Source: an uncultured Bacilli bacterium (GTDB lineage: Bacteria; Bacillota_I; Bacilli_A; RF39; UBA660). From it: a stretch of 64,000 nucleotides of DNA. The translations under genes and the position numbers were made by a program. Positions 1-64,000 of the stretch are shown in pieces. Where the stretch lies: positions 4,799-68,798 of the forward strand of contig CAKPMX010000001.1 in NCBI GenBank assembly GCA_934168205.1, written 5' to 3'. The notes beneath the pieces were generated by a model. The model was not told where the DNA came from. It saw only the letters and a program-made list of their open reading frames with translations, and searched no databases. Numbering within the stretch: the first letter of the stretch is position 1; the number at the start of each line of letters is the position of its first letter.

Positions 1-424
1 TTTAGTTCATAAAGCTCAACTTGGCTACGAAAAAAAAGATATCGTTGCCGGACTTTGTAGAAGTATAGCCTTAAACTACTTAAATAACGTTGCGAAAGGC
101 AAAAAAATTGAAGGACCAGTGATCTTTCAAGGTGGGGTTTCAAAAAATATCGGCGTGAAAAAAGCCTTTGAAGAAATACTACAAACAGAAGTGATAACCG
201 ATCCAGCTGGACACTTACTAGGTGCCTTAGGAGTAGCCATACTATCCAAAAAAGAAAAAGAAATAGATTTCTCATTTGATATAGTCGAAAATATTTTTAA
301 AACCGAAAGCCACAACTGTCCAGGCTGTCCAAACAACTGTGAAATAATAACCGTAAAAAGAAATGAACATCTAATAGATTCCTGGGGCAACCGTTGTGAA
401 AGAGGCAAAGTAAAAATAAGCTAA
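1..424 (+). CDS. C-terminal fragment of a CoA-substrate-specific enzyme activase-like ATPase (BadF/BadG/BcrA/BcrD family); the 5' end lies outside the window
   Basis: The ORF runs in from the window edge. The GGVSKN...GALGVA motif is typical of the activase ATPase C-terminus, and a CPGCPNNC cysteine cluster follows. Confidence 0.45.
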   Translation, partial: LVHKAQLGYEKKDIVAGLCRSIALNYLNNVAKGKKIEGPVIFQGGVSKNIGVKKAFEEILQTEVITDPAGHLLGALGVAILSKKEKEIDFSFDIVENIFKTESHNCPGCPNNCEIITVKRNEHLIDSWGNRCERGKVKIS

Positions 425-444
425 AAAAGATAAGACCAAAAATC

Positions 445-2031
445 TTATCTTTTACTTTCTATATATTCCTCATATGGAACACATCTATCTATAATAGAAC
501 CATCATCTAATATCTCAATAACACGATTAGTAACAGTACTATTAAGTTCATAATCACGAGAAGTAAATAATACTTCACCTTGGAAATTAATTAATCCTTT
601 ATTTAAAGATGTAATACTTTCCAAATCTAAATGGTTAGTAGGTTCATCTAATATTAAGAAGTTAGGTCCTTCTAACATTAATTTAGATAACATACAACGC
701 ATCTTTTCTCCACCTGATAAAACAGATACCTTTTTAAATACATCATCACCAGAGAATAACATTCTACCTAAGAATCCACGAAGAACTGTTTCATCCTTAA
801 TATCATAATATTGCCCTATCCATTCCATAATGTTCTTATCAACATTGAAATACTCTGTATTATCTTGAGGCAAATAAGCATAATTAATTGTCTTACCAAA
901 TTCTATAGTACCAGCATCATATTTTTCTTTACCAGTTAAAATATTAAATAAAGTTGTTTTAACCATGTCATTATTCGCAATAAAAGTAATTTTATCTCCT
1001 TTAAGAACTGTAAATGATACTTTATTTAAAATCTTTTTACCATCAACCATTTTAGTAAGATTTTCTACTTTTAATATTTCTTTACCAGCCGGTTTTTCAA
1101 TTTTAAAATCTATATAAGGATACTTTCTAGAAGAAGGTACAATTTCATCAAGTTGAATCTTATCTAACATTTTCTTTCTAGAAGTCGCTTGTTTTGACTT
1201 AGAAGCATTGGCTGAGAATCTCGCAATAAATGCTTGTAACTCTTTAATTTTTTCTTCCTTTTTCTTATTAGATTCACGCATTTGTTTTTGTAACAATTCA
1301 GATGACTCATACCAGAAATCATAGTTACCAACATATAGCTTAATCTTACCATAATCAATATCAGCAATATGTGTACAAACCTTATTTAAGAAATGTCTAT
1401 CATGAGATACAAGAATAACTGTATTATTAAAGTTTATTAAAAACTCCTCTAACCAGCGAATAGCATCTAAATCCAAACTGTTTGTAGGTTCATCCAAAAG
1501 TAAAATATCTGGATTACCAAATAAAGCTTGAGCAAGTAAAACTTTTACACGGTCCTTAACAGGAAGCTCACTCATTAAAACATAATGATATTTTTCATCT
1601 ATTCCTAAATTATTTAAAAGTGTACAAGCATCAGACTCAGCATTCCATCCATCTAAATCCATAAATTCAGCTTCTAAATTAGCTAATTTCATACCATCTT
1701 CTTCACTGAACTCAGTTTGCTCATACATCTTATTCTTTTCTTCCATGATTTTATAAAGTTTATCATTACCCATGATTACAACATCAATAACTCTATTATT
1801 ATCATATTGATAATGATCCTGTCTTAAAATAGAAAGTCTCTCATTTTTAGATATAACTATCTCTCCTGTTGTAGTTTCTATCTCACCTGACAATAACTTT
1901 AAAAATGTAGATTTACCAGATCCATTCGCACCAATTAATCCATAACAATTACCATCAGTAAATTTAATATTAACATCTTCAAACAAAGTTCTCTTTCCAA
2001 ACTTTAAACTAACATTATTAACTTGAATCAT
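445..2031 (-). CDS. ABC-F family ATPase (tandem ABC ATP-binding domains, no transmembrane domain)
   Basis: 528 aa. Two Walker A motifs (GANGSGKST and a second P-loop), LSGGE signature sequences and an inter-domain linker give the ABC-F architecture. Confidence 0.85.
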   Translation of the reverse strand: MIQVNNVSLKFGKRTLFEDVNIKFTDGNCYGLIGANGSGKSTFLKLLSGEIETTTGEIVISKNERLSILRQDHYQYDNNRVIDVVIMGNDKLYKIMEEKNKMYEQTEFSEEDGMKLANLEAEFMDLDGWNAESDACTLLNNLGIDEKYHYVLMSELPVKDRVKVLLAQALFGNPDILLLDEPTNSLDLDAIRWLEEFLINFNNTVILVSHDRHFLNKVCTHIADIDYGKIKLYVGNYDFWYESSELLQKQMRESNKKKEEKIKELQAFIARFSANASKSKQATSRKKMLDKIQLDEIVPSSRKYPYIDFKIEKPAGKEILKVENLTKMVDGKKILNKVSFTVLKGDKITFIANNDMVKTTLFNILTGKEKYDAGTIEFGKTINYAYLPQDNTEYFNVDKNIMEWIGQYYDIKDETVLRGFLGRMLFSGDDVFKKVSVLSGGEKMRCMLSKLMLEGPNFLILDEPTNHLDLESITSLNKGLINFQGEVLFTSRDYELNSTVTNRVIEILDDGSIIDRCVPYEEYIESKR

Positions 2032-2125
2032 TATCTCACCTCAAACAAAGTATTTAAATATACACAAAAACTGTGTACTTGCATTTACCATTATACTATT
2101 TAATAAACATATAAGTCAAAGTAAA

Positions 2126-2743
2126 TTATTTTCCCTTATAAAAATGTGACACAGTCTTTGCAAATTCATATAAAATAATATCACTTTTATTAATTGCAAA
2201 ACCTTTACCTAAAGCTTTACCGCCAATAGTAAGAGCTGCAACTATTGCCGCTACAAATAATCCTGTAAATAATAAGCTCCAATTAAACTGATTAGCCAAA
2301 ATTGTCGCAATAGCTGTAGCGGCTGTACCAGAAATAATTCCACAAACATCACCTACAACATCACAACAAAAGTTAGATACTTTAGAAGCATTCTTCTTAA
2401 ATTTAACAGCAATATCAGCACCTGGTACTTTACGAGAATTCATCGAATGAAAAACTGTCTCATCACTACTAGTAACACTAACACCAATGATATCAAATAA
2501 TATACCTATACCTATAAATAACAAAGTAATAAGTATACCAAAAAACAATGATAAATTAGGTATTGTAACTTGTGAAACGTATGATAAACCAAATGACAAT
2601 GCAAATGCTATTAAAACTATTTTAAGTATCCATTTATACTCTGTTTTCTTTTTACTAATTTTTTCTCTTCTTTTAGTCTCAATGACTAATTCCTTAAATT
2701 CATCTCTTTCTAATTTTTTCTTATCTTTCATATAATACCTCAC
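2126..2743 (-). CDS. oapA: Small 4-TM membrane protein with a DxxxD motif (DVVGD); candidate OLE-associated protein A
   Basis: 205 aa with four predicted TM helices and a DVVGD motif inside TM3. It lies immediately downstream, on the same strand, of a roughly 600-nt ORF-free structured-looking region. Confidence 0.45.
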   Translation of the reverse strand: MRYYMKDKKKLERDEFKELVIETKRREKISKKKTEYKWILKIVLIAFALSFGLSYVSQVTIPNLSLFFGILITLLFIGIGILFDIIGVSVTSSDETVFHSMNSRKVPGADIAVKFKKNASKVSNFCCDVVGDVCGIISGTAATAIATILANQFNWSLLFTGLFVAAIVAALTIGGKALGKGFAINKSDIILYEFAKTVSHFYKGK

Positions 2744-2789
2744 TAATTTATTTATGAAAAAAATAGTATCCTAAAATACTATTTTAAAT

Positions 2790-3400
2790 TACTTAAACTA
2801 ATGGCTATTAACATAGTAAACTTTGAATCTTAGGTCAAGTAGGATTTCCCTCATGTCTATAAATCCGTTACCAGATTTATGGTTCCCCTTTAAAGATATG
2901 AGTATGACGTCACCGTTCATACGACTTGATTACCACTTAGTATCCACTGCAATCCTATGCTAACGGCACTCTAGGAGATTTCCCCACCAATAACACTTTA
3001 TTATTAGTTCTCTTTTGCAACAGCAATTTCATAAAGCAATACTTATTATATTTGGCCAAACATTAATAAGCAAGTTCTTTAATCCCAAGACCATCACTCA
3101 AGACAAGCTACGCTGTACATAACTTTCGCCACAATACAGGTTTTATCCCATTTCGTAATGAGTCCATCAGTTAACACGTATAGGCTCACCACAATAATAG
3201 GTCTCCACAAATACTGGGTCGTTTGTCGTATGCCATTACGAGCGCCCAACATTTTTCATCTCCAGCATCCACCCTAAACTGGGCGTATAAAGCAAACACC
3301 AGAGGTTTCACAGATATGCTCTTATAACGGTTGTTTAATCCCGTCTTCCTAATAAAGTGATTGACTAGAATAATGTGCCATCAATCAGTACATATTATAT
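2790..3400 (-). ncRNA. ole: Candidate OLE (ornate large extremophilic) RNA, about 600 nt
   Basis: 690 nt with no ORF and about 40% GC, against roughly 20% GC in other intergenic regions of this window. The size matches OLE at about 610 nt. It sits directly upstream, on the same strand, of an OapA-like 4-TM DxxxD protein. No tmRNA, RNase P or SRP signature motifs were found. Confidence 0.5.
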
Positions 3401-3433
3401 CATATGTAACTAAAAATGTCAAATTTACACTTT

Positions 3434-4117
3434 TTAACTATTTCTAATTTTCTCAACAAAACTATTAATTTTTGCAGGCCAAGAACTTCCTTCAGCATAT
3501 CTTGGTGCTATTTTTTCAACAGTATCTAAACCTTGACTATAATAGTTTTTATATAAGTTATTAACAAAACCAGTAATACCCTCTTCTAAACTATTAAATC
3601 TTTTATAACTACCACCATTACATCCCGGTGCACCTTTTTGTCCACCAACGTTGTAGCAACTTCTAGCTAAGTTTGAACATCTACTTCCACAACCAGTTTC
3701 ATGTAACATTATAGCTGTTGCGACATAAGGATCGATTCCAAGTTCAATACATTTAGTCGCAATAAAGTAACCTTGTCCAGCTAATATATCTGTACCTAAA
3801 TTTCTATCTAACTTCGCTGCCAACTCTTCTATTGTTAAACCATCAAACACTTCAATTCTAGGTGGAACAATAACAGATGCTGGTGCAGCTTCCATCTCAA
3901 TAGCTGTAATAGAAGAATTATCCTCGCGTAAATCTGATTCGCTATTATTAACTAGCGCATTTTCAGAAGCTGTTATATTATTTATATTTACTTCATTATA
4001 TGAATATGATAAATCATCATTAATCTCATAAGCTTTTTCTTGTAGTTTTATTCCCATTGAAACCATTAAAACAGATATTATTAGTAAGACAACACTAATA
4101 ATTTTTGTTTTTTTCAT
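3434..4117 (-). CDS. Secreted peptidoglycan hydrolase with a mannosyl-glycoprotein endo-beta-N-acetylglucosaminidase-like domain
   Basis: N-terminal signal anchor followed by a C-terminal glucosaminidase-like domain (GYFIATKCIELGIDPYVATAIMLHETG). Confidence 0.55.
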   Translation of the reverse strand: MKKTKIISVVLLIISVLMVSMGIKLQEKAYEINDDLSYSYNEVNINNITASENALVNNSESDLREDNSSITAIEMEAAPASVIVPPRIEVFDGLTIEELAAKLDRNLGTDILAGQGYFIATKCIELGIDPYVATAIMLHETGCGSRCSNLARSCYNVGGQKGAPGCNGGSYKRFNSLEEGITGFVNNLYKNYYSQGLDTVEKIAPRYAEGSSWPAKINSFVEKIRNS

Positions 4118-4194
4118 TGAAATTCACCTCATCATTGAATAATAATCAATGTATCCATTTTACACTATTATACATAAAAAGTCAAATTTGAGCC

Positions 4195-5769
4195 CTAAGC
4201 ATGAATCCTAAAAGTACTAGGTGCATACTTATAAACAAGTTTTAAAGAAACTATAATATAAGCTCCTGTAAGTACAATTCCTAAGATAGAAAAATACAAT
4301 GAAGACATTACTAAATTAGATAAAATATAAGTCAAAACAAGTGTAATAAATGATACAAATGTATAAGAAATACCCTTTACCTGTAAGTCCTTATTATATG
4401 GTTGTAACAAATAATAAATAACTAAATAATGTACTGAGAAAAACACACTAAGTACAATAATAAATAATGGTATCATAATATAATTAATAACTAAACTGCC
4501 ATCAGTAGTAATACCAAGTAAAACTATAGAACCTATCGCAATAACTATAGCCGGCAACAAATTAATCTTAATTAACATCGTAAGTCTTTTCTTAAATAGT
4601 CCAAGTATAACATCAGGCTCTCTATAAAAATTATATCTAAGCATAGCATGATCACAATTATAAAACATTGCTTGAGTAACAACAGAACCTCTATTAATAA
4701 GATACATAATTAGTACAAACCAACCTAATCTATTAAGTAAAAAATCATGTATATTATTATAAATATCATTATTATAAAAAGATAAAACACCAAGTACAAT
4801 AATTATAATTAAGATAATCAAACTAAAATTCTTAGCACTTCTCATTAATATTTCTTTATGTCTTTCAAAAAATATTGTATTAAATAAATCATAGCCTTTC
4901 TTATCCTTTAATTTACGACCATCAATATTCTTATCTTTATCCTTAATTCTAATCATTTCTTGTCTAGCATACAAGTCACCAGCATCACTATTAATAGCAG
5001 CCTTAAAAGTATTTATTTTCTTATAAATAAGTTTATAATCTTTAATCCTCATTAAATATATATAACAAAATACACTAGCAAATAAAAATATAAATAAAGT
5101 CCAATAAATTACCATATCTGGTACAAAAATATTAAAGAAAGGTAAACTTCCTATCGCAAAAAACACTCCAATAACAACAAGTGTATGTCTATAATCAGTA
5201 GTAAATGTAATACCATGCTTCTTATAATAATAAACACTAAATGCATCTCCTACAATTCTAGCTGTTGTACTAAATAAAATAAGACATAAAGCTTCAAGAA
5301 CAGAATAATTTAAAAAACTAGATAACGTTAAAAATCCTAAAGAGTTCAATATGAATGATAAAAACAAAGTCCATATAAATGAAGCTTTCATAAACTTTTT
5401 AGCATCCATATTAAATAATATTATAGAAAAGTATTTTTTTGTACTAGTACTTAAAATACTAGGATTAATAAACATACCAATAAAAGTAAAAACAAAATAA
5501 ATAAATATAAAAGTTCTAGTAATATCATTTTTATTAATAAAACTACTAATATAATATATTACAAAGAAATAAAGTAATCTAAAAAATATAGCCCTACATG
5601 CCGACATTAAAATACTAAATGTTCTAGCAAACTTCTTAACTCTATCATTTTTATAAGCATTATCACCTATTATATTTTTTAATATCGGTAACTTTTTAAA
5701 TTGATAAATATTAGCATTTATAGCGTATGTTAAATCTATCTTTAAAGCCATTTTCAAAGTATTAAGCAT
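4195..5769 (-). CDS. Polytopic ABC transporter permease
   Basis: 524 aa with many TM helices. It overlaps the upstream ABC ATPase gene by 8 nt. Confidence 0.55.
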   Translation of the reverse strand: MLNTLKMALKIDLTYAINANIYQFKKLPILKNIIGDNAYKNDRVKKFARTFSILMSACRAIFFRLLYFFVIYYISSFINKNDITRTFIFIYFVFTFIGMFINPSILSTSTKKYFSIILFNMDAKKFMKASFIWTLFLSFILNSLGFLTLSSFLNYSVLEALCLILFSTTARIVGDAFSVYYYKKHGITFTTDYRHTLVVIGVFFAIGSLPFFNIFVPDMVIYWTLFIFLFASVFCYIYLMRIKDYKLIYKKINTFKAAINSDAGDLYARQEMIRIKDKDKNIDGRKLKDKKGYDLFNTIFFERHKEILMRSAKNFSLIILIIIIVLGVLSFYNNDIYNNIHDFLLNRLGWFVLIMYLINRGSVVTQAMFYNCDHAMLRYNFYREPDVILGLFKKRLTMLIKINLLPAIVIAIGSIVLLGITTDGSLVINYIMIPLFIIVLSVFFSVHYLVIYYLLQPYNKDLQVKGISYTFVSFITLVLTYILSNLVMSSLYFSILGIVLTGAYIIVSLKLVYKYAPSTFRIHA

Positions 5770-6487
5770 TTTTCTTATCCTTTAAGCTACTAATAATTTT
5801 ATCTTTATATTTTTTAGTATTTAAATTACTTTTCTCTATAAGTTCTAATTTACCATTATTCAATATAATAATTTCATCACATAAATCCATTGCTATTTCT
5901 AAAATATGTGTTGAAAATATAATAATATGTTTATTTTTCAATGATTTAAATAACTTTTTCATCTCATCTTGAACAACAACATCTAATGATGTCAATGGCT
6001 CATCTAATAAAATAACTCTAGGATGAGCAATAACATTTATAAGTATTTGCATCTTATTCTTCATACCATGAGAATAATCTTTTAATAACTTATCTTGATC
6101 TTCTCTACTTATTTGAACTAATGAAAAATAATCATCTACTGTTTTATCTTTATCAACTTTATCTTTATTTATTTCCATAAAAAACTCTAAGAATTCTCTT
6201 GCTGTTAAAAACTCTGGAACTATAGGAGTAGATACAACATAGCCAATATCATTTGTAGAAAGACTATTCTTACCATATTCATCTTCTAAATAAAAACTAC
6301 CAGAATCAATGTCAATATCAGAGTTTAACGAATTAAAAAATGTCGTTTTACCAGCACCATTACGACCAATAAGGCCATAAATTTTACCAGATTCAAATGA
6401 AAAATCTATATCATCTAAAACTAACTTTTCACCGTAACTTTTCTTTAAATTATTAACTTCAAGCTTCATCAACTTCACCTCACCCAA
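5762..6487 (-). CDS. ABC transporter ATP-binding protein
   Basis: Walker A (GRNGAGKTT), a signature motif and Walker B (ILLDEP). Confidence 0.85.
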   Translation of the reverse strand: MGEVKLMKLEVNNLKKSYGEKLVLDDIDFSFESGKIYGLIGRNGAGKTTFFNSLNSDIDIDSGSFYLEDEYGKNSLSTNDIGYVVSTPIVPEFLTAREFLEFFMEINKDKVDKDKTVDDYFSLVQISREDQDKLLKDYSHGMKNKMQILINVIAHPRVILLDEPLTSLDVVVQDEMKKLFKSLKNKHIIIFSTHILEIAMDLCDEIIILNNGKLELIEKSNLNTKKYKDKIISSLKDKKNA

Positions 6488-6530
6488 TATTATAGCAAGA
6501 AAAAAGAATAAATACTATTCATTTATTCTT

Positions 6531-7544
6531 CTAATCATTTAATCCTTTTTTAAAATTTTCTTGATAAAGATATGAATCTCGACACATCTCTTCTATACCA
6601 AGTTCTGCTTTCCAACCTAACTCTTCATAAGCCTTAGTAGGATCTGCATAACATGCATCTATATCACCAGCACGTCTGCCAACAATTTTATAAGGAACTT
6701 TTACATTATTAACCTTTTCATATGTTGTAACCAAATCTAAAACACTATAACCAGTACCAGTACCAAGATTATAATATTTAACACCAGGTTCCTCCATAGC
6801 TTTTTCAATAGCTTTTAAGTGACCTTTAGCTAAGTCAACTACGTGAATATAATCTCTAACTCCTGTACCATCATGAGTATTATAATCATTACCAAATACA
6901 TTTAAACACTCTAATTCGCCAGCCGCAACCTTAACAATATAAGGCATTAAGTTATTAGGAATACCTTTAGGATCCTCACCAATTAAAGCTGAATGATGTG
7001 CACCAATTGGATTAAAATAACGTAATATTATTACAGAGAATTTATCATCTGAAATACTAACATCTTTTAAAATTCCTTCATTATACAACTTAGTTGAACC
7101 ATATGGATTAGTTGTAGATAAAGGAAAATCTTCCTTAATAGGTAAAGCTTTAGGTGAACCATAAACTGTTGCACTAGATGAGAATACAAATGCATTAACT
7201 TTATGTCTCTTCATGACTTTACAAAGTTTAATTGTTGAAGTTAAGTTATTTTCATAATAATTCAAAGGTAACTTAACAGATTCACCAACTGCTTTATATG
7301 CTGCAAAATGAATAACTGCATCTATCTTATTTTCAGAAAAAATCTTTTCTAGAGCATCTTCATCACAAACATCATTCTCATAAAACTTAAAAGTCTTACC
7401 AGTAATCTTCTCTATTCTATCTTTAACACTAATATCTGAATTATATAAATTGTCAACAACAACAATGTCATAACCAGCATCAAGTAACTCAACACATGTA
7501 TGACTCCCAATATAGCCTAAGCCCCCAGTAACTAAAATTTTCAT
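6531..7544 (-). CDS. galE: UDP-glucose 4-epimerase
   Basis: MKILVTGGLGYIGSH Rossmann motif and a YxxxK catalytic motif. Full-length similarity to GalE. Confidence 0.9.
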   Translation of the reverse strand: MKILVTGGLGYIGSHTCVELLDAGYDIVVVDNLYNSDISVKDRIEKITGKTFKFYENDVCDEDALEKIFSENKIDAVIHFAAYKAVGESVKLPLNYYENNLTSTIKLCKVMKRHKVNAFVFSSSATVYGSPKALPIKEDFPLSTTNPYGSTKLYNEGILKDVSISDDKFSVIILRYFNPIGAHHSALIGEDPKGIPNNLMPYIVKVAAGELECLNVFGNDYNTHDGTGVRDYIHVVDLAKGHLKAIEKAMEEPGVKYYNLGTGTGYSVLDLVTTYEKVNNVKVPYKIVGRRAGDIDACYADPTKAYEELGWKAELGIEEMCRDSYLYQENFKKGLND

Positions 7545-8065
7545 TATAAAACACCTCCAAATAAATAGTTATATTCTTCTAATGCTAAAAGCATCTCTCT
7601 GCCTATGCTTACATCTATTGTACCATTTTCTAAACAATTGTGCAAAAAATGTTCCAAATCATCAATATGTACATAAAAAAGCCCAAATTCAGACTGTCTT
7701 TCAAGTTCATCATAATTAGTTTCTTCTAAATTAGGAGTATCATCACTTAATACCCTATAATAAAATATTCTATTACAGACATTTTTATCAGAACCAAAGT
7801 ATCTTTTTGCATAAGTAACTATTTCCATAAAAGGACCAGATACATCTTTTATACCAATACCAGTCTCTTCTTTTATTTCTCTAATTAATGCCTCTTCCTT
7901 GTCTTCATCAAGTTCAACATGTCCTCCCGGAAACTGATAAGTATTATTATTAAAAGCTATTAAAACTTCATTCTTACTATTAACAACAAGTCCTTTAACT
8001 CTAATAACTTCATAATCTAAATCTTCAATTTCTAAATTATCATCATTTATAAATATTTTCTTCAT
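7544..8065 (-). CDS. NUDIX hydrolase
   Basis: Nudix box GGHVELDEDKEEALIREIKEETGI. Confidence 0.75.
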   Translation of the reverse strand: MKKIFINDDNLEIEDLDYEVIRVKGLVVNSKNEVLIAFNNNTYQFPGGHVELDEDKEEALIREIKEETGIGIKDVSGPFMEIVTYAKRYFGSDKNVCNRIFYYRVLSDDTPNLEETNYDELERQSEFGLFYVHIDDLEHFLHNCLENGTIDVSIGREMLLALEEYNYLFGGVL

Positions 8066-8076
8066 ATAATTCCCTT

Positions 8077-9174
8077 CTAGTAAACATATCTCTCCCAGTA
8101 ATCAATAACTTCAGGAGTAACAGTATTAAAATAAGTATCTATCATTCTTGATAAGTAATCAGATTTCTGCCATATTGGATATCCATGTGAATCAAAACAA
8201 CTATATCTTTTACTAGCCGTCATATATTCAAAGGTAGAAGCCCTGTCTTCACTTTGACTAACCTGTGCATAATTATTAACAAAGTATGAAGAAGCATTTC
8301 CTGTAACACTATAAGAATAATCTTTATTTTCACTACCATACGAAAAGTCAGCCGGATTAAAACTATTCCAAGAAGTGAACTTACCGCCAGATCTTTCAAT
8401 ATAGTATTCTATCGCATGTAAAACCTCATGATGAAAACTCTCATCAAAAGGAAAATCCATTGCTATAGAAATATTAATCCTCTTAAATGAAGTATCCGTA
8501 ACACCCGTAACATTATTAGCACTATAATTCTTTATAAGATAAACATTTACATTTATATTTTTATTTAAAAACTCTTGAAAAAATCCTACTGGATATGTTG
8601 CTAAAGCATCATTAAGTTGTGTTAAAGCAGAAGAAATAGAAGAATCAGGTATAACTGTTGTACTCATACCACCAACATTATAACCAGATGTTTCATTACC
8701 ATAGAAAACTTTTACACCATAAGTATCTTCAATACTCTTTCTAAAAACTACATTCTGATCAACAACAGGAGCTGGCTCTGGCTCTGGCTCAGGTGCGGGA
8801 CTAGGACCAGGAGTTGAATTGGTATTAGTACCAGAAGTATTACCAGTACTACCTGTATTACCAGATGTAGTTGTATTATTAGGAACTGTAGTACCAGAAG
8901 AAGTTGAATCATTAGGAACTACAGTAGTATTATCATTATTATCCGTTTTATTAGGATTAGAATCATCATTATCGTTTGTTGTTGCTGGAGGCATACCATC
9001 ATCAGTAGTAATTATAACACCATCATTATCTGGAGTAGTAACATCGGAAACAGGATCAATAATAGGTTTAGTTTCTTGAAGATTCAAGTAAACACCAGAG
9101 CCAATTAAAATGACTGAACAAAAAATCATAACTCTTGCCAAAATAATACGTGATTTATTACTCATATGACTCAA
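8077..9174 (-). CDS. Secreted protein with a T/N/S-rich region, a PEPEPEPAP linker and a C-terminal HExxH putative Zn-metallopeptidase domain
   Basis: Signal anchor, low-complexity segment, and an HEVLH motif in the C-terminal globular domain. Confidence 0.45.
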   Translation of the reverse strand: MSHMSNKSRIILARVMIFCSVILIGSGVYLNLQETKPIIDPVSDVTTPDNDGVIITTDDGMPPATTNDNDDSNPNKTDNNDNTTVVPNDSTSSGTTVPNNTTTSGNTGSTGNTSGTNTNSTPGPSPAPEPEPEPAPVVDQNVVFRKSIEDTYGVKVFYGNETSGYNVGGMSTTVIPDSSISSALTQLNDALATYPVGFFQEFLNKNINVNVYLIKNYSANNVTGVTDTSFKRINISIAMDFPFDESFHHEVLHAIEYYIERSGGKFTSWNSFNPADFSYGSENKDYSYSVTGNASSYFVNNYAQVSQSEDRASTFEYMTASKRYSCFDSHGYPIWQKSDYLSRMIDTYFNTVTPEVIDYWERYVY

Positions 9175-9256
9175 TCCTCCACTATAATTTGATTATAGCA
9201 AATACCCATAAAAAAAGCCAGCAAAAGCCGACTCTTTACAATTACATAAGTAAACT

Positions 9257-10681
9257 CTAATTACTATTTTTATTTAATTCACTAATCTTTGCATATAACT
9301 CTTGTGCTTCTTGCATCTTACCTTCTTTATATAAAGCACTAGCTTGTGCCATAAGACTTTCTATTTGAGCCTGTACGCTAGCATTAGGAGTATTATTAGA
9401 TGTATTCATACCTTCAGAAATACCAAAATCTAAAGCTGATTTTTGTAAATCCTTAGAAGCTTTAAGTTTAGCTATTTGTTTTTGACTAACTAAAATAGCT
9501 TTAACACGATCAGGTTTCATCTTTAAAATTCTCATACTTACTTTAATATTATCATTTGTAGCAGGAGAATTATTTACTACACCAGAAGAAACTTCATTAG
9601 GAACATTTTCTTCTACTCCCTTATTTGCATTTTTAAATATCTCTGAAAAAGCATTGTTATTTTCTGAAGGAGCAATTTTTTCTAACGGTTTATTCTGTAA
9701 AGGCACATCTGTAGCCAAAGGTGCTTGAGGTATAACATCATTAGAAGAGCTCTCTTCACTACTAGAAATAAAAGGATTAGTAGTAGGAATAGTTGCAGCA
9801 TTATTCATATTATTCGAAGTATCATCTACTTTACCTGAATCATTACTTTGTGTTGTAGTAATATTCATAAAAGGTAAAGGTGTAGTCTTAACATCAATAT
9901 TATTAGAATCAACTGACGCAGTCTCACCTATATCTTTTTTATCACCAGTAGATTCTTCAGTACTAACTTTAGTATCATCAGTAGCCTTTCCTATTGGAAT
10001 AACTAAATCAACCGGTGGAATCTTAATATCAGAAACTTTATCAGTAGAAACAGCAGCAGTACCAGATGAAACTTCACTACCTAAAGTTACAGTAGGTTCA
10101 GGTTTTGTCTCCTCTTTAGTTTCAACAACATGCTCAGATTTTTCTTCAGTCTTAACCTCAGCTTCAGGCTTCTCTTCAACAACTGGAGTCTCAGTTTTAA
10201 CTTCTTCTTTTGCCTCAGAAACAGTATCTGCTTTTTCACCAGTACCCGTAGATTCTTCTTTTTTCAAAGGTATAACAACCTTTTCTTCTTCTACAGCATC
10301 TTTCTCTGCTGTATCAGGAACACTTTTCTCACTACTAGTTTGAACTTCTACAAGAGTATTATCAACAGGTACCTCAGTAGGTCCACCATTAACAGTCTCA
10401 CTAACTACCTCATCAGAAGTAGTACCAGTAGCATTAACATTTTTATTAGTTTCTCCAACAAAATTATTATTAGAAACAACCATATGATTAAAACCAAGTA
10501 TTTCATCAACTTTTTCAAATTGTGAAAATAAACGTGTTAAATTCTCTATTTGATTAGAAGCATCTACAACCATACTTATATATACTTCTCTATCTTCCAT
10601 ATTTTGAATATTTGCTAAATTTTTAGTTCTTGCAGAAAGAAAATCACATAATTCTGCTTTTATAATTGTAGTATCATTCAT
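9257..10681 (-). CDS. Hypothetical protein with small N- and C-terminal globular domains around a long E/K/T/V-rich disordered region
   Basis: 474-aa ORF with strong low-complexity bias. The antisense ORF 10130..10525 is a mirror artefact of that bias. Confidence 0.45.
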   Translation of the reverse strand: MNDTTIIKAELCDFLSARTKNLANIQNMEDREVYISMVVDASNQIENLTRLFSQFEKVDEILGFNHMVVSNNNFVGETNKNVNATGTTSDEVVSETVNGGPTEVPVDNTLVEVQTSSEKSVPDTAEKDAVEEEKVVIPLKKEESTGTGEKADTVSEAKEEVKTETPVVEEKPEAEVKTEEKSEHVVETKEETKPEPTVTLGSEVSSGTAAVSTDKVSDIKIPPVDLVIPIGKATDDTKVSTEESTGDKKDIGETASVDSNNIDVKTTPLPFMNITTTQSNDSGKVDDTSNNMNNAATIPTTNPFISSSEESSSNDVIPQAPLATDVPLQNKPLEKIAPSENNNAFSEIFKNANKGVEENVPNEVSSGVVNNSPATNDNIKVSMRILKMKPDRVKAILVSQKQIAKLKASKDLQKSALDFGISEGMNTSNNTPNASVQAQIESLMAQASALYKEGKMQEAQELYAKISELNKNSN

Positions 10682-10699
10682 ATTACCAAAACTCCTATA

Positions 10700-10972
10700 C
10701 TAAGCATTCGCAATTCTTTTCAATAGTTGTTGAACCTCAGTCCATTCACTATCTTCAAGAATCTCTTGAATCTTATACCCTTCATTATCTTTAAATAATT
10801 TTGAAATATAAATGACTTGGTCATTACCTTCACCTTTAATTTCTCCCTTAGTATAAACAATATATTGCTTAAGTCTATCATCAGAAATTAAATATGTGAT
10901 AAGTTCTACCATTGTATTATTGCCATTAGTATCAACAATTTCGATCATTTCTTTCGCATTCATAGCAAACAC
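10700..10972 (-). CDS. DUF1292-family small protein
   Basis: 90 aa. The VDTNGNNTMVELI...DDRLKQYIVY pattern is typical of the Firmicute DUF1292 family. Confidence 0.55.
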   Translation of the reverse strand: MFAMNAKEMIEIVDTNGNNTMVELITYLISDDRLKQYIVYTKGEIKGEGNDQVIYISKLFKDNEGYKIQEILEDSEWTEVQQLLKRIANA

Positions 10973-11041
10973 CCTCTATTCTAATCATAATTATAACTAA
11001 TTTTAAAATAGAAGTAAAGAAGCAAAAAGAACTTTTTAGTA

Positions 11042-12160
11042 TTATCTAGAAAGTTCTTTTAATTTATTAATATTTTTTTCAAATGATTTTAAAAATCCAT
11101 CTATTTCTTCTTTTGTTGTCAAATAAGATAAACTAATTCTAATACTATGACTAGCTCTTTCTTTATCTTTAGTGACAGCATAAACAGCTAATGAATAATT
11201 ACCAGTAGAACATGCGGTTTGGGTTGATATATAAATATCATCTTGTTCCAAAGCATGTAGCATAGTCTCTGACTTAATCTTTTTTAAACTAATATTAACA
11301 ATATGTGGCACGCAATAATCATTACTATTAATATCTACATCTAATAAAGGTAGTTTTTCCAAAAGATAATCATGTAACTCTACTACTTTATTATATTTCT
11401 TATCAAAATCAACATAACATAATCTTAATGCCTTTGATAAAGAAACAATTAAAGCTAAAGCTGGCGTACCAGATCTAAAAGCAGTAGTAGATTTACCACC
11501 ATGTATTAATGGTTCTAATGTAATGTTTCTCTTCTTAATTAGACAGCCAATGCCCTTCATTCCATAAAACTTTTGTCCTGAAATGCTGGCAAGATCAACA
11601 CATGATAAATCAACTTTTAACTTACCAATAGCTTGTGTCATATCACTATGAAAATATACTTTAGGATAATCTTTTAAAATCTTACTAATTGCCTTTATAT
11701 CTTGACAAATTCCTACTTCACTGTTTACAGCAGCAATAGTTACAAGAATAGTATCATCTCTAATAAGACCCTTCAAGTCACCTAAATCAACTAAACCATT
11801 AGAATCTAGTTTAACATAACTAACTTCATAACCAAGCGTTTCTAAATATTTAACAGTTTCACTAACTGAAGAATGTTCAAGTTCTGTTGTAATAATATGT
11901 TTTCCATGATGTTTAAAGCAAATTCCTTTAATAGCTAAATTATTAGCTTCACTAGCTCCAGATGTATAAATAACCTCACTACTATCAACATTTAAAATAT
12001 CAGCAATTTGTTTAGTAGCGGCATCAATTAACTTCTTAGCATCTGTTCCCAATTTATGTAAAGAATTAGGATTACCTATATAATTTCTAGTGACCAAGTC
12101 AAAAGTATTTAAAACCTCTTCATTAACAGGAGTAGTAGCACTATAATCTAAATATATCAT
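11042..12160 (-). CDS. Cysteine desulfurase (class V aminotransferase, NifS/IscS-like)
   Basis: MIYLDYSATTP N-terminus and a PLP-lysine region (SGQKFYGMKGIG). Confidence 0.85.
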   Translation of the reverse strand: MIYLDYSATTPVNEEVLNTFDLVTRNYIGNPNSLHKLGTDAKKLIDAATKQIADILNVDSSEVIYTSGASEANNLAIKGICFKHHGKHIITTELEHSSVSETVKYLETLGYEVSYVKLDSNGLVDLGDLKGLIRDDTILVTIAAVNSEVGICQDIKAISKILKDYPKVYFHSDMTQAIGKLKVDLSCVDLASISGQKFYGMKGIGCLIKKRNITLEPLIHGGKSTTAFRSGTPALALIVSLSKALRLCYVDFDKKYNKVVELHDYLLEKLPLLDVDINSNDYCVPHIVNISLKKIKSETMLHALEQDDIYISTQTACSTGNYSLAVYAVTKDKERASHSIRISLSYLTTKEEIDGFLKSFEKNINKLKELSR

Positions 12161-12173
12161 TTCGATATCCTAA

Positions 12174-12368
12174 CTATTTATCTCCTGAAACATTGTAAAG
12201 ATCATAATTAAGCTTAGCCATAGCTAATTCTATAGTCATAAGTTTTTCACTATTATCTAACTTTTCATCATCCATTAAAACTTTAATTAATTCATCAGCA
12301 ACTTTCATTATTTCTTCCTTGTTCTTATGTAAAACTATTTTATCCATCATATAGTTCACAAAAATCAC
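12174..12368 (-). CDS. Hypothetical small protein
   Basis: 64-aa ORF tightly spaced inside a minus-strand gene run. Confidence 0.3.
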   Translation of the reverse strand: MIFVNYMMDKIVLHKNKEEIMKVADELIKVLMDDEKLDNSEKLMTIELAMAKLNYDLYNVSGDK

Positions 12369-12413
12369 CTCACATTCATTATACTTATTTTACAACTTCT
12401 AATAATTCTAACA

Positions 12414-12683
12414 TCATTTGTTTGAATTTTGATAATAATCTCTTTCGGCAATACTAGCCGAAACACTATCTAACTCATCAGGATTATCAACTTCTTCATA
12501 ATTGAATTTTTCATCTATCAACATTAATACTTCTTTTAAACTACTACAAGATTTATACTTAATATTATATTTATTAAGTACATCAATCTCATTATTAGTA
12601 AGGACTAATCCATTACTAAGATTATTAAGCTTTGAAGATTTAAAATCTAAACTAGAAATAATCTCATCAATATTATACTCCAT
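12414..12683 (-). CDS. Hypothetical small acidic protein
   Basis: 89-aa ORF with a conserved-looking spacing. Confidence 0.35.
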   Translation of the reverse strand: MEYNIDEIISSLDFKSSKLNNLSNGLVLTNNEIDVLNKYNIKYKSCSSLKEVLMLIDEKFNYEEVDNPDELDSVSASIAERDYYQNSNK

Positions 12684-12719
12684 TTTCCCCTTCTTTCACA
12701 AAAACAGAACTTAAAAGTC

Positions 12720-13244
12720 CTATTTACACGTATAACCGTTATTTTTCATATGAGTCATTAATTCTCCCTCAGTATATTTATCCTTTATACTCAAAGTAAC
12801 TACGTCACTGCTCTTAGTATTTGGATTAATTTTAATCTGTAAACCATTATTCTCATAAAATTCAATATTATTAAGAATTAACGTCTCTTTACTACTAGCA
12901 TTTATTGTAACTAAAATGTAGTTATCACCAGAAGTAACCTTGACATCAGTATCATCTAAATACTCATATGACTTCTTTATGGCAAACTTAAAAGCTTCTA
13001 AGTACTTGTCATCACTTAAATATTTATCAGGTAATATTATCGTTTTAGATAATGTCATTTTACTAATCTTATTACTATCTAATTCAGTTTTTAATTCCTC
13101 TTTAATAGTAATACCAAAGTCATCAACTGTCTTTTTACTACACTCAACATAAGGTTGTTTAACAGTTGCAAACAAATAAATTATAATTATAATTATTATT
13201 GCTGTAATAATTGTAGGAAAAACCATACTTCTCTTTTTAGCCAT
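12720..13244 (-). CDS. Membrane-anchored hypothetical protein
   Basis: N-terminal TM helix (poly-Ile) followed by an extracytoplasmic domain. Confidence 0.45.
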   Translation of the reverse strand: MAKKRSMVFPTIITAIIIIIIIYLFATVKQPYVECSKKTVDDFGITIKEELKTELDSNKISKMTLSKTIILPDKYLSDDKYLEAFKFAIKKSYEYLDDTDVKVTSGDNYILVTINASSKETLILNNIEFYENNGLQIKINPNTKSSDVVTLSIKDKYTEGELMTHMKNNGYTCK

Positions 13245-13330
13245 AACACCCTCACCTCATAAACTTATTATATCAATAACAAAATAATAGTCAAGCAAAA
13301 GAAAAGCACTTCATCAAAAGTGCCTTACAA

Positions 13331-13726
13331 TTATTTAATTTCAATAACTTTTTTATTTTCTACTTCTTCTTTTTTAGGAACAGTAATTTTTAAGCATCCA
13401 TTATTGAATTCAGCATCAATTTTATCTTGATCTAAATCTCCAACATAGAATGATCTTTCATACTTACCATAAACCCTTTCACGACGAATATAGTTCTTTT
13501 TCTCATCCTCTTCGTTAACTTCATTCTTTTTCTCTGCTGAAATAGTTAAATAACCATCTTTTGCCTCAACAGAAATATCTTCTTTTGAAAAACCAGGAAC
13601 ATCCATTTCAATATGGTAACTTCCATCTTTTTCATAAATATCGCATTTCATTGTTTGTTCCTTCTTTGTACTTAAGAAATCATCAAAAATATCATCTAAA
13701 TAAAATTTTCTTGGAATTAAATCCAT
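13331..13726 (-). CDS. Hsp20/alpha-crystallin family small heat-shock protein. The start is moved to MDLIPRKF because an RBS (AGGAAG) lies 9 nt upstream of it.
   Basis: Alpha-crystallin domain (DVPGFSKEDISVEAKDGYLTISAEKK). The tabulated start at 13780 would sit inside the operator, so it is unlikely. Confidence 0.85.
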   Translation of the reverse strand: MDLIPRKFYLDDIFDDFLSTKKEQTMKCDIYEKDGSYHIEMDVPGFSKEDISVEAKDGYLTISAEKKNEVNEEDEKKNYIRRERVYGKYERSFYVGDLDQDKIDAEFNNGCLKITVPKKEEVENKKVIEIK

Positions 13727-13740
13727 ACTTATCATCTTCC

Positions 13741-13793
13741 TTTCAATTATTGTTATACCATTATCTTTAGCACTTGTCAATAGAAAGTGCTAA
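13741..13793 (-). promoter_or_regulatory. SigA-type promoter (TTGACA-N17-TATAAC) whose -35 box lies inside a CIRCE-like inverted repeat (TTAGCACTT-N9-AAGTGCTAA); hsp20 promoter and operator
   Basis: Read directly: TTAGCACTTTCTATTGACAAGTGCTAA on the gene strand. The -10 TATAAC sits 17 nt downstream of the TTGACA. Confidence 0.6.
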
Positions 13794-13915
13794 TTATATT
13801 ATTAATATACTAATAATTGTAAAAAATATGCAAAATTTTTATAAAAAAATAAAAGACATATTTAATAAAATATGCTATACTATAATAAATGATAAGATAA
13901 TAAGAGTGAGGTTGT

Positions 13916-14632
13916 GTGACATATATGGGAAAAAGTGAAGCAAAACTAGAATTAGTAGATAAAATCATAATAGCAGCAATTGGAGTAGCAATATTAATTG
14001 CAATTGCTGGAACGGTTATCTGGGTTAATTACAAACATTCACCAGATAATAAAGACAATATGTATAAAGAATTTCCAGGAAACAAAACTTATAAATATAC
14101 AATTGAATCTAACAAAATAAATTTATATCAAAACAAAAAAATGGTTGATTCATATACTTGTATAAATAATTGTAAGATTGAAGACAATAAAGAAGATCAA
14201 TTCACAATTGAATATGATTCATTTATATCTATATACGACAATAATAAATATTTACTATATAACACAGAAATAAAAGCAACATATTATACATTTGATACTT
14301 ATCCAAAAAAGACAAAAAATAATAGTCATGGTCTTGTAGTTAAAGATAATAAATATGGAATTATAAATAAATCAGGTGGCTTAATATTAAATACAGAATA
14401 TGATTACATAGAAGCAACAGAAAGTGATTTAGTAACATTAAAGGATTATGTAATAAACGTATATGATTATTCAGGAAAGAAACTAACAAATGATGAATAC
14501 ACAAATATAAAAGAAATAGTAGTATTAGAAAAAGAAAAAACATTATATATCTATATAACTGATATAAACGGAAATAGAAATATAATTCCATTTGATCTAG
14601 TAACAAATACATATGCAGGAAGAGCAAATTAA
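13916..14632 (+). CDS. Membrane-anchored hypothetical protein with WG-like beta repeats
   Basis: N-terminal TM helix. The KYGIINKSGGLILNTEYDYI repeats resemble WG-containing repeats. Confidence 0.45.
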   Translation: MTYMGKSEAKLELVDKIIIAAIGVAILIAIAGTVIWVNYKHSPDNKDNMYKEFPGNKTYKYTIESNKINLYQNKKMVDSYTCINNCKIEDNKEDQFTIEYDSFISIYDNNKYLLYNTEIKATYYTFDTYPKKTKNNSHGLVVKDNKYGIINKSGGLILNTEYDYIEATESDLVTLKDYVINVYDYSGKKLTNDEYTNIKEIVVLEKEKTLYIYITDINGNRNIIPFDLVTNTYAGRAN

Positions 14633-14692
14633 TTGCTCTTTTTATTTTAGATAAATTAAAACGAATAAGCTAAATTGCCTATTCGTTATTTT

Positions 14693-17600
14693 TTATCCTA
14701 GCTGATATCTTGCTATATAAGTTTTAACAAATTTAATTACTTTATTATATTCGTTAACTAACTCATCAAAATGTTCATTAACAAAGTTAACATCATTTTC
14801 TTTACTCTTTAACTCATGTTGATAACTAATATCTGCTAACTCCATAAATCCTAAGTACTTACAATCACTCTTTAATGAATGAACTTCAATTGCATAATTT
14901 GGCATATCAGAAGCTTCTTTAAATTGATTAATTCTATCCCATTTAGCTTCTACATCAGCAATAAAGTCACCCATGGTCATATTATACATTTCCATATCGC
15001 CAAGAAGTTCTAATGAGTTGTCCATATTAACACCATGTTCTTTTAAATAAGCGAGCATAGCATCATCACTCTTATCAGTAGCAATTTCAACAGTATCAGT
15101 TGAAACATCATTATTTGAAGCCTCAGTAGTTTCAGGCTTAGCCTCTTCTTTAACCTCAGTAACAGGTGCAACAGGCTTTTCTTCTACCTTGGTTTCTTCT
15201 TTAACTTCAGGCTCTGTAGTAACTTCAGCTTTTTCCTCTACCTTTTCTTCAGGTTTAACATCTTCCTTAGCCTCAGTAACAGGTTCAACAGGCTTTTCTT
15301 CTACCTTAGTTTCTTCTTTAACTTCAGGCTCTGTAGTAGCTTCAGCTTTTTCCTCTACCTTTTCTTCAGGTTGAACCTCTTCCTTAGTCTCAGTAGCAAC
15401 CTCAGGCTTTTCTTCTACCTTAGTTTCTTCTTTAACTTCAGGTTCTGTAGTAACTTCAGCTTTTTCCTCTACCTTTTCTTCAGGTTGAACCTCTTCCTTA
15501 GTCTCAGTAGCAGGTTCAGCAGGTTTTTCTTCTACCTTAGTTTCTTCTTTAACTTCAGGCTCTGTAGTAACTTCAGCTTTTTCCTCTACCTTTTCTTCAG
15601 ATTTAACCTCTTCCTTAACCTCAGGCTTATCTGCAACTACGGGAGTTTCTACTTTTTCTTCAACTTTAGTTTCAACTTCAACAACTGGTTTAACCTCTTC
15701 TTTAACCTCTACTGGTTTTTCTTCAACTACAGCTGGAGACTCAGTCTTAACTTCATTATCTTGATGAGGTTTAACAGTTTCAATATCGATATGTTTGATT
15801 TCTTCAACTACTTTTGAAGGTCTCTCAACTTGTTTATCAACTTTAACTTCAGGCACTACACTAACATTTTCATGATGTGTCTTAACATTATCATCAACTA
15901 TAGTAACAGTTTTATTTTCAAAAAATCTATGTATTATTTTATCCAATTCCTGTGTATTAATAGGCATTGGTAAATAATAATCAAATCCTTCACTTAAATA
16001 TTTTTCTTCCATGCCATTCATAGCATTAGCAGTTAAAGCTATTATTGGTGGAGTTTCATAATCATCTAATCTTCTAAGTATACGAGCAGTTTCAATACCA
16101 TCCATTTCTGGCATCATATGATCTAAGAAAATTATATCATAATGATTACCATACTTATACTTATAAATACAATCTTTACCAGATTGGGCAACATCAACAT
16201 TAAAGTTATACTTCTTAAGTAATCTTTCAGCAACTTTTAAATTAAGTCTACTATCATCAACTACTAAAGCTGTAAAATCTGAACAATCCAAGAAATTTCT
16301 TACTCTTTGAACAGATGTATCTTGAGTAACACTACCTATAGGAGTAGGATCAATAACCTTTAATGGTAAATCAACATAGAAAGTAGTACCTACTTCAAAC
16401 TCACTAGTAAACCAAATCTTACCACCCATCAAATCCACAAACTTTTTAGTAATCACAAGACCTAATCCAGTACCTTCAATTTCTTTTGAAACTGCACTAT
16501 CAAGCCTTGAAAACTTCTCAAATATTTTACCAAAGTCTTCCTTCTTAATACCGTAGCCAGTATCAGAAATCTTAATATGTAAAAGAACGGCATCATTACC
16601 AGTTTTCTCAGGAACTACTGAAAGCTTAATCTTACCAACTTCTGTATACTTAACAGCGTTATTAGTAATATTAAGTAATATCTGATAAATCTTAGTAGAG
16701 TCACCATAAACCTTAGAAGGAATTTGTTCATCCAATTCGATATATAACTTAACTGGATTATTACCAATTCTTGATTCAATAATACTACCAAGTTCCTTAA
16801 CTATCTTCGCAATACTACATTCCTTATTATCCAACGTGTCATTACCAGACTCTATCTTAGATATATCTAAGATATTATTAATTATATCAACAAGGTTAGT
16901 ACCAGCAGTAGCAATACTTTGAATATCATTACGAGCTGTATTCTCATCAAACTTTGGACTATTAAGTAATGAATCAGAAAAACCTATAATTGCATTCATT
17001 GGAGTTCTAATTTCATGAGACATATTCGATAAAAAGTCTGTCTTAGATTTATTAGACTTATCAATATCAGCCTTTAGTCCTTCTATCTCTCTCGCTAAAT
17101 GAATATCCGGGTTTTCTATAATAAAGTATAAGAAGAATACTTGTAATGAACAACAAATTACATATACAGATATATTATTAAACATTACTTGTAAAACTAA
17201 CATAACTAGCATTACAAACATAATCAATGTTATTGCTATTTTTCTTCTCAATGGATATTGTTTATACAAAGTATACGAACATACCAAAACATAAGTACAC
17301 ATACATGTTAAAAATACTAAAACAATATAATCAGCATGACTTGCAATACATTTTATTAAATTGAGATCTATAGTTTCCTTGGGTGCAATAGCATAACCTA
17401 ATAATAATATACAAGTAATAATTAACAAAGCCTTGCTATTTTTACTTTCTCTAAATAATTCGCCAAAGTTGTTATATTGAAGCTTTTGCATATAAACAAC
17501 ACAATATATACAATAAACACCAACCCATAATATAAATGACAGCCAGTGAACAAACTTAACACTAGTAATCAAAAATTCAGAATTGGAATATCCTAAACAT

Positions 17601-17803
17601 AATAAATATATAAATTCTGTAGACAAAATAAATATAACTAAACTTAAAATAATTCTGTATAGTTTACTTCTCAAATCACTTTGTTTTTCCTTTGAAAAAT
17701 AAATAATAGAAAGGAAAATAGTAAACAATAAACAACCAAATGAAAACAATATACTAGTAGAAAGATTTTCTGCTAAACTAAATACATCCTTCATTTTCCA
17801 CAC
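14693..17803 (-). CDS. Unorthodox hybrid sensor histidine kinase: polytopic sensor, HisKA, HATPase, REC, a long repetitive EK-rich linker and a C-terminal HPt domain
   Basis: H-box SHEIRTPMNAI, G-box DTGYGI, receiver domain (FLDHMMPEMDG), and an HPt-like HSLKSDCKYLG near the C-terminus. Confidence 0.85.
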   Translation of the reverse strand: MWKMKDVFSLAENLSTSILFSFGCLLFTIFLSIIYFSKEKQSDLRSKLYRIILSLVIFILSTEFIYLLCLGYSNSEFLITSVKFVHWLSFILWVGVYCIYCVVYMQKLQYNNFGELFRESKNSKALLIITCILLLGYAIAPKETIDLNLIKCIASHADYIVLVFLTCMCTYVLVCSYTLYKQYPLRRKIAITLIMFVMLVMLVLQVMFNNISVYVICCSLQVFFLYFIIENPDIHLAREIEGLKADIDKSNKSKTDFLSNMSHEIRTPMNAIIGFSDSLLNSPKFDENTARNDIQSIATAGTNLVDIINNILDISKIESGNDTLDNKECSIAKIVKELGSIIESRIGNNPVKLYIELDEQIPSKVYGDSTKIYQILLNITNNAVKYTEVGKIKLSVVPEKTGNDAVLLHIKISDTGYGIKKEDFGKIFEKFSRLDSAVSKEIEGTGLGLVITKKFVDLMGGKIWFTSEFEVGTTFYVDLPLKVIDPTPIGSVTQDTSVQRVRNFLDCSDFTALVVDDSRLNLKVAERLLKKYNFNVDVAQSGKDCIYKYKYGNHYDIIFLDHMMPEMDGIETARILRRLDDYETPPIIALTANAMNGMEEKYLSEGFDYYLPMPINTQELDKIIHRFFENKTVTIVDDNVKTHHENVSVVPEVKVDKQVERPSKVVEEIKHIDIETVKPHQDNEVKTESPAVVEEKPVEVKEEVKPVVEVETKVEEKVETPVVADKPEVKEEVKSEEKVEEKAEVTTEPEVKEETKVEEKPAEPATETKEEVQPEEKVEEKAEVTTEPEVKEETKVEEKPEVATETKEEVQPEEKVEEKAEATTEPEVKEETKVEEKPVEPVTEAKEDVKPEEKVEEKAEVTTEPEVKEETKVEEKPVAPVTEVKEEAKPETTEASNNDVSTDTVEIATDKSDDAMLAYLKEHGVNMDNSLELLGDMEMYNMTMGDFIADVEAKWDRINQFKEASDMPNYAIEVHSLKSDCKYLGFMELADISYQHELKSKENDVNFVNEHFDELVNEYNKVIKFVKTYIARYQLG
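15174..15640. repeat. About four tandem 117-bp repeats (one unit is 114 bp), in frame within the hybrid kinase and encoding a 39-aa E/K/V/T-rich repeat
   Basis: Unit starts at 15174, 15291, 15405 and 15522, each beginning ggcttttcttctacctt. Identity is near-perfect. Confidence 0.85.
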
Positions 17804-17810
17804 TCCCTTT

Positions 17811-19667
17811 CTAATTATTCAAATACTTTTCAAGTATTTTGTGTAAATCTTTATATTTAAATGGTTTTGCTAAGTAATCAGTAAATCCTTCACTAACATA
17901 TCTATCTCTAGAACCTGAATATGAATTAGCTGTTAAAGCAATAATAGGAAGTGCACATCCATCATCACGTAGTATATGTACCGTAGCAATACCATCTAAT
18001 TCTGGCATCATATGATCTAAGAAAATTATGTCATAATGATTTCTCTTAACTAAATCAATACAGTCTCTACCATTAGAAGCACTGCTTAACTCTAAATTAA
18101 ATTGTCCTAACAAACGCATTGCTAATTTAACATTAACTGCATTATCATCAACAATTAAAGCCTTTTTACCAGTTAAATCTAATAGTTTCTTTTCAACAAC
18201 ATTAGAATTGTCAATTGATACAGCACCAATTTTCATATCATCAATAACATCTTGGTCAATACTTATAAGATATCTAGTACCTTTACCTTTTTCATTTCTA
18301 AAATCAATTGATCCACCAAGTATTTCAATAAGTCTTTTAGCAACAATCAAACCAAGTTTAATACTATCAGTACCTATTGTAGAACCTTCTTCAGAAAAAT
18401 CTTCAAAACTTCTATTAAATTCACTTTCAGTCATTTCATGACCTGTATTAGCAATAATCAAACTAAGTTTAAATGTTTCACCAACGTATGCACCACCAAC
18501 ATCAAGTGATACACTACCAAATTTAGTATGACTAATTGCGTTAGCTAAAATATTTACTAAAATCTTAAATAGCTTATCAGAATCACCCTTATACTTAGTA
18601 GGAATATTTCCATCTACATTAATCTTAAAGTCTAAAACATCTCTACTTACTTTTGAAACTATAACACTGTTAACTTCAAATAATAAGTCTTCAATTTTAT
18701 ATTCTTTTACATCGACTGTCTCCTTACCAGATTCAATTCTAGATATATCCAAAATATTATTAATTAATTCAAGTAAATCAGCACTAGCCTCTTTAATATC
18801 TTTTGTATCTCTTTTAACAATATCTTCAGTCAAATGTTTCTCTTCTAACATAGCTTGACTAAATCCTAAAATTGTATTCATTGGAGTCCTAATCTCATGA
18901 GAAATACTTGATAAGAAATCACTCTTTGCTTGATTTGCCTTTTCAGCCTCTTGTCTACTTTCTTCTGCCTGAGATAATAATCTAGTATCCTGACTTTCAA
19001 CTGTAAAATACATTGCGATAAGTAAGTAAGCATATAAGAAATAAATATAATTAACTCTATAATTAAAGAAAATAAATTCCAAACCTGTGATAACTACAAA
19101 TGATATACCAAAGAAAATAATTGGAAGATTTAATTCTTTAGGTTTAGTTTTTCTATACCTTAACATCATTATCAGTATCGCAATTGATCCAATACCACCT
19201 AAAGCATACACCGGATATAATGCGGGTCCACCAATGACAAGATAATTAGGATTAACTGCCGAATGGAACGTTACATTTAATGCACAAGATAATATGTAAA
19301 CCAAGGAATCAAAAATAATTAATACTATCCCCAAAATCCTACGCGTTTTTACATATGCACCAATGATATTAGAATCTACTGTAACAGCATAAATATAAAC
19401 AAGAACAATAGTCATCCAAACAATATCAGCTAAAATATGAAGTCTACATACAACCTCCGTAAGAATAGGATGCTGGTTAATAGTAACAATAGACCAAATA
19501 CAACCTATTTCAATAAAGCCTAGTATTGCTAAAGATACAACTAAAATTTTAAACAACAAAGTCGTTAAACGACCTTCTATATTAGCTCTCTTTTTCCAAA
19601 AATATAAACATAAAATAACAATTGAATAACATAATCCAACTATTCCTAATGCTGAACTAAAAATCAT
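17811..19667 (-). CDS. Hybrid sensor histidine kinase (polytopic sensor, HisKA, HATPase, REC)
   Basis: H-box SHEIRTPMNTI, HATPase motifs, and a C-terminal receiver with FLDHMMPELDG. Confidence 0.85.
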   Translation of the reverse strand: MIFSSALGIVGLCYSIVILCLYFWKKRANIEGRLTTLLFKILVVSLAILGFIEIGCIWSIVTINQHPILTEVVCRLHILADIVWMTIVLVYIYAVTVDSNIIGAYVKTRRILGIVLIIFDSLVYILSCALNVTFHSAVNPNYLVIGGPALYPVYALGGIGSIAILIMMLRYRKTKPKELNLPIIFFGISFVVITGLEFIFFNYRVNYIYFLYAYLLIAMYFTVESQDTRLLSQAEESRQEAEKANQAKSDFLSSISHEIRTPMNTILGFSQAMLEEKHLTEDIVKRDTKDIKEASADLLELINNILDISRIESGKETVDVKEYKIEDLLFEVNSVIVSKVSRDVLDFKINVDGNIPTKYKGDSDKLFKILVNILANAISHTKFGSVSLDVGGAYVGETFKLSLIIANTGHEMTESEFNRSFEDFSEEGSTIGTDSIKLGLIVAKRLIEILGGSIDFRNEKGKGTRYLISIDQDVIDDMKIGAVSIDNSNVVEKKLLDLTGKKALIVDDNAVNVKLAMRLLGQFNLELSSASNGRDCIDLVKRNHYDIIFLDHMMPELDGIATVHILRDDGCALPIIALTANSYSGSRDRYVSEGFTDYLAKPFKYKDLHKILEKYLNN

Positions 19668-19756
19668 CTAGCTCCACTCCCTCTTTCTCAATCAAACAAA
19701 AAACATTTGTTATGATTGTCTCACTATCATCTATAATAATTTTACACTAAAGATAT

Positions 19757-19790
19757 AAAAAATACAATAAATTAATATTGTATTTTTAAA
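19757..19790. terminator. Bidirectional rho-independent terminator (aatacaat / attgtatt stem flanked by A/T runs)
   Basis: Hairpin read directly, downstream of xfp. Confidence 0.5.
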
Positions 19791-19808
19791 TTTTTACATC
19801 AGAATATT

Positions 19809-22154
19809 TTATTTAATATCCCATTTCCAATTTTGAATATATGGCATATCTTCACCATATTCATGAATATAATCTTTATGTTTCTTTAACATATCTAAAC
19901 ACCAATCTACTAAAGCTTTACTAACATCTTTATATCTTGGTATTTCTTTTAAAGTAGCAATAACTAAATTGAATCTATCAATTTCATTTTGTACTCTGAT
20001 ATCAAAAGTAGTAGTAATTGTACCTTCTTCTTTATATCCATGTACATGCATATTACGATTATGTCTTTTATATGTTAACTGATGAATCAATGATGGATAA
20101 CCATGGAAGTTAAATATTATTGGCTTGTCTTTTGTAAATATCGTGTCATACTCTTGATCACTCATACCATGCGGATGAGTTTCAGGAGACTGTAGCTTCA
20201 TTAAATCCACTACATTAACAACTCTAATTTTTATACCCTTAACTGTTTTTCTTAAAATATCTACAGCTGCTAAAGTTTCTAATGTAGGAGTTTCTCCACA
20301 ACAAGCCATAATAACATCTGGATTTCCACCATCATTACTAGCAAAGTCCCAAACACCTAATCCTTTAGTACAATGAATCTTAGCTTGTTCTTTAGTTAAC
20401 CATTGTGGTCTAGGATGTTTAGAAGCAACTATTACATTTACATAATTTTTAGTTTTAATACAATGTTCAAAACAAGATAGTAAACAGTTAGTATCAGGCG
20501 GCAAATACATTCTAATAACATCAGCTTTCTTAGTTACTAAATGATTTAAGAAACCTGGATCCTGATGTGTATATCCATTATGATCTTGTTGAAAAACATG
20601 TGAAACTAATAAATAGTTTAAAGATGCAATTGGTGCTCTCCAAGGAATCTGATTACAAACCTTTAACCATTTAGCATGTTGACTAGCCATAGAATCAACT
20701 ATTCTAACGAATGCCTCATAACTATGAATAAATCCATATCTACCAGTAAGTAAATATCCTTCTAACATTCCTTGACATAAATGTTCAGATAAATAAGAAT
20801 CCATTACTCTACCAGTATTAGATAAAAATTCATCATCTGGTCTAATCTTCTTAAAATTCCAAGTTCTATTTTCAACTTCAAAAATATGATTAAATCTATT
20901 AGATAAAGCTTCATCCGGACCAAAGATTCTAAAGTTCTTATTTTCTTTATTTAAACTAAATACATCTCTTATATATTTACCAAGTTCCATAGTATCTTGT
21001 AAAACTATACTACCTGGTGCTTTAACTTCAACAGCATAATCCTGCCAATTAGGAGTAATAATATCTTTTAATAACAATCCACCATTAGCATAAGGACTAT
21101 TCCCCATGCATTTACTTGGTGTAGGGCATAAATCTCTAAGTTCTTTAATAAGTCTACCATTAGAATCAAATAATTCCTCCGGATGATAACTAAGTAACCA
21201 TTTTTCTAATGTCTTAATATTTTCCTGATTATCTCTAGTAATTGCTACGGGAACTTGATGAGCTCTAAAACTACCCTCAATTTTCTTAAAAGCTATCTCT
21301 TTAGGACCAGTCCAACCTTTAGGTGTAGTTAAAACTATTACTGGATAATTTCCAACACCAGTCTTTTTTATTTTCTTTATATCTTTAACAACTTTATCCA
21401 AAGTCTCAGCCATTTTTTCATGCATCCTCATAGGATCAGATCCAGATACAAAATATGGTTTCCAACTAAGTCCATAGAAAAAGTCTTCCATTTCCTCTTC
21501 GCTCATTCTACCAAAAATAGTAGGATTAGCTATCTTATATCCATTACGATGTAATATTGGCAAAACAACACCATCATTTTTAAAGTTTAAGAATTTATTA
21601 ATATTCCAAGATGTTGCTAAAGGACCAGTTTCTGCTTCACCATCGCCAACAACACAAGCTGCTATTAAATCAGGATTATCTAATACAGCCCCAGCTGCAT
21701 GAGCTAAACTATATCCTAATTCTCCACCCTCATGAATAGAACCAGGTGTCTCAGGAGCAACATGTGAAGAAACACCGCCAGGGAAACTAAATTGTTTACA
21801 AAGTTTCTTTAAACCGGCTTCATCTTCAGTTATTTCTGGATAGAATTTAGTATAAACTCCTTCTAAATAATTATTAGCAATCATTGCTTGTCCACCATGT
21901 CCTGGGCCAGATAAATAAATCATCTTTAAATCATACTTTTTTATGATTCTATTCAAATGCATATAAATAAAATTTTGTCCAGGAGCAGTACCCCAATGTC
22001 CTACTACATTAGGTTTTATATCTGTAATAACTAATCCTCTTCTAACTAAAGGATTATCTAATAAATATAATTGAGCAACAGATAAGTAATTTAAAGCTCT
22101 AAAATACTTATTCATTTTATTTAATTCTTTTTTTGATAACACTGGCATAAACAC
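19809..22154 (-). CDS. xfp: Xylulose-5-phosphate/fructose-6-phosphate phosphoketolase
   Basis: 781 aa. Full-length phosphoketolase signature, including the GPGHG TPP-binding motif and an EGGELGY motif. Confidence 0.9.
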   Translation of the reverse strand: MFMPVLSKKELNKMNKYFRALNYLSVAQLYLLDNPLVRRGLVITDIKPNVVGHWGTAPGQNFIYMHLNRIIKKYDLKMIYLSGPGHGGQAMIANNYLEGVYTKFYPEITEDEAGLKKLCKQFSFPGGVSSHVAPETPGSIHEGGELGYSLAHAAGAVLDNPDLIAACVVGDGEAETGPLATSWNINKFLNFKNDGVVLPILHRNGYKIANPTIFGRMSEEEMEDFFYGLSWKPYFVSGSDPMRMHEKMAETLDKVVKDIKKIKKTGVGNYPVIVLTTPKGWTGPKEIAFKKIEGSFRAHQVPVAITRDNQENIKTLEKWLLSYHPEELFDSNGRLIKELRDLCPTPSKCMGNSPYANGGLLLKDIITPNWQDYAVEVKAPGSIVLQDTMELGKYIRDVFSLNKENKNFRIFGPDEALSNRFNHIFEVENRTWNFKKIRPDDEFLSNTGRVMDSYLSEHLCQGMLEGYLLTGRYGFIHSYEAFVRIVDSMASQHAKWLKVCNQIPWRAPIASLNYLLVSHVFQQDHNGYTHQDPGFLNHLVTKKADVIRMYLPPDTNCLLSCFEHCIKTKNYVNVIVASKHPRPQWLTKEQAKIHCTKGLGVWDFASNDGGNPDVIMACCGETPTLETLAAVDILRKTVKGIKIRVVNVVDLMKLQSPETHPHGMSDQEYDTIFTKDKPIIFNFHGYPSLIHQLTYKRHNRNMHVHGYKEEGTITTTFDIRVQNEIDRFNLVIATLKEIPRYKDVSKALVDWCLDMLKKHKDYIHEYGEDMPYIQNWKWDIK

Positions 22155-22240
22155 CCTCCTATTCTTAATATATTATAACTTAAAATCACATAAAAAAAAA
22201 GGACAAAAGAAACAAATTTTCTCTTATCCAAATAATCAAA

Positions 22241-23455
22241 TTATATTAAATCATCATTCCTAGAAACATCATTAACTGGATTAGGAACATTAGTTAAAGA
22301 AGCAGGTTCTACTCCATTATTAACACCTTCAGATTGAACAGATGTAACAGGTACTTCAACACTAGACCCAGTACTAGGCATAACAGTATTAGCATTAACT
22401 GTATTGTTCATAGTAACATCATTATTAAATCCTGTGCTGGTACTCGTATTCATATTGCTCATATTATTCATGCTGTTTACACTATTAACATTATTCATAT
22501 TATTATTTGTCTCTGTAGGCATCACTGTAACACCAGTATTATTTATTGGAAAATTATTTCCAAACATATCTTGAGGTCCATTTGTTGGATTTACCATATT
22601 ATTATTAGTATTCATATTAGTAACACCAGTAACATTTTTCTTTTTTTTCTTCATAAAGAATATTACACCAATTGCTATTAAAGCAATTACTATAACAACA
22701 AGAATTGCTATATTACTTATATTATACACAGGAAAATCTAGCTTAATATCAGAATCATCATTTTGATATAAATTCATAAGATTCCAAGTTAAATGCTTAT
22801 CACCATCTTTTTCACTAGTAGCGTTACTACTAATTGCCTTATATGGAAGTTTAACTTCAAACTTCAAATCCATGCCCTTCATAGCTGTAGTATAGTCTAT
22901 ATCAGATGAATCAAATAAATCATCACTATCATCGTCATCATCATAATAATAGTCATCATCATCATAGTCATGATCATCGTCATCATCATAATCATCATCA
23001 AGCCTATAACTATCATCACCAGACATTAAATCATCAGAAGATGAACTCGAATCAATTTTCAATGTATAAATATTCTTAAAAAATCCTTTTTTTACTTGAA
23101 ATAATTTAACATTTTCATCTGTTAAAATTTCTTCCACATCAACTTCTTCAATTGCTCCTTCACTACTTAAATCATCAATATTTGGAAATTTACATAAAAT
23201 ACTTGCTCCAACCATATTTGATTCATTATAATCAGATACAGAACAATACTTATTCTTAACTTCATCCTTCAAACTAGAAATATCAGAATCATCACCATCA
23301 GTATTCATACTTTCATCAACTGCTACAATCATGCTGAAATCCATAGATTTGTCTTTCTTTATATCCATAGTCATATTATACTTAACACAACCAGTAGACA
23401 ACATCAACATAACAGCAATTAATAATAATTTAAATGTTTTAAAATTTTTTTTCAT
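22241..23455 (-). CDS. Lipoprotein (LSTGC lipobox) with a poly-Asp/Tyr acidic tract, one TM helix and an Asn-rich C-terminal tail
   Basis: Start moved to MKKNFKTF because an AGGAG RBS lies 6 nt upstream. The lipobox, a DDDDDHDYDDDDYYYDDDDD tract and the TM helix ILVVIVIALIAIGVIFF are all readable. Confidence 0.5.
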   Translation of the reverse strand: MKKNFKTFKLLLIAVMLMLSTGCVKYNMTMDIKKDKSMDFSMIVAVDESMNTDGDDSDISSLKDEVKNKYCSVSDYNESNMVGASILCKFPNIDDLSSEGAIEEVDVEEILTDENVKLFQVKKGFFKNIYTLKIDSSSSSDDLMSGDDSYRLDDDYDDDDDHDYDDDDYYYDDDDDSDDLFDSSDIDYTTAMKGMDLKFEVKLPYKAISSNATSEKDGDKHLTWNLMNLYQNDDSDIKLDFPVYNISNIAILVVIVIALIAIGVIFFMKKKKKNVTGVTNMNTNNNMVNPTNGPQDMFGNNFPINNTGVTVMPTETNNNMNNVNSVNSMNNMSNMNTSTSTGFNNDVTMNNTVNANTVMPSTGSSVEVPVTSVQSEGVNNGVEPASLTNVPNPVNDVSRNDDLI

Positions 23456-23538
23456 AATACACTCCTCTACTTTACTAAAAGTATAAAACATTTTAAATGA
23501 AAAGTAAAACAAAAAAAGAGAAATTTCTCTCTCTTTAC

Positions 23539-25419
23539 TTATTTAGAAATAACTTCACAAATTAAAGTGCTTATCTCTGTTGGATTTTCAATAGGAAGTC
23601 CAGCTATCATCTTAGCTTCTGCATAAAGTATCTTTGTATATTTGTCAAATTCTTCTTTATCATTTTCATATAAATACTTTAATTTTTCAGCGATTTGATG
23701 TTTCTCATTTATTTCTAATACTTTTTCAGCTTTAATACCCATGTCATTAGGCATAGCGTCAAATACTTTTTGCATTTCAATAGAAACATCACCTTTAGTA
23801 GTTAAACATACAGGATGTTTTTTTAATTTATTACTAAATTTAACTTCACTAACATCTCCTATTTCTTCCTTCATACGTTTTAAAAGTTCACTATTATCTT
23901 CATTAGCCTTCTTAATAGCGTCTTTTTCTTCTTCTGTTTCTAAACTTAAATCTTCACTCTCAACATTAGCAAACTTTTTACCATCATATTCTTGTATAGC
24001 TGTAATAGCGAACTCATCAACATAATCAGTTAAATATAATATATCATAGTCATGATCTTTAACTTGTTCTACTTGAGGAAGTGAATCAATTTTAGTAACA
24101 GATGCTCCTGCTGCATAATAAATTTTTTCTTGTCCTTCCTTCATATTATCAACATATTCTTTTAAAGTAATAAGTTTTTCCTCTTTAGCTGAATAAAACA
24201 TAATTAAATCTTTTAACTTATCTTTATCAGCACCAAAGTTATTATAAACACCATATTTTAATTGAACACCAAATGTCTTAAAAAATGAAATATAATTTTC
24301 ACGATCACTTTTTAACATTTCTTCTAATTCTTTACGAATCTTACTTTCAATATTTTTAGCAATTAATTTTAAATTATGACTTTCTTGTAATACCTCTCTA
24401 GAAATATTTAATGATAAGTCTTCACTATCAACCACGCCTTTAACAAAACTAAAGTAATCTGGTAACAAGTCAGCACACTTTTCCATTATCATAACGCCAT
24501 TTGCATATAAACTAAGACCCTTTTCGTAATCCTGTGTATAAAAATCATATGGTGCATGACTTGGTATAAATAATAATGATTTATATGAACACATTCCTTC
24601 AACTGAAGAAGTAATTATTTTTAATGGTTTATCATAGTCATTAAACTTATCCATATAGAAGTTTTCATAATCAGCATCTTCTACTTCACTCTTACTCTTC
24701 TTCCATATTGGAACCATACTATTTAATGTTTCTACTTCTTTTTTATCTTCATACTCATGTTTCTTCTCATCTTTTAATTCATGATGAGTAACTTCCATCT
24801 TAATAGGAAAACTTATATAATCAGAATATTTTTTAACTAATCCTTTAATTTGATATTCATCTAAATACTTACAATAATCTTCCTCATCTGTATCTTCTTT
24901 AATATGTAATACTATCTTAGTACCAATATCACTCTTCTTAGCTTTCTTAATAGTATAACCATCTGCTCCTTCACTTTCCCAAGTATAAGCTTCATCACTA
25001 TCAATTGATTTAGAGGTAACCGTTATTTTATCACTAACCATAAAAGCTGAATAAAAACCAACACCAAATTGACCTATCATATTAGTCTTTTCCTCATTAC
25101 TCATATTTTCTTTAAAAGAAAGTGTTCCTGATTTAGCAATAGTACCTAAATTATTTTCTAATTCATCTTTTGTCATACCACAACCAGTATCAGTAATAGT
25201 AAGAGTACGTTTATCATTATCAATATCTAAACGTATATATAAGTCATCTTTCTTTACCTTAACATTTTTATCAGTTAAAGAACGATAATATAACTTATCT
25301 AGTGCATCTGATGCATTAGAAATTAACTCTCTTAAAAATATATCTTTATTAGTATAAATTGAATTAATCATTAAATCTAAAAGTCTCTTAGATTCAGATT
25401 TAAATTCATGTTTTTCCAT
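23539..25419 (-). CDS. htpG: Molecular chaperone HtpG (Hsp90 family)
   Basis: N-terminal GHKL ATPase motifs (ELISNASDALDK, GQFGVGFYS). 626 aa. Confidence 0.9.
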   Translation of the reverse strand: MEKHEFKSESKRLLDLMINSIYTNKDIFLRELISNASDALDKLYYRSLTDKNVKVKKDDLYIRLDIDNDKRTLTITDTGCGMTKDELENNLGTIAKSGTLSFKENMSNEEKTNMIGQFGVGFYSAFMVSDKITVTSKSIDSDEAYTWESEGADGYTIKKAKKSDIGTKIVLHIKEDTDEEDYCKYLDEYQIKGLVKKYSDYISFPIKMEVTHHELKDEKKHEYEDKKEVETLNSMVPIWKKSKSEVEDADYENFYMDKFNDYDKPLKIITSSVEGMCSYKSLLFIPSHAPYDFYTQDYEKGLSLYANGVMIMEKCADLLPDYFSFVKGVVDSEDLSLNISREVLQESHNLKLIAKNIESKIRKELEEMLKSDRENYISFFKTFGVQLKYGVYNNFGADKDKLKDLIMFYSAKEEKLITLKEYVDNMKEGQEKIYYAAGASVTKIDSLPQVEQVKDHDYDILYLTDYVDEFAITAIQEYDGKKFANVESEDLSLETEEEKDAIKKANEDNSELLKRMKEEIGDVSEVKFSNKLKKHPVCLTTKGDVSIEMQKVFDAMPNDMGIKAEKVLEINEKHQIAEKLKYLYENDKEEFDKYTKILYAEAKMIAGLPIENPTEISTLICEVISK

Positions 25420-25434
25420 GTAATCATCTCCCTA

Positions 25435-25483
25435 CATTTTACTTATAACACTATTTTTAGCAGTTGTCAATAATGAGTGCCAA
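25435..25483 (-). promoter_or_regulatory. Promoter TTGACA-N17-TATAAG with an overlapping CIRCE-like inverted repeat (TTGGCACTC-N9-AACTGCTAA); htpG promoter and operator
   Basis: Read directly. It has the same architecture and the same distance to the start codon (about 38 nt) as the hsp20 and clpB sites. Confidence 0.5.
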
Positions 25484-25558
25484 TTTAATTTTTTACTTAC
25501 ATCAAAAATTAAAAAATATTATAATATAATTACAAATAACCACTAATTAGGAGGCAAT

Positions 25559-26050
25559 ATGTATAAAATAAATGACTATCTAGTCTATGGAAAAGACGTA
25601 TGTAAAGTATATGAAATAAATGAAAAAAGATTTAATAATACAGATTACTATTTATTAAAACCAATTAAAGATTCATCTTTAAAAATTGAAGTACCAGTAA
25701 CATCTAATAAAATAAGACCTGTAATAACAAAAGAAGAATTAACCAAAATAATAAAAGAAATTCCAAGTATTAAACCTATCGAAGCAAATGATAAATTCAT
25801 TGAAAATGAATATAAAAGATTATTATCAACACCAACTCATGAAAATTTAATAAGAATCATTAAAACAACTTATTTACGAAACAAGGAAAGATTAGAAAAT
25901 AATAAAAAGGTAGCTGAAAAAGATAAAAGCTACTTTGAACTAGCAGAAGAATATTTATACAATGAATTTTCTGTAGTATTAGGATACACTTTTGAAGAAA
26001 CAAAAGCTTATGTAATAAATGAAGTATTACAAAATGAAAAAAAGCGGTAA
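25559..26050 (+). CDS. CarD/CdnL/TRCF-domain family transcription factor
   Basis: An N-terminal RNAP-interacting fold (YLVYGKDVCKVYEINEKRF...YYLLKP) followed by a helical C-terminus. Confidence 0.65.
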   Translation: MYKINDYLVYGKDVCKVYEINEKRFNNTDYYLLKPIKDSSLKIEVPVTSNKIRPVITKEELTKIIKEIPSIKPIEANDKFIENEYKRLLSTPTHENLIRIIKTTYLRNKERLENNKKVAEKDKSYFELAEEYLYNEFSVVLGYTFEETKAYVINEVLQNEKKR

Positions 26051-26066
26051 ACTAAACCGCCTTTTT
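26043..26066. terminator. Bidirectional rho-independent terminator (GCGGT/ACCGC stem with flanking T and A runs)
   Basis: Hairpin read directly, between convergent genes. Confidence 0.55.
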
Positions 26067-26068
26067 GT

Positions 26069-26191
26069 TTAACTTAATAATGCTATCAAAATACCAGCAA
26101 TAAAGAAACTACTTGAAATAATCATTACAACTGTACCAATTACTTCAGCATATCCAAACTCATTTAATTTATTTTTATTTTCATCTTTCAT
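26069..26191 (-). CDS. Possible 40-aa single-TM peptide (MKDENKNKLNEFGYAEVIGTVVMIISSSFFIAGILIALLS)
   Basis: It falls below the ORF-track length cutoff. A GAGG-like RBS precedes it, and the ORF ends at the bidirectional terminator. Confidence 0.3.
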   Translation of the reverse strand: MKDENKNKLNEFGYAEVIGTVVMIISSSFFIAGILIALLS

Positions 26192-26512
26192 ACTGCAACC
26201 TCACTATCATCATTTACTATAATAAGTATATCATATTGCCAAAAAATATCAAACTACTTCTTTATGAATTCTTTCACCAGTTTCAATCAGTTAACATTAT
26301 AGTAAATTTATATATTACACAGAATATTATATTATTATGTCTTAACATACTATTATTATCATATCTTAAAACTTCAGCAATAACAGAATACTTTTTACAA
26401 TCTAAATCTTTACTATCAATATCATTTATAATATAAGCTATATACACAATTTCTATAAGAGCACCTAATTTCATATTTTTGTTCCAAAAAAAGAAAAGAG
26501 AAACTCTTTTCC

Positions 26513-28387
26513 TTAATAAGAACTACCTAAATAAGTTATAACAATAGCACCACCTGTACTACTTGGATTAGCACCAACTAATTTAGCCGTCGTACTAGCA
26601 GATAATCCTGTAAAGAAGCACTTATTAGAGATTAGCGATGAGCCTCCTCCAGCTCCACCAGCTTGGTTTGATGAAAGTGTACCAGCACCGCCGCCGCCAC
26701 CGCCACCGAAGTAGCCGCCACCGCCACCGCCTCCGTTACCAGTTCCATCTCCTCCTGCTAACAGAGTTCCGGCTTTACCAGCACCAGAATTTGCTCTAGC
26801 AACATATGTACCTCCAAGACCATTTTTTCCTTGTTTAGCCTGATTTAATGTACCATCTTCACCATGAAATACTGTACCAATGGTAATAACTGTACTAGTA
26901 CTATTCATATTACCAGCATCTCCACCATCTCCAGGTTTACCAGCAACAAGTGATGAACCAGAGCCGCCACCGCCGCCACCGACAATCATTAAAACATTGC
27001 CAGAATTAATCGTAGCTTCACTAATTGAAGTAGTATCTATCGCAAAAGCAGAATAGCCACCGCCACCACCAGGATAAGTTTGAGCACCATAACCGCCGCC
27101 ATTCGCACCACCACGAGAACTGCCAGATGCTTCACCATTACGAGCATTACCACCAAGAGTAAAGTATATCTTTTGATTATAATCTAAATTTGCAACAGCA
27201 TAAATATAGCCAGCTTCACCACGATAACCTGTGTTTTTGCTTGAGGCTCGATAATACTCTCCACCTTTACCACCCCACATCTCAATTAAATAATATCCAG
27301 GATGATAAACAGTGTCTTCTTTTGTTGTTGCCACCTTTCTATCAGTATTTACAAAAGTACCTGTAACCCAAGGCATCATTTCAAGTGAAACATTTTCAGT
27401 ATAATCACTACCGTTTAAAGTATAATTACCAGTTTTATCATAATATTCCAGCTTGGAAACAGTATAACTAAGTTCAGTTAAATCATCAGTAGTAACACTT
27501 TGTTGACCAATACCTGATACCAAAGTTTCTCCATCTTTCTTTTTGATTGAAACTAAAGCATCTGTTGGAGTTGGAGAAACAGTAAATGTATATTCTCTTT
27601 TTTGAACCAATTCTATACTTTTTGATAAAGGTCCAGTGACAATTTCAGTACCAGTCTGTGAATAATATCCATCTTTTGAAACAGACCAAGTAACTTCAGT
27701 CCCTTCATCTATTAACTTACTAACATAACCAGTTCCTGTTGCAAGTACTGTATCACCTTTTTGAAGAACTATTAAAGAATCATCTGGTATAGCAGAAATT
27801 TCATATACGTATTGTGGAATCTTATAAAACGTAAATTCCAAAGTAGATTTTAAATTAGAACTACTTCCATCAAAAAATTCTTTTAGCACTTCATATGAGG
27901 AACCAAGCAATTTACCAATGGTATCATTAGAAAATTTAAACTTAACTTGAAAAGTATACTCAGATGCAGCTGGTATAACAGTCTTATTAATTTCCATATT
28001 TATAAGCTCATAAGTAATAAGATTATTGCTAAAAACTTTATTTGCAATATTAGTTACTAAAACATTACTAGAAGACAAATTAGTAACTGTAATATCAAAA
28101 GTTACATAAGAATAAATAGCTCTTAACTGTATATCAGAGCTAAAATCTTTAACTGCATAAGAAGAGTTACTATTTACTCTACCTAAATTACCAGTTTCGG
28201 CAACCTGAGCATTAGTAATACGAATATCAGAAATAGCTCTAATTAGTCCTTCACCATTAATTGCCAAGGATGAAGAATAAGCAGAATATCCCAAAGTTAC
28301 TAACAAAATAAAAAAAGAGGTAATGATAAAAACAAAAGACCCAAGAAATTTAGAATTACTTTTTTTTGATCTTCTATTCCTTCTCAT
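26513..28387 (-). CDS. Large secreted protein: SipW-cognate-type signal region, a TasA/camelysin-like N-terminal domain, and a C-terminal polyglycine domain resembling the ALK/LTK-type glycine-rich domain
   Basis: The N-terminus LGYSAYSSSLAINGEG parallels the N-terminus of the neighbouring TasA-like protein. YVTFDITVTNLSSSNVLVTNI matches a TasA-fold strand motif. The C-terminal 260 aa contain MIVGGGGGGSGS and GGGGGGGYFGGGGGGGAG blocks reminiscent of Pfam Gly_rich. Confidence 0.55.
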   Translation of the reverse strand: MRRNRRSKKSNSKFLGSFVFIITSFFILLVTLGYSAYSSSLAINGEGLIRAISDIRITNAQVAETGNLGRVNSNSSYAVKDFSSDIQLRAIYSYVTFDITVTNLSSSNVLVTNIANKVFSNNLITYELINMEINKTVIPAASEYTFQVKFKFSNDTIGKLLGSSYEVLKEFFDGSSSNLKSTLEFTFYKIPQYVYEISAIPDDSLIVLQKGDTVLATGTGYVSKLIDEGTEVTWSVSKDGYYSQTGTEIVTGPLSKSIELVQKREYTFTVSPTPTDALVSIKKKDGETLVSGIGQQSVTTDDLTELSYTVSKLEYYDKTGNYTLNGSDYTENVSLEMMPWVTGTFVNTDRKVATTKEDTVYHPGYYLIEMWGGKGGEYYRASSKNTGYRGEAGYIYAVANLDYNQKIYFTLGGNARNGEASGSSRGGANGGGYGAQTYPGGGGGYSAFAIDTTSISEATINSGNVLMIVGGGGGGSGSSLVAGKPGDGGDAGNMNSTSTVITIGTVFHGEDGTLNQAKQGKNGLGGTYVARANSGAGKAGTLLAGGDGTGNGGGGGGGYFGGGGGGGAGTLSSNQAGGAGGGSSLISNKCFFTGLSASTTAKLVGANPSSTGGAIVITYLGSSY

Positions 28388-28399
28388 ACTTACCTCCTA

Positions 28400-29509
28400 C
28401 TATTTTTCATCATTTTTATCACTTTTTAAAACATATCTATATAAAATATCATCATTAATAATTATAAAATGACTACAATAACCAGGAACAACTTCTTTAA
28501 ATAATATTGGAGCTCCCACATTATCATGTACATCTAATAACTCCTCAAAAGAGGCTACTTTTACAAACTGATAATTGCTTGTATCAACATTACTTTCTAC
28601 ATTAGCAATGACACTATCATATTCTCTCAATATTTTATTAAGTTTCTTTTCATATTTAGTTATACTTTTTAAATACTTATCTATCATTAACACTAATTTA
28701 TAAATAATGAATATATCAACTAATAAAATTATAATAAATACTGCAATATATATAAGATTAATAAGGTCAAAACTAGCTCTTTTACTTAATGAGCCATGGT
28801 CATTAATATTATTACTATCTATAACAACAGAAAGCGTTTGTTCTGATAAAGGTATAACTACTTTAGCTTCTCCGTTAACACTAATTTCATCACTAAATTC
28901 TGAATTATTAGCATTACCAATAACATGTAAAATAATTGTTACATCACTTTCAGAAGTTAATCCATATGATGTTTTAAATGCATTAACAAAACTATTAAAT
29001 CTAGCATAATCTATAGTTACTGTTTTCCTAAAAGCTGAATACTGTGCACCCATTTTACTAATTGTTTTCTTAGGTGTAATATTCTCTTTCTTTTCAAATA
29101 AAATAGTTGCTTTATCTTTATCACCATATACTCTAGTAATAGCTTCTACATAATAAACAAAATTATAATTAACTTCTTTGTTAGTTGAAAATGAATAATC
29201 AAAATCAACTTCTATATTTTTAATTAAAGAAGCAATATAATTCATACCAGATGGTAAATGATCTACTTCATAATAATCATTTGGCTTTAAATTAACTCTA
29301 TAATCAGTTTTACTGACTTCAGTATAATTCAAATAATCAAATGATCTACTATAAAATACTTTAATTACTAATATTAAAGCAATACATGAAAGAACAGCAA
29401 CAAAACAAAATCCAAAGATTAATTTAAATGCATTACTTCCGAATTTAGTTTCTATAAATTTTTCAATTCTAGTTACCAAAGAATTAAACTTTTCCTTGAC
29501 AAGTCTCAT
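28400..29509 (-). CDS. Two-TM membrane protein of unknown function; candidate fibre anchoring or assembly accessory (TapA analogue)
   Basis: N-terminal signal anchor, a roughly 190-aa exported domain, a second TM helix and a roughly 100-aa cytoplasmic tail. It sits between sipW-like and tasA-like genes. Confidence 0.45.
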   Translation of the reverse strand: MRLVKEKFNSLVTRIEKFIETKFGSNAFKLIFGFCFVAVLSCIALILVIKVFYSRSFDYLNYTEVSKTDYRVNLKPNDYYEVDHLPSGMNYIASLIKNIEVDFDYSFSTNKEVNYNFVYYVEAITRVYGDKDKATILFEKKENITPKKTISKMGAQYSAFRKTVTIDYARFNSFVNAFKTSYGLTSESDVTIILHVIGNANNSEFSDEISVNGEAKVVIPLSEQTLSVVIDSNNINDHGSLSKRASFDLINLIYIAVFIIILLVDIFIIYKLVLMIDKYLKSITKYEKKLNKILREYDSVIANVESNVDTSNYQFVKVASFEELLDVHDNVGAPILFKEVVPGYCSHFIIINDDILYRYVLKSDKNDEK

Positions 29510-29521
29510 AATACACCTCCA

Positions 29522-30673
29522 CTACCCATTCATCTTTTCATATAGCATAACAGTAGGATAACCAATGTATCTAATCTTATGATCAGTAGTACCAAGTACT
29601 TGACTAACTTCTATCAAATAATTATCTTCATCATTATTATGATCGCCTTTAGTCTTAAAAAACATTTCTTTACCAGACTTATATATTTTTGAGATTCTAT
29701 GAACAACTATTTTTCCTTCTTGTCGAAAGATTAATACCTGACCTACTTTCAACTGTTTAATTTCCTCTTCACTAAGTTTTCTAAGTAAAACAACATCACC
29801 TTTATTAATATTTGGCGTCATTGAACCTGTTGCGATAACCAAAAGTTGATATTTAAAAAATCCAGATGTTAAGCCAACAAGAATTCCTAGTAAAACTGTA
29901 GCTATTCCTTTTATAATTAATCCAGTATGTTTAGGCCTAGATAATAATATTTCCTTTTTATCAGCCCTATCAAACAGCCTCTTAACCATAGCAAAAATAA
30001 ATACTGGCACAATTATATATACAACCGAATTAACATAATTACCAAAGTCAGGTATTATTGGTAAAATATATAATGGTACTTCCATTAATAACCTATAAAT
30101 CATGGTAGACTTATACCCAACTTTATAAGATAAATATGTAAGTAAAAAGTTTTTACTTAAACTTGGTAATACATATAATCCTAGCAGTATTAAAAGTGAT
30201 GAAAGTTTAGCATAATCAAATGAATTAATAGTAAATGTTGTATCTATTAATGTAAACACAAAAACAGAGTATACTAAAATCCATACTTTATCCTTTATCT
30301 TAGAATTAATTGTATTTCTTAATAACTCAGTAGAAATTATCAACAACAACGCCGGTACAATATTATCAAAAATATTATATATTTTAAAAGTATATACATT
30401 TTTACTAAATCCAAAGAAAAAACCAGCTACATATGTTAATATATAATAAGATAAAATACCTATTAAAATTGTTAAAATAATATCTTTATTATGTCTACTC
30501 TTATCATTAGTAAATCCTACTAAAAATGATAGTATAACTAATAATAAAGATATAAAAATAAATAATGTATATTTATTTAATATAGGAATAAGAAAGCTAT
30601 TTAAAAGTAAAATAATCATAGTAAATAGCAAACTAAGAACTATTATTAAATGACTTCTTTTCATAGCTTTCAA
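29522..30673 (-). CDS. sipW: SipW-type (ER/archaeal-type, S26B) signal peptidase I, fused to a roughly 280-aa N-terminal polytopic membrane domain
   Basis: C-terminal 100 aa: TGSMTPNINKGDVVLL (box B, catalytic Ser), VVHRI (His) and KTKGDHNNDEDNY (box D), as in B. subtilis SipW. The N-terminal 280 aa hold about 7-8 predicted TM helices that are absent from canonical SipW, which is about 190 aa. Confidence 0.7.
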   Translation of the reverse strand: MKAMKRSHLIIVLSLLFTMIILLLNSFLIPILNKYTLFIFISLLLVILSFLVGFTNDKSRHNKDIILTILIGILSYYILTYVAGFFFGFSKNVYTFKIYNIFDNIVPALLLIISTELLRNTINSKIKDKVWILVYSVFVFTLIDTTFTINSFDYAKLSSLLILLGLYVLPSLSKNFLLTYLSYKVGYKSTMIYRLLMEVPLYILPIIPDFGNYVNSVVYIIVPVFIFAMVKRLFDRADKKEILLSRPKHTGLIIKGIATVLLGILVGLTSGFFKYQLLVIATGSMTPNINKGDVVLLRKLSEEEIKQLKVGQVLIFRQEGKIVVHRISKIYKSGKEMFFKTKGDHNNDEDNYLIEVSQVLGTTDHKIRYIGYPTVMLYEKMNG

Positions 30674-30690
30674 CTCCTTATTAATTTAAA

Positions 30691-31269
30691 TTAAGCTTGT
30701 GTATATATTAAAGTTGTTTCGCCAACAGTAATAGCAATATCATCAGATGCTACTGCAGTTCCTGTTGAAGCCCAGTCAAGCTTTAAAGTAAGATCTTTGC
30801 TTTCTCCAGCAGCTAATCTATCATTAGCAGTAACGCCAGTTAAAGTATAAGATAATTCATTACAAATTGCATTAGCTTCTACAGTAGTAGCGTTGCTTCC
30901 TACTGCTGGTGCACAACTTATAGTACCCATAGTAAATGTAGATAATTCAGCATCAAGTGAACCAGAGTTAGTTACTACGAAATTATAAGTAATTGAATCT
31001 CCAGGAGCTTTTAAAGTAGCGTTAAATCCTGAAACTTGTGTATCGCTTAAAGTAGCTTCTGTATTTACTAAAGCATTACCAGTTTTAGTAGCAACTAAAG
31101 AAGTACCAGTTTTATAAGCAAACTTAACACTCCAACTAGATGGATCAACGTTTGCTGCACCAGTGATTTTTAATGTTGATGAATAAGCAGCATAACCTAT
31201 TGTTAAACCTACTACAGCAACCATCAAAGCAATAACAGCAATAATTCTAAATCCTCTTTCTTTTTGCAT
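30691..31269 (-). CDS. TasA/CalY (camelysin, peptidase M73)-family secreted fibre protein
   Basis: Signal region IGYAAYSSTLKITGAAN. LKAPGDSITYNFVVTNSGSLDAEL aligns with TasA LKPGDKLTKDFQFENNGSLAIKEV. Confidence 0.65.
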   Translation of the reverse strand: MQKERGFRIIAVIALMVAVVGLTIGYAAYSSTLKITGAANVDPSSWSVKFAYKTGTSLVATKTGNALVNTEATLSDTQVSGFNATLKAPGDSITYNFVVTNSGSLDAELSTFTMGTISCAPAVGSNATTVEANAICNELSYTLTGVTANDRLAAGESKDLTLKLDWASTGTAVASDDIAITVGETTLIYTQA

Positions 31270-31452
31270 TTTCCATATCCTCCTATCTTAGTTTTACTAT
31301 TTAATTATATCCAACATTTTATAAGTAGTCAACTATTAAACAACAGAAAAATATGAAAATCAGGCAAAAAAACACGATATATAGCATATAACAAAAGCAA
31401 ATTAACTACTCAAAAATTTAAAGAAAACATAAGTTATAACAAGGAGGTCAAT

Positions 31453-32253
31453 ATGAACAGCAACAATAAAAAAATGTGTATACCAAATAATTGTTTTATA
31501 CCAGGTCCTACTGGACCAACTGGTCCTAAAGGAAATGGCATAAACATTTTAGGAAGTTATGATACATATGAAGAATTAATAAAGAACCATCCCACCGGTT
31601 CGAAAGATGATGCTTATATAATTAACGGTGATCTATTCATCTGGTCAGACAAAGAAAAGAACTGGATTAACACCGGTAAAGTTCAAGGTCCCAAGGGAGA
31701 TCCGGGTCCTAAAGGAGACCAAGGTGAAAAAGGAGATCCCGGTCCTAATACCGTTAGAGCAGCATACCTAGTAACATTTAATGGTACCGAATCAAAAACT
31801 GGTATAACTATAGATTCAAACGGAACATTACCAATTGAAAGAAAAGAATTAGATTTAACAAATCTTGTTAATCTAAATCAAACTGAAAACACAATCAGTT
31901 TCAATGTCATAGGTTGCTACCGAATAAGTATAATTGTATCTGCTTATGTAAAAGGTATAGAAACGCCATATAACAAAACAAAAGACTTTGTCACTCTCGG
32001 ATTAAGAGAAAAAGATACTGACAATATCTACATTGGAACAAGTTCTTGGTATGAAACAGAAACAGCTAAACAAAATATAATGGAAGGAATGCTTGCTATA
32101 ACAGATACAAAAAAAGAATTTGAATTAGTAAACATAGGCAGTAAAAGCATCTGCTTAATAACACCAGACATAGAAAATATAAAATCAAAGTCATACTTCA
32201 CAAATTCACTTGTAACAGTATTCATAGAATACTTAGGAAAACAAGTAATATAA
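31453..32253 (+). CDS. Collagen-like triple-helix repeat protein (GPTGPTGPKG ... GPKGDPGPKGDQGEKGDPGP) with a roughly 170-aa C-terminal globular domain; BclA-like
   Basis: G-X-Y repeats read directly. It resembles the exosporium BclA family, whose C-terminal domain is C1q/TNF-like. Confidence 0.7.
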   Translation: MNSNNKKMCIPNNCFIPGPTGPTGPKGNGINILGSYDTYEELIKNHPTGSKDDAYIINGDLFIWSDKEKNWINTGKVQGPKGDPGPKGDQGEKGDPGPNTVRAAYLVTFNGTESKTGITIDSNGTLPIERKELDLTNLVNLNQTENTISFNVIGCYRISIIVSAYVKGIETPYNKTKDFVTLGLREKDTDNIYIGTSSWYETETAKQNIMEGMLAITDTKKEFELVNIGSKSICLITPDIENIKSKSYFTNSLVTVFIEYLGKQVI

Positions 32254-32258
32254 ATTAA

Positions 32259-32285
32259 AAAGATAGCCAAAGCTATCTTTTATCT
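32259..32285 (+). terminator. Rho-independent terminator (aagatagc-caaa-gctatctt followed by a T run)
   Basis: Hairpin read directly, downstream of the collagen-like gene. Confidence 0.6.
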
Positions 32286-32546
32286 TGAATAAGTTTTATA
32301 TCATTAATATCATCATCAAAAGTATATTTACCACCAGTTTCTACTTGTCTGAAATAAATACTTGCTAAATAATTTTTATCAAAAGGAACATTATTAAATG
32401 TTGCATTTTCAAATGTATCATTGTTATACCAAGACCATATGTAATACCAAAAGAAATATTCATAATTAATTACCTATAAATCTATAATAAATTATGATAA
32501 TAATAACAATATGAAAATGACTATAACCTAAATACAAGTAAAAAAA

Positions 32547-32978
32547 CTACCTATTTAATTCACCAGTATTTTCTTCTAATATTTCAAATATTATATCTTT
32601 TACTGAATTCCAAGTGTTTTTTAAACTATCATAACTCAAAGTCTCTTCAACTTTATCAAATGGAGTCCAAATAAGATCATGTGTATCTTCACTTTGATTA
32701 TCACTTTCTCCATTATCTATCGCAAAAAACATATAACAAGCACAATCCTCTCCACTTGGTGTAGTATATTTTTCTAAAAAAGGATCATATTTATCTATTA
32801 TTTCAGCTACTCTTCTTGTTTCCTCTGCGGTTTCTCTAATAGCCGCTTCTTTTGATGTTTCGCCTTCTTCAACATGTCCCTTTGGAAATGAATAATCATT
32901 TTGTTTTTTCCTATAAATCAATGCAACCTCTTTTGTTTCTCTTCTTATTAAAAAACATCCCGCCTTTTTAGTAATCAT
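32547..32978 (-). CDS. NUDIX hydrolase
   Basis: Nudix box GHVEEGETSKEAAIRETAEETR. Confidence 0.75.
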   Translation of the reverse strand: MITKKAGCFLIRRETKEVALIYRKKQNDYSFPKGHVEEGETSKEAAIRETAEETRRVAEIIDKYDPFLEKYTTPSGEDCACYMFFAIDNGESDNQSEDTHDLIWTPFDKVEETLSYDSLKNTWNSVKDIIFEILEENTGELNR

Positions 32979-33027
32979 ATAATTTCCTCTTTTCTTTAAT
33001 TTAACTAAAAATAAGTAGAAATTCTAC

Positions 33028-33786
33028 TTATTTTACACTTTCAATACTATAAAAACTATATAAATTATCATCAGACATCTTAAATGTATAAAGATATTTA
33101 GCACTTTCAACTATAGAACCAGTTTTGTCTTCTACATCTAATGATTCATATACCCTAACAGTATCTCCTTCTCTTTCAGCTTTATATATATCATAGTTAT
33201 ATGTAAAGTCTTTAGAGAATAAATTATCTTTTTTACCCTTAGAATATAAAACATAAGAATCAATATCTTCATTATATACATATGTATCATTATCTGGATT
33301 TACTTTAATATTAACACCAGTACTCATTTGGAATTTATCTCCAAATACTTCTTGATATGATCTTTCAACATCTTCTCTTTTAATAATAGTTTTATCACTA
33401 CATACTAATTTTCCAAAGGCATTTTCACTAGGTAAAGTAGTACAATCATCTGCTGCTAAAAAATCTACTCCCTTAAGATTTAAATAAGCTAAAACCATTT
33501 TATTTCCTTCAGTCATATCAGCAATTATACTACTGCTTTCTCCATCATACATCCAATAAGGAGAAGTAGATTTAAAATCATGTACTGTAGTATATAAACT
33601 TTGTACTAATCTACTATTCTTATCTAGGCTAACTACTGTAACTTTCTCTTTACCAGAAAAAATTGCTTTAAATACAAATATTACAACAATAATACCAACT
33701 ATTCCAATTATTGCTAAAAGTAACATTTTATTATTAAAAGATTTTTTAGTACTTTTACTTTTTGAAACCATTTCATCAAATTTCAT
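33028..33786 (-). CDS. Membrane-anchored hypothetical protein
   Basis: N-terminal TM helix followed by an extracytoplasmic domain. Confidence 0.45.
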   Translation of the reverse strand: MKFDEMVSKSKSTKKSFNNKMLLLAIIGIVGIIVVIFVFKAIFSGKEKVTVVSLDKNSRLVQSLYTTVHDFKSTSPYWMYDGESSSIIADMTEGNKMVLAYLNLKGVDFLAADDCTTLPSENAFGKLVCSDKTIIKREDVERSYQEVFGDKFQMSTGVNIKVNPDNDTYVYNEDIDSYVLYSKGKKDNLFSKDFTYNYDIYKAEREGDTVRVYESLDVEDKTGSIVESAKYLYTFKMSDDNLYSFYSIESVK

Positions 33787-33804
33787 AATTAATCACCATC
33801 AATT

Positions 33805-34830
33805 CTATTTATTAGGATCAACTAGTATTTTAACAGCGTCGTCTTTACCAGATGTTAATCTTTCGTATGCTTTTTGAACATCTTCCAATGAAACTACATC
33901 ATCAACAAATTTTAATGTTTCTATTTTCTTACTTGCCATTAAATCAATACAAGTTTGGAACTCTTCTTTTGTATAAGCAATTGAACCTTTAATAGTTAAT
34001 TCTCTCATAACTGAAACAATTGTAGGTATTGTAACTGTTCCTAAAGAAACACCAACTAAGATAACTCTACCGCCCGGTCTAACAGCCATTAAAGCTGAAC
34101 TAACTGCAGGTGAGTTTCCACAGCATTCAATAACAACATCAAAACCACCATTAGTAATTTGTGTAGTTTTTTCTAACATCTTAGTATCCTTAGCATCAAA
34201 CCATTCGTCTGCAACTCCAAGTCTAACACTCTTCTTACCACGAGCATCATTCGTCTCTGATAAAGCTACATAACTAGCTCCTTCCATCTTCGCAAACATT
34301 GCTGAAACAAGTCCAATGATACCTCCACCGATAACTAATACCTTCTCACCTATTTTTATATCAGCTAAATGTATAGCATGTAATCCAACAGCACTAGGTT
34401 CAACCATCGCAACTTCATCATCACTAACACTATCAGGTACTTTTAATACCATATCTGGTCTAATAGCCATTTTAGGTGCTAAAGCTCCAGGATTAGTTAA
34501 AGAAAGACCAGTAGCTTTAGTCCAAGTTTCAGGACAATATTGTGGATTACCTGTTAAACATGCACTACAATGTCCACATGGAGAAATAGGTAAAGCAGTT
34601 ACTCTGTCTCCTACTTTTAAATCTTCTCTACTACCAGGATTATAAACAACTCCACAATACTCATGACCCATGACTAATCCAGCTGGCTCACCAGTATCCC
34701 AGTAATGAATATCAGATCCACAAATACCAGATTTTTTAACATCAATCAAAACACTTCCATCAACACTAACTGGCTCATCTATTTCACTAATTTCAAATTT
34801 TTTTACATCTTTTAACTTAACACATCTCAT
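33805..34830 (-). CDS. Zn-dependent alcohol/polyol dehydrogenase (MDR superfamily)
   Basis: GICGSDIHYW and GHEYCGVV zinc-binding motifs, a structural-zinc Cys cluster (CGHCSACLTG) and a GGGIIG NAD-binding motif. Confidence 0.85.
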   Translation of the reverse strand: MRCVKLKDVKKFEISEIDEPVSVDGSVLIDVKKSGICGSDIHYWDTGEPAGLVMGHEYCGVVYNPGSREDLKVGDRVTALPISPCGHCSACLTGNPQYCPETWTKATGLSLTNPGALAPKMAIRPDMVLKVPDSVSDDEVAMVEPSAVGLHAIHLADIKIGEKVLVIGGGIIGLVSAMFAKMEGASYVALSETNDARGKKSVRLGVADEWFDAKDTKMLEKTTQITNGGFDVVIECCGNSPAVSSALMAVRPGGRVILVGVSLGTVTIPTIVSVMRELTIKGSIAYTKEEFQTCIDLMASKKIETLKFVDDVVSLEDVQKAYERLTSGKDDAVKILVDPNK

Positions 34831-34925
34831 AAATGAACTCCTCCTATCATCTAATATAATAATACCATAAATAAAGAAAAAATAAATATTTTTATGACAA
34901 AATCTGTCTATAAGAAAGGAAAAAA

Positions 34926-35999
34926 ATGAAAATATGTGTTTATGCCATTTCTAAAAATGAAGAAAAATTTGTCAAACGTTGGACCGAATCCATGAAAGAA
35001 GCAGATGAAATATACGTTTTAGATACTGGCTCAACTGATAATACTGTAAAGCTTTTAAAAGAAAATAATGTCCATGTCAAAATAAAAGAAATAATACCTT
35101 GGCGTTTTGATGCAGCCCGTAATGAATCTTTAAACTTAGTCCCTCTCGATACAGATATATGTGTTTGCACAGATTTAGACGAAGTCTTTGAAAAAGGTTG
35201 GAGAAAACGTCTAGAAGAAGCCTGGCAAAAAGATACAACTAGAGCTAGATATACATATAACTGGAGTCTTAATAAAAATAATATCCCAAAAGTTACTTTT
35301 TATACAGAAAAAATACATACCAGAAATAACTACACTTGGATAAACCCAGTTCATGAAGTATTATCCTGTTCAACAAATGAAAACTCCATAATAATAAATG
35401 ACATAGTTTTAAACCATTATCCAGATATTACAAAAAGCCGTAGTAGTTATTTACCATTATTAGAACTAGCTATAAAAGAAGATCCAAGCAATGACCGAAA
35501 TATGCACTATTTAGGTAGAGAATATATGTACTATGGCTACTGGAAAAAAAGTATTAAAACATTAAAAAAACATCTCTCACTAAAAAGCGCTACTTGGAAA
35601 GATGAACGTTCTGCATCAATGCGTTATATCAGTCGCTGTTACAAAAATTTAAAAAAATATGATCAAGCTAAACTCTGGCTAGATAAAGCTATTAAAGAAA
35701 CTCCATACTTAAGAGAACCATATGTCGAAAAAGCTCTTCTAGCCTACTTACAAGAAAACTATTTAGAAGTAGAAACATACTGTCTAAAAGCTCTAACCAT
35801 AACATATCATCCCAAAACTTATATAAATGAAGTATTTGCCTGGGATGAAACAATATATGACCTACTATCAATAAGTAACTATTATCAAAGAAGATATAAC
35901 TACGCTATTTACTTTGTAAATTTAGCTTTAGAAATATCTAAAGATAATAAAAGACTTCTAAATAATAAAAAAATCTTCATTGAAAAAGAAAAAAATTAA
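34926..35999 (+). CDS. Family-2 glycosyltransferase with a C-terminal TPR-like helical domain
   Basis: GT-A N-terminus (ISKNEEKFVKRW...LDTGSTDNT...DLDE) and TPR-like repeats in the C-terminal half. Confidence 0.65.
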   Translation: MKICVYAISKNEEKFVKRWTESMKEADEIYVLDTGSTDNTVKLLKENNVHVKIKEIIPWRFDAARNESLNLVPLDTDICVCTDLDEVFEKGWRKRLEEAWQKDTTRARYTYNWSLNKNNIPKVTFYTEKIHTRNNYTWINPVHEVLSCSTNENSIIINDIVLNHYPDITKSRSSYLPLLELAIKEDPSNDRNMHYLGREYMYYGYWKKSIKTLKKHLSLKSATWKDERSASMRYISRCYKNLKKYDQAKLWLDKAIKETPYLREPYVEKALLAYLQENYLEVETYCLKALTITYHPKTYINEVFAWDETIYDLLSISNYYQRRYNYAIYFVNLALEISKDNKRLLNNKKIFIEKEKN

Positions 36000-36871
36000 T
36001 CTCCCGTATAAAGATTAATTTTTTTTGCTTTATAAGCCAAATAAATTTTATTCCAAATAACACTCTCTATATATCTAGCTTTTTTAGGATGCATTAAAAA
36101 TCTAACATTAAGTTCTACATGGTCATCAACTATCTTAGTATAAATAATAGGATCAAACTTATTAAAATATATTCTATTAGTAGTATTAACATCATCTATT
36201 AAATTCTTCATCTTCTTAGGAATACTCTTAATAGTATCTAAACTATTAACTATCTTATATATTTCTTTCTTATTACTTTCTAAATCAGCATCTAAAGAAA
36301 CTTTTACTACAATTTCATCCCATATATATTTAAATCCTTTATTAATATTTTTAACCGGTTTAGAAACAATAATAGAATTAGGATAATGAATAACTATACC
36401 AGTAGACTGTCCATTATCCTCTTTAGTAGATACTTCAAGTATTTCAAAACTAAAAGCTGAAATACTCATAACATCTCCTTTTGTATCTTCTATTTGTATA
36501 CGATCTTCTACTTTAAAAGGCTTCTTAAATTTAATATAAATACCACAGAAAAAATTAAGTATAAAGTCTCTTAAAGCAATAGTCATTGCTGCTGAAATAA
36601 CACTAATAAAAGTCATTAACCCTTTAATATAATCATTAAATAAAAATATAAATACTAATATTTCTAAAATATTCAAAGTAACTTGATAAGCCTGATTAGA
36701 AACAAATTCTCTTCTACCTGTTGTAATTTTTTGTATTACTTTTTTACCTAACACTTTTAAAATACGAAAAATAAATATCACAACTAAACTAGTTAGTAAT
36801 AAAACAATATATTTTTCTTCTAAAGTAGTAGCTTTAGCTAAAGTACTACATATTTCTTCATATAATTTCAT
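35996..36871 (-). CDS. MscS-family mechanosensitive channel
   Basis: Three N-terminal TM helices followed by an MscS beta domain (GDVMSISAFSFEIL...IVIHYPNS). Confidence 0.7.
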   Translation of the reverse strand: MKLYEEICSTLAKATTLEEKYIVLLLTSLVVIFIFRILKVLGKKVIQKITTGRREFVSNQAYQVTLNILEILVFIFLFNDYIKGLMTFISVISAAMTIALRDFILNFFCGIYIKFKKPFKVEDRIQIEDTKGDVMSISAFSFEILEVSTKEDNGQSTGIVIHYPNSIIVSKPVKNINKGFKYIWDEIVVKVSLDADLESNKKEIYKIVNSLDTIKSIPKKMKNLIDDVNTTNRIYFNKFDPIIYTKIVDDHVELNVRFLMHPKKARYIESVIWNKIYLAYKAKKINLYTGD

Positions 36872-36984
36872 AAAATCCCTCCTTAAAAGTCAAGAATATA
36901 AAATATAGCACAAATACTCAATAATTAAAAGCACTAAGTATAACATATGTAAAACTTTACACAAAGTTTACAAAAAAAGATATC

Positions 36985-37755
36985 CTAAGATACCTTTTTC
37001 TTTAAAATATTACCAGTAACAATTAATCCAATACCAATAACCAGTAATACAATGGAATATATTAATCCTGACATGTAGTTAACTGATACTTCTACTTCAG
37101 CCACACTTTGAACAAGATAAGTTAATAACATCATAGCACCAGCTGTTACTACTGAAGATATAATTGAACAAATTCCAAATACTTTCATTGTTTTAAAGTA
37201 AGCTTTTTGTAACAACCAAATAAGTAAAGTTAATACACAAATAGTAATAAACATCTTAACTTTAAATGATGTAGAAATTAAATTTGTATAAGCTTTAGCA
37301 ACTTGTACACTCTCCTCATCTTCTTGTTCAGTAAATGAACTATAAAGTTCTTCTGTAATATTATCTAATTCTTGACTACTTTTAAATGCATCTAATACTT
37401 CATCTGTAACTTTAAGTTTTTCTTTAAAGAATTCTTTATTATTATCAATAACTTCAATTATATCTTTTCTAATATCCTCTCTTGTCAAATTATTAGAACC
37501 AGCCATTCCATAAATAAATGCATCTATATATTTATCAATGAGATTAGATACATCTTCATTAGCAAAAAACTCATCAACTTCTTCTTTTGTAACATCTAAG
37601 TCCTCCGCTATATCTTCTTTACTTTCTTCAATTACAACCGTTTTTAATTCTTTAACTAAAGCAAAACGTGCAGAAAACGAAAAAACAAATACTGAAATAC
37701 TACTTATTAACGCAATGGATAATAATACTACACCTATTTTTTTTAATACATTCAT
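36985..37755 (-). CDS. Hypothetical membrane protein
   Basis: A signal anchor plus C-terminal TM helices. It overlaps the upstream gene by 4 nt, which suggests an operon. Confidence 0.45.
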   Translation of the reverse strand: MNVLKKIGVVLLSIALISSISVFVFSFSARFALVKELKTVVIEESKEDIAEDLDVTKEEVDEFFANEDVSNLIDKYIDAFIYGMAGSNNLTREDIRKDIIEVIDNNKEFFKEKLKVTDEVLDAFKSSQELDNITEELYSSFTEQEDEESVQVAKAYTNLISTSFKVKMFITICVLTLLIWLLQKAYFKTMKVFGICSIISSVVTAGAMMLLTYLVQSVAEVEVSVNYMSGLIYSIVLLVIGIGLIVTGNILKKKVS

Positions 37756-39152
37756 AAATTTTCTCCTTTCATTTTTTTATTTTTAACAATAAATGTACCT
37801 AATAAAGATATTGAAATAATAGCCAAAGCTACACATAAAGCTGAAGATGTCTTAGGATTAGTAAGAATATTTTCTATTCTTTTCTCATAAATAACTTCAA
37901 TACTAACATCATCATCAGGCATTACAAATGTTCCATCATCACTAACTTCTATCTCCTTACCAGAACTATCTTTAACAACAATTCTCTTAACTACATAACC
38001 TGTTTTCTCTTTAGTCTTAACTGTAACAGTTTTACCAGGATAGGCGTCATTGATAACTTCAACATCACTATTTTTACTCTCAATTACTTTTTTAGGATAA
38101 GTAAACTTAGTAATATATCCCTTTTTATTAACTCTATCATAGCCAGTAACAATATATCCGTTAAATTCGCCAGTCTCATCATAACTTTCAGCTATAAAAG
38201 AAGGCTCATACGAAAGTTCCTTTTTCCATATCAAGTTTCCATCATAGTCATAACTTGTAAAAGCATAACCAAAATCATCAAAATAAAGCCCCATTAAAAT
38301 ACCAACAGGCGTACCATCAGATAACTTATTATTAATAACAGCACTTGGAAAGAAATCAAAGTCAAGATTTCTTTCAAATGTTTTTATACCAGTAATATCA
38401 AATTTTAACATTTTTGATTTCACATCTGAAGTATAAAATAATCCACCAACGACCACAACAATAAGTTCATTGTCATGCACTAACATATTAGTTGAATTTC
38501 TGTCACCAATACTTTCACAATTAATTTCGGTTCCTGACAAAATATTATTGGCACAAACATAGCAAGAGCCATGATTACCATATTTAGCATAAAATTCAAT
38601 AGACTGATTTGCAACATTTAAAAATCTATAAGACCCATTGTCATAATTTTTAGACCAAAGAACATTACCATTCAAATCATACTTGATTATATAATTTCCA
38701 GGTATCAAAAAAGAATATTTAGAATTGGCAGCAAAATGCATTAAATAACCATCAACAGTACCAGAATCATTGTAACTATAAAAATATCTATAAATATATC
38801 CATTAACTTTTTTTTGCCAAAGGACTTCATTAGTATCAGGATTTATTCTTTTTATTAAAAAATCATTACTATTTATAGTAACATCCAAATCTTTAACTGT
38901 AATATTAAATTTATCCCAAATATTTTTATTATCCAAATCATATTTTCTATAGATTTTTCTATCTTTAGAATAAAGAATATATCCATCTACATTACCAGAA
39001 TCATCATAACTAGTCATAGAATAAATATCACTATAAAAATCAAGTAAATCAAAACTAGTCTCAAAACTCTTCTCTAACTCCGATGCATTTACACTCACTG
39101 GCAAAACTAAACATAATGAAATAATTAAAGCTAGAACAAACTTCTTCATCAT
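37752..39152 (-). CDS. Cell-surface protein with a beta-propeller-like repeat region, a C-terminal Ig-like repeat and a TM anchor
   Basis: Signal peptide, repeated YD/WxK motifs, an Ig-like module (VEVINDAYPGKTVTVKTKEKTGYVVKRIVV) and a C-terminal TM helix. Confidence 0.45.
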   Translation of the reverse strand: MMKKFVLALIISLCLVLPVSVNASELEKSFETSFDLLDFYSDIYSMTSYDDSGNVDGYILYSKDRKIYRKYDLDNKNIWDKFNITVKDLDVTINSNDFLIKRINPDTNEVLWQKKVNGYIYRYFYSYNDSGTVDGYLMHFAANSKYSFLIPGNYIIKYDLNGNVLWSKNYDNGSYRFLNVANQSIEFYAKYGNHGSCYVCANNILSGTEINCESIGDRNSTNMLVHDNELIVVVVGGLFYTSDVKSKMLKFDITGIKTFERNLDFDFFPSAVINNKLSDGTPVGILMGLYFDDFGYAFTSYDYDGNLIWKKELSYEPSFIAESYDETGEFNGYIVTGYDRVNKKGYITKFTYPKKVIESKNSDVEVINDAYPGKTVTVKTKEKTGYVVKRIVVKDSSGKEIEVSDDGTFVMPDDDVSIEVIYEKRIENILTNPKTSSALCVALAIISISLLGTFIVKNKKMKGENL

Positions 39153-39217
39153 ATCACATCCTACTCTAAAAAAATTATAACATACAAAATAAAATTTTAC
39201 ACAAAAAAGAAGGATAA

Positions 39218-41329
39218 TTACTTATCCTCCGTTTGAAGAACATATTGATCATTTTTATAATCAACAAAAACTGTATTATTAGGTTTAACTTTACCTTCAA
39301 TAATCATTCTAGCAAGCAATGTCTCAATAGTACGACTTACTAATCTTTTTAAAGGTCTAGCTCCATAATTAATATCATAACCTTCTTCTATTAATTGACT
39401 TCTTGCTTTATCACTTAAAGCTATTTTTATATTAACATCGCTTAAACGTTTTTCAATATCAGCAAGTATTTTATCAAGTATAGAGTTAATTGCTTCTTTT
39501 GACAATGGATCAAATACAATAATTTCATCAATTCTGTTAATGAACTCTGGTCTAAAATAACTTCTAACTTCATCCATTACTTTAGAAGAATCTCCATTTA
39601 AAATATGTTCACTACCCAAATTAGATGTCATTATAATAATTGTATTTTTAAAGTCAACTGTACGACCATTAGAATCAGTAATTCTACCATCATCTAGTAC
39701 TTGTAAAAGTAAGTTTAAAACTTCTGGATGAGCTTTTTCAATTTCATCAAATAAAACTATACTATATGGATTACGTCTAACAGCTTCTGTTAATTGTCCT
39801 CCTTCTTCATATCCAACATATCCTGGAGGAGAACCAATTAATCTAGACACACTAAACTTCTCCATATATTCACTCATATCAATTCTAATCATATGAGACT
39901 CATCATCAAATAACTCATAAGCTAAAGTTCTTGCTATTTCTGTTTTACCAACACCAGTAGGCCCTAAAAACATAAATGACGCTATTGGTCTATTAGGATC
40001 TTTTATACCAGCACGTGACTTAATAATTGCATCACTTACAAGTTTTATAGCTTTGTCTTGACCCTTGACACGTTTTTTCATATTTTCATCTAACGCTAAA
40101 AGCTTTTCTTTTTCACTACTTACAAGTTTCGCAACTGGAATATTAGTCCATTTAGCAATAACACCTGCTATATCATCACTAGTAACAGTATCACTTAATA
40201 TTTTATTTTTCTCTGTATTATTTAACTCTTCCAACTCTTTTTCAAGTCTTGGAATTTCACCATGTCTAAGTACTGCCGCTCTTTCCAAGTCATATTTATT
40301 TTCAGCTTGATCAAGTTCAAACTTAGCTTCTTCTATCTCAGCTTTTTTCTTCTTAATATCACTATTTAAGTTCTTTTCTTTATTCCAAGCCTCAGTTAAT
40401 TCTTTTTCTTTTAATTGTAATTTTTCAACTTCAGCATCAATTTCTTCTCTACGTTTCTTAGAAATTTCATCTTTTTCTTTTTTTATAGCTTCTCTTTCTA
40501 TTTGTAAACGCATAATTTTATGAGTCAAATTATCCAAATTAACTGGAACTGAATCCATTTGTACTCTAATAGTAGCACAAGCTTCATCTACTAAATCAAT
40601 TGCCTTATCTGGCAAATAACGATCTGTAATATAACGATTAGATAAAGTAGCAGCAGAAACTAAAGCCTTATCTTGAATAGAAACACCATGATGTATTTCA
40701 AATCTTTCTTTCAAACCACGTAAAATCGTAATAGTATCCTCAACTGTAGGTTCAGACACTTTAATCTTTTGAAAACGTCTTTCTAGTGCACCATCTTTTT
40801 CAATATATTGACGATACTCATTTAAAGTAGTAGCACCAATTACATGAATTTCTCCACGAGCAAGCATAGGTTTCAAAATATTAGAAGTATCCATTGCTCC
40901 TTCAGTTCTACCAGTACCAACAATCATATGTATTTCATCAATAAACATGATTATATCGCCTTCGCTTTTTTTAACTTCGTTTAACACTTTCTTTAAACGT
41001 TCCTCAAATTCACCACGATATTTAGCACCAGCTACTAAAGCAGCCATATCAAGTTCCCATATAGTTTTATTCTTTAAACTAGAAGGAACATCTCCTTTAA
41101 TAATTCTTAAAGCAAGTCCTTCAACTATTGCTGTTTTACCAACACCTGGTTCACCTATTAAAACTGGATTGTTTTTTGTTTTTCTTGATAATACTCTAGT
41201 GATACTACGTATTTCTTCATCTCTACCAATAACTGGATCAATTTTACCCTTTTTAGCGGCTTCAGTTATATCACGACCATATTTTTCTAATACATTTTCG
41301 TCTTGTTCTTCTTGATAATTATTATACAT
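39218..41329 (-). CDS. clpB: ClpB-type AAA+ disaggregase lacking the N-terminal substrate-binding domain (D1, coiled-coil M-domain, D2)
   Basis: Two Walker A motifs ([18 protein letters not shown]) and a long coiled-coil M-domain. The protein starts right at the D1 region, and an RBS plus the promoter and operator lie immediately upstream, so no N-domain can be encoded there. Confidence 0.85.
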
Positions 41330-41352
41330 ATTCTATCACCTCTTCGATACTT

Positions 41353-41394
41353 ATTTTACACCAATTTTTAGCACTTGTCAATATAGAGTGCTAA
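41353..41394 (-). promoter_or_regulatory. SigA-type promoter TTGACA-N17-TAAAAT with a CIRCE element (TTAGCACTC-N9-AAGTGCTAA) overlapping the -35 box; clpB promoter and operator
   Basis: Read directly. The left arm matches the CIRCE consensus exactly and the right arm differs at one position. It lies 39 nt upstream of the clpB start. Confidence 0.65.
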
Positions 41395-41434
41395 TAATTA
41401 AAAATAATAAAACGTAAGTTGTCTTACGCCATAT

Positions 41435-43006
41435 TTATTCATCAGTTTTAACTAATTCTTTATACTCTCCAACAGTACTTTTATTACTACCATCACTTCT
41501 AATCTCATCCATTACTCTACTTTGCCAATTACCTCTATGAATTACTCTTTTACATTGTCCACTTTCAATTAATTCTCTCTTACTTAATTGTGATAACCTA
41601 TGGAAATCATCTGAATCCATAATATATATTGCATCCCCTGTAGAAACCCTACCAGTATTAGCATTTTCAAAATACTTTTCTAATACTATTTTTCCATTAG
41701 AATGTACATAAGCAACATATCCATCAAAAGTATTTAATCCTCTAAGTGTACACACTGGATCAGAAGATTCATGAAAAGTCTTCTTCTCTAAATAAAGTTC
41801 AGTTAAATGTTCACGATAGCGAGCCTTTTCTTCTTCACTCATTTCTCTTGTTTTTCTACTAATACTATTAGTAAATGCTTCATCTAAAGTCTTACCATCA
41901 GGTATCATTTCCCAATTAGCAGATAAATCTTTTAAATAATCTTTCATAAATTCTTCTACTTCATTAGGACTCATAGTAGAAAAATCATAACTGTTAAGAG
42001 TTACTGTCTTTAACTCTGGATAATTAATTAATAATTGTTTATATCTTTCTTTTAATGACTTAGGTGTCACAACATAGCCGTCTTTATTAGGAATACCAGG
42101 TATAGTAGATTTAAATTCATCAACAACTATTTCTAAGTCACTATCAACTTTATCACCTAATCCTAAAAGATAATTAGAAACATAAAATAAATATCTTTGT
42201 TTAGACTCAGGAGATACGCTTTCTGCATATTGTAAATGTTGATGAGCAACATAAAGCTCAAATCTACTCATGTCTTCTTTATCTAAAGAAGATAAATCAA
42301 CTGGATGTTCACGTAAAAAATCCATAACATCATCAAGATTATCAATCATATATGCAAGTATATCTGCACAAGCATTAGCGTATATTGCCGGATTCAATTT
42401 AATATCAGCTAATTTTAAAAATCTATCTACACTTTTTTTATCACCAAGACTTGCTACTAAATCTTCTTGTAATAGTCTTTTTTGCGCAAAAGTAAGCTTT
42501 GGACTTGTCAAATATTCTTTAACTTCCTTAGCTCTTTTTTGATCTCTTAAAGCTCTCTCATATGCTTGATATATAAATGGGAAATTCTTAGACAATTTTT
42601 TATCAGTAGACACCATTCTCAAATTAGCAACAAACCTCTTACAACCAGTTTCTTCATCTAATAAGAAATCATTTAAATCCTCTCCATCTAAAAATCTACC
42701 ATCATGTTCTTTAGTAATATTTAAATTATAAATAATTGTAGAAACAATTGCTGTAACAGAAAAACATAACTTTTTACTAATATTTTCCTTATCCTGTACT
42801 ATACCTAAAGTTTGAAATATTTGCATATTTGGATAATAATCTACTTTACTAGCCAAAAAATCCATAAATTCTTCCAAAGATTTATTAAGAGCAATTTTTA
42901 TTCTTTTCTTATTACTACATAAATTTAAAAGATCTCTTGATAACAAAGTAACAGGTGTATTGACAGGTATACCTTTATTAATTACTTCATCTACATTTTC
43001 TAACAT
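41435..43006 (-). CDS. Hypothetical 523-aa cytoplasmic protein
   Basis: Long ORF with no recognisable motif. It ends in a hairpin terminator (cgtaagttgtcttacg) before the clpB promoter. Confidence 0.45.
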   Translation of the reverse strand: MLENVDEVINKGIPVNTPVTLLSRDLLNLCSNKKRIKIALNKSLEEFMDFLASKVDYYPNMQIFQTLGIVQDKENISKKLCFSVTAIVSTIIYNLNITKEHDGRFLDGEDLNDFLLDEETGCKRFVANLRMVSTDKKLSKNFPFIYQAYERALRDQKRAKEVKEYLTSPKLTFAQKRLLQEDLVASLGDKKSVDRFLKLADIKLNPAIYANACADILAYMIDNLDDVMDFLREHPVDLSSLDKEDMSRFELYVAHQHLQYAESVSPESKQRYLFYVSNYLLGLGDKVDSDLEIVVDEFKSTIPGIPNKDGYVVTPKSLKERYKQLLINYPELKTVTLNSYDFSTMSPNEVEEFMKDYLKDLSANWEMIPDGKTLDEAFTNSISRKTREMSEEEKARYREHLTELYLEKKTFHESSDPVCTLRGLNTFDGYVAYVHSNGKIVLEKYFENANTGRVSTGDAIYIMDSDDFHRLSQLSKRELIESGQCKRVIHRGNWQSRVMDEIRSDGSNKSTVGEYKELVKTDE

Positions 43007-43299
43007 AATTACACTTCCCTATAAGTACCAACTGGCTAAATATATTATCATAAAACTCAACAAAAGTCTAATAAAAAGACCAGAGTTCATCACTCTAGTC
43101 AATTAAATAATTTACACTCATAAAGATTATTAATCCGCTTCAATTACATACCTTATCTACGGACAGTTTTTTATTTTTTAATAAGTAATGATTTATACTA
43201 TTAACACAAAAAGTCTCTTATAATTAATAAAACGACCCTTTTATGCTACAATCAATATAGAATAAAAAACCCGAAAGTAGCGTAAGTCGTTTTATGAAT

Positions 43300-44530
43300 A
43301 AATTATATAATACACAAAAAACAATCACAAGCAAAATTGAACTTTTTTTTGCAAGAAAATATTTCCTGTTTACATAGACCTCAAGAAAAAATGATTCCTT
43401 CTATTATTTTTGGAATGATTATGAGCGAATCTGTTGTTACCCAAGATATTGCCAGAATTTTAAAAGATGATTTTTCTTTAGTTCAATTAGATTCCGTTTC
43501 TAGAAGAATTAGAAGACTCCTTAATAACAGTAGATTTGATGGCTACCTATTTTATAAAGAAACTATTACTCATGTTATTAACAATTATAAAATTAAACAT
43601 TCTTCTAACACAGTTCATCTAACAATTGATCACATGTATTCTAAGGAAAATTATACTGTACTTTTTGTCTCAATAAGAGTTGGCAAACAAGGAATTCCTA
43701 TTTATTTTGAATGTTTTAAAGGCATTAAAAATCCAGAAGCATTTTATGATAGAACCGTCATAAAAGCAATAGATTATGTTTTTGATTTATTTAAAAACAA
43801 AAATCTAAATATTATTTTTCTGGCTGATCGCTGGTTTTCCAAAAAAGTATTTGAACACATTGATAAGTTAGGAGCAACTTATTGTTTTAGACTTAAAAGC
43901 AATTTAAAAATTTCTGTTTATGATAAAAACGAAGGACATTATATAAGAAAATATACTGGTGATTTACTTTCTTGGAAACACCATTCTATTTACTATAATG
44001 ATGTCAATATGTATGAAGAATTAAATTATAAAACCAATATCGTGATTAGTAGAAAATGTTGTACTGACGAACCTTGGATCATTGCGACAAATGGTGAAGC
44101 AAAAGAATCTATTAGACACTATTCACACAGATTTGGCTCAATAGAAAGTGTTTTTAAAAATCAGAAATCAAATAGATTTTATCTAGAAGATATTTGCACT
44201 GCATCCTTAACTTCTTTCATTAATTTATACTCTTTAGTTTGTTTTTCAACGTTATTTTTAACTATTGTTGGAACAGATTATTCCAAAAATTCTAGATGTT
44301 ACAAAAATGTAAAAATTACAGCACATAAAACATATAAAAATAAAGGTAAAATAAGAGTTATGTCATTATTTAATACAGGACTAACATTCTTCAAATTAGC
44401 ATTTAATTCTTATAAATATATAAGGATTCCATTTAGATTAATTTTATACGACATATAATTTCATCAATTCATAATAAGCTTAAATTTCATTTATGAATGA
44501 AATCCTTTTTGTGTGTTCAAAATTTCAAAC
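43300..44530 (+). mobile_element. IS4-family insertion sequence; boundaries are approximate
   Basis: It carries a single DDE transposase gene. Short imperfect terminal matches appear (TACACAAAAA on the left, and TTTTTGTGTGTTC on the right, which gives GAACACACAAAAA when reverse-complemented). Confidence 0.5.
43337..44458 (+). CDS. IS4-family DDE transposase
   Basis: DDE residues (FLADRWF and others) and the C-terminal Y-x2-R-x3-E-x6-K motif (HYSHRFGSIESVFKNQK). Confidence 0.7.
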   Translation: MNFFLQENISCLHRPQEKMIPSIIFGMIMSESVVTQDIARILKDDFSLVQLDSVSRRIRRLLNNSRFDGYLFYKETITHVINNYKIKHSSNTVHLTIDHMYSKENYTVLFVSIRVGKQGIPIYFECFKGIKNPEAFYDRTVIKAIDYVFDLFKNKNLNIIFLADRWFSKKVFEHIDKLGATYCFRLKSNLKISVYDKNEGHYIRKYTGDLLSWKHHSIYYNDVNMYEELNYKTNIVISRKCCTDEPWIIATNGEAKESIRHYSHRFGSIESVFKNQKSNRFYLEDICTASLTSFINLYSLVCFSTLFLTIVGTDYSKNSRCYKNVKITAHKTYKNKGKIRVMSLFNTGLTFFKLAFNSYKYIRIPFRLILYDI

Positions 44531-44626
44531 AAAAAAATACAACCAGTAAATAGTATTGATTGGTCGTATTTTTTTGTCATTTTTTCCACGTCTTTTTCTT
44601 TATTTTCAATGGTTTATCAAAAACTG

Positions 44627-47600
44627 TCAGTCAGTGAGAATCACATAAGGATTACTAGACGTTCCATTTCCGGAAGAATACACGGTACCAGGAGCGAGTG
44701 AAATCGCAGGTCGAACACCTGAAGAACCGTTAAAATATAAGCTTATAGCACCTCCAGAATCAACAAAATAACCAGCTAAAAGTCCAAGATATTCTTGTGG
44801 AGACATTGTAAAAAATGGTTGGCCAGTATACAAATAATAATTAGAATTTGAAGATTCAGTACCCCCAGCCAACATTATTTCATCAATTGTCAATAAGCCA
44901 ATCGGATAATTCAAAGAGCCGTTTCCACCAGCACCAGTTGAGACTGTAAATCCATCTCTTTTTTGATTTGAACAAACAACACTCGGATTATGAGTATTGT
45001 GTATTCTATCATAAGTACTAAAATAAGAATAATTTTCCCCAGCATCAACATCTTTCCCAGCTAATGATCCTGCAGAAAAAGTCCTATCATTACACCAAGG
45101 AGTATCTTCCAATTTTTCCACATATGAAGCCATATTTACCTCATACCAAGAATCTATTTTGTTTTTTATTGTAGAAGATTCAACATTAGAAAACATATCA
45201 TCAATAGCAGTTTCAATATTCTTACCGTCATCTAATATAAGATACTCAATATAATCACTTTCATAGAAACCTAATATATAATATACCTGTGAACACTTAC
45301 CCGTCTTATTAAAACAAGTATAATGATATTTTTTAGCAACATCTAATCTATCACTTGTCCAATAAGAAGAAGAAAAAGTATCTTTTAAAGTATATGTTGT
45401 TCCATCCCAAGAAACATCATTTCCATATAAATAATTATAAGTAAAATCATAATGTAATTCATAATTAGAAGTTGAGGTAACAATTATCTTATTATCACAA
45501 ACTGTACTAGTCAAATCAGAACAGATATAATATCCTTTATACTTACTATAATCATTATACCAATTTTTTTTAGCTATAGTCACAGTATTTTTTAAAGTGT
45601 ATGTACCATCACTATTTTCTGTTGCATTTTTACCCAAGGTTATTGTTTGAGAACTCACAGAAGTTACGCCGTTTCTCAAATCTAAGTAATATTGATAACT
45701 ACTATCTCCTCCTACTATATAATAAGCACGCGAACAAGTAGTAGAAAAATTATTACATGTATAATATCCAGCCAGACTACTATAACTATCAGGCCAATTT
45801 TTTTGCGAAGTATTATTTAACGTATACGTTCCATTAGAATAGCTAATTGAAGTTCCATAATAATAATATCCCGTTCCCATCCGTTTTTTCTCAAAAATAG
45901 TAGAAACTAATTCCCTATAATAATACCTATATATTGCATCATACATATACCCAGAATAAGCAACAGAATCAAATTTTGGATTAAATTCACTCGTACCAAT
46001 TTGGCTTTTACTTCCAGTATTATTGCATTTCTTTATAGTGTTGCCAGTTGCTTTACCTATTGAAAAAGTTACAGAATCAGTACCAGAAGAATTAGAACTA
46101 TCCTTTGTATACTTAACCATAATAACATTGCTAGACGTTAAACTACCTAAAGATATTGTACCAGAAGTAGTACCAGAATATACACCTATTTCAGTTCCAT
46201 CTTTATAGAAATAAGCTTTATCGTAATTGGCTTCAGACGATACAGAATAAGATAATATATATGTTCCATCTTCAACTACTGAAAATGATATCGTACCTGT
46301 TTTAGAATTTGTTTTATTAGTACTTGTCCATTCATTAGTTGCACTATTATATGAATACGGATATGTAGAATCATTTGAAACTTTTGTATAATCATCTCTC
46401 ATTATTGTAACTGATTCATTAATGTCTTCTGCTGTACCATTATATATCAATTTTACACCACCAGTTGATGTTGTTCTTACCATTTTCCAACAAAGCCCTG
46501 CAAAATATACATTATTATTACTAACACTTCCTCGATAATAATAAACAGGATATTCATCATTTTCTGTACCTTTTCTAGTATAAATTCCAGAATTAGCTGA
46601 AGTTGGCGAAGTACTAAAGTCAACATTTGTATCCAATCCAATCGAATCATTAGCAATTAAAGTATACAAAGATTTTCCTTTATGTACTGTTCCATCCATT
46701 GATTTTGTAATACTTAGCTTTTTCCAAGTAGCTCTTAAAGTTACATTTTTCTCGGGCATTATAAATGTATCTTCATTTACTTCTTTTACTCCTGCTGTAA
46801 CTATTTTCCAACCTTGAAATTGATATCCTGCACATACTGGTATAGTATTTTCTTTTTGTACTGTATCAAAGACAAAGTAATTACTTGTACCTGGCACATT
46901 AGAAACAACACATCCTGCTGGAGTATTTCCTTCATATATAACTGTATATTTATCTTTTAATATAGTTGTTTTTGTCGTAGATTCTGTTGTAGATATATTA
47001 CCTATTTTATAAGTAATATCTGTCTTTGTATGTGTTGGATATATTCCTCCTACTCCAATTAAATCATTATTAAAATTAATATCTATTGTTAATATTGCGT
47101 CTGTTCCTGATTTTAATCCTGATAAATCCCAGATAACTTTATTACTTTGAGTAGTAGCTTCGCCAAACGTCGTATTAATATCTGTTATATTATTTAGATT
47201 AAAATAATTAGTATCTACGTAATCAGTTAAAGTAAACTCATCATAAGTAGCAGTAGTTAAAGATGCTTTATATAAAAACTCATTTAAGTTATCTTTATTA
47301 GCTAAATACTGAGTATCTGTTATATTCTTAATACCAGTTAATACTGTGTCCCCTAGTTCATACTGTATACCAGATATATCTAAATAGTTATATTTACTCT
47401 TTAAGTATTTATATTGTGATACTTCATTAGGTGTATCAATTGTAGGAAGACCATCTGTTAAGAATAATACTACACAGTCTCTATTAGACTCTTTATTGTA
47501 TGTACTTAGTACATCATCTACTTTAATTAAGGCTTGATAATAATTTGTTTCTCCTGATACTGTTAAATTATTTATACTTTTTTGTAATAAAGTTGTATCA

Positions 47601-48070
47601 TTTGTAAAATCATTTATTACAGTAGCACTATCATTAAAAGTAATTAAAGCTATCTTATTACCTTTTGGTATAGTATCATTAATAAGTTCATTAACATCAT
47701 TTTGTACTTGTGTTAACTTACTACCTAACATACTACCAGATGTATCTAATACTAATATAACATCAGTGTAATCTGCTCTTTTCTTTTTAAGTGTATCTAC
47801 TTTTATATTTATTCTAGCTTTATTTTTACTTAGCCAGTAAGCAGACTTTGTATATTGCCAAGCACCTTCTTCTTTATTAAGATAAGACAATGTAGTTGAA
47901 GGTACTGTTATACTTGGAGTTGGAGTTAAAGCAGCAAATGAATAAGATATAAATACTATTAAAAGCCCTATTAAAACAATAGAGCTTATTATATATTTTT
48001 TATTACTTAAAAGTTTGGCACAATTAAAACGTTTAATTTGTTGAAAAGACTTTATAAATTTCTTTTTCAT
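44627..48070 (-). CDS. Giant cell-surface protein: signal anchor, VWA domain, a Listeria-Bacteroides (Flg_new) repeat, and three roughly 60-aa Cys-containing Tyr-rich repeats
   Basis: VWA MIDAS-like DTSGSM. Flg_new repeat: YTVIYEGNTP...GYQFQGWKI...VTLRATWKK. Three copies of GTYTLKNT...KNW...YYxC...C..YYI. C-terminal GVRPAISLAPG. Confidence 0.7.
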   Translation of the reverse strand: MKKKFIKSFQQIKRFNCAKLLSNKKYIISSIVLIGLLIVFISYSFAALTPTPSITVPSTTLSYLNKEEGAWQYTKSAYWLSKNKARINIKVDTLKKKRADYTDVILVLDTSGSMLGSKLTQVQNDVNELINDTIPKGNKIALITFNDSATVINDFTNDTTLLQKSINNLTVSGETNYYQALIKVDDVLSTYNKESNRDCVVLFLTDGLPTIDTPNEVSQYKYLKSKYNYLDISGIQYELGDTVLTGIKNITDTQYLANKDNLNEFLYKASLTTATYDEFTLTDYVDTNYFNLNNITDINTTFGEATTQSNKVIWDLSGLKSGTDAILTIDINFNNDLIGVGGIYPTHTKTDITYKIGNISTTESTTKTTILKDKYTVIYEGNTPAGCVVSNVPGTSNYFVFDTVQKENTIPVCAGYQFQGWKIVTAGVKEVNEDTFIMPEKNVTLRATWKKLSITKSMDGTVHKGKSLYTLIANDSIGLDTNVDFSTSPTSANSGIYTRKGTENDEYPVYYYRGSVSNNNVYFAGLCWKMVRTTSTGGVKLIYNGTAEDINESVTIMRDDYTKVSNDSTYPYSYNSATNEWTSTNKTNSKTGTISFSVVEDGTYILSYSVSSEANYDKAYFYKDGTEIGVYSGTTSGTISLGSLTSSNVIMVKYTKDSSNSSGTDSVTFSIGKATGNTIKKCNNTGSKSQIGTSEFNPKFDSVAYSGYMYDAIYRYYYRELVSTIFEKKRMGTGYYYYGTSISYSNGTYTLNNTSQKNWPDSYSSLAGYYTCNNFSTTCSRAYYIVGGDSSYQYYLDLRNGVTSVSSQTITLGKNATENSDGTYTLKNTVTIAKKNWYNDYSKYKGYYICSDLTSTVCDNKIIVTSTSNYELHYDFTYNYLYGNDVSWDGTTYTLKDTFSSSYWTSDRLDVAKKYHYTCFNKTGKCSQVYYILGFYESDYIEYLILDDGKNIETAIDDMFSNVESSTIKNKIDSWYEVNMASYVEKLEDTPWCNDRTFSAGSLAGKDVDAGENYSYFSTYDRIHNTHNPSVVCSNQKRDGFTVSTGAGGNGSLNYPIGLLTIDEIMLAGGTESSNSNYYLYTGQPFFTMSPQEYLGLLAGYFVDSGGAISLYFNGSSGVRPAISLAPGTVYSSGNGTSSNPYVILTD

Positions 48071-48155
48071 TACACATCACCAAACTTTATCTATTTTTTA
48101 CATTTTAAGTATATCAATCATTTACAATATTTACAAGTTTCAAAATAAAAACTAA

Positions 48156-48728
48156 TTATCCAATATATTTTCTATATAATTCTTTTAAATTCTTTTTATT
48201 AATTACTTTCTTAACACCTTCAGAACTTATATCTGTAAAAATCTTCGTTAATAAGAAATCTAACTTTGGATTAATTTTACATTCTTCTCTTTTATTCATC
48301 CAATAATTAAGTTCATATTCATTACTCCATTTTTTACCTTGATAAGTCATACCTGCAGCTAACATATCACACACCATTTCAACAAAATAACTATAAGGAA
48401 TTATTGGCGTTTTCTCTGGTGCTACATAATCATACCAATATTCATGATGATGTTTGTTTCTTCCTTTATGATGTAACCAGGCTTTAGAGTAACCATTTAC
48501 TTTCTTGCAAACCATAATAGGACTACGATCACCTACAAAGTATCTTACACTTTCAAAAAATTCTGTAAATGAATATTTTGACAAATCATGTGTTAAACCT
48601 CTCCAAACAACACCAGCTCTACAACATAAACAAAATACTTTAAACCTATGTTTATTAACAACATGTAAATGCCCAAAAAACTTACGTACTGTAATTTTAT
48701 ATTTATTATTTTTCTTCTTTTTTTTCAT
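48156..48728 (-). CDS. Hypothetical basic, His-rich protein
   Basis: 190-aa ORF that includes HHKGRNKHHHEYW. Confidence 0.4.
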   Translation of the reverse strand: MKKKKKNNKYKITVRKFFGHLHVVNKHRFKVFCLCCRAGVVWRGLTHDLSKYSFTEFFESVRYFVGDRSPIMVCKKVNGYSKAWLHHKGRNKHHHEYWYDYVAPEKTPIIPYSYFVEMVCDMLAAGMTYQGKKWSNEYELNYWMNKREECKINPKLDFLLTKIFTDISSEGVKKVINKKNLKELYRKYIG

Positions 48729-48792
48729 ACTTCCACCTTCAATGATTATAACATACGAAAAGAGAATTTTTAATCAATTCTCTTACTTTTTA

Positions 48793-50769
48793 TTAATAAG
48801 TTGTTCCGCCCCATTCAACTGCTGTAAAACCAACTCTTCTAAACTTTGATAAACTTTGTTTAGGAATATTTACTTTCTTATCAACTTTCTTAATATGAAT
48901 AACTAAACGTAACATTGAGTCTGGTTTAGGACTTATTAATAATTTATTATAACTTTCTCTTTCCTCAGTTAATTCAAAATAAACTAAATTCTTACCATTC
49001 TTCTCCATAACTGGTAACCAGTACATAATAAATTCATTTCTTTCTTTATCATTAAGACCTATATAACTTAATTTCTTTTCTAAAAAATCAATTGCGTCAT
49101 CTTTATCTACATAGAATCCTTCACTAAAATCTACACTATGTACCTTCTTCTCATCCCAGTATAAAGCATAATAATATTTACCAGACTTATCATACAAATC
49201 ACCATTACTCTTAGCTTTAACTTCCCATTTACCATTAAACTTAGGATAAGTAGTCTCTAATATCTCTGGATTAGAAAATTTAACTGTAACGTCTGTTTCC
49301 TTTTCTGGATACAAGTAAAGTATAGGTTTCGCAATACCAGCACATTCTGTGTCGTTAACTTCACCTTTTTTAGTTGTTAAATCATAACTATATTCTACGC
49401 ATTGTTTTTCATCATTAGTTTGAGTTGCCTTTGTAAATTGTATTAATAGTTTTCCATCATACTCAAAGAAATAATAAACATCAGCTATATTATCAGCACC
49501 ATCAAAACTATATATTATTTTTCCATTAATATTTGTTAGTAATACTTTATTACCTTGTTTAGCTATAACATAATCACCAGCAGTAATACCATAAATAACA
49601 TCAAATTCATTATTTAAATAAGTTTTACCATTAAAGTCGTATATATAACCTGTATCACCAGTACTTGCAAATAAATAATTAGTACCAAGAGATAATTTTT
49701 GATATTGAACAGGAATAATAGATTTTCCATTTTTATAGTTTATAACACCTACATTATTATTTCTAGAAACTGCCACATATGAACCATTAATTACCGCTAT
49801 TGATGGACTTGGTCCAGAAACAGAAGCATTTAAATTAGTAGTAATATAATCATATATATTCGCAACAACTGCTTTAGAAGTATCTATATTATAAATTGCC
49901 CATTTATCATTAATTAGTAATGCTACATATGAAGTATCATATTTTTCATTATTAGTAAATACTCTTATATCTTTAGGATTAAGTTCAGAAAATATATCTT
50001 TACCAGTAACATAATTTTTCATGTGTGCCGCATATTCTGAATCAAAATAAAGAACATATTCTGTTTTACCAAATAAATCTACATCTTGATATTTTATTCC
50101 AGTATCAACAGTATAAACATCATAGTTTGAAATATCACTTGGCTTTTCTAATGTTGCAACTTTACTACTTTTATTAACATAAACAGCTATTGTTTTTGAC
50201 TCATCAATTTGTTTAGGTTCTTGTTTTTTTCCATATGAATATTTTGTTCTTTTACCTGCATAAGAACATTCGTTCAAATATACTTTTCCATCTTCATATA
50301 TTTCATGAATATTACAAACTATATCATCACTATTATGAATAAGTTTAACAGCCTCTTCATAAGTTAAAATCTTATTTTCTTTTGTATATGAAATAGAAAT
50401 AACTTTTTCCATAGCTTCTCCATAAGTTTTAATTTTCTTTTCTATTTCTTTCTCTGTTAACTTTTCTTCTTTATATACTTCATCTTTTATTTTTTCTTCT
50501 TTTTTAGACTCTTTCCATGATAAGAAAGCCCAAGTAGCTAAAATTAAAACTATTAAAACAGCTAAAACTATAATTATTATCTTCTTCTTTTTATTTGTTT
50601 TTTCTTTTTCTTCTAATTCTTTATTCTCTAGCTTTTCTTTTTCTACATTTTCTTCTTTAACAGAATATTCTTTACTTTCTTCAATATTTACAACATCTTC
50701 TATTTTTTCAACTTCTTTAGTAATTTCCTGTACTTCAAGTTCTTTTGTTTTTTCATCTTCACTCTTCAT
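48793..50769 (-). CDS. Membrane-anchored protein with a Lys/Glu-rich N-terminus and WG-like beta repeats
   Basis: A TM helix near aa 75 and repeats such as VGVINYKNGKSIIPVQYQK. Confidence 0.45.
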   Translation of the reverse strand: MKSEDEKTKELEVQEITKEVEKIEDVVNIEESKEYSVKEENVEKEKLENKELEEKEKTNKKKKIIIIVLAVLIVLILATWAFLSWKESKKEEKIKDEVYKEEKLTEKEIEKKIKTYGEAMEKVISISYTKENKILTYEEAVKLIHNSDDIVCNIHEIYEDGKVYLNECSYAGKRTKYSYGKKQEPKQIDESKTIAVYVNKSSKVATLEKPSDISNYDVYTVDTGIKYQDVDLFGKTEYVLYFDSEYAAHMKNYVTGKDIFSELNPKDIRVFTNNEKYDTSYVALLINDKWAIYNIDTSKAVVANIYDYITTNLNASVSGPSPSIAVINGSYVAVSRNNNVGVINYKNGKSIIPVQYQKLSLGTNYLFASTGDTGYIYDFNGKTYLNNEFDVIYGITAGDYVIAKQGNKVLLTNINGKIIYSFDGADNIADVYYFFEYDGKLLIQFTKATQTNDEKQCVEYSYDLTTKKGEVNDTECAGIAKPILYLYPEKETDVTVKFSNPEILETTYPKFNGKWEVKAKSNGDLYDKSGKYYYALYWDEKKVHSVDFSEGFYVDKDDAIDFLEKKLSYIGLNDKERNEFIMYWLPVMEKNGKNLVYFELTEERESYNKLLISPKPDSMLRLVIHIKKVDKKVNIPKQSLSKFRRVGFTAVEWGGTTY

Positions 50770-50890
50770 ATACTCACCTCTACTTTTAACATAAGTATAT
50801 CAAAAATTATAAATAAATAAAAAAGAAAATGTAGAATTAATTACATTTTACATAGGATATAGACAGAATACTAAAATAGATTTAACAAAC

Positions 50891-51175
50891 TTAATGTAAT
50901 CTAACTGCCGTTCCATAAGCAAAAATTTCAACAACCTGTTTTGAACCACCAAATCCTTGAGTTACAGCAATTCTATATTCAAACTGACAATTAATCACAG
51001 CATGACCGCCCAATTCTTTTGCTTTAAGTCTTAAACCTTCCTTTACCTTTTCAAACGCTTTATTAGGGTCGGCTCCTTTAAAGAAACCCTCTTGGCAAGA
51101 ATCAATTGAAAAGACTGCATCAATTATTTCATAATCTTCCTTTATATCACCAGTAGTAATAAGAATATTACCCAT
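50891..51175 (-). CDS. YbjQ/UPF0145 (DUF74) family protein
   Basis: The start is moved to MGNILITTG because a GGAGG RBS lies 8 nt upstream. The protein matches the UPF0145 family over its full length. Confidence 0.7.
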   Translation of the reverse strand: MGNILITTGDIKEDYEIIDAVFSIDSCQEGFFKGADPNKAFEKVKEGLRLKAKELGGHAVINCQFEYRIAVTQGFGGSKQVVEIFAYGTAVRLH

Positions 51176-51264
51176 TTTTTTACCTCCTTCATATTTGCAT
51201 TGTATCATTTTTTGTAATTAAATGATATAATATTTTTGAAAATATCAAAATAGGAAGTGAATAC

Positions 51265-52500
51265 ATGGTAAAACTAATAAGTGCCAAGTGTCCAAACTGT
51301 GGGGCTATATTAAAACTATCAAAAGAAGAAGATAAAGTAAAATGTGAATACTGTAAAAGCACAATTATAGTTGATGATGCAATTGCATGTTTCAAATTAA
51401 AGGTTAGCGGTAATATTAGCATAGATGGCATCACCACAAATGCAGAATTAATAGAATCAGCAAATGAGTTATTAAATATGAATGAATACCTTAAGGCAAA
51501 AAGAAAATTTTCAGAATTTAGTGAAAAATGTCCAGATAACTATCAAGGATGGCTTGGGCTATTAATATGTCGTACAAGAAACTTTTCAATTAAAGACAAT
51601 AATATAATGTTTGAAAATGATGTAAATAAGTATTATGAACATTTTTCAAAAACGGCTCCTGAAGATATAAAAAATGAATATTTTGAAATAATTGATAGAT
51701 ATTTCGACCCGGAAAAATACCTAAAAATTGAAGAGCAAGAGAAAGAAGAAAAGCGAAAACAAGAAATTGAAGAACAAAAAAGAAAAAGATTAGAGGAAAA
51801 AGAAAAAAAGAAATCAGAAAGACTTAAAAATCATACATATAAAAAAATATATGACTTTGAAAATAAATTCAAAATAATTTCGCATAAATTTGGAAATGGA
51901 TTTTTATATTTTATTGGTATTACACTAATAATATCATATATTATATCGTTTAAAGAAGATGTAACATCAAGTATTTTTGGAATACTATTTGCATTAAGCT
52001 TATTTAAAGTATTTTATACAAATATAGAAAATAAATTTAATCAAATTGATAAAAAATATATAAAGATTGCCAGATTTGTCATTCCACTTTTATTATTAAC
52101 AATATGGATGGCATGCACACCGATAGAAAATACCGAAAATACCAAAAATACCGAGAAAGCTGAAAACAATGAAACAGTTGGAAAAACAACATATTATATA
52201 GAATATAATAAATTAGGAAGCATTGGAAAATATATGGAATTTGAAAAAAAGAATGTAATATTTTATTATTTGCCAGAAGACAAATATAAAATTGAAGCAA
52301 CTAATTTAAACGAAAATGTATGCTTTTTATGGATTGATTATAATGACGGATATCAAAACGGAGATTATGGAACAGCTTACAATACGAAAGAAACACTAAA
52401 ATTTACAAATTCATCAAAAATCAACACAATATATATAGATAGTTCTGTTCATATTTATAGTCCAAACAATTGCGACTACAAAATAACATTAATTAGTTAA
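51265..52500 (+). CDS. Zinc-ribbon, TPR-like, coiled-coil, TM protein with a C-terminal exported domain
   Basis: CPNCG...CEYC zinc ribbon at the N-terminus, a Lys/Glu coiled coil, a TM helix near aa 210 and a second TM near aa 275. Confidence 0.45.
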   Translation: MVKLISAKCPNCGAILKLSKEEDKVKCEYCKSTIIVDDAIACFKLKVSGNISIDGITTNAELIESANELLNMNEYLKAKRKFSEFSEKCPDNYQGWLGLLICRTRNFSIKDNNIMFENDVNKYYEHFSKTAPEDIKNEYFEIIDRYFDPEKYLKIEEQEKEEKRKQEIEEQKRKRLEEKEKKKSERLKNHTYKKIYDFENKFKIISHKFGNGFLYFIGITLIISYIISFKEDVTSSIFGILFALSLFKVFYTNIENKFNQIDKKYIKIARFVIPLLLLTIWMACTPIENTENTKNTEKAENNETVGKTTYYIEYNKLGSIGKYMEFEKKNVIFYYLPEDKYKIEATNLNENVCFLWIDYNDGYQNGDYGTAYNTKETLKFTNSSKINTIYIDSSVHIYSPNNCDYKITLIS

Positions 52501-52576
52501 CAAAACAAGGAAAAAAACTCTTGTTTCTTAAATTTTTCAACAAAAAATATGCTATCAAAAATAAGTAGCATATTTT

Positions 52577-52816
52577 TTAATTTGAATCATCAAATAATTG
52601 CCTAATATCTATTTCTAAAGCATCAGCAAATTTTCCTATTGTTTCTAGTAACGGAGTTTTATCTATTGATAAACACTCTAAGTCTCTCACATAGCCATGA
52701 GTAAGACCAGTTAAATCAGCAAGTTCTTGAAGTGTGTACTTTCTCATCAAGCGATATTTCTTTATATTTTTTCTAACAATTAGTGATAATTGTTCTTTAG
52801 AATATCTACTAGTCAA
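52577..52816 (-). CDS. XRE-family helix-turn-helix transcriptional regulator
   Basis: YTLQELADLTGLTHGYVRDLE HTH motif. A 9-bp-stem terminator lies downstream. Confidence 0.75.
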   Translation of the reverse strand: MTSRYSKEQLSLIVRKNIKKYRLMRKYTLQELADLTGLTHGYVRDLECLSIDKTPLLETIGKFADALEIDIRQLFDDSN

Positions 52817-52904
52817 AGTACCTCACTTCCTTTCTCATAAAATTATTTCATAAAAACTTCAAAAAATATGTCGTCTGTGTAAAGTTTATATGATATAATC
52901 AAAA

Positions 52905-53543
52905 TTGAAAGGAGATAAGATTTATATGAAGACTAAAAAATGTAAACATTGCCAAGAAGAAATTGCCAAAAGTGCAAAGAGATGTCCTAAATGTGGTGGA
53001 AAATTAGGAATGCCAGGCTGGGCTAAAGCTTTAATCATAGTTGTAATTATATTTGGATGTATCATTGGATGTGTTAATAGTTGTTCAACTGCAGTAAATG
53101 ACGCTGTTGAAGATACTAAAAATTCTTATAAAGATATAAATGGAAAAACTTCATTTAAAGTAAATGAAACTTTCCAAAACAAATATGAAAAAATTACTAT
53201 GACTGAAGTAAATACTAATGTAACTGATTACAGCGAATATTTAGGGCCAAAAGATGGCAATAAAATCATTGCATTAAAATTCGAAGTTGAAAACATTAAT
53301 GAAGATAAAGATGAATTATATGTTAGCAGCATGAGTTTTAATGCCTATGCTGATGGTGAAGCAGTTGATTCATATATGTATGGAAGTGATAAATACAAAG
53401 ACCTATCCGCAACTATCGGAAAAGGAAAAAAAGCTGTAGGTTATGTACTATATGAAGTTCCCATAAATGCACAAAAGATTACTGTTGAGTATAATGCTGA
53501 TTTCTGGACTGATGGTAACGCTATTGAATTTGTAGTTCAATAG
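52905..53543 (+). CDS. Zinc-ribbon, TM, DUF4352-like exported domain protein
   Basis: CKHC...CPKCGG zinc ribbon, a TM helix, and a C-terminal beta-rich domain typical of DUF4352 lipoprotein-like domains. Confidence 0.55.
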   Translation: MKGDKIYMKTKKCKHCQEEIAKSAKRCPKCGGKLGMPGWAKALIIVVIIFGCIIGCVNSCSTAVNDAVEDTKNSYKDINGKTSFKVNETFQNKYEKITMTEVNTNVTDYSEYLGPKDGNKIIALKFEVENINEDKDELYVSSMSFNAYADGEAVDSYMYGSDKYKDLSATIGKGKKAVGYVLYEVPINAQKITVEYNADFWTDGNAIEFVVQ

Positions 53544-53550
53544 AAGTTTA

Positions 53551-53580
53551 AAAACTGGCTATTTTCTAGCCAGTTTTATA
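53551..53580 (+). terminator. Rho-independent terminator (aaaactggct-attttc-tagccagtttt)
   Basis: Hairpin read directly. Confidence 0.65.
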
Positions 53581-53744
53581 GTGTAATTTATTATATAAAA
53601 GCAAAAGGAAGAGATAAACTCTTCCTTTTGAAATACATCTAACCAAGTGTATAAATACACCTGCAACAATCTAAAGTACTTTAATTATATCATAATTTTA
53701 TGAAATAGCGTACTTTTTAATAAAAAATCCCTTATAAACAAAAA

Positions 53745-53775
53745 AAAATCGAACTAAACTAGTTCGACTAAATAT
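53745..53775 (-). terminator. Rho-independent terminator downstream of tRNA-His (tcgaactag/ttagttcga stem followed by a T run on the minus strand)
   Basis: Hairpin read directly. Confidence 0.6.
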
Positions 53776-53780
53776 CAATA

Positions 53781-53857
53781 TGGGGCGTCGTAAGGGAATC
53801 GAACCCTTGCATACTAGTGCCACAAACTAGCGTGTTAACCACTTCACCAACGGCGCC
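53781..53857 (-). tRNA. tRNA-His (GUG) with the 5' G-1 and an encoded CCA
   Basis: Manual fold: anticodon arm CUAGU-UUGUGGC-ACUAG, T-arm AAGGG-UUCGAUU-CCCUU, the extra 5' G pairing with discriminator C, and a 3' CCA. One C·A mismatch falls at acceptor position 4:69. Confidence 0.85.
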
Positions 53858-53936
53858 ATGTCACATTTGACTTCTTTATTTTATTATAGAAAGTAAAAAA
53901 AAGCAAGAGTTTTTTGATAATTAGGTATTTAACTAT

Positions 53937-53964
53937 ACACAGATACCTATCTTTTCATAGATTA
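53937..53964 (+). promoter_or_regulatory. Possible sporulation sigma (SigK-like AC-N17-CATAnnnTA) promoter upstream of cotJB
   Basis: AC-N17-CATAGATTA read directly. This is a weak motif-only call. Confidence 0.25.
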
Positions 53965-53981
53965 AAAAGAAGGGAGATATT

Positions 53982-54410
53982 ATGTATAATTATAATTATG
54001 ATACTTGGTATCAAAATATGATGAGAAACTCTAATAGTAACAATAATATGACCGCTAGTTCTTTATTTACACCCGAAGTTGCCTATAATAATGGAAATTT
54101 ATTTTCTAATCTATATAGCCAATATAAAAGTTATAGGCCAACACAACTATCAGCTAATACTGAAAAAGAAAAATTACTATTAGATATTGGGAGATTAGCT
54201 TTTGCGGCTCATGATTTAAATTTATACTTAGATTTAAATCCTAATGATGAAACTATGCTTACTCTATTTAATGATTATAGAAAACAAGCAGATAGTATGA
54301 TTAGTGAATATGAATCAAAATTTGGACCATTGAACATTAGCAGTAACAGTTTAGAAACAGGTCCATTTAAATGGATTAATAGTCCATGGCCTTGGGAGGT
54401 GATGAAGTAA
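53982..54410 (+). CDS. cotJB: Spore coat protein CotJB
   Basis: LLLDIGRLAFAAHDLNLYLDLNPND...FNDYRK signature. A strong RBS precedes it, and its stop overlaps the cotJC start (TAATG). Confidence 0.75.
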   Translation: MYNYNYDTWYQNMMRNSNSNNNMTASSLFTPEVAYNNGNLFSNLYSQYKSYRPTQLSANTEKEKLLLDIGRLAFAAHDLNLYLDLNPNDETMLTLFNDYRKQADSMISEYESKFGPLNISSNSLETGPFKWINSPWPWEVMK

Positions 54411-55078
54411 TGTTTAGTTACAATAAAAGATTACAATATCCAGTTGACATCAAGAAAAAAGATTTAAAAATGGCTAAATATCTAGTAACACAATATGGCG
54501 GTTCAAATGGCGAGCTAGCAGCGTCACTTCGTTACTTGAATCAAAGATTTACCATGCCTGATGATAAAGGAAAAGCTCTTCTTACTGATATAGGTACAGA
54601 AGAACTTGCTCATGTTGAAATGATTTCAACAATGATTTATCAATTAATGAAAGATGCTACTTTAGCTGAAATAAAAGAAGCGGGACTTGATACTCATTAC
54701 GCCGAACATGCCAAAGCCTTATATCCAACTGATGCCTCTGGTAATCCTTTTACAGTAGCCTACTTTGCCTCAACTGGTGATCCATTAGCGGATTTATCAG
54801 AAGACATGGCTGCCGAACAAAAAGCACGTGCCGTATATGAAAACTTAATAGATTTAACTAATGACCCAGATGTTATAGGACCATTACTATGGCTAAGACA
54901 AAGAGAAATAGTTCACTACACTAGATTTAAAGAACTATTTGAATACTATGAAAAACAACTAAATAACAACATAAATAATCTTAATACTAACAATAATATG
55001 AATAATCAAATTATAAATGGAATGCCTAATAATCAATTAAATAGTCAATACATAAACCAATATGGACAGATAATGTAA
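54410..55078 (+). CDS. cotJC: Spore coat protein CotJC (manganese-catalase family)
   Basis: The start is set at MFSYNKRLQYP because a GGGAGG RBS precedes it. Di-metal catalase motifs (EELAHVEMI) and an N-rich C-terminal tail. Confidence 0.85.
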   Translation: MFSYNKRLQYPVDIKKKDLKMAKYLVTQYGGSNGELAASLRYLNQRFTMPDDKGKALLTDIGTEELAHVEMISTMIYQLMKDATLAEIKEAGLDTHYAEHAKALYPTDASGNPFTVAYFASTGDPLADLSEDMAAEQKARAVYENLIDLTNDPDVIGPLLWLRQREIVHYTRFKELFEYYEKQLNNNINNLNTNNNMNNQIINGMPNNQLNSQYINQYGQIM

Positions 55079-55138
55079 AATGTAGAAAACTCTACATTTT
55101 ATTTTTGTTTTTATTTACTATTTTTTGGTATACTAAAA

Positions 55139-55167
55139 TTGACAAGTAAGATTTAATAAACTATACT
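55139..55167 (+). promoter_or_regulatory. SigA promoter TTGACA-N17-TATACT upstream of the FemAB-family gene
   Basis: Read directly, with an upstream A/T-rich tract. Confidence 0.5.
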
Positions 55168-55183
55168 TTTAGTAGTCAAGGAT

Positions 55184-56497
55184 GTGATAAGTTTGAAACT
55201 AGTAAAACTAGAAAAAGATAAATACGATTCATTCGTTAGAAACAACAAATATAAAAGTCATTTTTTACAGTCTGCTTCTTGGGCAGAACTTTGTAAAGAA
55301 AAAAGAGGCCTAACACCATACTGTTTAGGTTTAGTTGAAGATAACAAAATTCTAGCAGCTACTCTTTTACTGAAAAAAAATCTCCCTCTAGGACTATGTT
55401 ACTTATATTCTCCAAGAGGATATGTAATTGATTTTAATGACTTTAAACTACTAGATAAATTTACCGAAGAATTAGTAAATTTTGCTAAAAAACAAAACGC
55501 CATTTACTTAAAGTTAGATCCAGATATAATTTGGAAAAGAGAAAATTATCTTGGTGAAATAACTTTAGAAGAAGCTAAAGATCAAAAAATATTTAAAGAA
55601 TTAAAACGTCTAGGTTATAAACATTTAGGTTTCACTAAAAACTTTGAAACTATGCAACCAAGATATACATTTAGAATTGACCTAAATCAAGATTTAGAAA
55701 CAATAGAAAGTCATTTTTCTAAAACTACTAAACAAAGAATTCAAAAGTCTTTAAAATTACAAACTGAAGTAGAAATAGGAACAGAAAAAGACTTACCTAC
55801 TTTCTATCATTTAATGATGTTAACTGAATCAAGAAAAGATTTTGTTTCATATAAAATAGATTACTATAAAACATTATATAAACTATTTAATGAAAATGAT
55901 AAAGCTACTCTATTCTTAGGAAAAGTAAACTTAGAAAAAACATTAAAAGTATTAAATGATGAATTAAAAGAAGTTACTGAAAAAATAAATGAACTTCCAA
56001 AAGAAAATCTCTCAAAAAGTAATAAAAATAAATTGAAAGAACTAGAAAGACAAAGAGATAAAACTACTGAAGAAATTGAAAAGTATGAAAAATACAAACA
56101 AGAATATGGCAATGTTGTTACTTTATCAGCGCATATGATTTTAGAATATGGTGACAAAGCCTGGGTGTTATATGCAGGAAACCATAACATCTTAACAGAA
56201 ACATATGTAAATTATAATACTTACTATGAACATTTAAAATTCTGTAAAGAACGCGGTCTAAAAATATATGATCAATTTGGTACCATTGGTGATTTATCAA
56301 AAGACAATCCTCGTCTAGGGCTTCACGAATTCAAAAAAAAGTTTGGCGGTGACTACATAGAATTTATGGGTGAATTCGACTATGTCATTAAGCCAGTATA
56401 CTATTTCCTATTTACAAAATTAGTACCAATATATAGAAATATAGTAAAGAAGAAAAATAAAAAAGAACTAAAAAATACTGTAAATAAAGAAAGGTAA
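55184..56497 (+). CDS. FemAB-family peptidoglycan interpeptide-bridge aminoacyltransferase
   Basis: 437 aa with two GNAT-like halves and an inserted coiled coil, as in FemA/FemX. It probably uses a GTG or TTG start. Confidence 0.75.
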   Translation: MISLKLVKLEKDKYDSFVRNNKYKSHFLQSASWAELCKEKRGLTPYCLGLVEDNKILAATLLLKKNLPLGLCYLYSPRGYVIDFNDFKLLDKFTEELVNFAKKQNAIYLKLDPDIIWKRENYLGEITLEEAKDQKIFKELKRLGYKHLGFTKNFETMQPRYTFRIDLNQDLETIESHFSKTTKQRIQKSLKLQTEVEIGTEKDLPTFYHLMMLTESRKDFVSYKIDYYKTLYKLFNENDKATLFLGKVNLEKTLKVLNDELKEVTEKINELPKENLSKSNKNKLKELERQRDKTTEEIEKYEKYKQEYGNVVTLSAHMILEYGDKAWVLYAGNHNILTETYVNYNTYYEHLKFCKERGLKIYDQFGTIGDLSKDNPRLGLHEFKKKFGGDYIEFMGEFDYVIKPVYYFLFTKLVPIYRNIVKKKNKKELKNTVNKER

Positions 56498-56506
56498 GAA
56501 AAACTC

Positions 56507-58165
56507 TTACCTTTTTATTTTACTCATAATTTTATCCATAAATTCTTTACCAAAGACTTCATCAAATAAATTTAACTTTTTAGAAATTAAGAAATAAGTA
56601 CCAGCACCAAGCAATGTATATACAATAATAATTGGTATATTAAGAAGTCTTCTTGTAACATTCATTGGAATAATAAATTTAAATAATAAAATTACAACTA
56701 TCATAGCTAAATTAGCTAATGCAATTTTCCATAATATCTTTAAAGTATCAGAATACTTAACATCACACTTCTTCTTCAAGAAGAATAAACATAAGATAAT
56801 ACCAACACCATAACCTATAATTGTCGCTGTAATAGAGCCATAAACAGGAACAAATCCTAACTTAGCAAATAAATTAATTAAGAAAATATTTAATCCTAGT
56901 TTTAAGCAAACACCAACTACTAAAGATATTAATACTTCTTTATAATATTTTAATACCTGAACAATAGATACTAAAGCTGTATAACTAGAAATAATCAAAG
57001 CAACAAATACAAAGTATTTTAAAATATCAGCACCATATGCAGATTTACTTCCATAAAATACATTCCATACTGGAATTGATAATAATGATAATCCAATAGT
57101 CATTGGAACTGAAATAAATAAAAGCACTTTTAATGTCTGGTTAATCTTTAAATTTACATCTTTTTTATCACCTTTTACAGAAGCCGATGTTAAATTAGGA
57201 ATTAAACTAATAATCATACCTGTTGATATAGAAACAATTATCATATTAATCTTATTACCCCAAGTAGAAATAACACTCATAACATTTTCTGCTTGAACTG
57301 TTGTATATCCAATATCATTAACCATTGTTTTTACTAAAGTAATCATGTCAATAAAGTCATAACATGATTTAAATACATCAATCATGATAAAAGGTAATGC
57401 ATACCAAAATATTTTCTTTAATATTTCTTTTCCTGTAATTTTAGGAATATCTTTACTATCAACATTTTTAGTAATCGCAAAAGCTTCTTTATTCTTCTTC
57501 ATTTTATCAAGCAAATATAAGTATGCAACAAATGCACCAGCTGTTGCACCAAAGACCGCAACACCTATACCTGTTTGTAATGATAAGTTAAATACTTTAA
57601 TTGTAAGAAAACTTCCAAGCACAATAATAAACACTCTTACTATTTGTTCAACAATTTGACTTAATGAGGGTAAAGTTATAAATTTATGTCCCTCAAAATA
57701 TCCTCTATATATACTAAGTGTTGGAACTATCAATATTGCTGTTGCTATAACTCTAACAACCATTGTAACATCTTCTAAAGTATTACCACCTTGTAAATCT
57801 CCTAAAATTGCCTTAGATATAATCGGTGCAAAGACAAATAAAATAATAAATATTGTAAAGCCCATAATAATAGCTAACCGTCTTCCTATCATAAAAGCCT
57901 TTTCTTTTGCGTCCTCATAACCTAAAGTATGATATTCACTAATTATCTTACTAATAGCGTTAGGAATACCCGCACAAGATAATGATTGAAATAGATTATA
58001 TATTGTATATGCATATCCATATAAAGCTCCACCAGTACCACCAATAATTGCATAAAATGGAATAACATAAACCATACCAAGTATTTTACTTATAACAATA
58101 CCAAAAGTTGCGATAAAAGCACCATTTAAAAACGAGTTTTGTTTAAGTTTTTTCTTTTTTGACAT
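56507..58165 (-). CDS. MOP-superfamily polysaccharide/lipid-II flippase (SpoVB/MurJ-like)
   Basis: 552 aa with about 14 TM helices, matching the MATE-like fold signature of polysaccharide biosynthesis flippases. Confidence 0.7.
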   Translation of the reverse strand: MSKKKKLKQNSFLNGAFIATFGIVISKILGMVYVIPFYAIIGGTGGALYGYAYTIYNLFQSLSCAGIPNAISKIISEYHTLGYEDAKEKAFMIGRRLAIIMGFTIFIILFVFAPIISKAILGDLQGGNTLEDVTMVVRVIATAILIVPTLSIYRGYFEGHKFITLPSLSQIVEQIVRVFIIVLGSFLTIKVFNLSLQTGIGVAVFGATAGAFVAYLYLLDKMKKNKEAFAITKNVDSKDIPKITGKEILKKIFWYALPFIMIDVFKSCYDFIDMITLVKTMVNDIGYTTVQAENVMSVISTWGNKINMIIVSISTGMIISLIPNLTSASVKGDKKDVNLKINQTLKVLLFISVPMTIGLSLLSIPVWNVFYGSKSAYGADILKYFVFVALIISSYTALVSIVQVLKYYKEVLISLVVGVCLKLGLNIFLINLFAKLGFVPVYGSITATIIGYGVGIILCLFFLKKKCDVKYSDTLKILWKIALANLAMIVVILLFKFIIPMNVTRRLLNIPIIIVYTLLGAGTYFLISKKLNLFDEVFGKEFMDKIMSKIKR

Positions 58166-58350
58166 AAAAATCCTCTCTCTTTACTTATTAATAATAGCAC
58201 ATTATCAAACACTTTAAAAGAAACTATCCGAGAAAATACCTTATACTTGACAATAAATAAGAATAAAAATTAAAAAGAATAAATAATTTAGGTATCCATT
58301 ATGTCAATTACTAATCATATTAAATATAATATATTGAAAGGAGAATATTT

Positions 58351-58512
58351 ATGATGTACGGATATCCAATGTATAATTATAATGAAACTAATGGAACTTC
58401 TTCTTGGTTTTGGATTATAATTATTGTATTAATTATCTTCTTTATACTATTCTGGAGTAATGGCAATAATAATTGTTATTCTTCTGGTCACAACAATTCA
58501 AAATGCTGCTAA
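58351..58512 (+). CDS. Possible 53-aa hydrophobic peptide (YjcZ-like small sporulation-type protein)
   Basis: An AAAGGAGAA RBS lies 5 nt upstream. A single TM core (WFWIIIIVLIIFFILFW) is followed by a Cys-rich tail. The ORF ends at a bidirectional terminator that overlaps the folD stop. Confidence 0.3.
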   Translation: MMYGYPMYNYNETNGTSSWFWIIIIVLIIFFILFWSNGNNNCYSSGHNNSKCC

Positions 58513-58535
58513 AAAAAGAGTGTCAACAAACACTC

Positions 58536-59384
58536 TTATTTTTTATTTCTAAGTAAATATGCTTTATATGTATTTCTACCAAGTTCAGCAACAGTCATTT
58601 GCCCAACACCACCAGGTACTGGAGTAATATATGAAACTTTTTTCTTAACAGATTCAAAGTTCACATCACCCTTCAAAGTACCATCTTCCATTCTATTGAT
58701 TCCAACATCAATAACAACGCAACCTTTCCTTATATCATCAGCACCAATGAAATTAGCCTGACCTATCGCTACAACTAAAATATCCGCTTTTTTAGTAATC
58801 TTACTAATATCTTCAGTTTTAGAATGACACAACGTAACAGTAGCATCAGCATTCATCATAAGATTAAAGATAGGTTTTCCTACCAAGTCACTTCTTCCTA
58901 CAACAACAACTCTCTTACCTTTAACTTCAATATTATAATATTTCAATAAATCCATAATACCTAAAGGTGTACAAGGAACTAATGATTCTTCATTATGAAC
59001 TAATCTACCCATATTAATATCAGTTAATCCATCAACATCTTTTAAAGGGTCTATTGCATTCTGAATTACCTTTGGATTTAAATGTTTAGGAACAGGCATT
59101 TGTACCAATATTCCATCTACTGTATCATCGCTATTTAACTGATAAATTTTATCTAGTAAAGTCTCTTGACTAACATCACTATCAAACTTTATATGCAAAA
59201 AGTTAAATCCTAAAGATAAAGCCATCTTTTCTTTTTGTCTAACATAAACAACACTAGCTGGATCTTCACCAACTTGAATAACAACTAAACCTAATGGTCT
59301 CTCTAATTTACTTATTTTTTCCTTTAATTCACTAAGAACTTGTTTTTTAACTACCTTACCATCTAATAGCTTCATGTATCTCAT
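58536..59384 (-). CDS. folD: Bifunctional methylenetetrahydrofolate dehydrogenase/cyclohydrolase
   Basis: Full-length FolD similarity, including the GRSDLVGKP NADP-binding motif. Confidence 0.9.
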   Translation of the reverse strand: MRYMKLLDGKVVKKQVLSELKEKISKLERPLGLVVIQVGEDPASVVYVRQKEKMALSLGFNFLHIKFDSDVSQETLLDKIYQLNSDDTVDGILVQMPVPKHLNPKVIQNAIDPLKDVDGLTDINMGRLVHNEESLVPCTPLGIMDLLKYYNIEVKGKRVVVVGRSDLVGKPIFNLMMNADATVTLCHSKTEDISKITKKADILVVAIGQANFIGADDIRKGCVVIDVGINRMEDGTLKGDVNFESVKKKVSYITPVPGGVGQMTVAELGRNTYKAYLLRNKK

Positions 59385-59438
59385 CTCCTATTATAAATTA
59401 TAACAGACCAGGATACTAAAAAACAATTATTTTTACAT

Positions 59439-61190
59439 CTACTCGACAGTAACACTTTTAGCTAAGTTCTTAGGCTTATCAATATCACAACCTCTTAGTT
59501 TAGCAACTTCATATGCAATTAACTGTAAACAAGCTACAACTAACATAGGTTGTAAAAACTCATCTATCTTAGGTACACAAATTAAATAATCACAATCAGT
59601 CTCTTCTTTGTTACTAATAATTATTGTAACAGCACCTCTTGCTTTAACTTCACAAACATTAGAAATAGTTTTATCTCTAATATCTTCATCTGTAATAATC
59701 GCAAAAACCGGTGTACCTTTATCTATCAAAGAAATAGTTCCATGTTTTAATTCTCCAGCTTGATAAGCTTCACTATGTATATAAGAAACTTCTTTTAATT
59801 TTAAACTACCTTCTAACGATATAGCGTAATCTATTTTTCTACCTATGAAGAAAATATCCTCACGTTTATATATCTTTTTAGCTATTTTTAGATACATTTC
59901 TCTTCTATCAATTACTTCTTTTAAAAGTCTAGGTAATAATTTTAAATCATTTACTATATCCTTTTTACCAGCAACTCTAGCACTTAATAAAGCCATAATC
60001 GCAACTTGTAAAATATATGCTTTAGTAGTCGCAACAGCTATTTCTGGACCAGCTTCTATAAATATTTGTTGATCAGATTCACGAGCTATAGTTGAACCTT
60101 TTACATTAACTATTGCTAGAGTCAAAGCTCCATGTTCTTTTGCTTTTCTCATAGCGGCAATAGTATCAGCAGTTTCTCCAGACTGAGAAATAACTATAAC
60201 AATTGTCTTTCTATCATATAAAACTTTCTTATAACGATATTCACTCGCAACTTCACAAGTAACTCTAATATTTGAATGTTCTTCTAATAAAGTCTTACCT
60301 ATCATTCCAGCATACATTGCTGAGCCACAGGCTACTATATGAATTTCTTCATAACTACTTAAATCAGGAATTTTATCAAAATCATCTAAAAATGGTTTAA
60401 TAGTCTTTTCAAGTACAATTGGCTCTTCCATTATTTCTTTTAACATATAATGTTCATAACCATTTTTTTCTCTATCTTCTGCTGTTAAATCTGTAACTAA
60501 AATTTCTTTCTTAATTTTTTTGCCATTTTTAGTAACTTTAATTCCATCAAAATCTAAAACAGCTATTTCATTTTCCTCAAGTAAAGAATATTTATTTGTA
60601 TATTTAATAATTGCACTTATATCAGAAGCTATAAAAAATTCTTTATTACCATAGCCAATAATCAATGGTAAATCTTTTCTAACTGCAAATAATTTATCTT
60701 GATCTTCAAAAATAATTGCTAAAGCATAAGAACCTTTAACGTCTTTAATAGCTTTTTCTATTGCTAAAACAGGATCACCATCATAATAATAATTAATTAA
60801 AGCTGTCATTACTTCTGAATCAGTATCACTATTAAACTTAACTCCTTCTTTAAGTAATCTTTCTTTAAGTTCGCTAAAGTTTTCTATAATACCATTATGA
60901 ACTAATGTAACTTTACCAGATTTATGAGGATGTGCATTAGCCTCATTTGGCTCTCCATGAGTAGCCCATCTAGTATGAGCAATACCCATATTAGCTTTAA
61001 TAACATCCATATTATTAATTTTTTCTTCTAAACAAGATATTCTTCCTAAACCACGAATAACTTGTACTTGACTATCATTTCTTAGAGCTATACCAGCTGA
61101 ATCATACCCTCTATACTCTAAGTTTTTAAGTCCTTCCAATAAAATATTTTTCGGTTCTTTTGAACCTATATAACCTACAATTCCACACAT
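59439..61190 (-). CDS. glmS: Glutamine--fructose-6-phosphate aminotransferase
   Basis: MCGIVGY N-terminal nucleophile, two SIS domains and a C-terminal SVTVE. Confidence 0.95.
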   Translation of the reverse strand: MCGIVGYIGSKEPKNILLEGLKNLEYRGYDSAGIALRNDSQVQVIRGLGRISCLEEKINNMDVIKANMGIAHTRWATHGEPNEANAHPHKSGKVTLVHNGIIENFSELKERLLKEGVKFNSDTDSEVMTALINYYYDGDPVLAIEKAIKDVKGSYALAIIFEDQDKLFAVRKDLPLIIGYGNKEFFIASDISAIIKYTNKYSLLEENEIAVLDFDGIKVTKNGKKIKKEILVTDLTAEDREKNGYEHYMLKEIMEEPIVLEKTIKPFLDDFDKIPDLSSYEEIHIVACGSAMYAGMIGKTLLEEHSNIRVTCEVASEYRYKKVLYDRKTIVIVISQSGETADTIAAMRKAKEHGALTLAIVNVKGSTIARESDQQIFIEAGPEIAVATTKAYILQVAIMALLSARVAGKKDIVNDLKLLPRLLKEVIDRREMYLKIAKKIYKREDIFFIGRKIDYAISLEGSLKLKEVSYIHSEAYQAGELKHGTISLIDKGTPVFAIITDEDIRDKTISNVCEVKARGAVTIIISNKEETDCDYLICVPKIDEFLQPMLVVACLQLIAYEVAKLRGCDIDKPKNLAKSVTVE

Positions 61191-61204
61191 ATTGTAAAAA
61201 TACT

Positions 61205-61360
61205 CCTTAAAAAATATAGTTACGATATATCATTTGTTGTAATCTTGATTTTACTCTTTAAAATATATCTAACGAACAACTTATATCCGTAGTAGAACCC
61301 GCCGAATTTTCGATAAACTACTAACCTCGTCATCCTAAAAGGATCAGGCGCTAAAATGAA
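61205..61360 (-). ncRNA. glmS ribozyme (GlcN6P-responsive self-cleaving riboswitch) in the glmS 5' leader
   Basis: The minus strand reads UUAGCGCCUGAUCC...GACGAGGUUAGUAGUUUAUCGAAAAUUCGGCGGGUUCUACUACGG. This matches the ribozyme core blocks AGCGCC, GACGAGG-stem-UUAUCGAAUUUUCGGCGG-stem. Confidence 0.75.
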
Positions 61361-61427
61361 TCAATACAACCTTTCTACATTCATTCTAATAATATTATAC
61401 TAAAAAAAAAGAAGTTTGTAACCTCTT

Positions 61428-62396
61428 TTATATATCTTCTCCCAACTTCTCATAAACATCATTACTAGCATTATAATCTGCTAACTGATCAGAAAACATT
61501 GTATTAAATGTTGGCTCAGACTTTTTCTTAACATCTTCATAAATATTTTTACTATTTGTAATAGCGTTTTTTATATCCATAATATTTACTTCTTTTCTAT
61601 TATCAAATAAAGCATTAGAAAAAGCTTGTTGAACTATTGTTAAAGAAACATCTGGATATCTAGAACCTATTTCATAAATACGTTTATATTCACTTGTGAT
61701 ATCTGTAATAAACTCCATTATTTTTCTTTGTACATATGAAGAATACATAAGTTTAGCACCAGTTCTTTTCTCTATCTTTGGCAAAGTTCCAATTAATATT
61801 TCCACATTTTCGTCTCTTGTAGGCTCAGCCACATCTATTTTTTGAAAACGTCTAACAAACGCTTTATCACGTAAAATATATCTTTCATATTCTTCAGTAG
61901 TAGTAGCACCAATGACTTTTATATCACCACGATCTAATGCTGGCTTAAACATATTAGCAAAATCTAAAGACTCACCCTTACCAATTAAAGTATGTATCTC
62001 ATCAATAAAAAGTATCAAATTAATCTTACTTTTAAGTTCATCAATCAAAGTTTGTACCTTTGCTTCACCAGTAACAGGATCAACTCCAAGCAAAGCTGAT
62101 GTATTTACTTTAATTACTTGATAATTAGCTAAACCATCAGGTACTAAATTATTTTGTATACAATATGCAAGTCCTTCAACAATAGCGGTTTTACCAACAC
62201 CAGGTTTACCAACTAATACAGCTGATTTATCAGGAGTAAGCAAAATAAGAATCAATTCCTTTATTTGTTGATCACGTCCAATAGCTGGATTTGTAATATA
62301 TTTTTTATTTAAAAAATTCTCACCATAGGTATCTAGTATACTTAATCTTTTTTTCTTTATATCAAATTCTTCATTCATAAACATTTCTCCCAACAA
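61428..62396 (-). CDS. Stand-alone Clp/Hsp100-type D1 AAA+ ATPase (322 aa, no N-domain, no D2)
   Basis: Walker A GKPGVGKTA, Walker B LILFIDEIH, sensor and arginine-finger region VRRFQ. This is homologous to the ClpB/ClpC D1 region only. Confidence 0.6.
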   Translation of the reverse strand: MLGEMFMNEEFDIKKKRLSILDTYGENFLNKKYITNPAIGRDQQIKELILILLTPDKSAVLVGKPGVGKTAIVEGLAYCIQNNLVPDGLANYQVIKVNTSALLGVDPVTGEAKVQTLIDELKSKINLILFIDEIHTLIGKGESLDFANMFKPALDRGDIKVIGATTTEEYERYILRDKAFVRRFQKIDVAEPTRDENVEILIGTLPKIEKRTGAKLMYSSYVQRKIMEFITDITSEYKRIYEIGSRYPDVSLTIVQQAFSNALFDNRKEVNIMDIKNAITNSKNIYEDVKKKSEPTFNTMFSDQLADYNASNDVYEKLGEDI

Positions 62397-62418
62397 ATTA
62401 ATTATAACACAAAATTAA

Positions 62419-63285
62419 TTACTTTACATCTATAGGATTAACATGTATAACAGTTAAATATATTTCTGGAAACTTTTTATCAATTTCTTTCTCCAAATTA
62501 TTCGCAATTTTATGACTATCAAAAGTAGATAAATTTCCATCAACAAAAATCGTAAAAGAAATTTGATACATATAGCCAACGGGTGTTGAATTAAAATGAT
62601 TAATCTTTTTTATCTCTTCATGTGCTGAAATTACTTTATACACTTTTTCTTTTGTTTCATCATCAATAGATTTATCCATTAAAACATCATAGCTTTCTAT
62701 AAATATTTTATAAGCTACAATAAATATCCAAACAGAAATAAATATACCCGCAACACTATCAACAAAATATATTCCATAATAACCAAGTACACAAGCAATT
62801 AAGTTTAAACTAGTAAGAATACAATCATTTCTATGATCATTTCTATTAGCTTTTAATAATAAACTTTTATTTTTTTTATATAATCTATTAGTGTATAGAA
62901 AAAGACCAATCTTTATTATAATTGTCATAATACAAACAACTATTAGCCAAGGTGTAAAAGTAGCTTTCTCTAAAGTAAATAAATTAACAATTGAATCTTT
63001 AAATACTTTAAATACCATTATTATCATAATAATACTAATTAGCATTGAATAAATATATTCTGCTTTACCATGTCCTAAATTATGATCATCGTCTTTTGGT
63101 TTAGAAGCTATTCTTTGCCCAAAGAAAGTCATTATTGATGACAAAATATCTGAAGCACTATTAAAAGCATCAGCAATCATTGCCTGACTACCAGAAATAA
63201 ATCCCACTATTCCTTTTATCAATAGTAAAAATAAATTACCAAAAACGCCAAGCAAACTGGCTTTTTTTATTTCTTTAAATTTCAT
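62419..63285 (-). CDS. Cation diffusion facilitator (CDF) family metal efflux transporter
   Basis: The SQAMIADAFNSASD and HGKAEY motifs, a six-TM layout and a C-terminal cytoplasmic domain. Confidence 0.85.
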   Translation of the reverse strand: MKFKEIKKASLLGVFGNLFLLLIKGIVGFISGSQAMIADAFNSASDILSSIMTFFGQRIASKPKDDDHNLGHGKAEYIYSMLISIIMIIMVFKVFKDSIVNLFTLEKATFTPWLIVVCIMTIIIKIGLFLYTNRLYKKNKSLLLKANRNDHRNDCILTSLNLIACVLGYYGIYFVDSVAGIFISVWIFIVAYKIFIESYDVLMDKSIDDETKEKVYKVISAHEEIKKINHFNSTPVGYMYQISFTIFVDGNLSTFDSHKIANNLEKEIDKKFPEIYLTVIHVNPIDVK

Positions 63286-63301
63286 ATATCTCTACCTAAC
63301 T

Positions 63302-64000
63302 TTATATTTTTTCTACTCTAATACTTTTTTCATCAATTATATTAAAGTCTCCAGGATAAATAATAGTCTTTTCATTATATAAATCACTTTGTTTTATATC
63401 AAGAACTCTCTCTATTGTAGGAGAAGTATTAACTGTTACAATTTTAGAATTAACTTTCTTAATAAACATCGATGCATTATTCATATTCTTAGTAAATATA
63501 GCGGCTCCATACGATGATTTACTCATATTTATCTGACCTATTGCCTCTTCACAATCACTAACATATATTGCCATATCAGCTTCTATTCCTACATATTCTT
63601 TTACATATAAAGTAAAATTAATTCCTAAAGATATAATTTCATTAATAAATGAAACATTATCACTATCTTCCACATAAATATTATAATTAGTATAATCAAG
63701 TAATAAAACTGGATAATGACTATTAATTAAAACTTCTTTTTGTCTTTCCTCTTCGCAACAACTAACAACTAAAGAAAAACTATTAGTACAATTAAGTATT
63801 TCTAAAGAAGAAGAAACATATTGTTGTATCTGTAATGGATTAAAATTAGACTTTTCTAAAACACTTTGTATAAAAGTAATAAATAAAGTATTAAGAGCGA
63901 AGTTATAAGAAGGATAATTAAAAATAACTGAATTGTTTGCTAAAATATTTCTAATAATTAATTCAAGTAAAACATAAAAGTCTCCATCAAAAACAACTAA
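63302..64000 (-). CDS. proA: C-terminal part of a ProA-like (gamma-glutamyl phosphate reductase) aldehyde dehydrogenase; the 5' end lies beyond the window
   Basis: The reading frame stays open upstream of the listed Met, all the way to the window edge. NIYVEDSDNVSFINEII and IVTVNTSPT resemble ProA HVYVDKDADLEKAINII and VYHNASTRFTDG. Confidence 0.45.
   Translation of the reverse strand, partial: LVVFDGDFYVLLELIIRNILANNSVIFNYPSYNFALNTLFITFIQSVLEKSNFNPLQIQQYVSSSLEILNCTNSFSLVVSCCEEERQKEVLINSHYPVLLLDYTNYNIYVEDSDNVSFINEIISLGINFTLYVKEYVGIEADMAIYVSDCEEAIGQINMSKSSYGAAIFTKNMNNASMFIKKVNSKIVTVNTSPTIERVLDIKQSDLYNEKTIIYPGDFNIIDEKSIRVEKI

What the first reader, a model, noticed from the sequence alone, without database searches (positions are those of the whole stretch)
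2126..3433. Candidate OLE RNA with an adjacent OapA-like membrane protein
A 690-nt stretch (2744..3433) has no ORF of 60 aa or more on either strand. Its GC content is about 40%, whereas other intergenic DNA in this window is roughly 20% GC, so it looks structured. Immediately downstream on the same (minus) strand is a 205-aa four-TM protein with a DxxxD motif (DVVGD) inside a helix. Established knowledge is that OLE RNA, about 600 nt, occurs in anaerobic, often spore-forming Firmicutes directly upstream of oapA, a small 4-TM DxxxD protein. Size, strand, position and phylogenetic setting all fit. OLE ribonucleoprotein biology (membrane localisation, stress tolerance) is still poorly understood, so a clean locus is useful.
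Basis: partly seen in the sequence, partly recalled or inferred. Interest (0 to 1): 0.65.

Follow-up and report, generated by a model that had tools for sequence, protein, structure and literature searches.

The report
OLE RNA gene with its oapA partner

Summary
Confirmed and ordinary. Rfam RF01071 (OLE) matches window 2785..3397 on the minus strand over the whole model (387 bits, E 3e-110). No other RNA family matches there.

The ORF just downstream on the same strand is best read as 201 aa, 2731..2126. It has the published marks of OapA:
- four helices in membrane-spanning positions
- an invariant DVVGD (DxxxD) motif
- a conserved basic loop
- a CNNM/CorB-like fold without CBS or CorC domains
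- an OLE gene directly upstream in 77 of 80 related loci

Across 21 relatives the RNA keeps its helices, and 71 of 166 predicted pairs show compensatory changes.

New detail for this locus:
- ole has its own perfect sigma-70 promoter (3422..3394), conserved in relatives.
- A weak, conserved AT-rich terminator hairpin (2785..2757) lies between ole and oapA.
- The relatives belong to the reduced-genome gut order RF39, yet this RNA keeps P7 and P8, so it is the full-length form.
- It lacks one small hairpin of the Rfam model.
- No oapB or oapC was found in the nine small ORFs of the 64-kb window that were scanned.

The biochemical function of OLE remains unknown in the literature. Novelty: already known. 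Interest: low.

The parts
3394..3422 (-). Promoter of ole: TTGACA (3422..3417), 17-nt spacer, TG-extended TATAAT (3399..3394). The predicted transcription start is about 3389..3385.
   Evidence: Matches 12 of 12 consensus positions with TG before the -10 box and was read directly. TTGACA and TATAAT (or GTATAAT) sit at the same distance from the conserved UGGCAC in 19 of 21 related loci. The Rfam hit begins inside the -10 box, so the RNA probably starts a few bases after 3394 (inference).
2785..3397 (-). OLE RNA gene (Rfam hit). The structured core, from the P1 5' strand to the P1 3' strand, is about 3380..2802.
   Evidence: RF01071 at 387.1 bits, E 3.3e-110, model 1-616 of 616, not truncated. 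RNAalifold on 21 relatives gives 166 pairs, 71 with compensatory double changes. It recovers P1, P2, P3 and the hairpins P4, P5, P6.1, P7, P8, P9, P10 and P12-P15. Stem names were assigned here by matching the helices to the prose descriptions in PMC12265935. The loops described there as dimerisation contacts are intact: P5.1 GCCCA, P6.1 AAUGGCAU and P9 UUGGCCAA.
3146..3200 (-). P7 hairpin, with an 11-nt longer loop than the Rfam consensus.
   Evidence: Aligned to Rfam model 198-252. Pairs in alignment columns 201-262 are kept, with covariation.
3110..3138 (-). P8 hairpin with GAAA loop.
   Evidence: Aligned to Rfam model 260-288. Pairs in alignment columns 270-301 are kept, with covariation. 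The presence of P7 and P8 marks this as the full-length type, not 'variant 2' of PMC11332333.
2903..2923 (-). P13 hairpin GUAUG-A-ACG-GUGA-CGU-CAUAC: a GNRA tetraloop plus a one-base bulge, which are the published determinants of OapB binding.
   Evidence: Sequence read. Pairs in columns 495-516 are kept, with 7 and 5 compensatory changes. The determinants are taken from PMC7936274.
2757..2785 (-). AT-rich hairpin (AAAAUAGUAUU-UUAG-GAUACUAUUUU) running into a run of seven U: a weak intrinsic terminator between ole and oapA.
   Evidence: MFE -8 kcal/mol for the whole 56-nt stretch folded, z -2.1. The consensus scan missed it because the stem has a single G-C pair. A hairpin plus T-run at the same place, with different stem sequences, was seen by eye in most of the 21 relatives.
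2126..2731 (-). oapA: a 201-aa membrane protein with Shine-Dalgarno GAGG at 2741..2738, DVVGD at residues 124-128 and a basic loop RKVPGADIAVKFKKNASK at residues 100-117.
   Evidence: An OLE gene lies upstream on the same strand in 77 of 80 homologous loci.

Best explanation
This is an ole-oapA locus.

Transcription. A strong promoter of its own (3422..3394) drives transcription of an OLE RNA of roughly 600-630 nt on the minus strand. Most transcripts probably end at a weak AT-rich hairpin and U-run (2785..2757). The fraction that reads through carries oapA (2731..2126), whose start codon follows 25 bases after the U-run with a good ribosome-binding site.

Assembly, as established for other species. 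From work on Halalkalibacterium halodurans and two Clostridium species, not shown here: OapA is a four-helix membrane protein with a CNNM-like fold. It dimerises, binds OLE RNA and holds it at the cell membrane. The RNA itself dimerises through the P4, P5.1/P6.1 and P9 loops. The particle helps cells cope with cold, short-chain alcohols, excess Mg2+ and poor carbon sources. Its biochemical activity is still unknown.

Shown here: the identity of the RNA, conservation of its helices by compensatory change, the promoter and hairpin and their conservation, the protein's features, and its linkage to ole.

Inferred here: the transcript ends, read-through as the source of oapA expression, and every step of function.
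For: - RNA identity: RF01071 full-length hit at 387 bits, E 3e-110.
- Linkage: 20 of 20 homologous loci carry a full-length RF01071 hit on the same strand upstream of the protein. A profile search finds it in 77 of 80.
- Structure kept: 71 of 166 consensus pairs have compensatory double changes across 21 sequences.
- Promoter: 12 of 12 consensus match, conserved in 19 of 21 relatives.
- Terminator: hairpin plus U-run, seen by eye in most of the 21 relatives.
- Protein: D124 and D128 invariant, and the basic loop residues R100 K101 K112 K113 K117 invariant.
- Protein model: helices at 32-59, 62-88, 115-149 and 153-181.
- Fold: top Foldseek hits are MtCorB 7M1T/7M1U and the CorC transmembrane domain 7CFG/7CFF. 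All 13 family members match PF01595 below threshold, best E 9e-6. This matches what PMC11332333 reports for bona fide OapA.
- Contact loops: the dimerisation loops described in PMC12265935 are intact.
Against: Nothing found contradicts the identification. The limits are these:
- The structure model is of moderate confidence (pLDDT 67), and the Foldseek E-values are weak (0.011-1.2).
- The terminator is weak, and the consensus scan reports no terminator.
- There are no expression data.
- The small hairpin at Rfam model positions 424-435 is absent.
- By simple inspection, the G expected to close the OapC k-turn against C85 is missing in this copy.
Confidence: 0.96

Rival explanations
1. The RNA is a true OLE, but in this reduced genome it works with OapA alone as a minimal particle. 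OapC, and perhaps OapB, would have been lost.
For: - PMC11332333 states that RF39 and TANB77 organisms largely lack OapB and OapC.
- The relatives include Mycoplasma sp. CAG:877, whose GTDB genus CAG-877 is placed in RF39, family CAG-611 (PMC8035907).
- No S1/SBB-like or L7Ae-like protein was found in the nine small ORFs (64-174 aa) scanned.
- The nucleotide that should pair with C85 in the OapC k-turn is A rather than G here, while 46 of 77 relatives keep an RA-G-R-W motif.
- Relatives show piecemeal loss of P7 and P13.
Against: - Only 64 kb of the genome is visible. ybxF and ybzG homologues normally lie elsewhere.
- The P13 GNRA tetraloop and bulge, which form the OapB site, are intact.
- The k-turn reading rests on a crude motif inspection.
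Confidence: 0.35
2. The 201-aa protein is a truncated CNNM/MpfA-type Mg2+ transporter that merely sits next to the RNA, not an RNA partner.
For: It gives sub-threshold PF01595 matches, and its best fold matches are CorB and CorC.
Against: - It has no CBS or CorC_HlyC domains.
- It has four helices in membrane-spanning positions in the model, where PMC11332333 describes three per monomer for CorB.
- It has an invariant DxxxD motif, which CNNM domains lack according to PMC11332333.
- It is strictly linked to ole in 77 of 80 loci.
Confidence: 0.03
3. The GC-rich gap is another large structured RNA (ROOL, GOLLD, RNase P, tmRNA) or a decayed protein-coding gene.
For: None beyond its length and the lack of ORFs.
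Against: Only RF01071 matches at the gathering threshold. The substitutions between relatives keep base pairs, not reading frames.
Confidence: 0.01

Closest known systems
Full-length OLE RNA (Rfam RF01071) with OapA, as studied in Halalkalibacterium halodurans and imaged by cryo-EM for Clostridium acetobutylicum and C. botulinum
   Same: - The match covers the entire model.
- P1-P10 and P12-P15 are present, and the conserved dimerisation loops of P4, P5.1, P6.1 and P9 are kept.
- P13 has a GUGA tetraloop with a bulge.
- oapA lies directly downstream on the same strand and has DxxxD, a basic loop and a CNNM-like fold.
   Different: - The host is a low-GC (28%) uncultured gut member of the Bacilli, not an extremophile.
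- The neighbours are a glucosaminidase-like gene and an ABC-F ATPase, not the isoprenoid and DNA-repair genes that I recall flanking ole in Bacillus (from memory, not checked).
- ole has its own consensus promoter and a weak terminator before oapA.
- The small hairpin at model positions 424-435 is missing.
- The P7 loop is 11 nt longer.
- The k-turn closing pair appears to be lost.
OLE 'variant 2' of RF39 organisms (Fernando and Breaker 2024, PMC11332333)
   Same: It probably comes from the same host order (RF39) and the same kind of reduced gut genome.
   Different: Variant 2 lacks P7 and P8 entirely. This RNA has both, as do most relatives sampled: P8 is present in 21 of 21 and P7 at full length in 18 of 21.
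MpfA/CorB/CNNM Mg2+ transporters (PF01595)
   Same: The transmembrane fold of the protein.
   Different: The protein has no cytoplasmic CBS or CorC domains. It has DxxxD, four helices in membrane-spanning positions, and is linked to an RNA gene.

Membership tests
OLE RNA (Rfam RF01071) | Covariance-model score above the curated gathering score over the full model | tested here: met
   387.1 bits against a gathering score of 50, model 1-616 of 616, E 3.3e-110, minus strand.
OLE RNA (Rfam RF01071) | Helices maintained by compensatory substitutions among relatives | tested here: met
   166 consensus pairs, 71 with changes on both sides, in 21 sequences. The covariation term is -21.6 kcal/mol.
OLE RNA (Rfam RF01071) | Conserved loops that form the RNA dimer contacts (A-rich P4, P5.1 GCCCA with P6.1 UGGC, palindromic P9 GGCC) | tested here: met
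   All are present and nearly invariant in the alignment. Their role is taken from PMC12265935.
OLE RNA (Rfam RF01071) | Full-length type: P7 and P8 present (absent in variant 2, shortened in variant 1) | tested here: met
   Rfam model positions 198-252 and 260-288 are aligned and paired. Stem names were assigned here from the prose in PMC12265935.
OLE RNA (Rfam RF01071) | Abundant stable transcript of about 600 nt | not testable with these tools
   Only a consensus promoter and a terminator-like hairpin could be shown.
OLE RNA (Rfam RF01071) | k-turn flanking P5 that binds OapC (C85-G144 pair next to a 3-nt bulge, sheared G-A pairs) | tested here: inconclusive
   The bulged strand AUC-UGU-GAAAC is invariant. 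The non-bulged strand reads AUGAAAAAUGUU, with no G placed to pair with C85. 46 of 77 relatives keep RA-G-R-W. This was a motif inspection only.
OLE RNA (Rfam RF01071) | P13 GNRA tetraloop plus single-base bulge (OapB site) | tested here: met
   GUAUG-A-ACG-GUGA-CGU-CAUAC. The determinants are taken from PMC7936274.
OapA | Gene directly downstream of ole on the same strand | tested here: met
   53 nt lie between the end of the Rfam hit and the ATG. The same arrangement holds in 20 of 20 and 77 of 80 homologous loci. The other three loci have only 139-757 nt of sequence upstream of the gene.
OapA | Four transmembrane helices | tested here: met
   Model helices at 32-59, 62-88, 115-149 and 153-181. 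Three pass a hydropathy cut-off. The DxxxD helix does not. Model pLDDT is 67.
OapA | Conserved DxxxD motif | tested here: met
   DVVGD at 124-128. D124 and D128 are invariant in 13 homologues of 67-100% identity.
OapA | Conserved cluster of basic residues on a loop | tested here: met
   R100 K101 K112 K113 K117 are invariant and K110 nearly so. There are six K/R in residues 96-120. That the loop faces the cytoplasm is inferred.
OapA | CNNM-like fold, scoring below MpfA on PF01595 and closest to CorB 7M1U | tested here: met
   PF01595 is matched by 13 of 13 members below the cut-off, best E 9.4e-6 and E 0.34 for the window protein. Foldseek ranks 1-5 are 7M1T, 7M1U, 7CFG and 7CFF.
OapA | Sequence homology to the experimentally studied H. 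halodurans OapA, and binding of OLE RNA | not testable with these tools
   The reference sequence could not be fetched. No PDB chain matches by sequence.
MpfA/CNNM Mg2+ transporter | CNNM domain above the Pfam threshold followed by CBS pair and CorC_HlyC domains | tested here: not met
   No Pfam family at E 0.01 or better. PF01595 scores 11 bits against a cut-off of 28.4. The protein ends at residue 201.

The most novel reading that the evidence does not exclude
In one branch of the reduced-genome gut order RF39, a full-length OLE RNA is kept as a self-contained unit (own consensus promoter, ole, leaky terminator, oapA). It sits in a fixed neighbourhood with a cell-wall glucosaminidase-like gene and an ABC-F ATPase. 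The OapC k-turn, and in some relatives P7 and P13, are being lost. If so, this clade would be a natural series showing which parts of the OLE particle are dispensable. It might also point to a link between OLE and cell-envelope turnover.
Probability: 0.2. Interest if true: 0.4.

Novelty: already known. Interest (0 to 1): 0.15.

Why it matters
It matters little as a discovery. OLE RNA and OapA have been known since 2006, and a 2024 survey (PMC11332333) already counted 2,822 OLE genes across Bacillota, including RF39 gut organisms.

The locus has some practical use. It is a compact and cleanly bounded ole-oapA unit in a small genome. Its relatives show graded loss of substructures (P7, P13, possibly the k-turn). 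That could help define the minimal functional OLE particle, whose biochemical role is still an open question.

Tried and rejected
- Protein family libraries. Pfam and NCBIfam at E 0.01 or better gave nothing for the 201/205-aa protein. Neither library returned an OapA model, so this is not evidence against the call.
- PDB by sequence. A profile search found only a chance SemiSWEET match at E 0.81.
- Terminator scan. The consensus scan found no terminator in 1900..4300. The AT-rich hairpin was found by eye and by folding.
- oapB and oapC. Nine small ORFs (64-174 aa) and two larger ones were scanned against Pfam for an S1/SBB-like or L7Ae-like protein. The hits were DUF1292, YbjQ, an HTH domain, HSP20 and an aldehyde dehydrogenase fragment, and nothing relevant. 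Most longer ORFs were not scanned.
- ORFs between ole and oapA. The ORFs inserted in L012/L015 and L075 were read as translations to see whether they might be a partner protein. They do not resemble each other and were not followed further.
- Other RNA families (ROOL, GOLLD, RNase P, tmRNA) gave no hit at the gathering threshold.
- A separate oapA promoter. The only candidate, 2760..2732, overlaps the start codon, so it was rejected in favour of read-through.

Full report
**Observation**

The stretch 2744..3433 has no ORF of 60 aa or more on either strand. The longest ORFs there are 40-52 aa. It is the largest gap between long ORFs in the window.

The Rfam-matched part is 37.5% GC. All other intergenic DNA is 23.6% GC and coding DNA is 28.5% (profile).

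**The RNA**

A scan of the whole window against Rfam 15 at gathering thresholds gives three hits. One is RF01071 (OLE) at 2785..3397 on the minus strand: 387.1 bits against a gathering score of 50, E 3.3e-110, covering model positions 1-616 of 616 without truncation. The other two hits are a glmS ribozyme and a tRNA, both far away. No other family matches the region.

I assigned stem names by matching the Rfam helices to the prose descriptions in PMC12265935.
- The alignment shows the hairpins P4, P5/P5.1, P6/P6.1, P7, P8, the long P9, P10 and the P12-P15 domain.
- The loops described in PMC12265935 as the contacts of the RNA dimer are intact: the A-rich P4 loop, GCCCA in P5.1, AAUGGCAU in P6.1 and the palindromic UUGGCCAA in P9.
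- There are two visible departures from the Rfam consensus. The four-pair hairpin at model positions 424-435 is absent, and the P7 loop is 11 nt longer.

**Relatives**

A profile of the downstream protein was used to fetch 80 loci from species-representative genomes.
- Rfam finds a full-length OLE (348-408 bits) on the same strand upstream of the protein in 20 of the 20 loci tested.
- An nhmmer profile finds it in 77 of 80. The other three loci have only 139-757 nt of sequence upstream of the gene.
- An alignment of 21 of these RNAs folded with RNAalifold gives 166 consensus pairs, 71 with compensatory changes on both sides.
- That fold also recovers de novo the long-range helices P1, P2 and P3, which are not in the Rfam structure line.

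The RNA is therefore under selection for its structure.

**Transcription signals**

A perfect TTGACA-17-TATAAT promoter with a TG extension lies at 3422..3394. The same boxes sit at the same distance from the conserved UGGCAC in 19 of 21 relatives. The Rfam hit starts inside the -10 box, so the RNA probably begins near 3389..3385 (inference).

After the P1 3' strand comes an AT-rich hairpin followed by seven U, at 2785..2757. The 56-nt stretch folds at -8 kcal/mol with z -2.1. By eye, most of the 21 relatives have a hairpin plus T-run at this place with different stem sequences.

The consensus terminator scan misses it because the stem has one G-C pair. I read it as a weak terminator. Read-through would then supply oapA, whose ATG lies 25 nt after the U-run. 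This is inference.

**The protein**

The GTG at 2743 lies within the ribosome-binding site: GAGG at 2741..2738, six bases before ATG 2731. All homologues found are about 201 aa. I therefore set the gene at 2731..2126.

No Pfam or NCBIfam model reaches threshold. The protein has these features:
- DVVGD at residues 124-128, with both Asp invariant.
- A basic loop, RKVPGADIAVKFKKNASK, with five invariant K/R.
- Predicted helices at 32-59, 62-88, 115-149 and 153-181 (pLDDT 67).
- Sub-threshold CNNM (PF01595) matches in all 13 family members scanned.
- Best structural matches, in ranks 1-5, to the archaeal CNNM protein MtCorB (7M1T, 7M1U) and the CorC transmembrane domain (7CFG, 7CFF).

PMC11332333 describes exactly this profile for H. 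halodurans OapA: CNNM-like, scoring next below MpfA on PF01595, top structural match 7M1U, four helices and a distinctive DxxxD. Together with the linkage to ole, I accept the protein as OapA. The one feature I could not test is a direct alignment with the studied protein.

**Host and variant type**

The relatives are uncultured Bacilli, 'Tenericutes' and Mycoplasma sp. CAG:877. GTDB genus CAG-877 is placed in order RF39, family CAG-611 (PMC8035907). The window is 28% GC.

PMC11332333 says RF39 organisms commonly carry 'variant 2' OLE RNAs without P7 and P8, and largely lack OapB and OapC. This RNA has both P7 and P8, so it is of the full-length type. The same holds for most relatives sampled:
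- P7 is truncated only in L031, L062 and L075.
- P13 is shortened only in L055, L062 and L075.

The P13 GUGA tetraloop and single-base bulge, which are the determinants of OapB binding (PMC7936274), are present here.

For the OapC k-turn (PMC9723947), the bulged strand is invariant. The G that should pair with C85 is not evident in this copy, whereas 46 of 77 relatives keep a suitable motif. This was a crude inspection and I rate it inconclusive.

No OapB-like or OapC-like protein was found in the nine small ORFs (64-174 aa) scanned. Only 64 kb is visible.

**Neighbourhood**

Upstream lies a 227-aa protein with a glucosaminidase domain (PF01832). Downstream lies an ABC-F ATPase with its own promoter-like site at 2119..2090. 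Within the 3-kb flanks fetched, tblastn finds the first in 61 of 80 related loci and the second in 58 of 80. This may reflect nothing more than common descent.

**How it works**

What follows is taken from the literature, not shown here. OapA binds OLE RNA and holds it at the membrane. The RNA dimerises. The particle supports tolerance of cold, alcohols, excess Mg2+ and growth on poor carbon sources. Recent structural work suggests that P3 may cross the bilayer (PMC12265935, PMC11332333, PMC10898510). The chemical activity of the particle is unknown. Nothing in this locus adds to or conflicts with that picture.

**Verdict**

The element is a member of a family that has been surveyed genome-wide. 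The novelty class is 'already known' and the interest is low.

Noticed in passing
window 61214..61363 (-) and 59439..61190 (-): A glmS ribozyme (RF00234, 69.5 bits) lies directly upstream of a 583-aa ORF that begins MCGIVGYIG, which looks like GlmS. This is the usual arrangement.
   Followed up: no
window 53784..53856 (-): A single tRNA gene (RF00005, 58.7 bits) sits in a 438-nt gap between ORFs.
   Followed up: no
window 445..4117 and loci L001-L080: The gene order glucosaminidase-like protein, ole, oapA, ABC-F ATPase is kept in most relatives. tblastn finds the first protein in 61 of 80 loci and the ABC-F protein in 58 of 80.
   Followed up: partly
L012 2540..2995, L015 (same place), L075 2418..3023: Two different ORFs that do not resemble each other (151 aa, and 201 aa rich in Cys) are inserted between ole and oapA in a few relatives. 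The RNA and protein genes can therefore be separated by 450-635 nt.
   Followed up: partly
L031, L062, L075 (alignment A2 columns 224-244); L055, L062, L075 (columns 500-506): Within this clade the P7 hairpin is truncated in three genomes. The P13 GNRA hairpin, which is the OapB site, is shortened in three.
   Followed up: partly
window 3259..3245 (-), positions 139-153 of the Rfam hit: The strand that should close the OapC k-turn reads AUGAAAAAUGUU, with no G to pair with the invariant C85. Most relatives have AAGAU or AGGAU here.
   Followed up: partly
whole window: TGA ends only 3 of 55 long ORFs (TAA 37, TAG 15). The ORF map is nearly gap-free under code 11, so there is no sign of TGA recoding.
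   Followed up: no
window 31453..32253 (+): A 266-aa ORF starts with a collagen-like GPTGPTGPKG stretch.
   Followed up: no
window 26051..26512, 58166..58535, 43007..43336, 32254..32546: These intergenic gaps of 293-462 nt have no Rfam hit at the gathering threshold and an ordinary low GC of 21-26%.
   Followed up: no
window 2810..2838 (-): A promoter-like match, TTGACC-17-TATGTT (9 of 12), lies inside the conserved CUACUUGACCUAAG segment of the OLE 3' domain. It is probably a coincidence of RNA conservation.
   Followed up: no

Follow-up and report, generated by a model that had tools for sequence, protein, structure and literature searches.

Putative HrcA operators with a built-in -35 element upstream of hsp20, htpG and clpB in an uncultured human-gut Bacilli bacterium

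We analysed a stretch of 64 kb (hereafter the window; 28% GC). It lies on a scaffold that measures 612 kb or more and belongs to a metagenome-assembled genome (MAG) of an uncultured Bacilli bacterium from the human gut. Exact-protein look-ups placed the same species in further human-gut assemblies. Its nearest relatives are MAGs labelled as uncultured Bacilli, Tenericutes or Mollicutes bacterium or as CAG; the named genera are Bacilli incertae sedis. Genes for FemAB, MurJ, GlmS and CotJB/CotJC indicate a walled member of the Bacillota, and since TGA stops four of 43 long ORFs, the standard genetic code is apparently in use. The window carries three chaperone genes, hsp20, htpG and clpB, all on the minus strand and each preceded by a CIRCE-type inverted repeat (Table 1). 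The ClpB alignment spans positions 147–852 of the family profile, so the protein lacks the N-domain; a start at position 147 is also seen in Mollicutes, and the same short form occurs throughout the clade of related MAGs. Terminator-like hairpins behind hsp20 and clpB suggest that both genes are monocistronic. In case of htpG, a further ORF follows at a distance of 26 nt and a terminator-like site was found solely past this ORF, and therefore both genes (22241–25419) are probably co-transcribed.

Table 1. Features of the window. Positions refer to the 64-kb window; sequences are written in gene orientation.
Feature	Position	Strand	Details
hsp20 operator, CIRCE-type	13767-13793	-	TTAGCACTT-TCTATTGAC-AAGTGCTAA; arms 9/9 complementary; 2 mismatches to canonical CIRCE
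hsp20 -35 (predicted)	13775-13780	-	TTGACA; inside CIRCE
hsp20 -10 (predicted)	13752-13757	-	TATAAC; TGG just before; 17 nt past -35
hsp20	13331-13726	-	131 aa; alpha-crystallin small heat-shock protein; PF00011 (HSP20)
Terminator-like hairpin after hsp20	13303-13326
htpG operator, CIRCE-type, weaker	25457-25483	-	TTGGCACTC-ATTATTGAC-AACTGCTAA; arms 6/9 complementary; 3 mismatches
htpG -35 (predicted)	25465-25470	-	TTGACA; inside CIRCE
htpG -10 (predicted)	25442-25447	-	TATAAG; TGT just before; 17 nt past -35
htpG	23539-25419	-	626 aa; HtpG profile 676 bits, cut-off 371
ORF downstream of htpG	22241-23512	-	423 aa; weak LppM domain
Terminator-like site past the 423-aa ORF	22201-22229
clpB operator, CIRCE-type	41368-41394	-	TTAGCACTC-TATATTGAC-AAGTGCTAA; arms 8/9 complementary; 1 mismatch to canonical CIRCE
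clpB -35 (predicted)	41376-41381	-	TTGACA; inside CIRCE
clpB -10 (predicted)	41353-41358	-	TAAAAT; 17 nt past -35; promoter scan 11/12 matches
clpB	39218-41329	-	703 aa; NCBIfam TIGR03346
Terminator-like hairpin after clpB	39209-39230
Terminator-like hairpin of the gene upstream of clpB (41435-43006)	41411-41430	-
Hybrid histidine kinases (two) and Hpt protein	14693-19667	-	HisKA, HATPase, receiver
ORF divergent from htpG	25559-26050	+	163 aa; CarD/TRCF domain, PF02559, 22.8 bits, cut-off 23
OLE RNA	2785-3397	-	Rfam RF01071; 387 bits; E 5e-110
ORF directly downstream of OLE RNA	2126-2743	-	205 aa; no Pfam match
DDE transposase	43337-44458	+
tRNA	53784-53856	-
CotJB and manganese catalase (CotJC-like)	53982-55078	+
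glmS ribozyme/riboswitch	61214-61363	-	RF00234; 69.5 bits
glmS	59439-61190	-

The surroundings of these genes hold further features. Two large hybrid histidine kinases and an Hpt protein are encoded between hsp20 and htpG, and the gene divergent from htpG specifies a protein with a borderline RNA-polymerase-interacting domain. The OLE RNA (Ornate Large Extremophilic), found here in a low-GC gut Bacilli MAG, is full-length, and the ORF behind it may code for its partner protein OapA. The genes for CotJB and a manganese catalase form a pair associated with the spore coat, here in a gut bacterium that is reduced and related to Mollicutes. The glmS ribozyme lies upstream of glmS, and a tRNA gene and a transposase gene complete the list.

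Each of the three repeats comprises 27 nt with a spacer of exactly 9 nt. The first-pass annotation had described them as the CIRCE consensus with small deviations, and this is borne out by the mismatch counts relative to the canonical sequence, TTAGCACTC-N9-GAGTGCTAA. Its formula for the left arm, TTAGCACT(C/T) at all three sites, does not hold at htpG, where the arm reads TTGGCACTC. The htpG operator is also the weakest of the three because its arms pair at only six of nine positions, and we regard it as a borderline CIRCE. The remainder of the proposed architecture was recovered at all three sites: every spacer contains TATTGAC, the last five spacer bases and the initial base of the right arm make up a TTGACA hexamer, and a -10 hexamer follows exactly 17 nt later. 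Since this -35 hexamer is built into the repeat, the right arm at hsp20 and clpB is AAGTGCTAA rather than GAGTGCTAA. The operators thus overlap the -35 elements of predicted sigma-A-type promoters of the form TTGACA-17-TATAAC (hsp20), TTGACA-17-TATAAG (htpG) and TTGACA-17-TAAAAT (clpB). The gap between operator and ATG measures 40 nt at hsp20 (ATG 13726), 37 nt at htpG (ATG 25419) and 38 nt at clpB (ATG 41329), and the -10 lies 22–25 nt upstream of the ATG with a Shine-Dalgarno sequence in between. At hsp20 and htpG, the -10 hexamer does not end in the usual T and follows a TGn motif (TGGTATAAC and TGTTATAAG, respectively); owing to the missing T, a generic promoter scan reported the clpB promoter only. 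An Rfam scan of the three leaders returned no known RNA element.

When the window was searched with the pattern TTAGCACT-N11-AGTGCTAA, allowing up to three mismatches, exactly three matches were obtained, namely the sites upstream of hsp20, htpG and clpB. Shuffled sequences yielded 0.5 matches on average, and none of 100 shuffles reached three. These data bear on the possibility that the sites have no specific regulatory role and stem from a mobile or repetitive promoter cassette or are chance palindromes. The three copies are indeed alike in motif, spacing and Shine-Dalgarno-like sequences. However, there are just three of them in 64 kb, each next to a chaperone gene, the three regions differ outside the functional elements, and the module keeps to these gene families in other genomes as well (see below). 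Moreover, the chance expectation for 22 fixed bases is far below one match, and among 2.9 million viral contigs in IMG/VR only three carry the module (L206–L208). In two of these it lies upstream of hsp20 or short clpB, while L206 has no clear ORF behind it; the former two are probably host flanks or misclassified bacterial contigs. On the grounds of copy number, chaperone-only placement, shuffles and scarcity in viral contigs, a repeat element or chance origin was rejected, and we hold it to be extremely improbable.

Control by CtsR was considered as well. The CtsR regulon (class III) comprises clp genes, joined in some Bacilli by sHSP genes, and its operator is a direct heptad repeat. The tandem heptad (A/G)GTCAAA-NAN-(A/G)GTCAAA occurs on neither strand of the window, which contains a lone GGTCAAA heptad. 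CtsR control of the three genes was rejected because no CtsR box is present in the window.

To assess conservation, one genome per GTDB species was scanned for the exact pattern TTAGCACT-N5-TTGACAAGTGCTAA, and the module was found in at least 120 genomes, mostly related low-GC gut MAGs (median GC 28%). In the 120 loci studied, conservation of the arms and of the -35 follows by construction from the search; independent evidence comes only from the -10, from the spacing and from the identity of the genes. The -10, which is not part of the search pattern, lies 16–17 nt past the -35 in 115 of the 120 loci listed and reads TATAAT in 68 and TATAAC in 14 of them. Among the matches listed, the first downstream gene codes for Hsp20 in 50 cases, short ClpB in 50, HrcA in eight, HtpG in six, GroES in one and a DnaJ-like protein in one. 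The closest HtpG relative among these matches (L018) carries the exact pattern upstream of its gene. Relaxed scans of the same loci, in which the sites are not motif-selected, added htpG in L064, L073 and L112 and lon in L116; the HrcA, GroES and Lon identities in the related loci were confirmed above curated cut-offs. Judging from these genomes, the module extends across a lineage of low-GC, uncultured gut Bacilli that is related to Mollicutes.

Two Campylobacterota MAGs, L011 (Arcobacteraceae) and L083 (Campylobacteraceae), likewise have the exact module in front of hsp20-like genes, and L011 has an extra CIRCE-like repeat just upstream of it. Four hsp20 loci (L036, L039, L081, L116) possess unusually long leaders of about 100 nt after the module, which share the stretch GGTATTAAAATTATATTTnTGTGCTACC. 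These leaders could represent an RNA thermometer or another leader element; an Rfam scan of three of them (L036, L039, L081) gave no match.

The promoter geometry is relevant for a second alternative, according to which transcription starts upstream of the repeat. CIRCE would then coincide with or follow +1, the arrangement known from B. subtilis, and would affect formation of the open complex or promoter escape and possibly mRNA stability, the TTGACA being incidental. The AT-rich DNA upstream of the hsp20 site does contain promoter-like sequences on the gene strand that match at 9 of 12 positions, e.g. at 13823–13796, but their number is not clearly above that in shuffles (17 versus 11.5 +/- 3.2). 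Recurrence of a TTGACA-17-TATAAT-like geometry across nearly all related loci speaks against this possibility, and at clpB the hairpin of the upstream gene, which would shield the clpB promoter from read-through, lies just 17 nt from the operator. In addition, a start mapped in Mollicutes puts CIRCE upstream of the -10 (PMC12597100). We therefore judge an upstream start to be quite unlikely.

A view of clpB that is not biased by the motif was provided by a protein search with ClpB over metagenome contigs, which retrieved 80 distant clpB loci (55–68% identity) and reflects clpB in general rather than the close clade. CIRCE with at most three mismatches was detected upstream of clpB in about 29 of the 75 loci with enough upstream sequence, and about 20 of these 29 embed TTGACA or TTGACG. 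Thus, clpB under a CIRCE that covers the -35 is widespread, and the arrangement is not a peculiarity of one genome. Most of the embedding loci employ a second register, TTAGCACTC-N5-TTGA-CAGTGCTAA, which is shifted by one base relative to that of the window and has a -10-like hexamer 17 nt on (L132, L133, L140, L142, L148, L149, L157, L165, L170, L173 and others). These loci mostly have 38–51% GC and full-length ClpB; L127, L177, L178 and L186 have 29–36% GC. The three short ClpBs in the sample, from contigs of low or moderate GC, all come with a -35-embedded CIRCE, two in the register of the window and L127 in the second one.

A link of the module to HrcA is provided by the relatives. All eight hrcA genes located behind it encode proteins scoring above the TIGR00331 cut-off, and hrcA behind this operator is the classical arrangement expected for autoregulation. 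In one MAG (CAVKAO01) the module precedes both hrcA (L014) and short clpB (L024). Seven of nine hrcA/groES promoters (L003, L006, L014, L026, L027, L062, L102) have an additional CIRCE past the -10 and ahead of the ribosome-binding site, versus none of 106 pattern-selected hsp20/clpB/htpG promoters; elsewhere, such two-operator promoters occur at clpB in L150, L170, L177 and L178 and at htpG in L064 and L073. The HrcA proteins of the related loci are mostly 26–44% identical to each other, with two close pairs at 70% and 82%. Matches to GrpE, DnaK, DnaJ, GroES and GroEL over all loci were confined to the hrcA and groES loci, apart from DnaJ- or DnaK-like genes beside a few clpB loci, i.e. L040, which has a full dnaJ near clpB in an operon that starts beyond the 8 kb covered, and five metagenome loci.

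Within the window, tblastn with the GrpE, DnaK, DnaJ, GroES and GroEL proteins of the relatives gave no match, and Pfam/NCBIfam searches of most ORFs of at least 100 aa detected no hrcA, groES/EL or dnaK. Using eight HrcA queries, tblastn found no hrcA in the window and the roughly 15 kb of flanks by which exact-protein look-ups extended its ends, together about 79 kb of the scaffold. A protein search with the HrcA of L014 gave 3,931 matches, and none of the best 120 (64–96% identical) lies on this scaffold. The open-access literature yielded no paper linking RF39-type Bacilli with HrcA.

It could hence be argued that hrcA has been lost and that the repeats are remnants or serve a different regulator, the three promoters being effectively constitutive or controlled in some other way. 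The lack of hrcA in the readable 79 kb and the already degenerate htpG site fit this idea, as does the gradual decay of CIRCE sites described for Spiroplasma melliferum (PMC5138195). On the other hand, the nearly perfect complementarity of the arms at hsp20 and clpB is unexpected without selection in DNA of such low GC content, relatives with the same module carry hrcA behind it, and in Mollicutes HrcA is the most conserved transcription factor (PMC5138195). We consider this reading very unlikely.

We favor the reading, at a probability of roughly 80%, that the three sites are HrcA operators (CIRCE) fused to sigma-A-type promoters and that HrcA represses these by occluding the -35. As long as the temperature is normal, a dimer of HrcA bound to the repeat would keep sigma region 4 off the -35 and thereby block binding of RNA polymerase at hsp20, at clpB and at htpG, probably including the ORF behind the latter. 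Upon heat or protein-folding stress, HrcA would lose its DNA binding, either being heat-labile itself or through titration of GroEL, and a near-consensus promoter would be exposed. The repeat covers positions -48 to -22, approximately, relative to the predicted start, with its dyad centred on the -35; for this reason, bound HrcA should exclude sigma-A/RNA polymerase. As the operator lies upstream of the predicted start and would thus be outside the mRNA, the role that the B. subtilis CIRCE is known to play at the level of mRNA presumably cannot apply. That repression is purely steric, as the first-pass annotation had it, is deduced from the operator position. Against this reading, the -10 hexamers of hsp20 and htpG depart from the consensus at the conserved final T, and the htpG site exceeds the maximum of two mismatches seen in functional CIRCE elements of M. 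gallisepticum (PMC5138195); this degenerate operator is probably leakier.

Beyond the model Bacilli, a CIRCE with built-in -35 may even reflect a rule of promoter design that holds for Bacillota in general and has so far escaped description, a generalization that we put forward tentatively and that is somewhat less likely to hold than to fail. It would comprise two registers, TTGAC-AAGTGCTAA in low-GC Bacilli and relatives of Mollicutes and TTGA-CAGTGCTAA in higher-GC, Clostridia-like genomes, always with the -10 about 17 nt on. A single operator would serve the disaggregation set (sHSP, ClpB, HtpG, Lon), and a second operator past the -10 would be added at hrcA-dnaK and groESL. If true, the HrcA regulon would be two-tiered, the tiers differing in repression strength or induction threshold.

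Taken together, the data suggest that abundant uncultured Bacilli of the human gut run protein repair mainly via HrcA, with hsp20, clpB and htpG, and lon in relatives, as probable targets, and probably not via CtsR. With about 60 bp and a near-consensus promoter, the module is compact and could serve as a heat-inducible switch; the Mollicute version is already so used.

In B. subtilis, CIRCE lies at the transcription start or past it and forms part of the mRNA, and it is known to target only dnaK and groESL. The system described here resembles this class I regulon (hrcA-grpE-dnaK-dnaJ, groESL) in the consensus of the repeat and presumably in the repressor, and the relatives appear to autoregulate hrcA via CIRCE likewise. 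It differs in that the operator covers the -35 and in its predicted targets, hsp20, htpG and clpB. The B. subtilis htpG gene belongs to class IV (PMC3408451), and by analogy with B. subtilis, papers on clostridia still assign clpB to class III and htpG to class IV (PMC3408451, PMC3806222). The present findings caution against transferring the class I/III/IV scheme to other Bacillota; CIRCE at clpB is common in metagenomic Firmicutes.

Lactobacilli offer another parallel: a small heat-shock protein gene (hsp3 of L. plantarum) and clpL of L. gasseri have been assigned to HrcA (PMC6503756), so that genes for an sHSP and for a Clp ATPase are under CIRCE/HrcA rather than CtsR, as proposed here. A difference is that these lactobacilli keep CtsR alongside HrcA. 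Overlap of the operator with core promoter elements is shared with H. pylori, where HrcA sites are arranged in this manner and repress by hindrance (PMC6032397). However, the H. pylori operators are only CIRCE-like, act jointly with HspR and control groESL and hrcA-grpE-dnaK.

A further related system is the regulon of Mollicutes, which lack CtsR and in which clpB, lon and dnaK are known to be governed by HrcA/CIRCE (PMC4245973, PMC5138195, PMC12597100). In M. feriruminatoris, TTAGCACTT-N9-AAGTGCTAA is located just upstream of the Pribnow boxes of lon and clpB and provides a working heat switch (PMC12597100). The window shares with M. gallisepticum, M. genitalium and M. feriruminatoris a CIRCE at clpB (at lon in relatives) and the lack of visible CtsR boxes. 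The arm variant is the same, with inner changes from C to T and from G to A, the operator directly precedes the -10 and is not placed in the leader, and ClpB has no N-domain. The rewired heat-shock regulon proposed at the outset would hold with respect to B. subtilis only; HrcA control of clpB and lon is the published norm in Mollicutes, and that of sHSP and clpL genes was already reported from lactobacilli. In contrast to Mollicutes, whose promoters have largely lost the -35, a consensus TTGACA is kept inside the repeat here, hsp20 and htpG are predicted targets as well, and the organism has cell-wall genes and apparently uses the standard code. Hence, this is an extension of a known system and not a new mechanism; what it adds is the clean consensus -35 retained within the repeat and the regular occurrence of hsp20 and htpG among the probable targets throughout a large clade of uncultured bacteria.

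Follow-up and report, generated by a model that had tools for sequence, protein, structure and literature searches.

A TasA/AbpX-type surface fibre as the most likely product of an operon in an uncultured low-GC gut bacterium

The window analysed here, i.e. the whole 64-kb stretch of DNA, carries on its minus strand four closely spaced ORFs (30691–31269, 29522–30664/30673, 28400–29509 and 26513–28387), separated by 12–17 nt, just in the order given in a preliminary description of the region made from the sequence alone. The first of them is preceded by a ribosome-binding site and a promoter-like site, the latter being, as a match to the consensus alone, the best sigma-70-type match of the region (11 of 12 positions). 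The short gaps, together with this one good promoter-like site, speak for an operon. The individual features are as follows:

31304–31332, minus strand: promoter-like site (TTGACT, 17-nt spacer, TATAAT), upstream of the first (192-aa) gene
about 31277–31282, minus strand: ribosome-binding site AGGAGG, 5' of the 192-aa gene
30691–31269, minus strand: putative major fibre subunit, 192 aa
31189–31269, minus strand: signal peptide of the 192-aa protein (residues 1–27), putative cleavage GYA↓AYSS
31129–31188, minus strand: putative donor strand of the 192-aa protein (residues 28–47)
residues 48–192 of the 192-aa protein: β-sandwich core with the motif PGDSITYNFVVTNSGSLDA (30949–31008) and Cys119/Cys136
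29522–30664, minus strand: dedicated signal peptidase I, 380 aa (alternative TTG start at 30673)
29927–30664, minus strand: 8-TM N-terminal domain of the peptidase (residues 1–246), E113 and R116 invariant
residues 247–273 of the peptidase: anchor TM
29525–29845, minus strand: S26B catalytic domain of the peptidase (residues 274–380), predicted to be extracytoplasmic, with Ser281, His322, Asp341 and Asp347
28400–29509, minus strand: DUF5305 protein, 369 aa, putative signal-peptidase accessory subunit, with TM1 (residues 31–49), an ectodomain of ~200 aa, TM2 (252–270) and a cytoplasmic C-terminal domain (271–369)
26513–28387, minus strand: putative tip/minor subunit, 624 aa
residues 1–35 of the 624-aa protein: signal peptide, putative cleavage GYS↓AYSS
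residues 36–54 of the 624-aa protein: putative donor segment
27818–28225, minus strand: subunit-like β-domain of the 624-aa protein (residues 55–190)
27383–27814, minus strand: two stalk domains of ~70 aa each (residues 192–335)
26516–27361, minus strand: ALK/LTK-type glycine-rich domain (GRD; residues 343–624)

The four-gene cassette is kept in related metagenomic contigs, down to ~39% identity of the peptidase membrane domain. A survey of clostridial genomes had been suggested; the cassette did prove conserved, but the comparison loci (designated L003, L005 and so on) are not demonstrably clostridial, since they come from metagenome-assembled genomes of uncultured low-GC Bacillota labelled 'bacterium', 'uncultured Mycoplasma sp.' or 'Erysipelotrichaceae bacterium'. 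The flanking genes are of the housekeeping type (HtpG, phosphoketolase, alcohol dehydrogenase) and syntenic across relatives. Genes for a cell-wall anchor, a sortase or a regulator are missing from the locus, and within the window neither an LPXTG/SLH anchor nor a sortase nor a c-di-GMP/two-component regulator adjoins the cassette; a GGDEF gene is present in the locus of one distant relative. A divergent collagen-like (BclA-like) gene (31453–32253) adjoins the operon and occupies the same position in the close relative L003, while it is absent from L005–L008. In L005, cotJB and a Mn-catalase (cotJC-like) gene are found ~5 kb from the cassette.

These two neighbourhoods, together with the title 'Spore coat-associated protein N' under which the TasA crystal entries 5of1/5of2 were deposited, would suit a spore-surface appendage or an exosporium-associated structure rather than a vegetative biofilm or adhesion fibre. 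This is, however, rather improbable, as the collagen-like gene is not kept in L005–L008 and the promoter match that scores best upstream is of the sigma-70 type, with no signals for sporulation sigma factors. It should be noted that such a reading concerns the time and place of the fibre and is compatible with the mechanism considered below.

Concerning the second gene, the ATG at 30664 is most likely the true start instead of the TTG at 30673 (giving 383 aa), because GGAG lies 9 nt upstream of it and the homologues are ~380 aa long. The assignment of the C-terminal third of the protein to the family S26B, proposed previously from its SipW-type boxes, was borne out: the NCBIfam profile TIGR02228 scored 84.4 bits against a cut-off of 51.85 bits, and the closest solved relatives are SEC11A/C (E-value 1e-10 when the single sequence was used and 1.4e-21 with the family profile), the bacterial Lys-type signal peptidases (SPases) matching far more weakly, at E-values of at least 1e-4. 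The motifs GSMTP (residues 280–284), VVHRIS (320–325) and KGDHNND (339–345) are all present; GSM (Ser281), VHR (His322) and GDxNxxxD (Asp341, Asp347) align with SEC11A/C and are invariant in 32 diverse homologues, all 32 family members having the S26/S24 match. The enzyme thus possesses the serine nucleophile, the histidine (not lysine) general base and the conserved aspartates characteristic of S26B. It is not an orthologue of SipW itself, since it scored only 73 bits against the cut-off of 190 for the Bacillus SipW equivalog NF046067.

The N-terminal part is indeed a polytopic membrane domain, although the earlier count of 7–8 helices has to be revised to eight helices plus the anchor. Nine hydrophobic segments alternating with K/R-rich loops in the family-averaged hydropathy correspond to 9 TM with the N-in/C-out topology, and it is from the hydropathy that the catalytic domain is predicted to lie outside the membrane. 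The eight-helix domain has no relative in Pfam or PDB; used alone as a query, it retrieved 754 cluster representatives, nearly all of the best 150 being 370–390 aa long, and it may serve as a platform for assembly or retention.

The third protein, described previously just as a 2-TM accessory protein, could be identified as a member of DUF5305 (PF17231; 50.5 bits versus a 29-bit cut-off, residues 140–359). Its two hydrophobic segments agree with the arrangement of two TM helices, an ectodomain and a cytoplasmic C-terminal domain, the same architecture being described in bioRxiv 10.64898/2026.01.04.697558. A role of DUF5305 as an SPase accessory in Tafi/AbpX loci has been proposed (PMC11821415, PMC12337348, bioRxiv 10.64898/2026.01.04.697558), and fusions of SPase with DUF5305 have been reported in the literature, including the latter preprint. 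Here, the two genes are adjacent, and the DUF5305 protein would probably work with the operon peptidase; it directly follows the peptidase gene also in L003, L005–L008, L011 and L013.

The 192-aa protein was thought to be TasA-like, with the M73 and TIGR04088 profiles named as the means of recognizing it, yet neither profile supports this: Peptidase_M73 (PF12389) scored 15.4 bits, i.e. below the gathering threshold of 22.5, and TIGR04088 (SipW-cognate signal) gave no NCBIfam match at E ≤ 1 in either the 192-aa or the 624-aa protein. Weak M73 matches were obtained for 13 of the 22 subunit homologues (best E-value 3.3e-4). The PDB sequence-profile match to TasA has an E-value of 0.2, the TasA fibre ranks first in the Foldseek search, and hhalign against AbpX gave 87.7%, compared with 1.3% for an unrelated signal-anchored control; the probability is 30% without the signal peptide. 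The TasA relationship is remote, resting on profile and fold comparison.

The 624-aa protein was presented as a TasA-like N-terminal region joined to a Gly-rich domain. The latter is well founded, the GRD scoring above the cut-off of PF12810 and matching the fold of a solved GRD, i.e. the polyglycine domain type present in the human ALK receptor. The N-terminal domain is homologous to the 192-aa subunit, although without an M73 match at E ≤ 1, and it shows no direct match to AbpX. The two-part picture was, moreover, incomplete, because two β-domains of ~70 aa lie between these parts, resembling the CnaB/transthyretin-type pilin domains, such resemblance being confined to this stalk.

Proteins of phage tails, namely Bxb1 gp33 and the Pam3 fibre, have the GRD fold as well, and the GRD region gave weak PHROG matches (phrog_7388, 5.7e-11), so that a remnant of a prophage or a tail fibre was also considered. 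Such an origin is extremely improbable, since tblastn of the 624-aa protein against 50,697 phage records returned no match, no meaningful PHROG match was obtained for the remaining three proteins and the flanks are the syntenic housekeeping genes mentioned above.

The two secreted proteins had been said to share a signal segment, and they have in fact in common both a signal/donor segment and the homologous N-domain. Within the 64-kb window the motif was found in the 192-aa and 624-aa ORFs alone, and wherever the pattern gave a match in a related locus, it did so in subunit or tip ORFs alone; it missed the subunits of L009, L011 and L013, which are more divergent. The [GA][YF]A signature is near-invariant in 22 subunits and its equivalent holds in 27 tip proteins; it runs, after the hydrophobic stretch, into an amphipathic strand S-x-T-L-x-I-x-G conserved in both families. 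The context of the putative cleavage site—aromatic-Ala↓Ala-aromatic—parallels that of TasA (TWA↓AF) and AbpX (TYA↓QWSETLSL). In both monomer models the N-terminal strand segment is unstructured (pLDDT below 50 or ~50), as expected of an unpaired donor strand.

The N-termini, with a short basic leader and a subsequent hydrophobic helix (MQKERG↓FRIIAV...), might alternatively be taken for class III signal peptides of type IV pilin-like proteins, cut before the helix by a prepilin peptidase; three homologues gave weak Pilin_N matches in Pfam (best E-value 0.079). This is very unlikely, given that the glycine preceding the helix is variable, homologues having T, S, K or N there, whereas the invariant Y26 and A27 follow the helix, and that the locus codes for an SPase I but for neither a prepilin peptidase nor an assembly ATPase nor a platform protein. 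A T2SSE ATPase gene does occur ~6 kb upstream in L006–L008, but on the opposite strand, and it is absent from the other loci. Sortase-dependent Gram-positive pili were rejected, too, the C-termini (...TTLIYTQA and ...ITYLGSSY) being without LPXTG and the locus without a sortase ORF.

A more serious question is whether there is a polymer at all. The peptidase, along with the DUF5305 protein, could serve two independent surface or secreted proteins, namely a small monomeric β-sandwich protein that possibly binds carbohydrate, and a GRD adhesin, which would be either anchored in the membrane by an uncleaved signal anchor or released. The 192-aa protein does score above gathering for Pfam CBM_2 (26.9 versus 24 bits), a match that 9 of the 22 homologues also give, and its likeness to TasA/AbpX is sub-threshold in the curated models. 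On the other hand, CBM2 structures are placed low in both fold searches, the motif with its amphipathic strand is kept in both protein families and matches the AbpX donor strand, the putative tip protein bears a copy of the subunit fold exactly where co-assembly needs one, and the same gene set accompanies the demonstrated donor-strand fibres Tafi and AbpX. Two independent proteins thus appear an unlikely outcome.

Based on the above results, the locus is best explained, with a fair degree of probability, as an operon for a sortase-independent fibre (pilus or biomatrix) of the TasA superfamily, complete in itself and organised most like the AbpX loci. The earlier idea of a dedicated peptidase processing a fibre subunit and a capping subunit stands as the best reading, the polymer itself being inferred. 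Both the 192-aa protein, as the major subunit, and the 624-aa protein, as the terminal tip-type subunit, would be exported via an N-terminal signal anchor and cleaved after [G/A]-[Y/F]-[A/S] by the ER-type signal peptidase of the operon, probably with the DUF5305 protein. The N-terminal strand A-Y-S-x-T-L-x-I-x-G freed in this way would enter the β-sandwich of a neighbouring subunit by donor-strand complementation, yielding a linear polymer, which the 624-aa protein would join through its subunit-like N-domain, displaying the polyglycine-II (ALK-type) domain on the stalk of two domains. The most plausible role of the latter domain type would be binding at the distal end, and in phage fibres relatives of this fold do occupy the distal ends.

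The AbpX loci of archaea and Bacillota/Chloroflexota, described in January 2026 (bioRxiv 10.64898/2026.01.04.697558), combine a TasA-superfamily subunit with a multi-TM SPase I, a DUF5305 protein and a tip protein, the tip/minor subunit being predicted to co-assemble by donor-strand complementation. Shared with the present operon are the subunit of ~165 mature residues, the dedicated many-TM SPase I, DUF5305, the larger tip/minor subunit, the signal/cleavage/donor segment (TYA↓QWSETLSL in AbpX, GYA↓AYSSTLKI here), an aromatic second residue in the mature protein (Y or F here, in 18 of the 22 homologues), two cysteines and the acidic character (pI 4.29 here). The AbpX criteria given in the preprint (bioRxiv 10.64898/2026.01.04.697558), besides the aromatic position 2 and a pI of about 4, comprise an acidic position 4 (for Ca2+-mediated strand complementation) and ~15% Asp/Glu. 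Here, in contrast, only 5 of the 22 homologues have an acidic residue at position 4 (Ser in the 192-aa protein) and D+E amounts to 9.1%, at variance with the AbpX pattern. Further differences are the weak core similarity, the lack of the adjoining anchor, sortase and regulator genes, nine TM counted here versus ten in the preprint—the identity of the two peptidase families not being implied—and the GRD of the tip, a domain not mentioned in that preprint.

The tapA-sipW-tasA operon of Bacillus subtilis (TasA fibres, PDB 8aur) also has a dedicated ER-type peptidase for a major and a minor subunit, and in TasA, too, an aromatic residue flanks the cleavage site and the PGDxxTxxFxxxNxGSL motif aligns. 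SipW is, however, without the 8-TM extension, the Bacillus locus without a DUF5305 gene and the present one without a TapA homologue, the minor subunit here consisting of a subunit-like domain, stalk and GRD; the major subunit is smaller than TasA (165 versus 233 mature residues) and below the M73 threshold. In the Tat-fimbriae (Tafi) of haloarchaea (PMC11821415, PMC12337348; PDB 9p0a), donor-strand pilins are likewise accompanied by a signal peptidase (TafD), a DUF5305 protein (TafG) and a distinct tip protein, modelled to give the first donor strand. That archaeal system differs in the export of subunits by the Tat pathway, in the four TM helices and the N-terminal peptidase domain of TafD, and in the extra adapter, anchor and regulator genes. 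With the GRDs of ALK/LTK and the polyglycine-II adhesins of phages (S16 gp38, Bxb1 gp33, Pam3 fibre), the phage proteins having the domain at their distal end, where binding occurs, the tip shares PF12810 above the cut-off; here, a bacterial subunit of the fibre type carries it as its C-terminal module, and not a receptor kinase or a virion.

The gene combination, presented earlier as having no known precedent, is therefore already on record: the operon architecture is not new, the AbpX loci with multi-TM SPase I, DUF5305 and tip proteins being the subject of the January 2026 preprint (bioRxiv 10.64898/2026.01.04.697558), and SPase with DUF5305 appearing for Tafi in PMC11821415 and PMC12337348. 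The novelty lies in the gut lineage, in the divergent family of subunits and in the GRD borne by the tip. A farther-reaching proposal, speculative when all its parts are taken together, is that abundant uncultured Bacillota of the human gut carry sortase-independent pili of a widespread class not seen before, with peptidase-coupled assembly and an ALK-type adhesin. The 8-TM extension and the DUF5305 protein would then form an assembly platform, at which a subunit tethered by its uncleaved signal anchor would accept the strand of the previous one and only afterwards be cleaved to donate its own; a mechanical coupling would thereby link cleavage with polymerisation, no anchor protein would be needed to retain the fibre, and the distal subunit, incorporated first, would present its ALK-type polyglycine-II domain, an adhesin that would bind the host or glycans. 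If this were true, bacterial fibres would be a natural setting for the fold by which metazoan ALK/LTK receptors bind cytokines.

The locus consists of four minus-strand ORFs, the positions of which agree exactly with those of the preliminary description:

30691-31269, minus strand, ORF of the 192-aa subunit gene
29522-30673, minus strand, ORF of the peptidase gene, 383 aa from a TTG start
28400-29509, minus strand, ORF of the DUF5305 gene, 369 aa
26513-28387, minus strand, ORF of the tip protein gene, 624 aa

The four genes look like one operon, since they are separated by only 12-17 nt and the first of them is preceded by an AGGAGG ribosome-binding site and by a sigma-70-like site that, with 11/12 positions matched, is the best one in the region. 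As regards the peptidase, its start is most likely the ATG at 30664, giving 380 aa, because GGAG is positioned 9 nt upstream and the homologues are ~380 aa long. No terminator-like hairpin was found directly after the 624-aa gene (26051-26512), the sole one being a bidirectional hairpin at 26038-26066, ~450 nt downstream, common to a convergent CarD-like gene. The flanking genes are housekeeping ones (HtpG, phosphoketolase and zinc alcohol dehydrogenase) and the GC content is ~28%; the possibility that the locus is a prophage remnant was rejected after comparisons with phage records and PHROGs, and it is considered extremely improbable.

The gene at 31453-32253 (plus strand), divergent from the operon, encodes a collagen-like protein of 266 aa, composed of GPTGPTGPKG and GPKGDPGPKGDQGEKGDPGP repeats and a C-terminal globular domain of ~170 aa, with PHROG tail-fibre matches coming from the collagen repeats only. 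It is kept at the equivalent position in the closely related metagenomic contig L003 (6279-7076, minus strand) and is missing from the related contigs L005-L008. The window further contains a 423-aa membrane protein (22241-23512, minus strand) with a C-terminal tail rich in N/T/S and an extreme acidic poly-Asp/Tyr tract (DDDYDDDDDHDYDDDDYYYDDDDDSDD), also present in the syntenic L003 (14667-15950), as well as a glmS ribozyme (61214-61363, minus strand) and a full-length OLE (ornate large extremophilic) RNA (2785-3397, minus strand; 387 bits versus the 50-bit gathering score), the host of the latter being apparently a low-GC gut-associated Bacillota MAG.

The C-terminal part of the peptidase had been ascribed to the S26B type, and the assignment was upheld by the NCBIfam model TIGR02228 (archaeal/ER-type SPase I), matching residues 254-377 in the 380-aa numbering (257-380 counted from the TTG start) with 84.4 bits versus a cut-off of 51.85; the score with the Bacillus SipW equivalog model was far under its cut-off. 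The closest solved relatives are human SEC11A/C, with E-values of 1e-10 for the single sequence and 1.4e-21 for the family profile, to which the GSM-Ser, VHR-His and GDxN...D elements can be aligned, the bacterial Lys-type SPases being matched more weakly (E >= 1e-4 at best). Across 32 diverse homologues Ser281, His322, Asp341 and Asp347 are invariant, and so are E113 and R116 of the membrane domain. [quoted passage not shown] These segments alternate with K/R-rich loops, which fits an N-in/C-out topology and hence a predicted location of the catalytic domain outside. For the 8-TM domain neither a Pfam family nor a solved relative was found in Pfam and PDB profile searches. Searched against 1.84 billion representatives, the first 256 residues alone retrieved 754 clusters (50% identity), with lengths of 370-390 aa in nearly all of the best 150 listed; the 8-TM/peptidase fusion is therefore an established and widespread family. 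In the 4.5-kb related contig L009, the 8-TM domain is joined to a Metallophos/5'-nucleotidase-type domain replacing the signal peptidase (P0381, 812 aa; 1896-4334), the gene being preceded by one for a 190-aa subunit-like protein; it could be a genuine alternative fusion or a chimera created by the assembly.

The 369-aa protein belongs to DUF5305 (50.5 bits versus 29), having an ectodomain of ~200 aa between two TM segments and a C-terminal domain in the cytoplasm; no solved relative was found by sequence. In the haloarchaeal Tafi loci, DUF5305 corresponds to TafG, a proposed helper of the signal peptidase TafD, and outside haloarchaea SPase I-DUF5305 fusions sometimes occur (PMC11821415, PMC12337348).

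Concerning the 192-aa subunit, the proposed placement in TasA/M73 was not borne out by the curated models, Pfam Peptidase_M73 remaining under threshold (15.4 bits versus 22.5) and TIGR04088 giving no match. Weak M73 matches occur in 13 of the 22 homologues, all on the motif PGDxxTYxFxVxNxGxLDA. The best PDB sequence for the subunit-family profile is TasA, at an E-value of 0.2 only, and it remained the sole PDB profile match after divergent subunits had been added. In Foldseek, the AF2 model (pLDDT 83.9) was matched best by the TasA fibre 8aur (probability 0.99, E 2.8e-3), with donor-strand pilins next. Judged from profiles and the model, the remote relationship to TasA appears to be real. In hhalign comparisons, the subunit family matched the published AbpX sequence with 87.7% (E 3.4e-6, 160 columns) and TasA with 47.5%; an unrelated signal-anchored protein of the window, used as a control of whether hydrophobicity drove the former value, gave 1.3%. 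Since the AbpX match falls to 30% once the AbpX signal is removed, much of the specific similarity resides in the stretch spanning the cleavage site and the donor strand (IGLTYA|QWSETLSLS in AbpX and LTIGYA|AYSSTLKIT in the subunit), and the assignment to AbpX is therefore tentative. Nor is the protein a typical AbpX, given its D+E content of 9% and the lack of conservation of the acidic residue at position 4. We conclude that it is best described as a divergent subunit of the TasA superfamily with an AbpX-like N-terminus, outside Pfam M73. It should be pointed out that Pfam CBM_2, a cellulose-binding domain, scored above its gathering value on residues 30-110 (26.9 bits versus 24), as well as in 9 of the 22 homologues; it was rejected, CBM2 structures ranking low in both fold searches, and the match probably reflects a cross-match between T/S-rich beta-sandwiches, or composition.

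With regard to the 624-aa protein, pairwise BLAST against the subunit saw only the segment V..T.GY.AYSS.L.I.G in common; the profile-profile comparison of both families reached through the beta-sandwich with 98.3% probability (E 1.5e-14, 143 columns). The motif [GA][YF][AS]|A[YF][ST]x[TS]Lx[IV]xG is kept in both families and, in six-frame translations of the 64-kb window, was found only in these two ORFs; in those related loci that gave matches, these fell on subunit and tip ORFs alone. In both monomer models the segment following the signal helix is unstructured. A type IV pilin-like nature of the secreted proteins was rejected and is rated very improbable, their conserved residues lying after, not before, the hydrophobic helix. 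The claim of a glycine-rich domain (GRD) of the ALK/LTK type proved correct: PF12810 (ALK_LTK_GRD) scores 53.9 bits versus 24.5, and 27 homologues, down to 33% identity, exhibit 47 invariant columns, mostly Gly, along with conserved non-Gly motifs, indicating a folded domain rather than low complexity. The AF2 model has a high confidence (pLDDT 87.7). Between the N-domain and the GRD, the protein contains two beta domains of ~70 aa each, absent from the preliminary description and resembling transthyretin/CnaB-type stalk domains of Gram-positive adhesins. The PDB profile search with the N-domain gave no match.

A contig scan with the single peptidase sequence yielded four close relatives, the wider context having been obtained from exact-protein look-ups. 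The same four-gene cassette is present, at ~54% peptidase identity, in human-gut contigs, Hadza samples included, and also in contig L011 at 39% membrane-domain identity. L003, from a MAG that bears the label 'uncultured Mycoplasma sp.', shows full synteny with the window; L005 (50% identity) carries the subunit, peptidase and DUF5305 genes plus a downstream gene cut by the contig end, and the more distant L013 retains the first three, the GRD gene being missing. In L005, a shortened 111-aa second subunit copy (6711-7046, plus strand), possibly a decayed duplicate, lies upstream of the complete 199-aa gene. In L014 (29% membrane-domain identity), the fused peptidase is directly followed by a GGDEF diguanylate cyclase gene (1493-2932), an arrangement reminiscent of bacterial abpX loci, in the vicinity of which c-di-GMP genes have been reported (bioRxiv 10.64898/2026.01.04.697558).

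The locus thus encodes a predicted extracytoplasmic S26B peptidase, intact and fused to an 8-TM domain, with an adjoining DUF5305 gene, and two putative substrates with a specific common motif and homologous N-domains, one of them bearing a genuine GRD on a stalk. Of the overall interpretation offered previously, the S26B and GRD parts stand and the M73/TIGR04088 part does not. By analogy with TasA (TWA|AF) and AbpX (TYA|QW), cleavage would occur after GYA/GYS; the subunits may then polymerise through donor-strand complementation, and the GRD protein would be placed at the fibre terminus with a putative binding role. More speculatively, cleavage and strand exchange could be coupled at the membrane platform, which would also account for the absence of an anchor gene. 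Two surface proteins that share the dedicated peptidase and do not polymerise are a rather unlikely alternative to such a fibre, and a location of the fibre on the spore surface, compatible with the donor-strand mechanism, seems less likely still.

The claimed novelty of the gene combination is weakened, since its operon logic is already known from the AbpX preprint and the Tafi and ABP papers, and this limits the surprise. In most abpX loci, SPase I and a DUF5305 accessory are reported to be encoded together with minor subunits and with predicted tip proteins that differ in structure (bioRxiv 10.64898/2026.01.04.697558); in Tafi, tip, adapter and anchor subunits occur beside SPase and DUF5305 (PMC11821415, PMC12337348), and the ABP paper proposed that a TapA-like protein starts the assembly by donating the first strand, distal domains being adhesins. 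Literature searches for PF12810/GRD or polyglycine domains in connection with TasA-like fibres gave no match, and the term 'glycine-rich' is absent from the TasA-like papers listed. The locus draws attention to the large family of membrane domains joined to signal peptidase, and it offers a bacterial structural setting for the ALK/LTK glycine-rich fold, which is known elsewhere from receptor kinases and phage fibres. The protein clusters comprise sequences in the hundreds, and gut metagenomes, those of the Hadza among them, are represented in the contigs; should the reading hold, donor-strand fibres of the TasA/AbpX type would reach, beyond soil bacilli and extremophile archaea, common uncultured bacteria of the human gut, for which the GRD tip is a concrete adhesin candidate.
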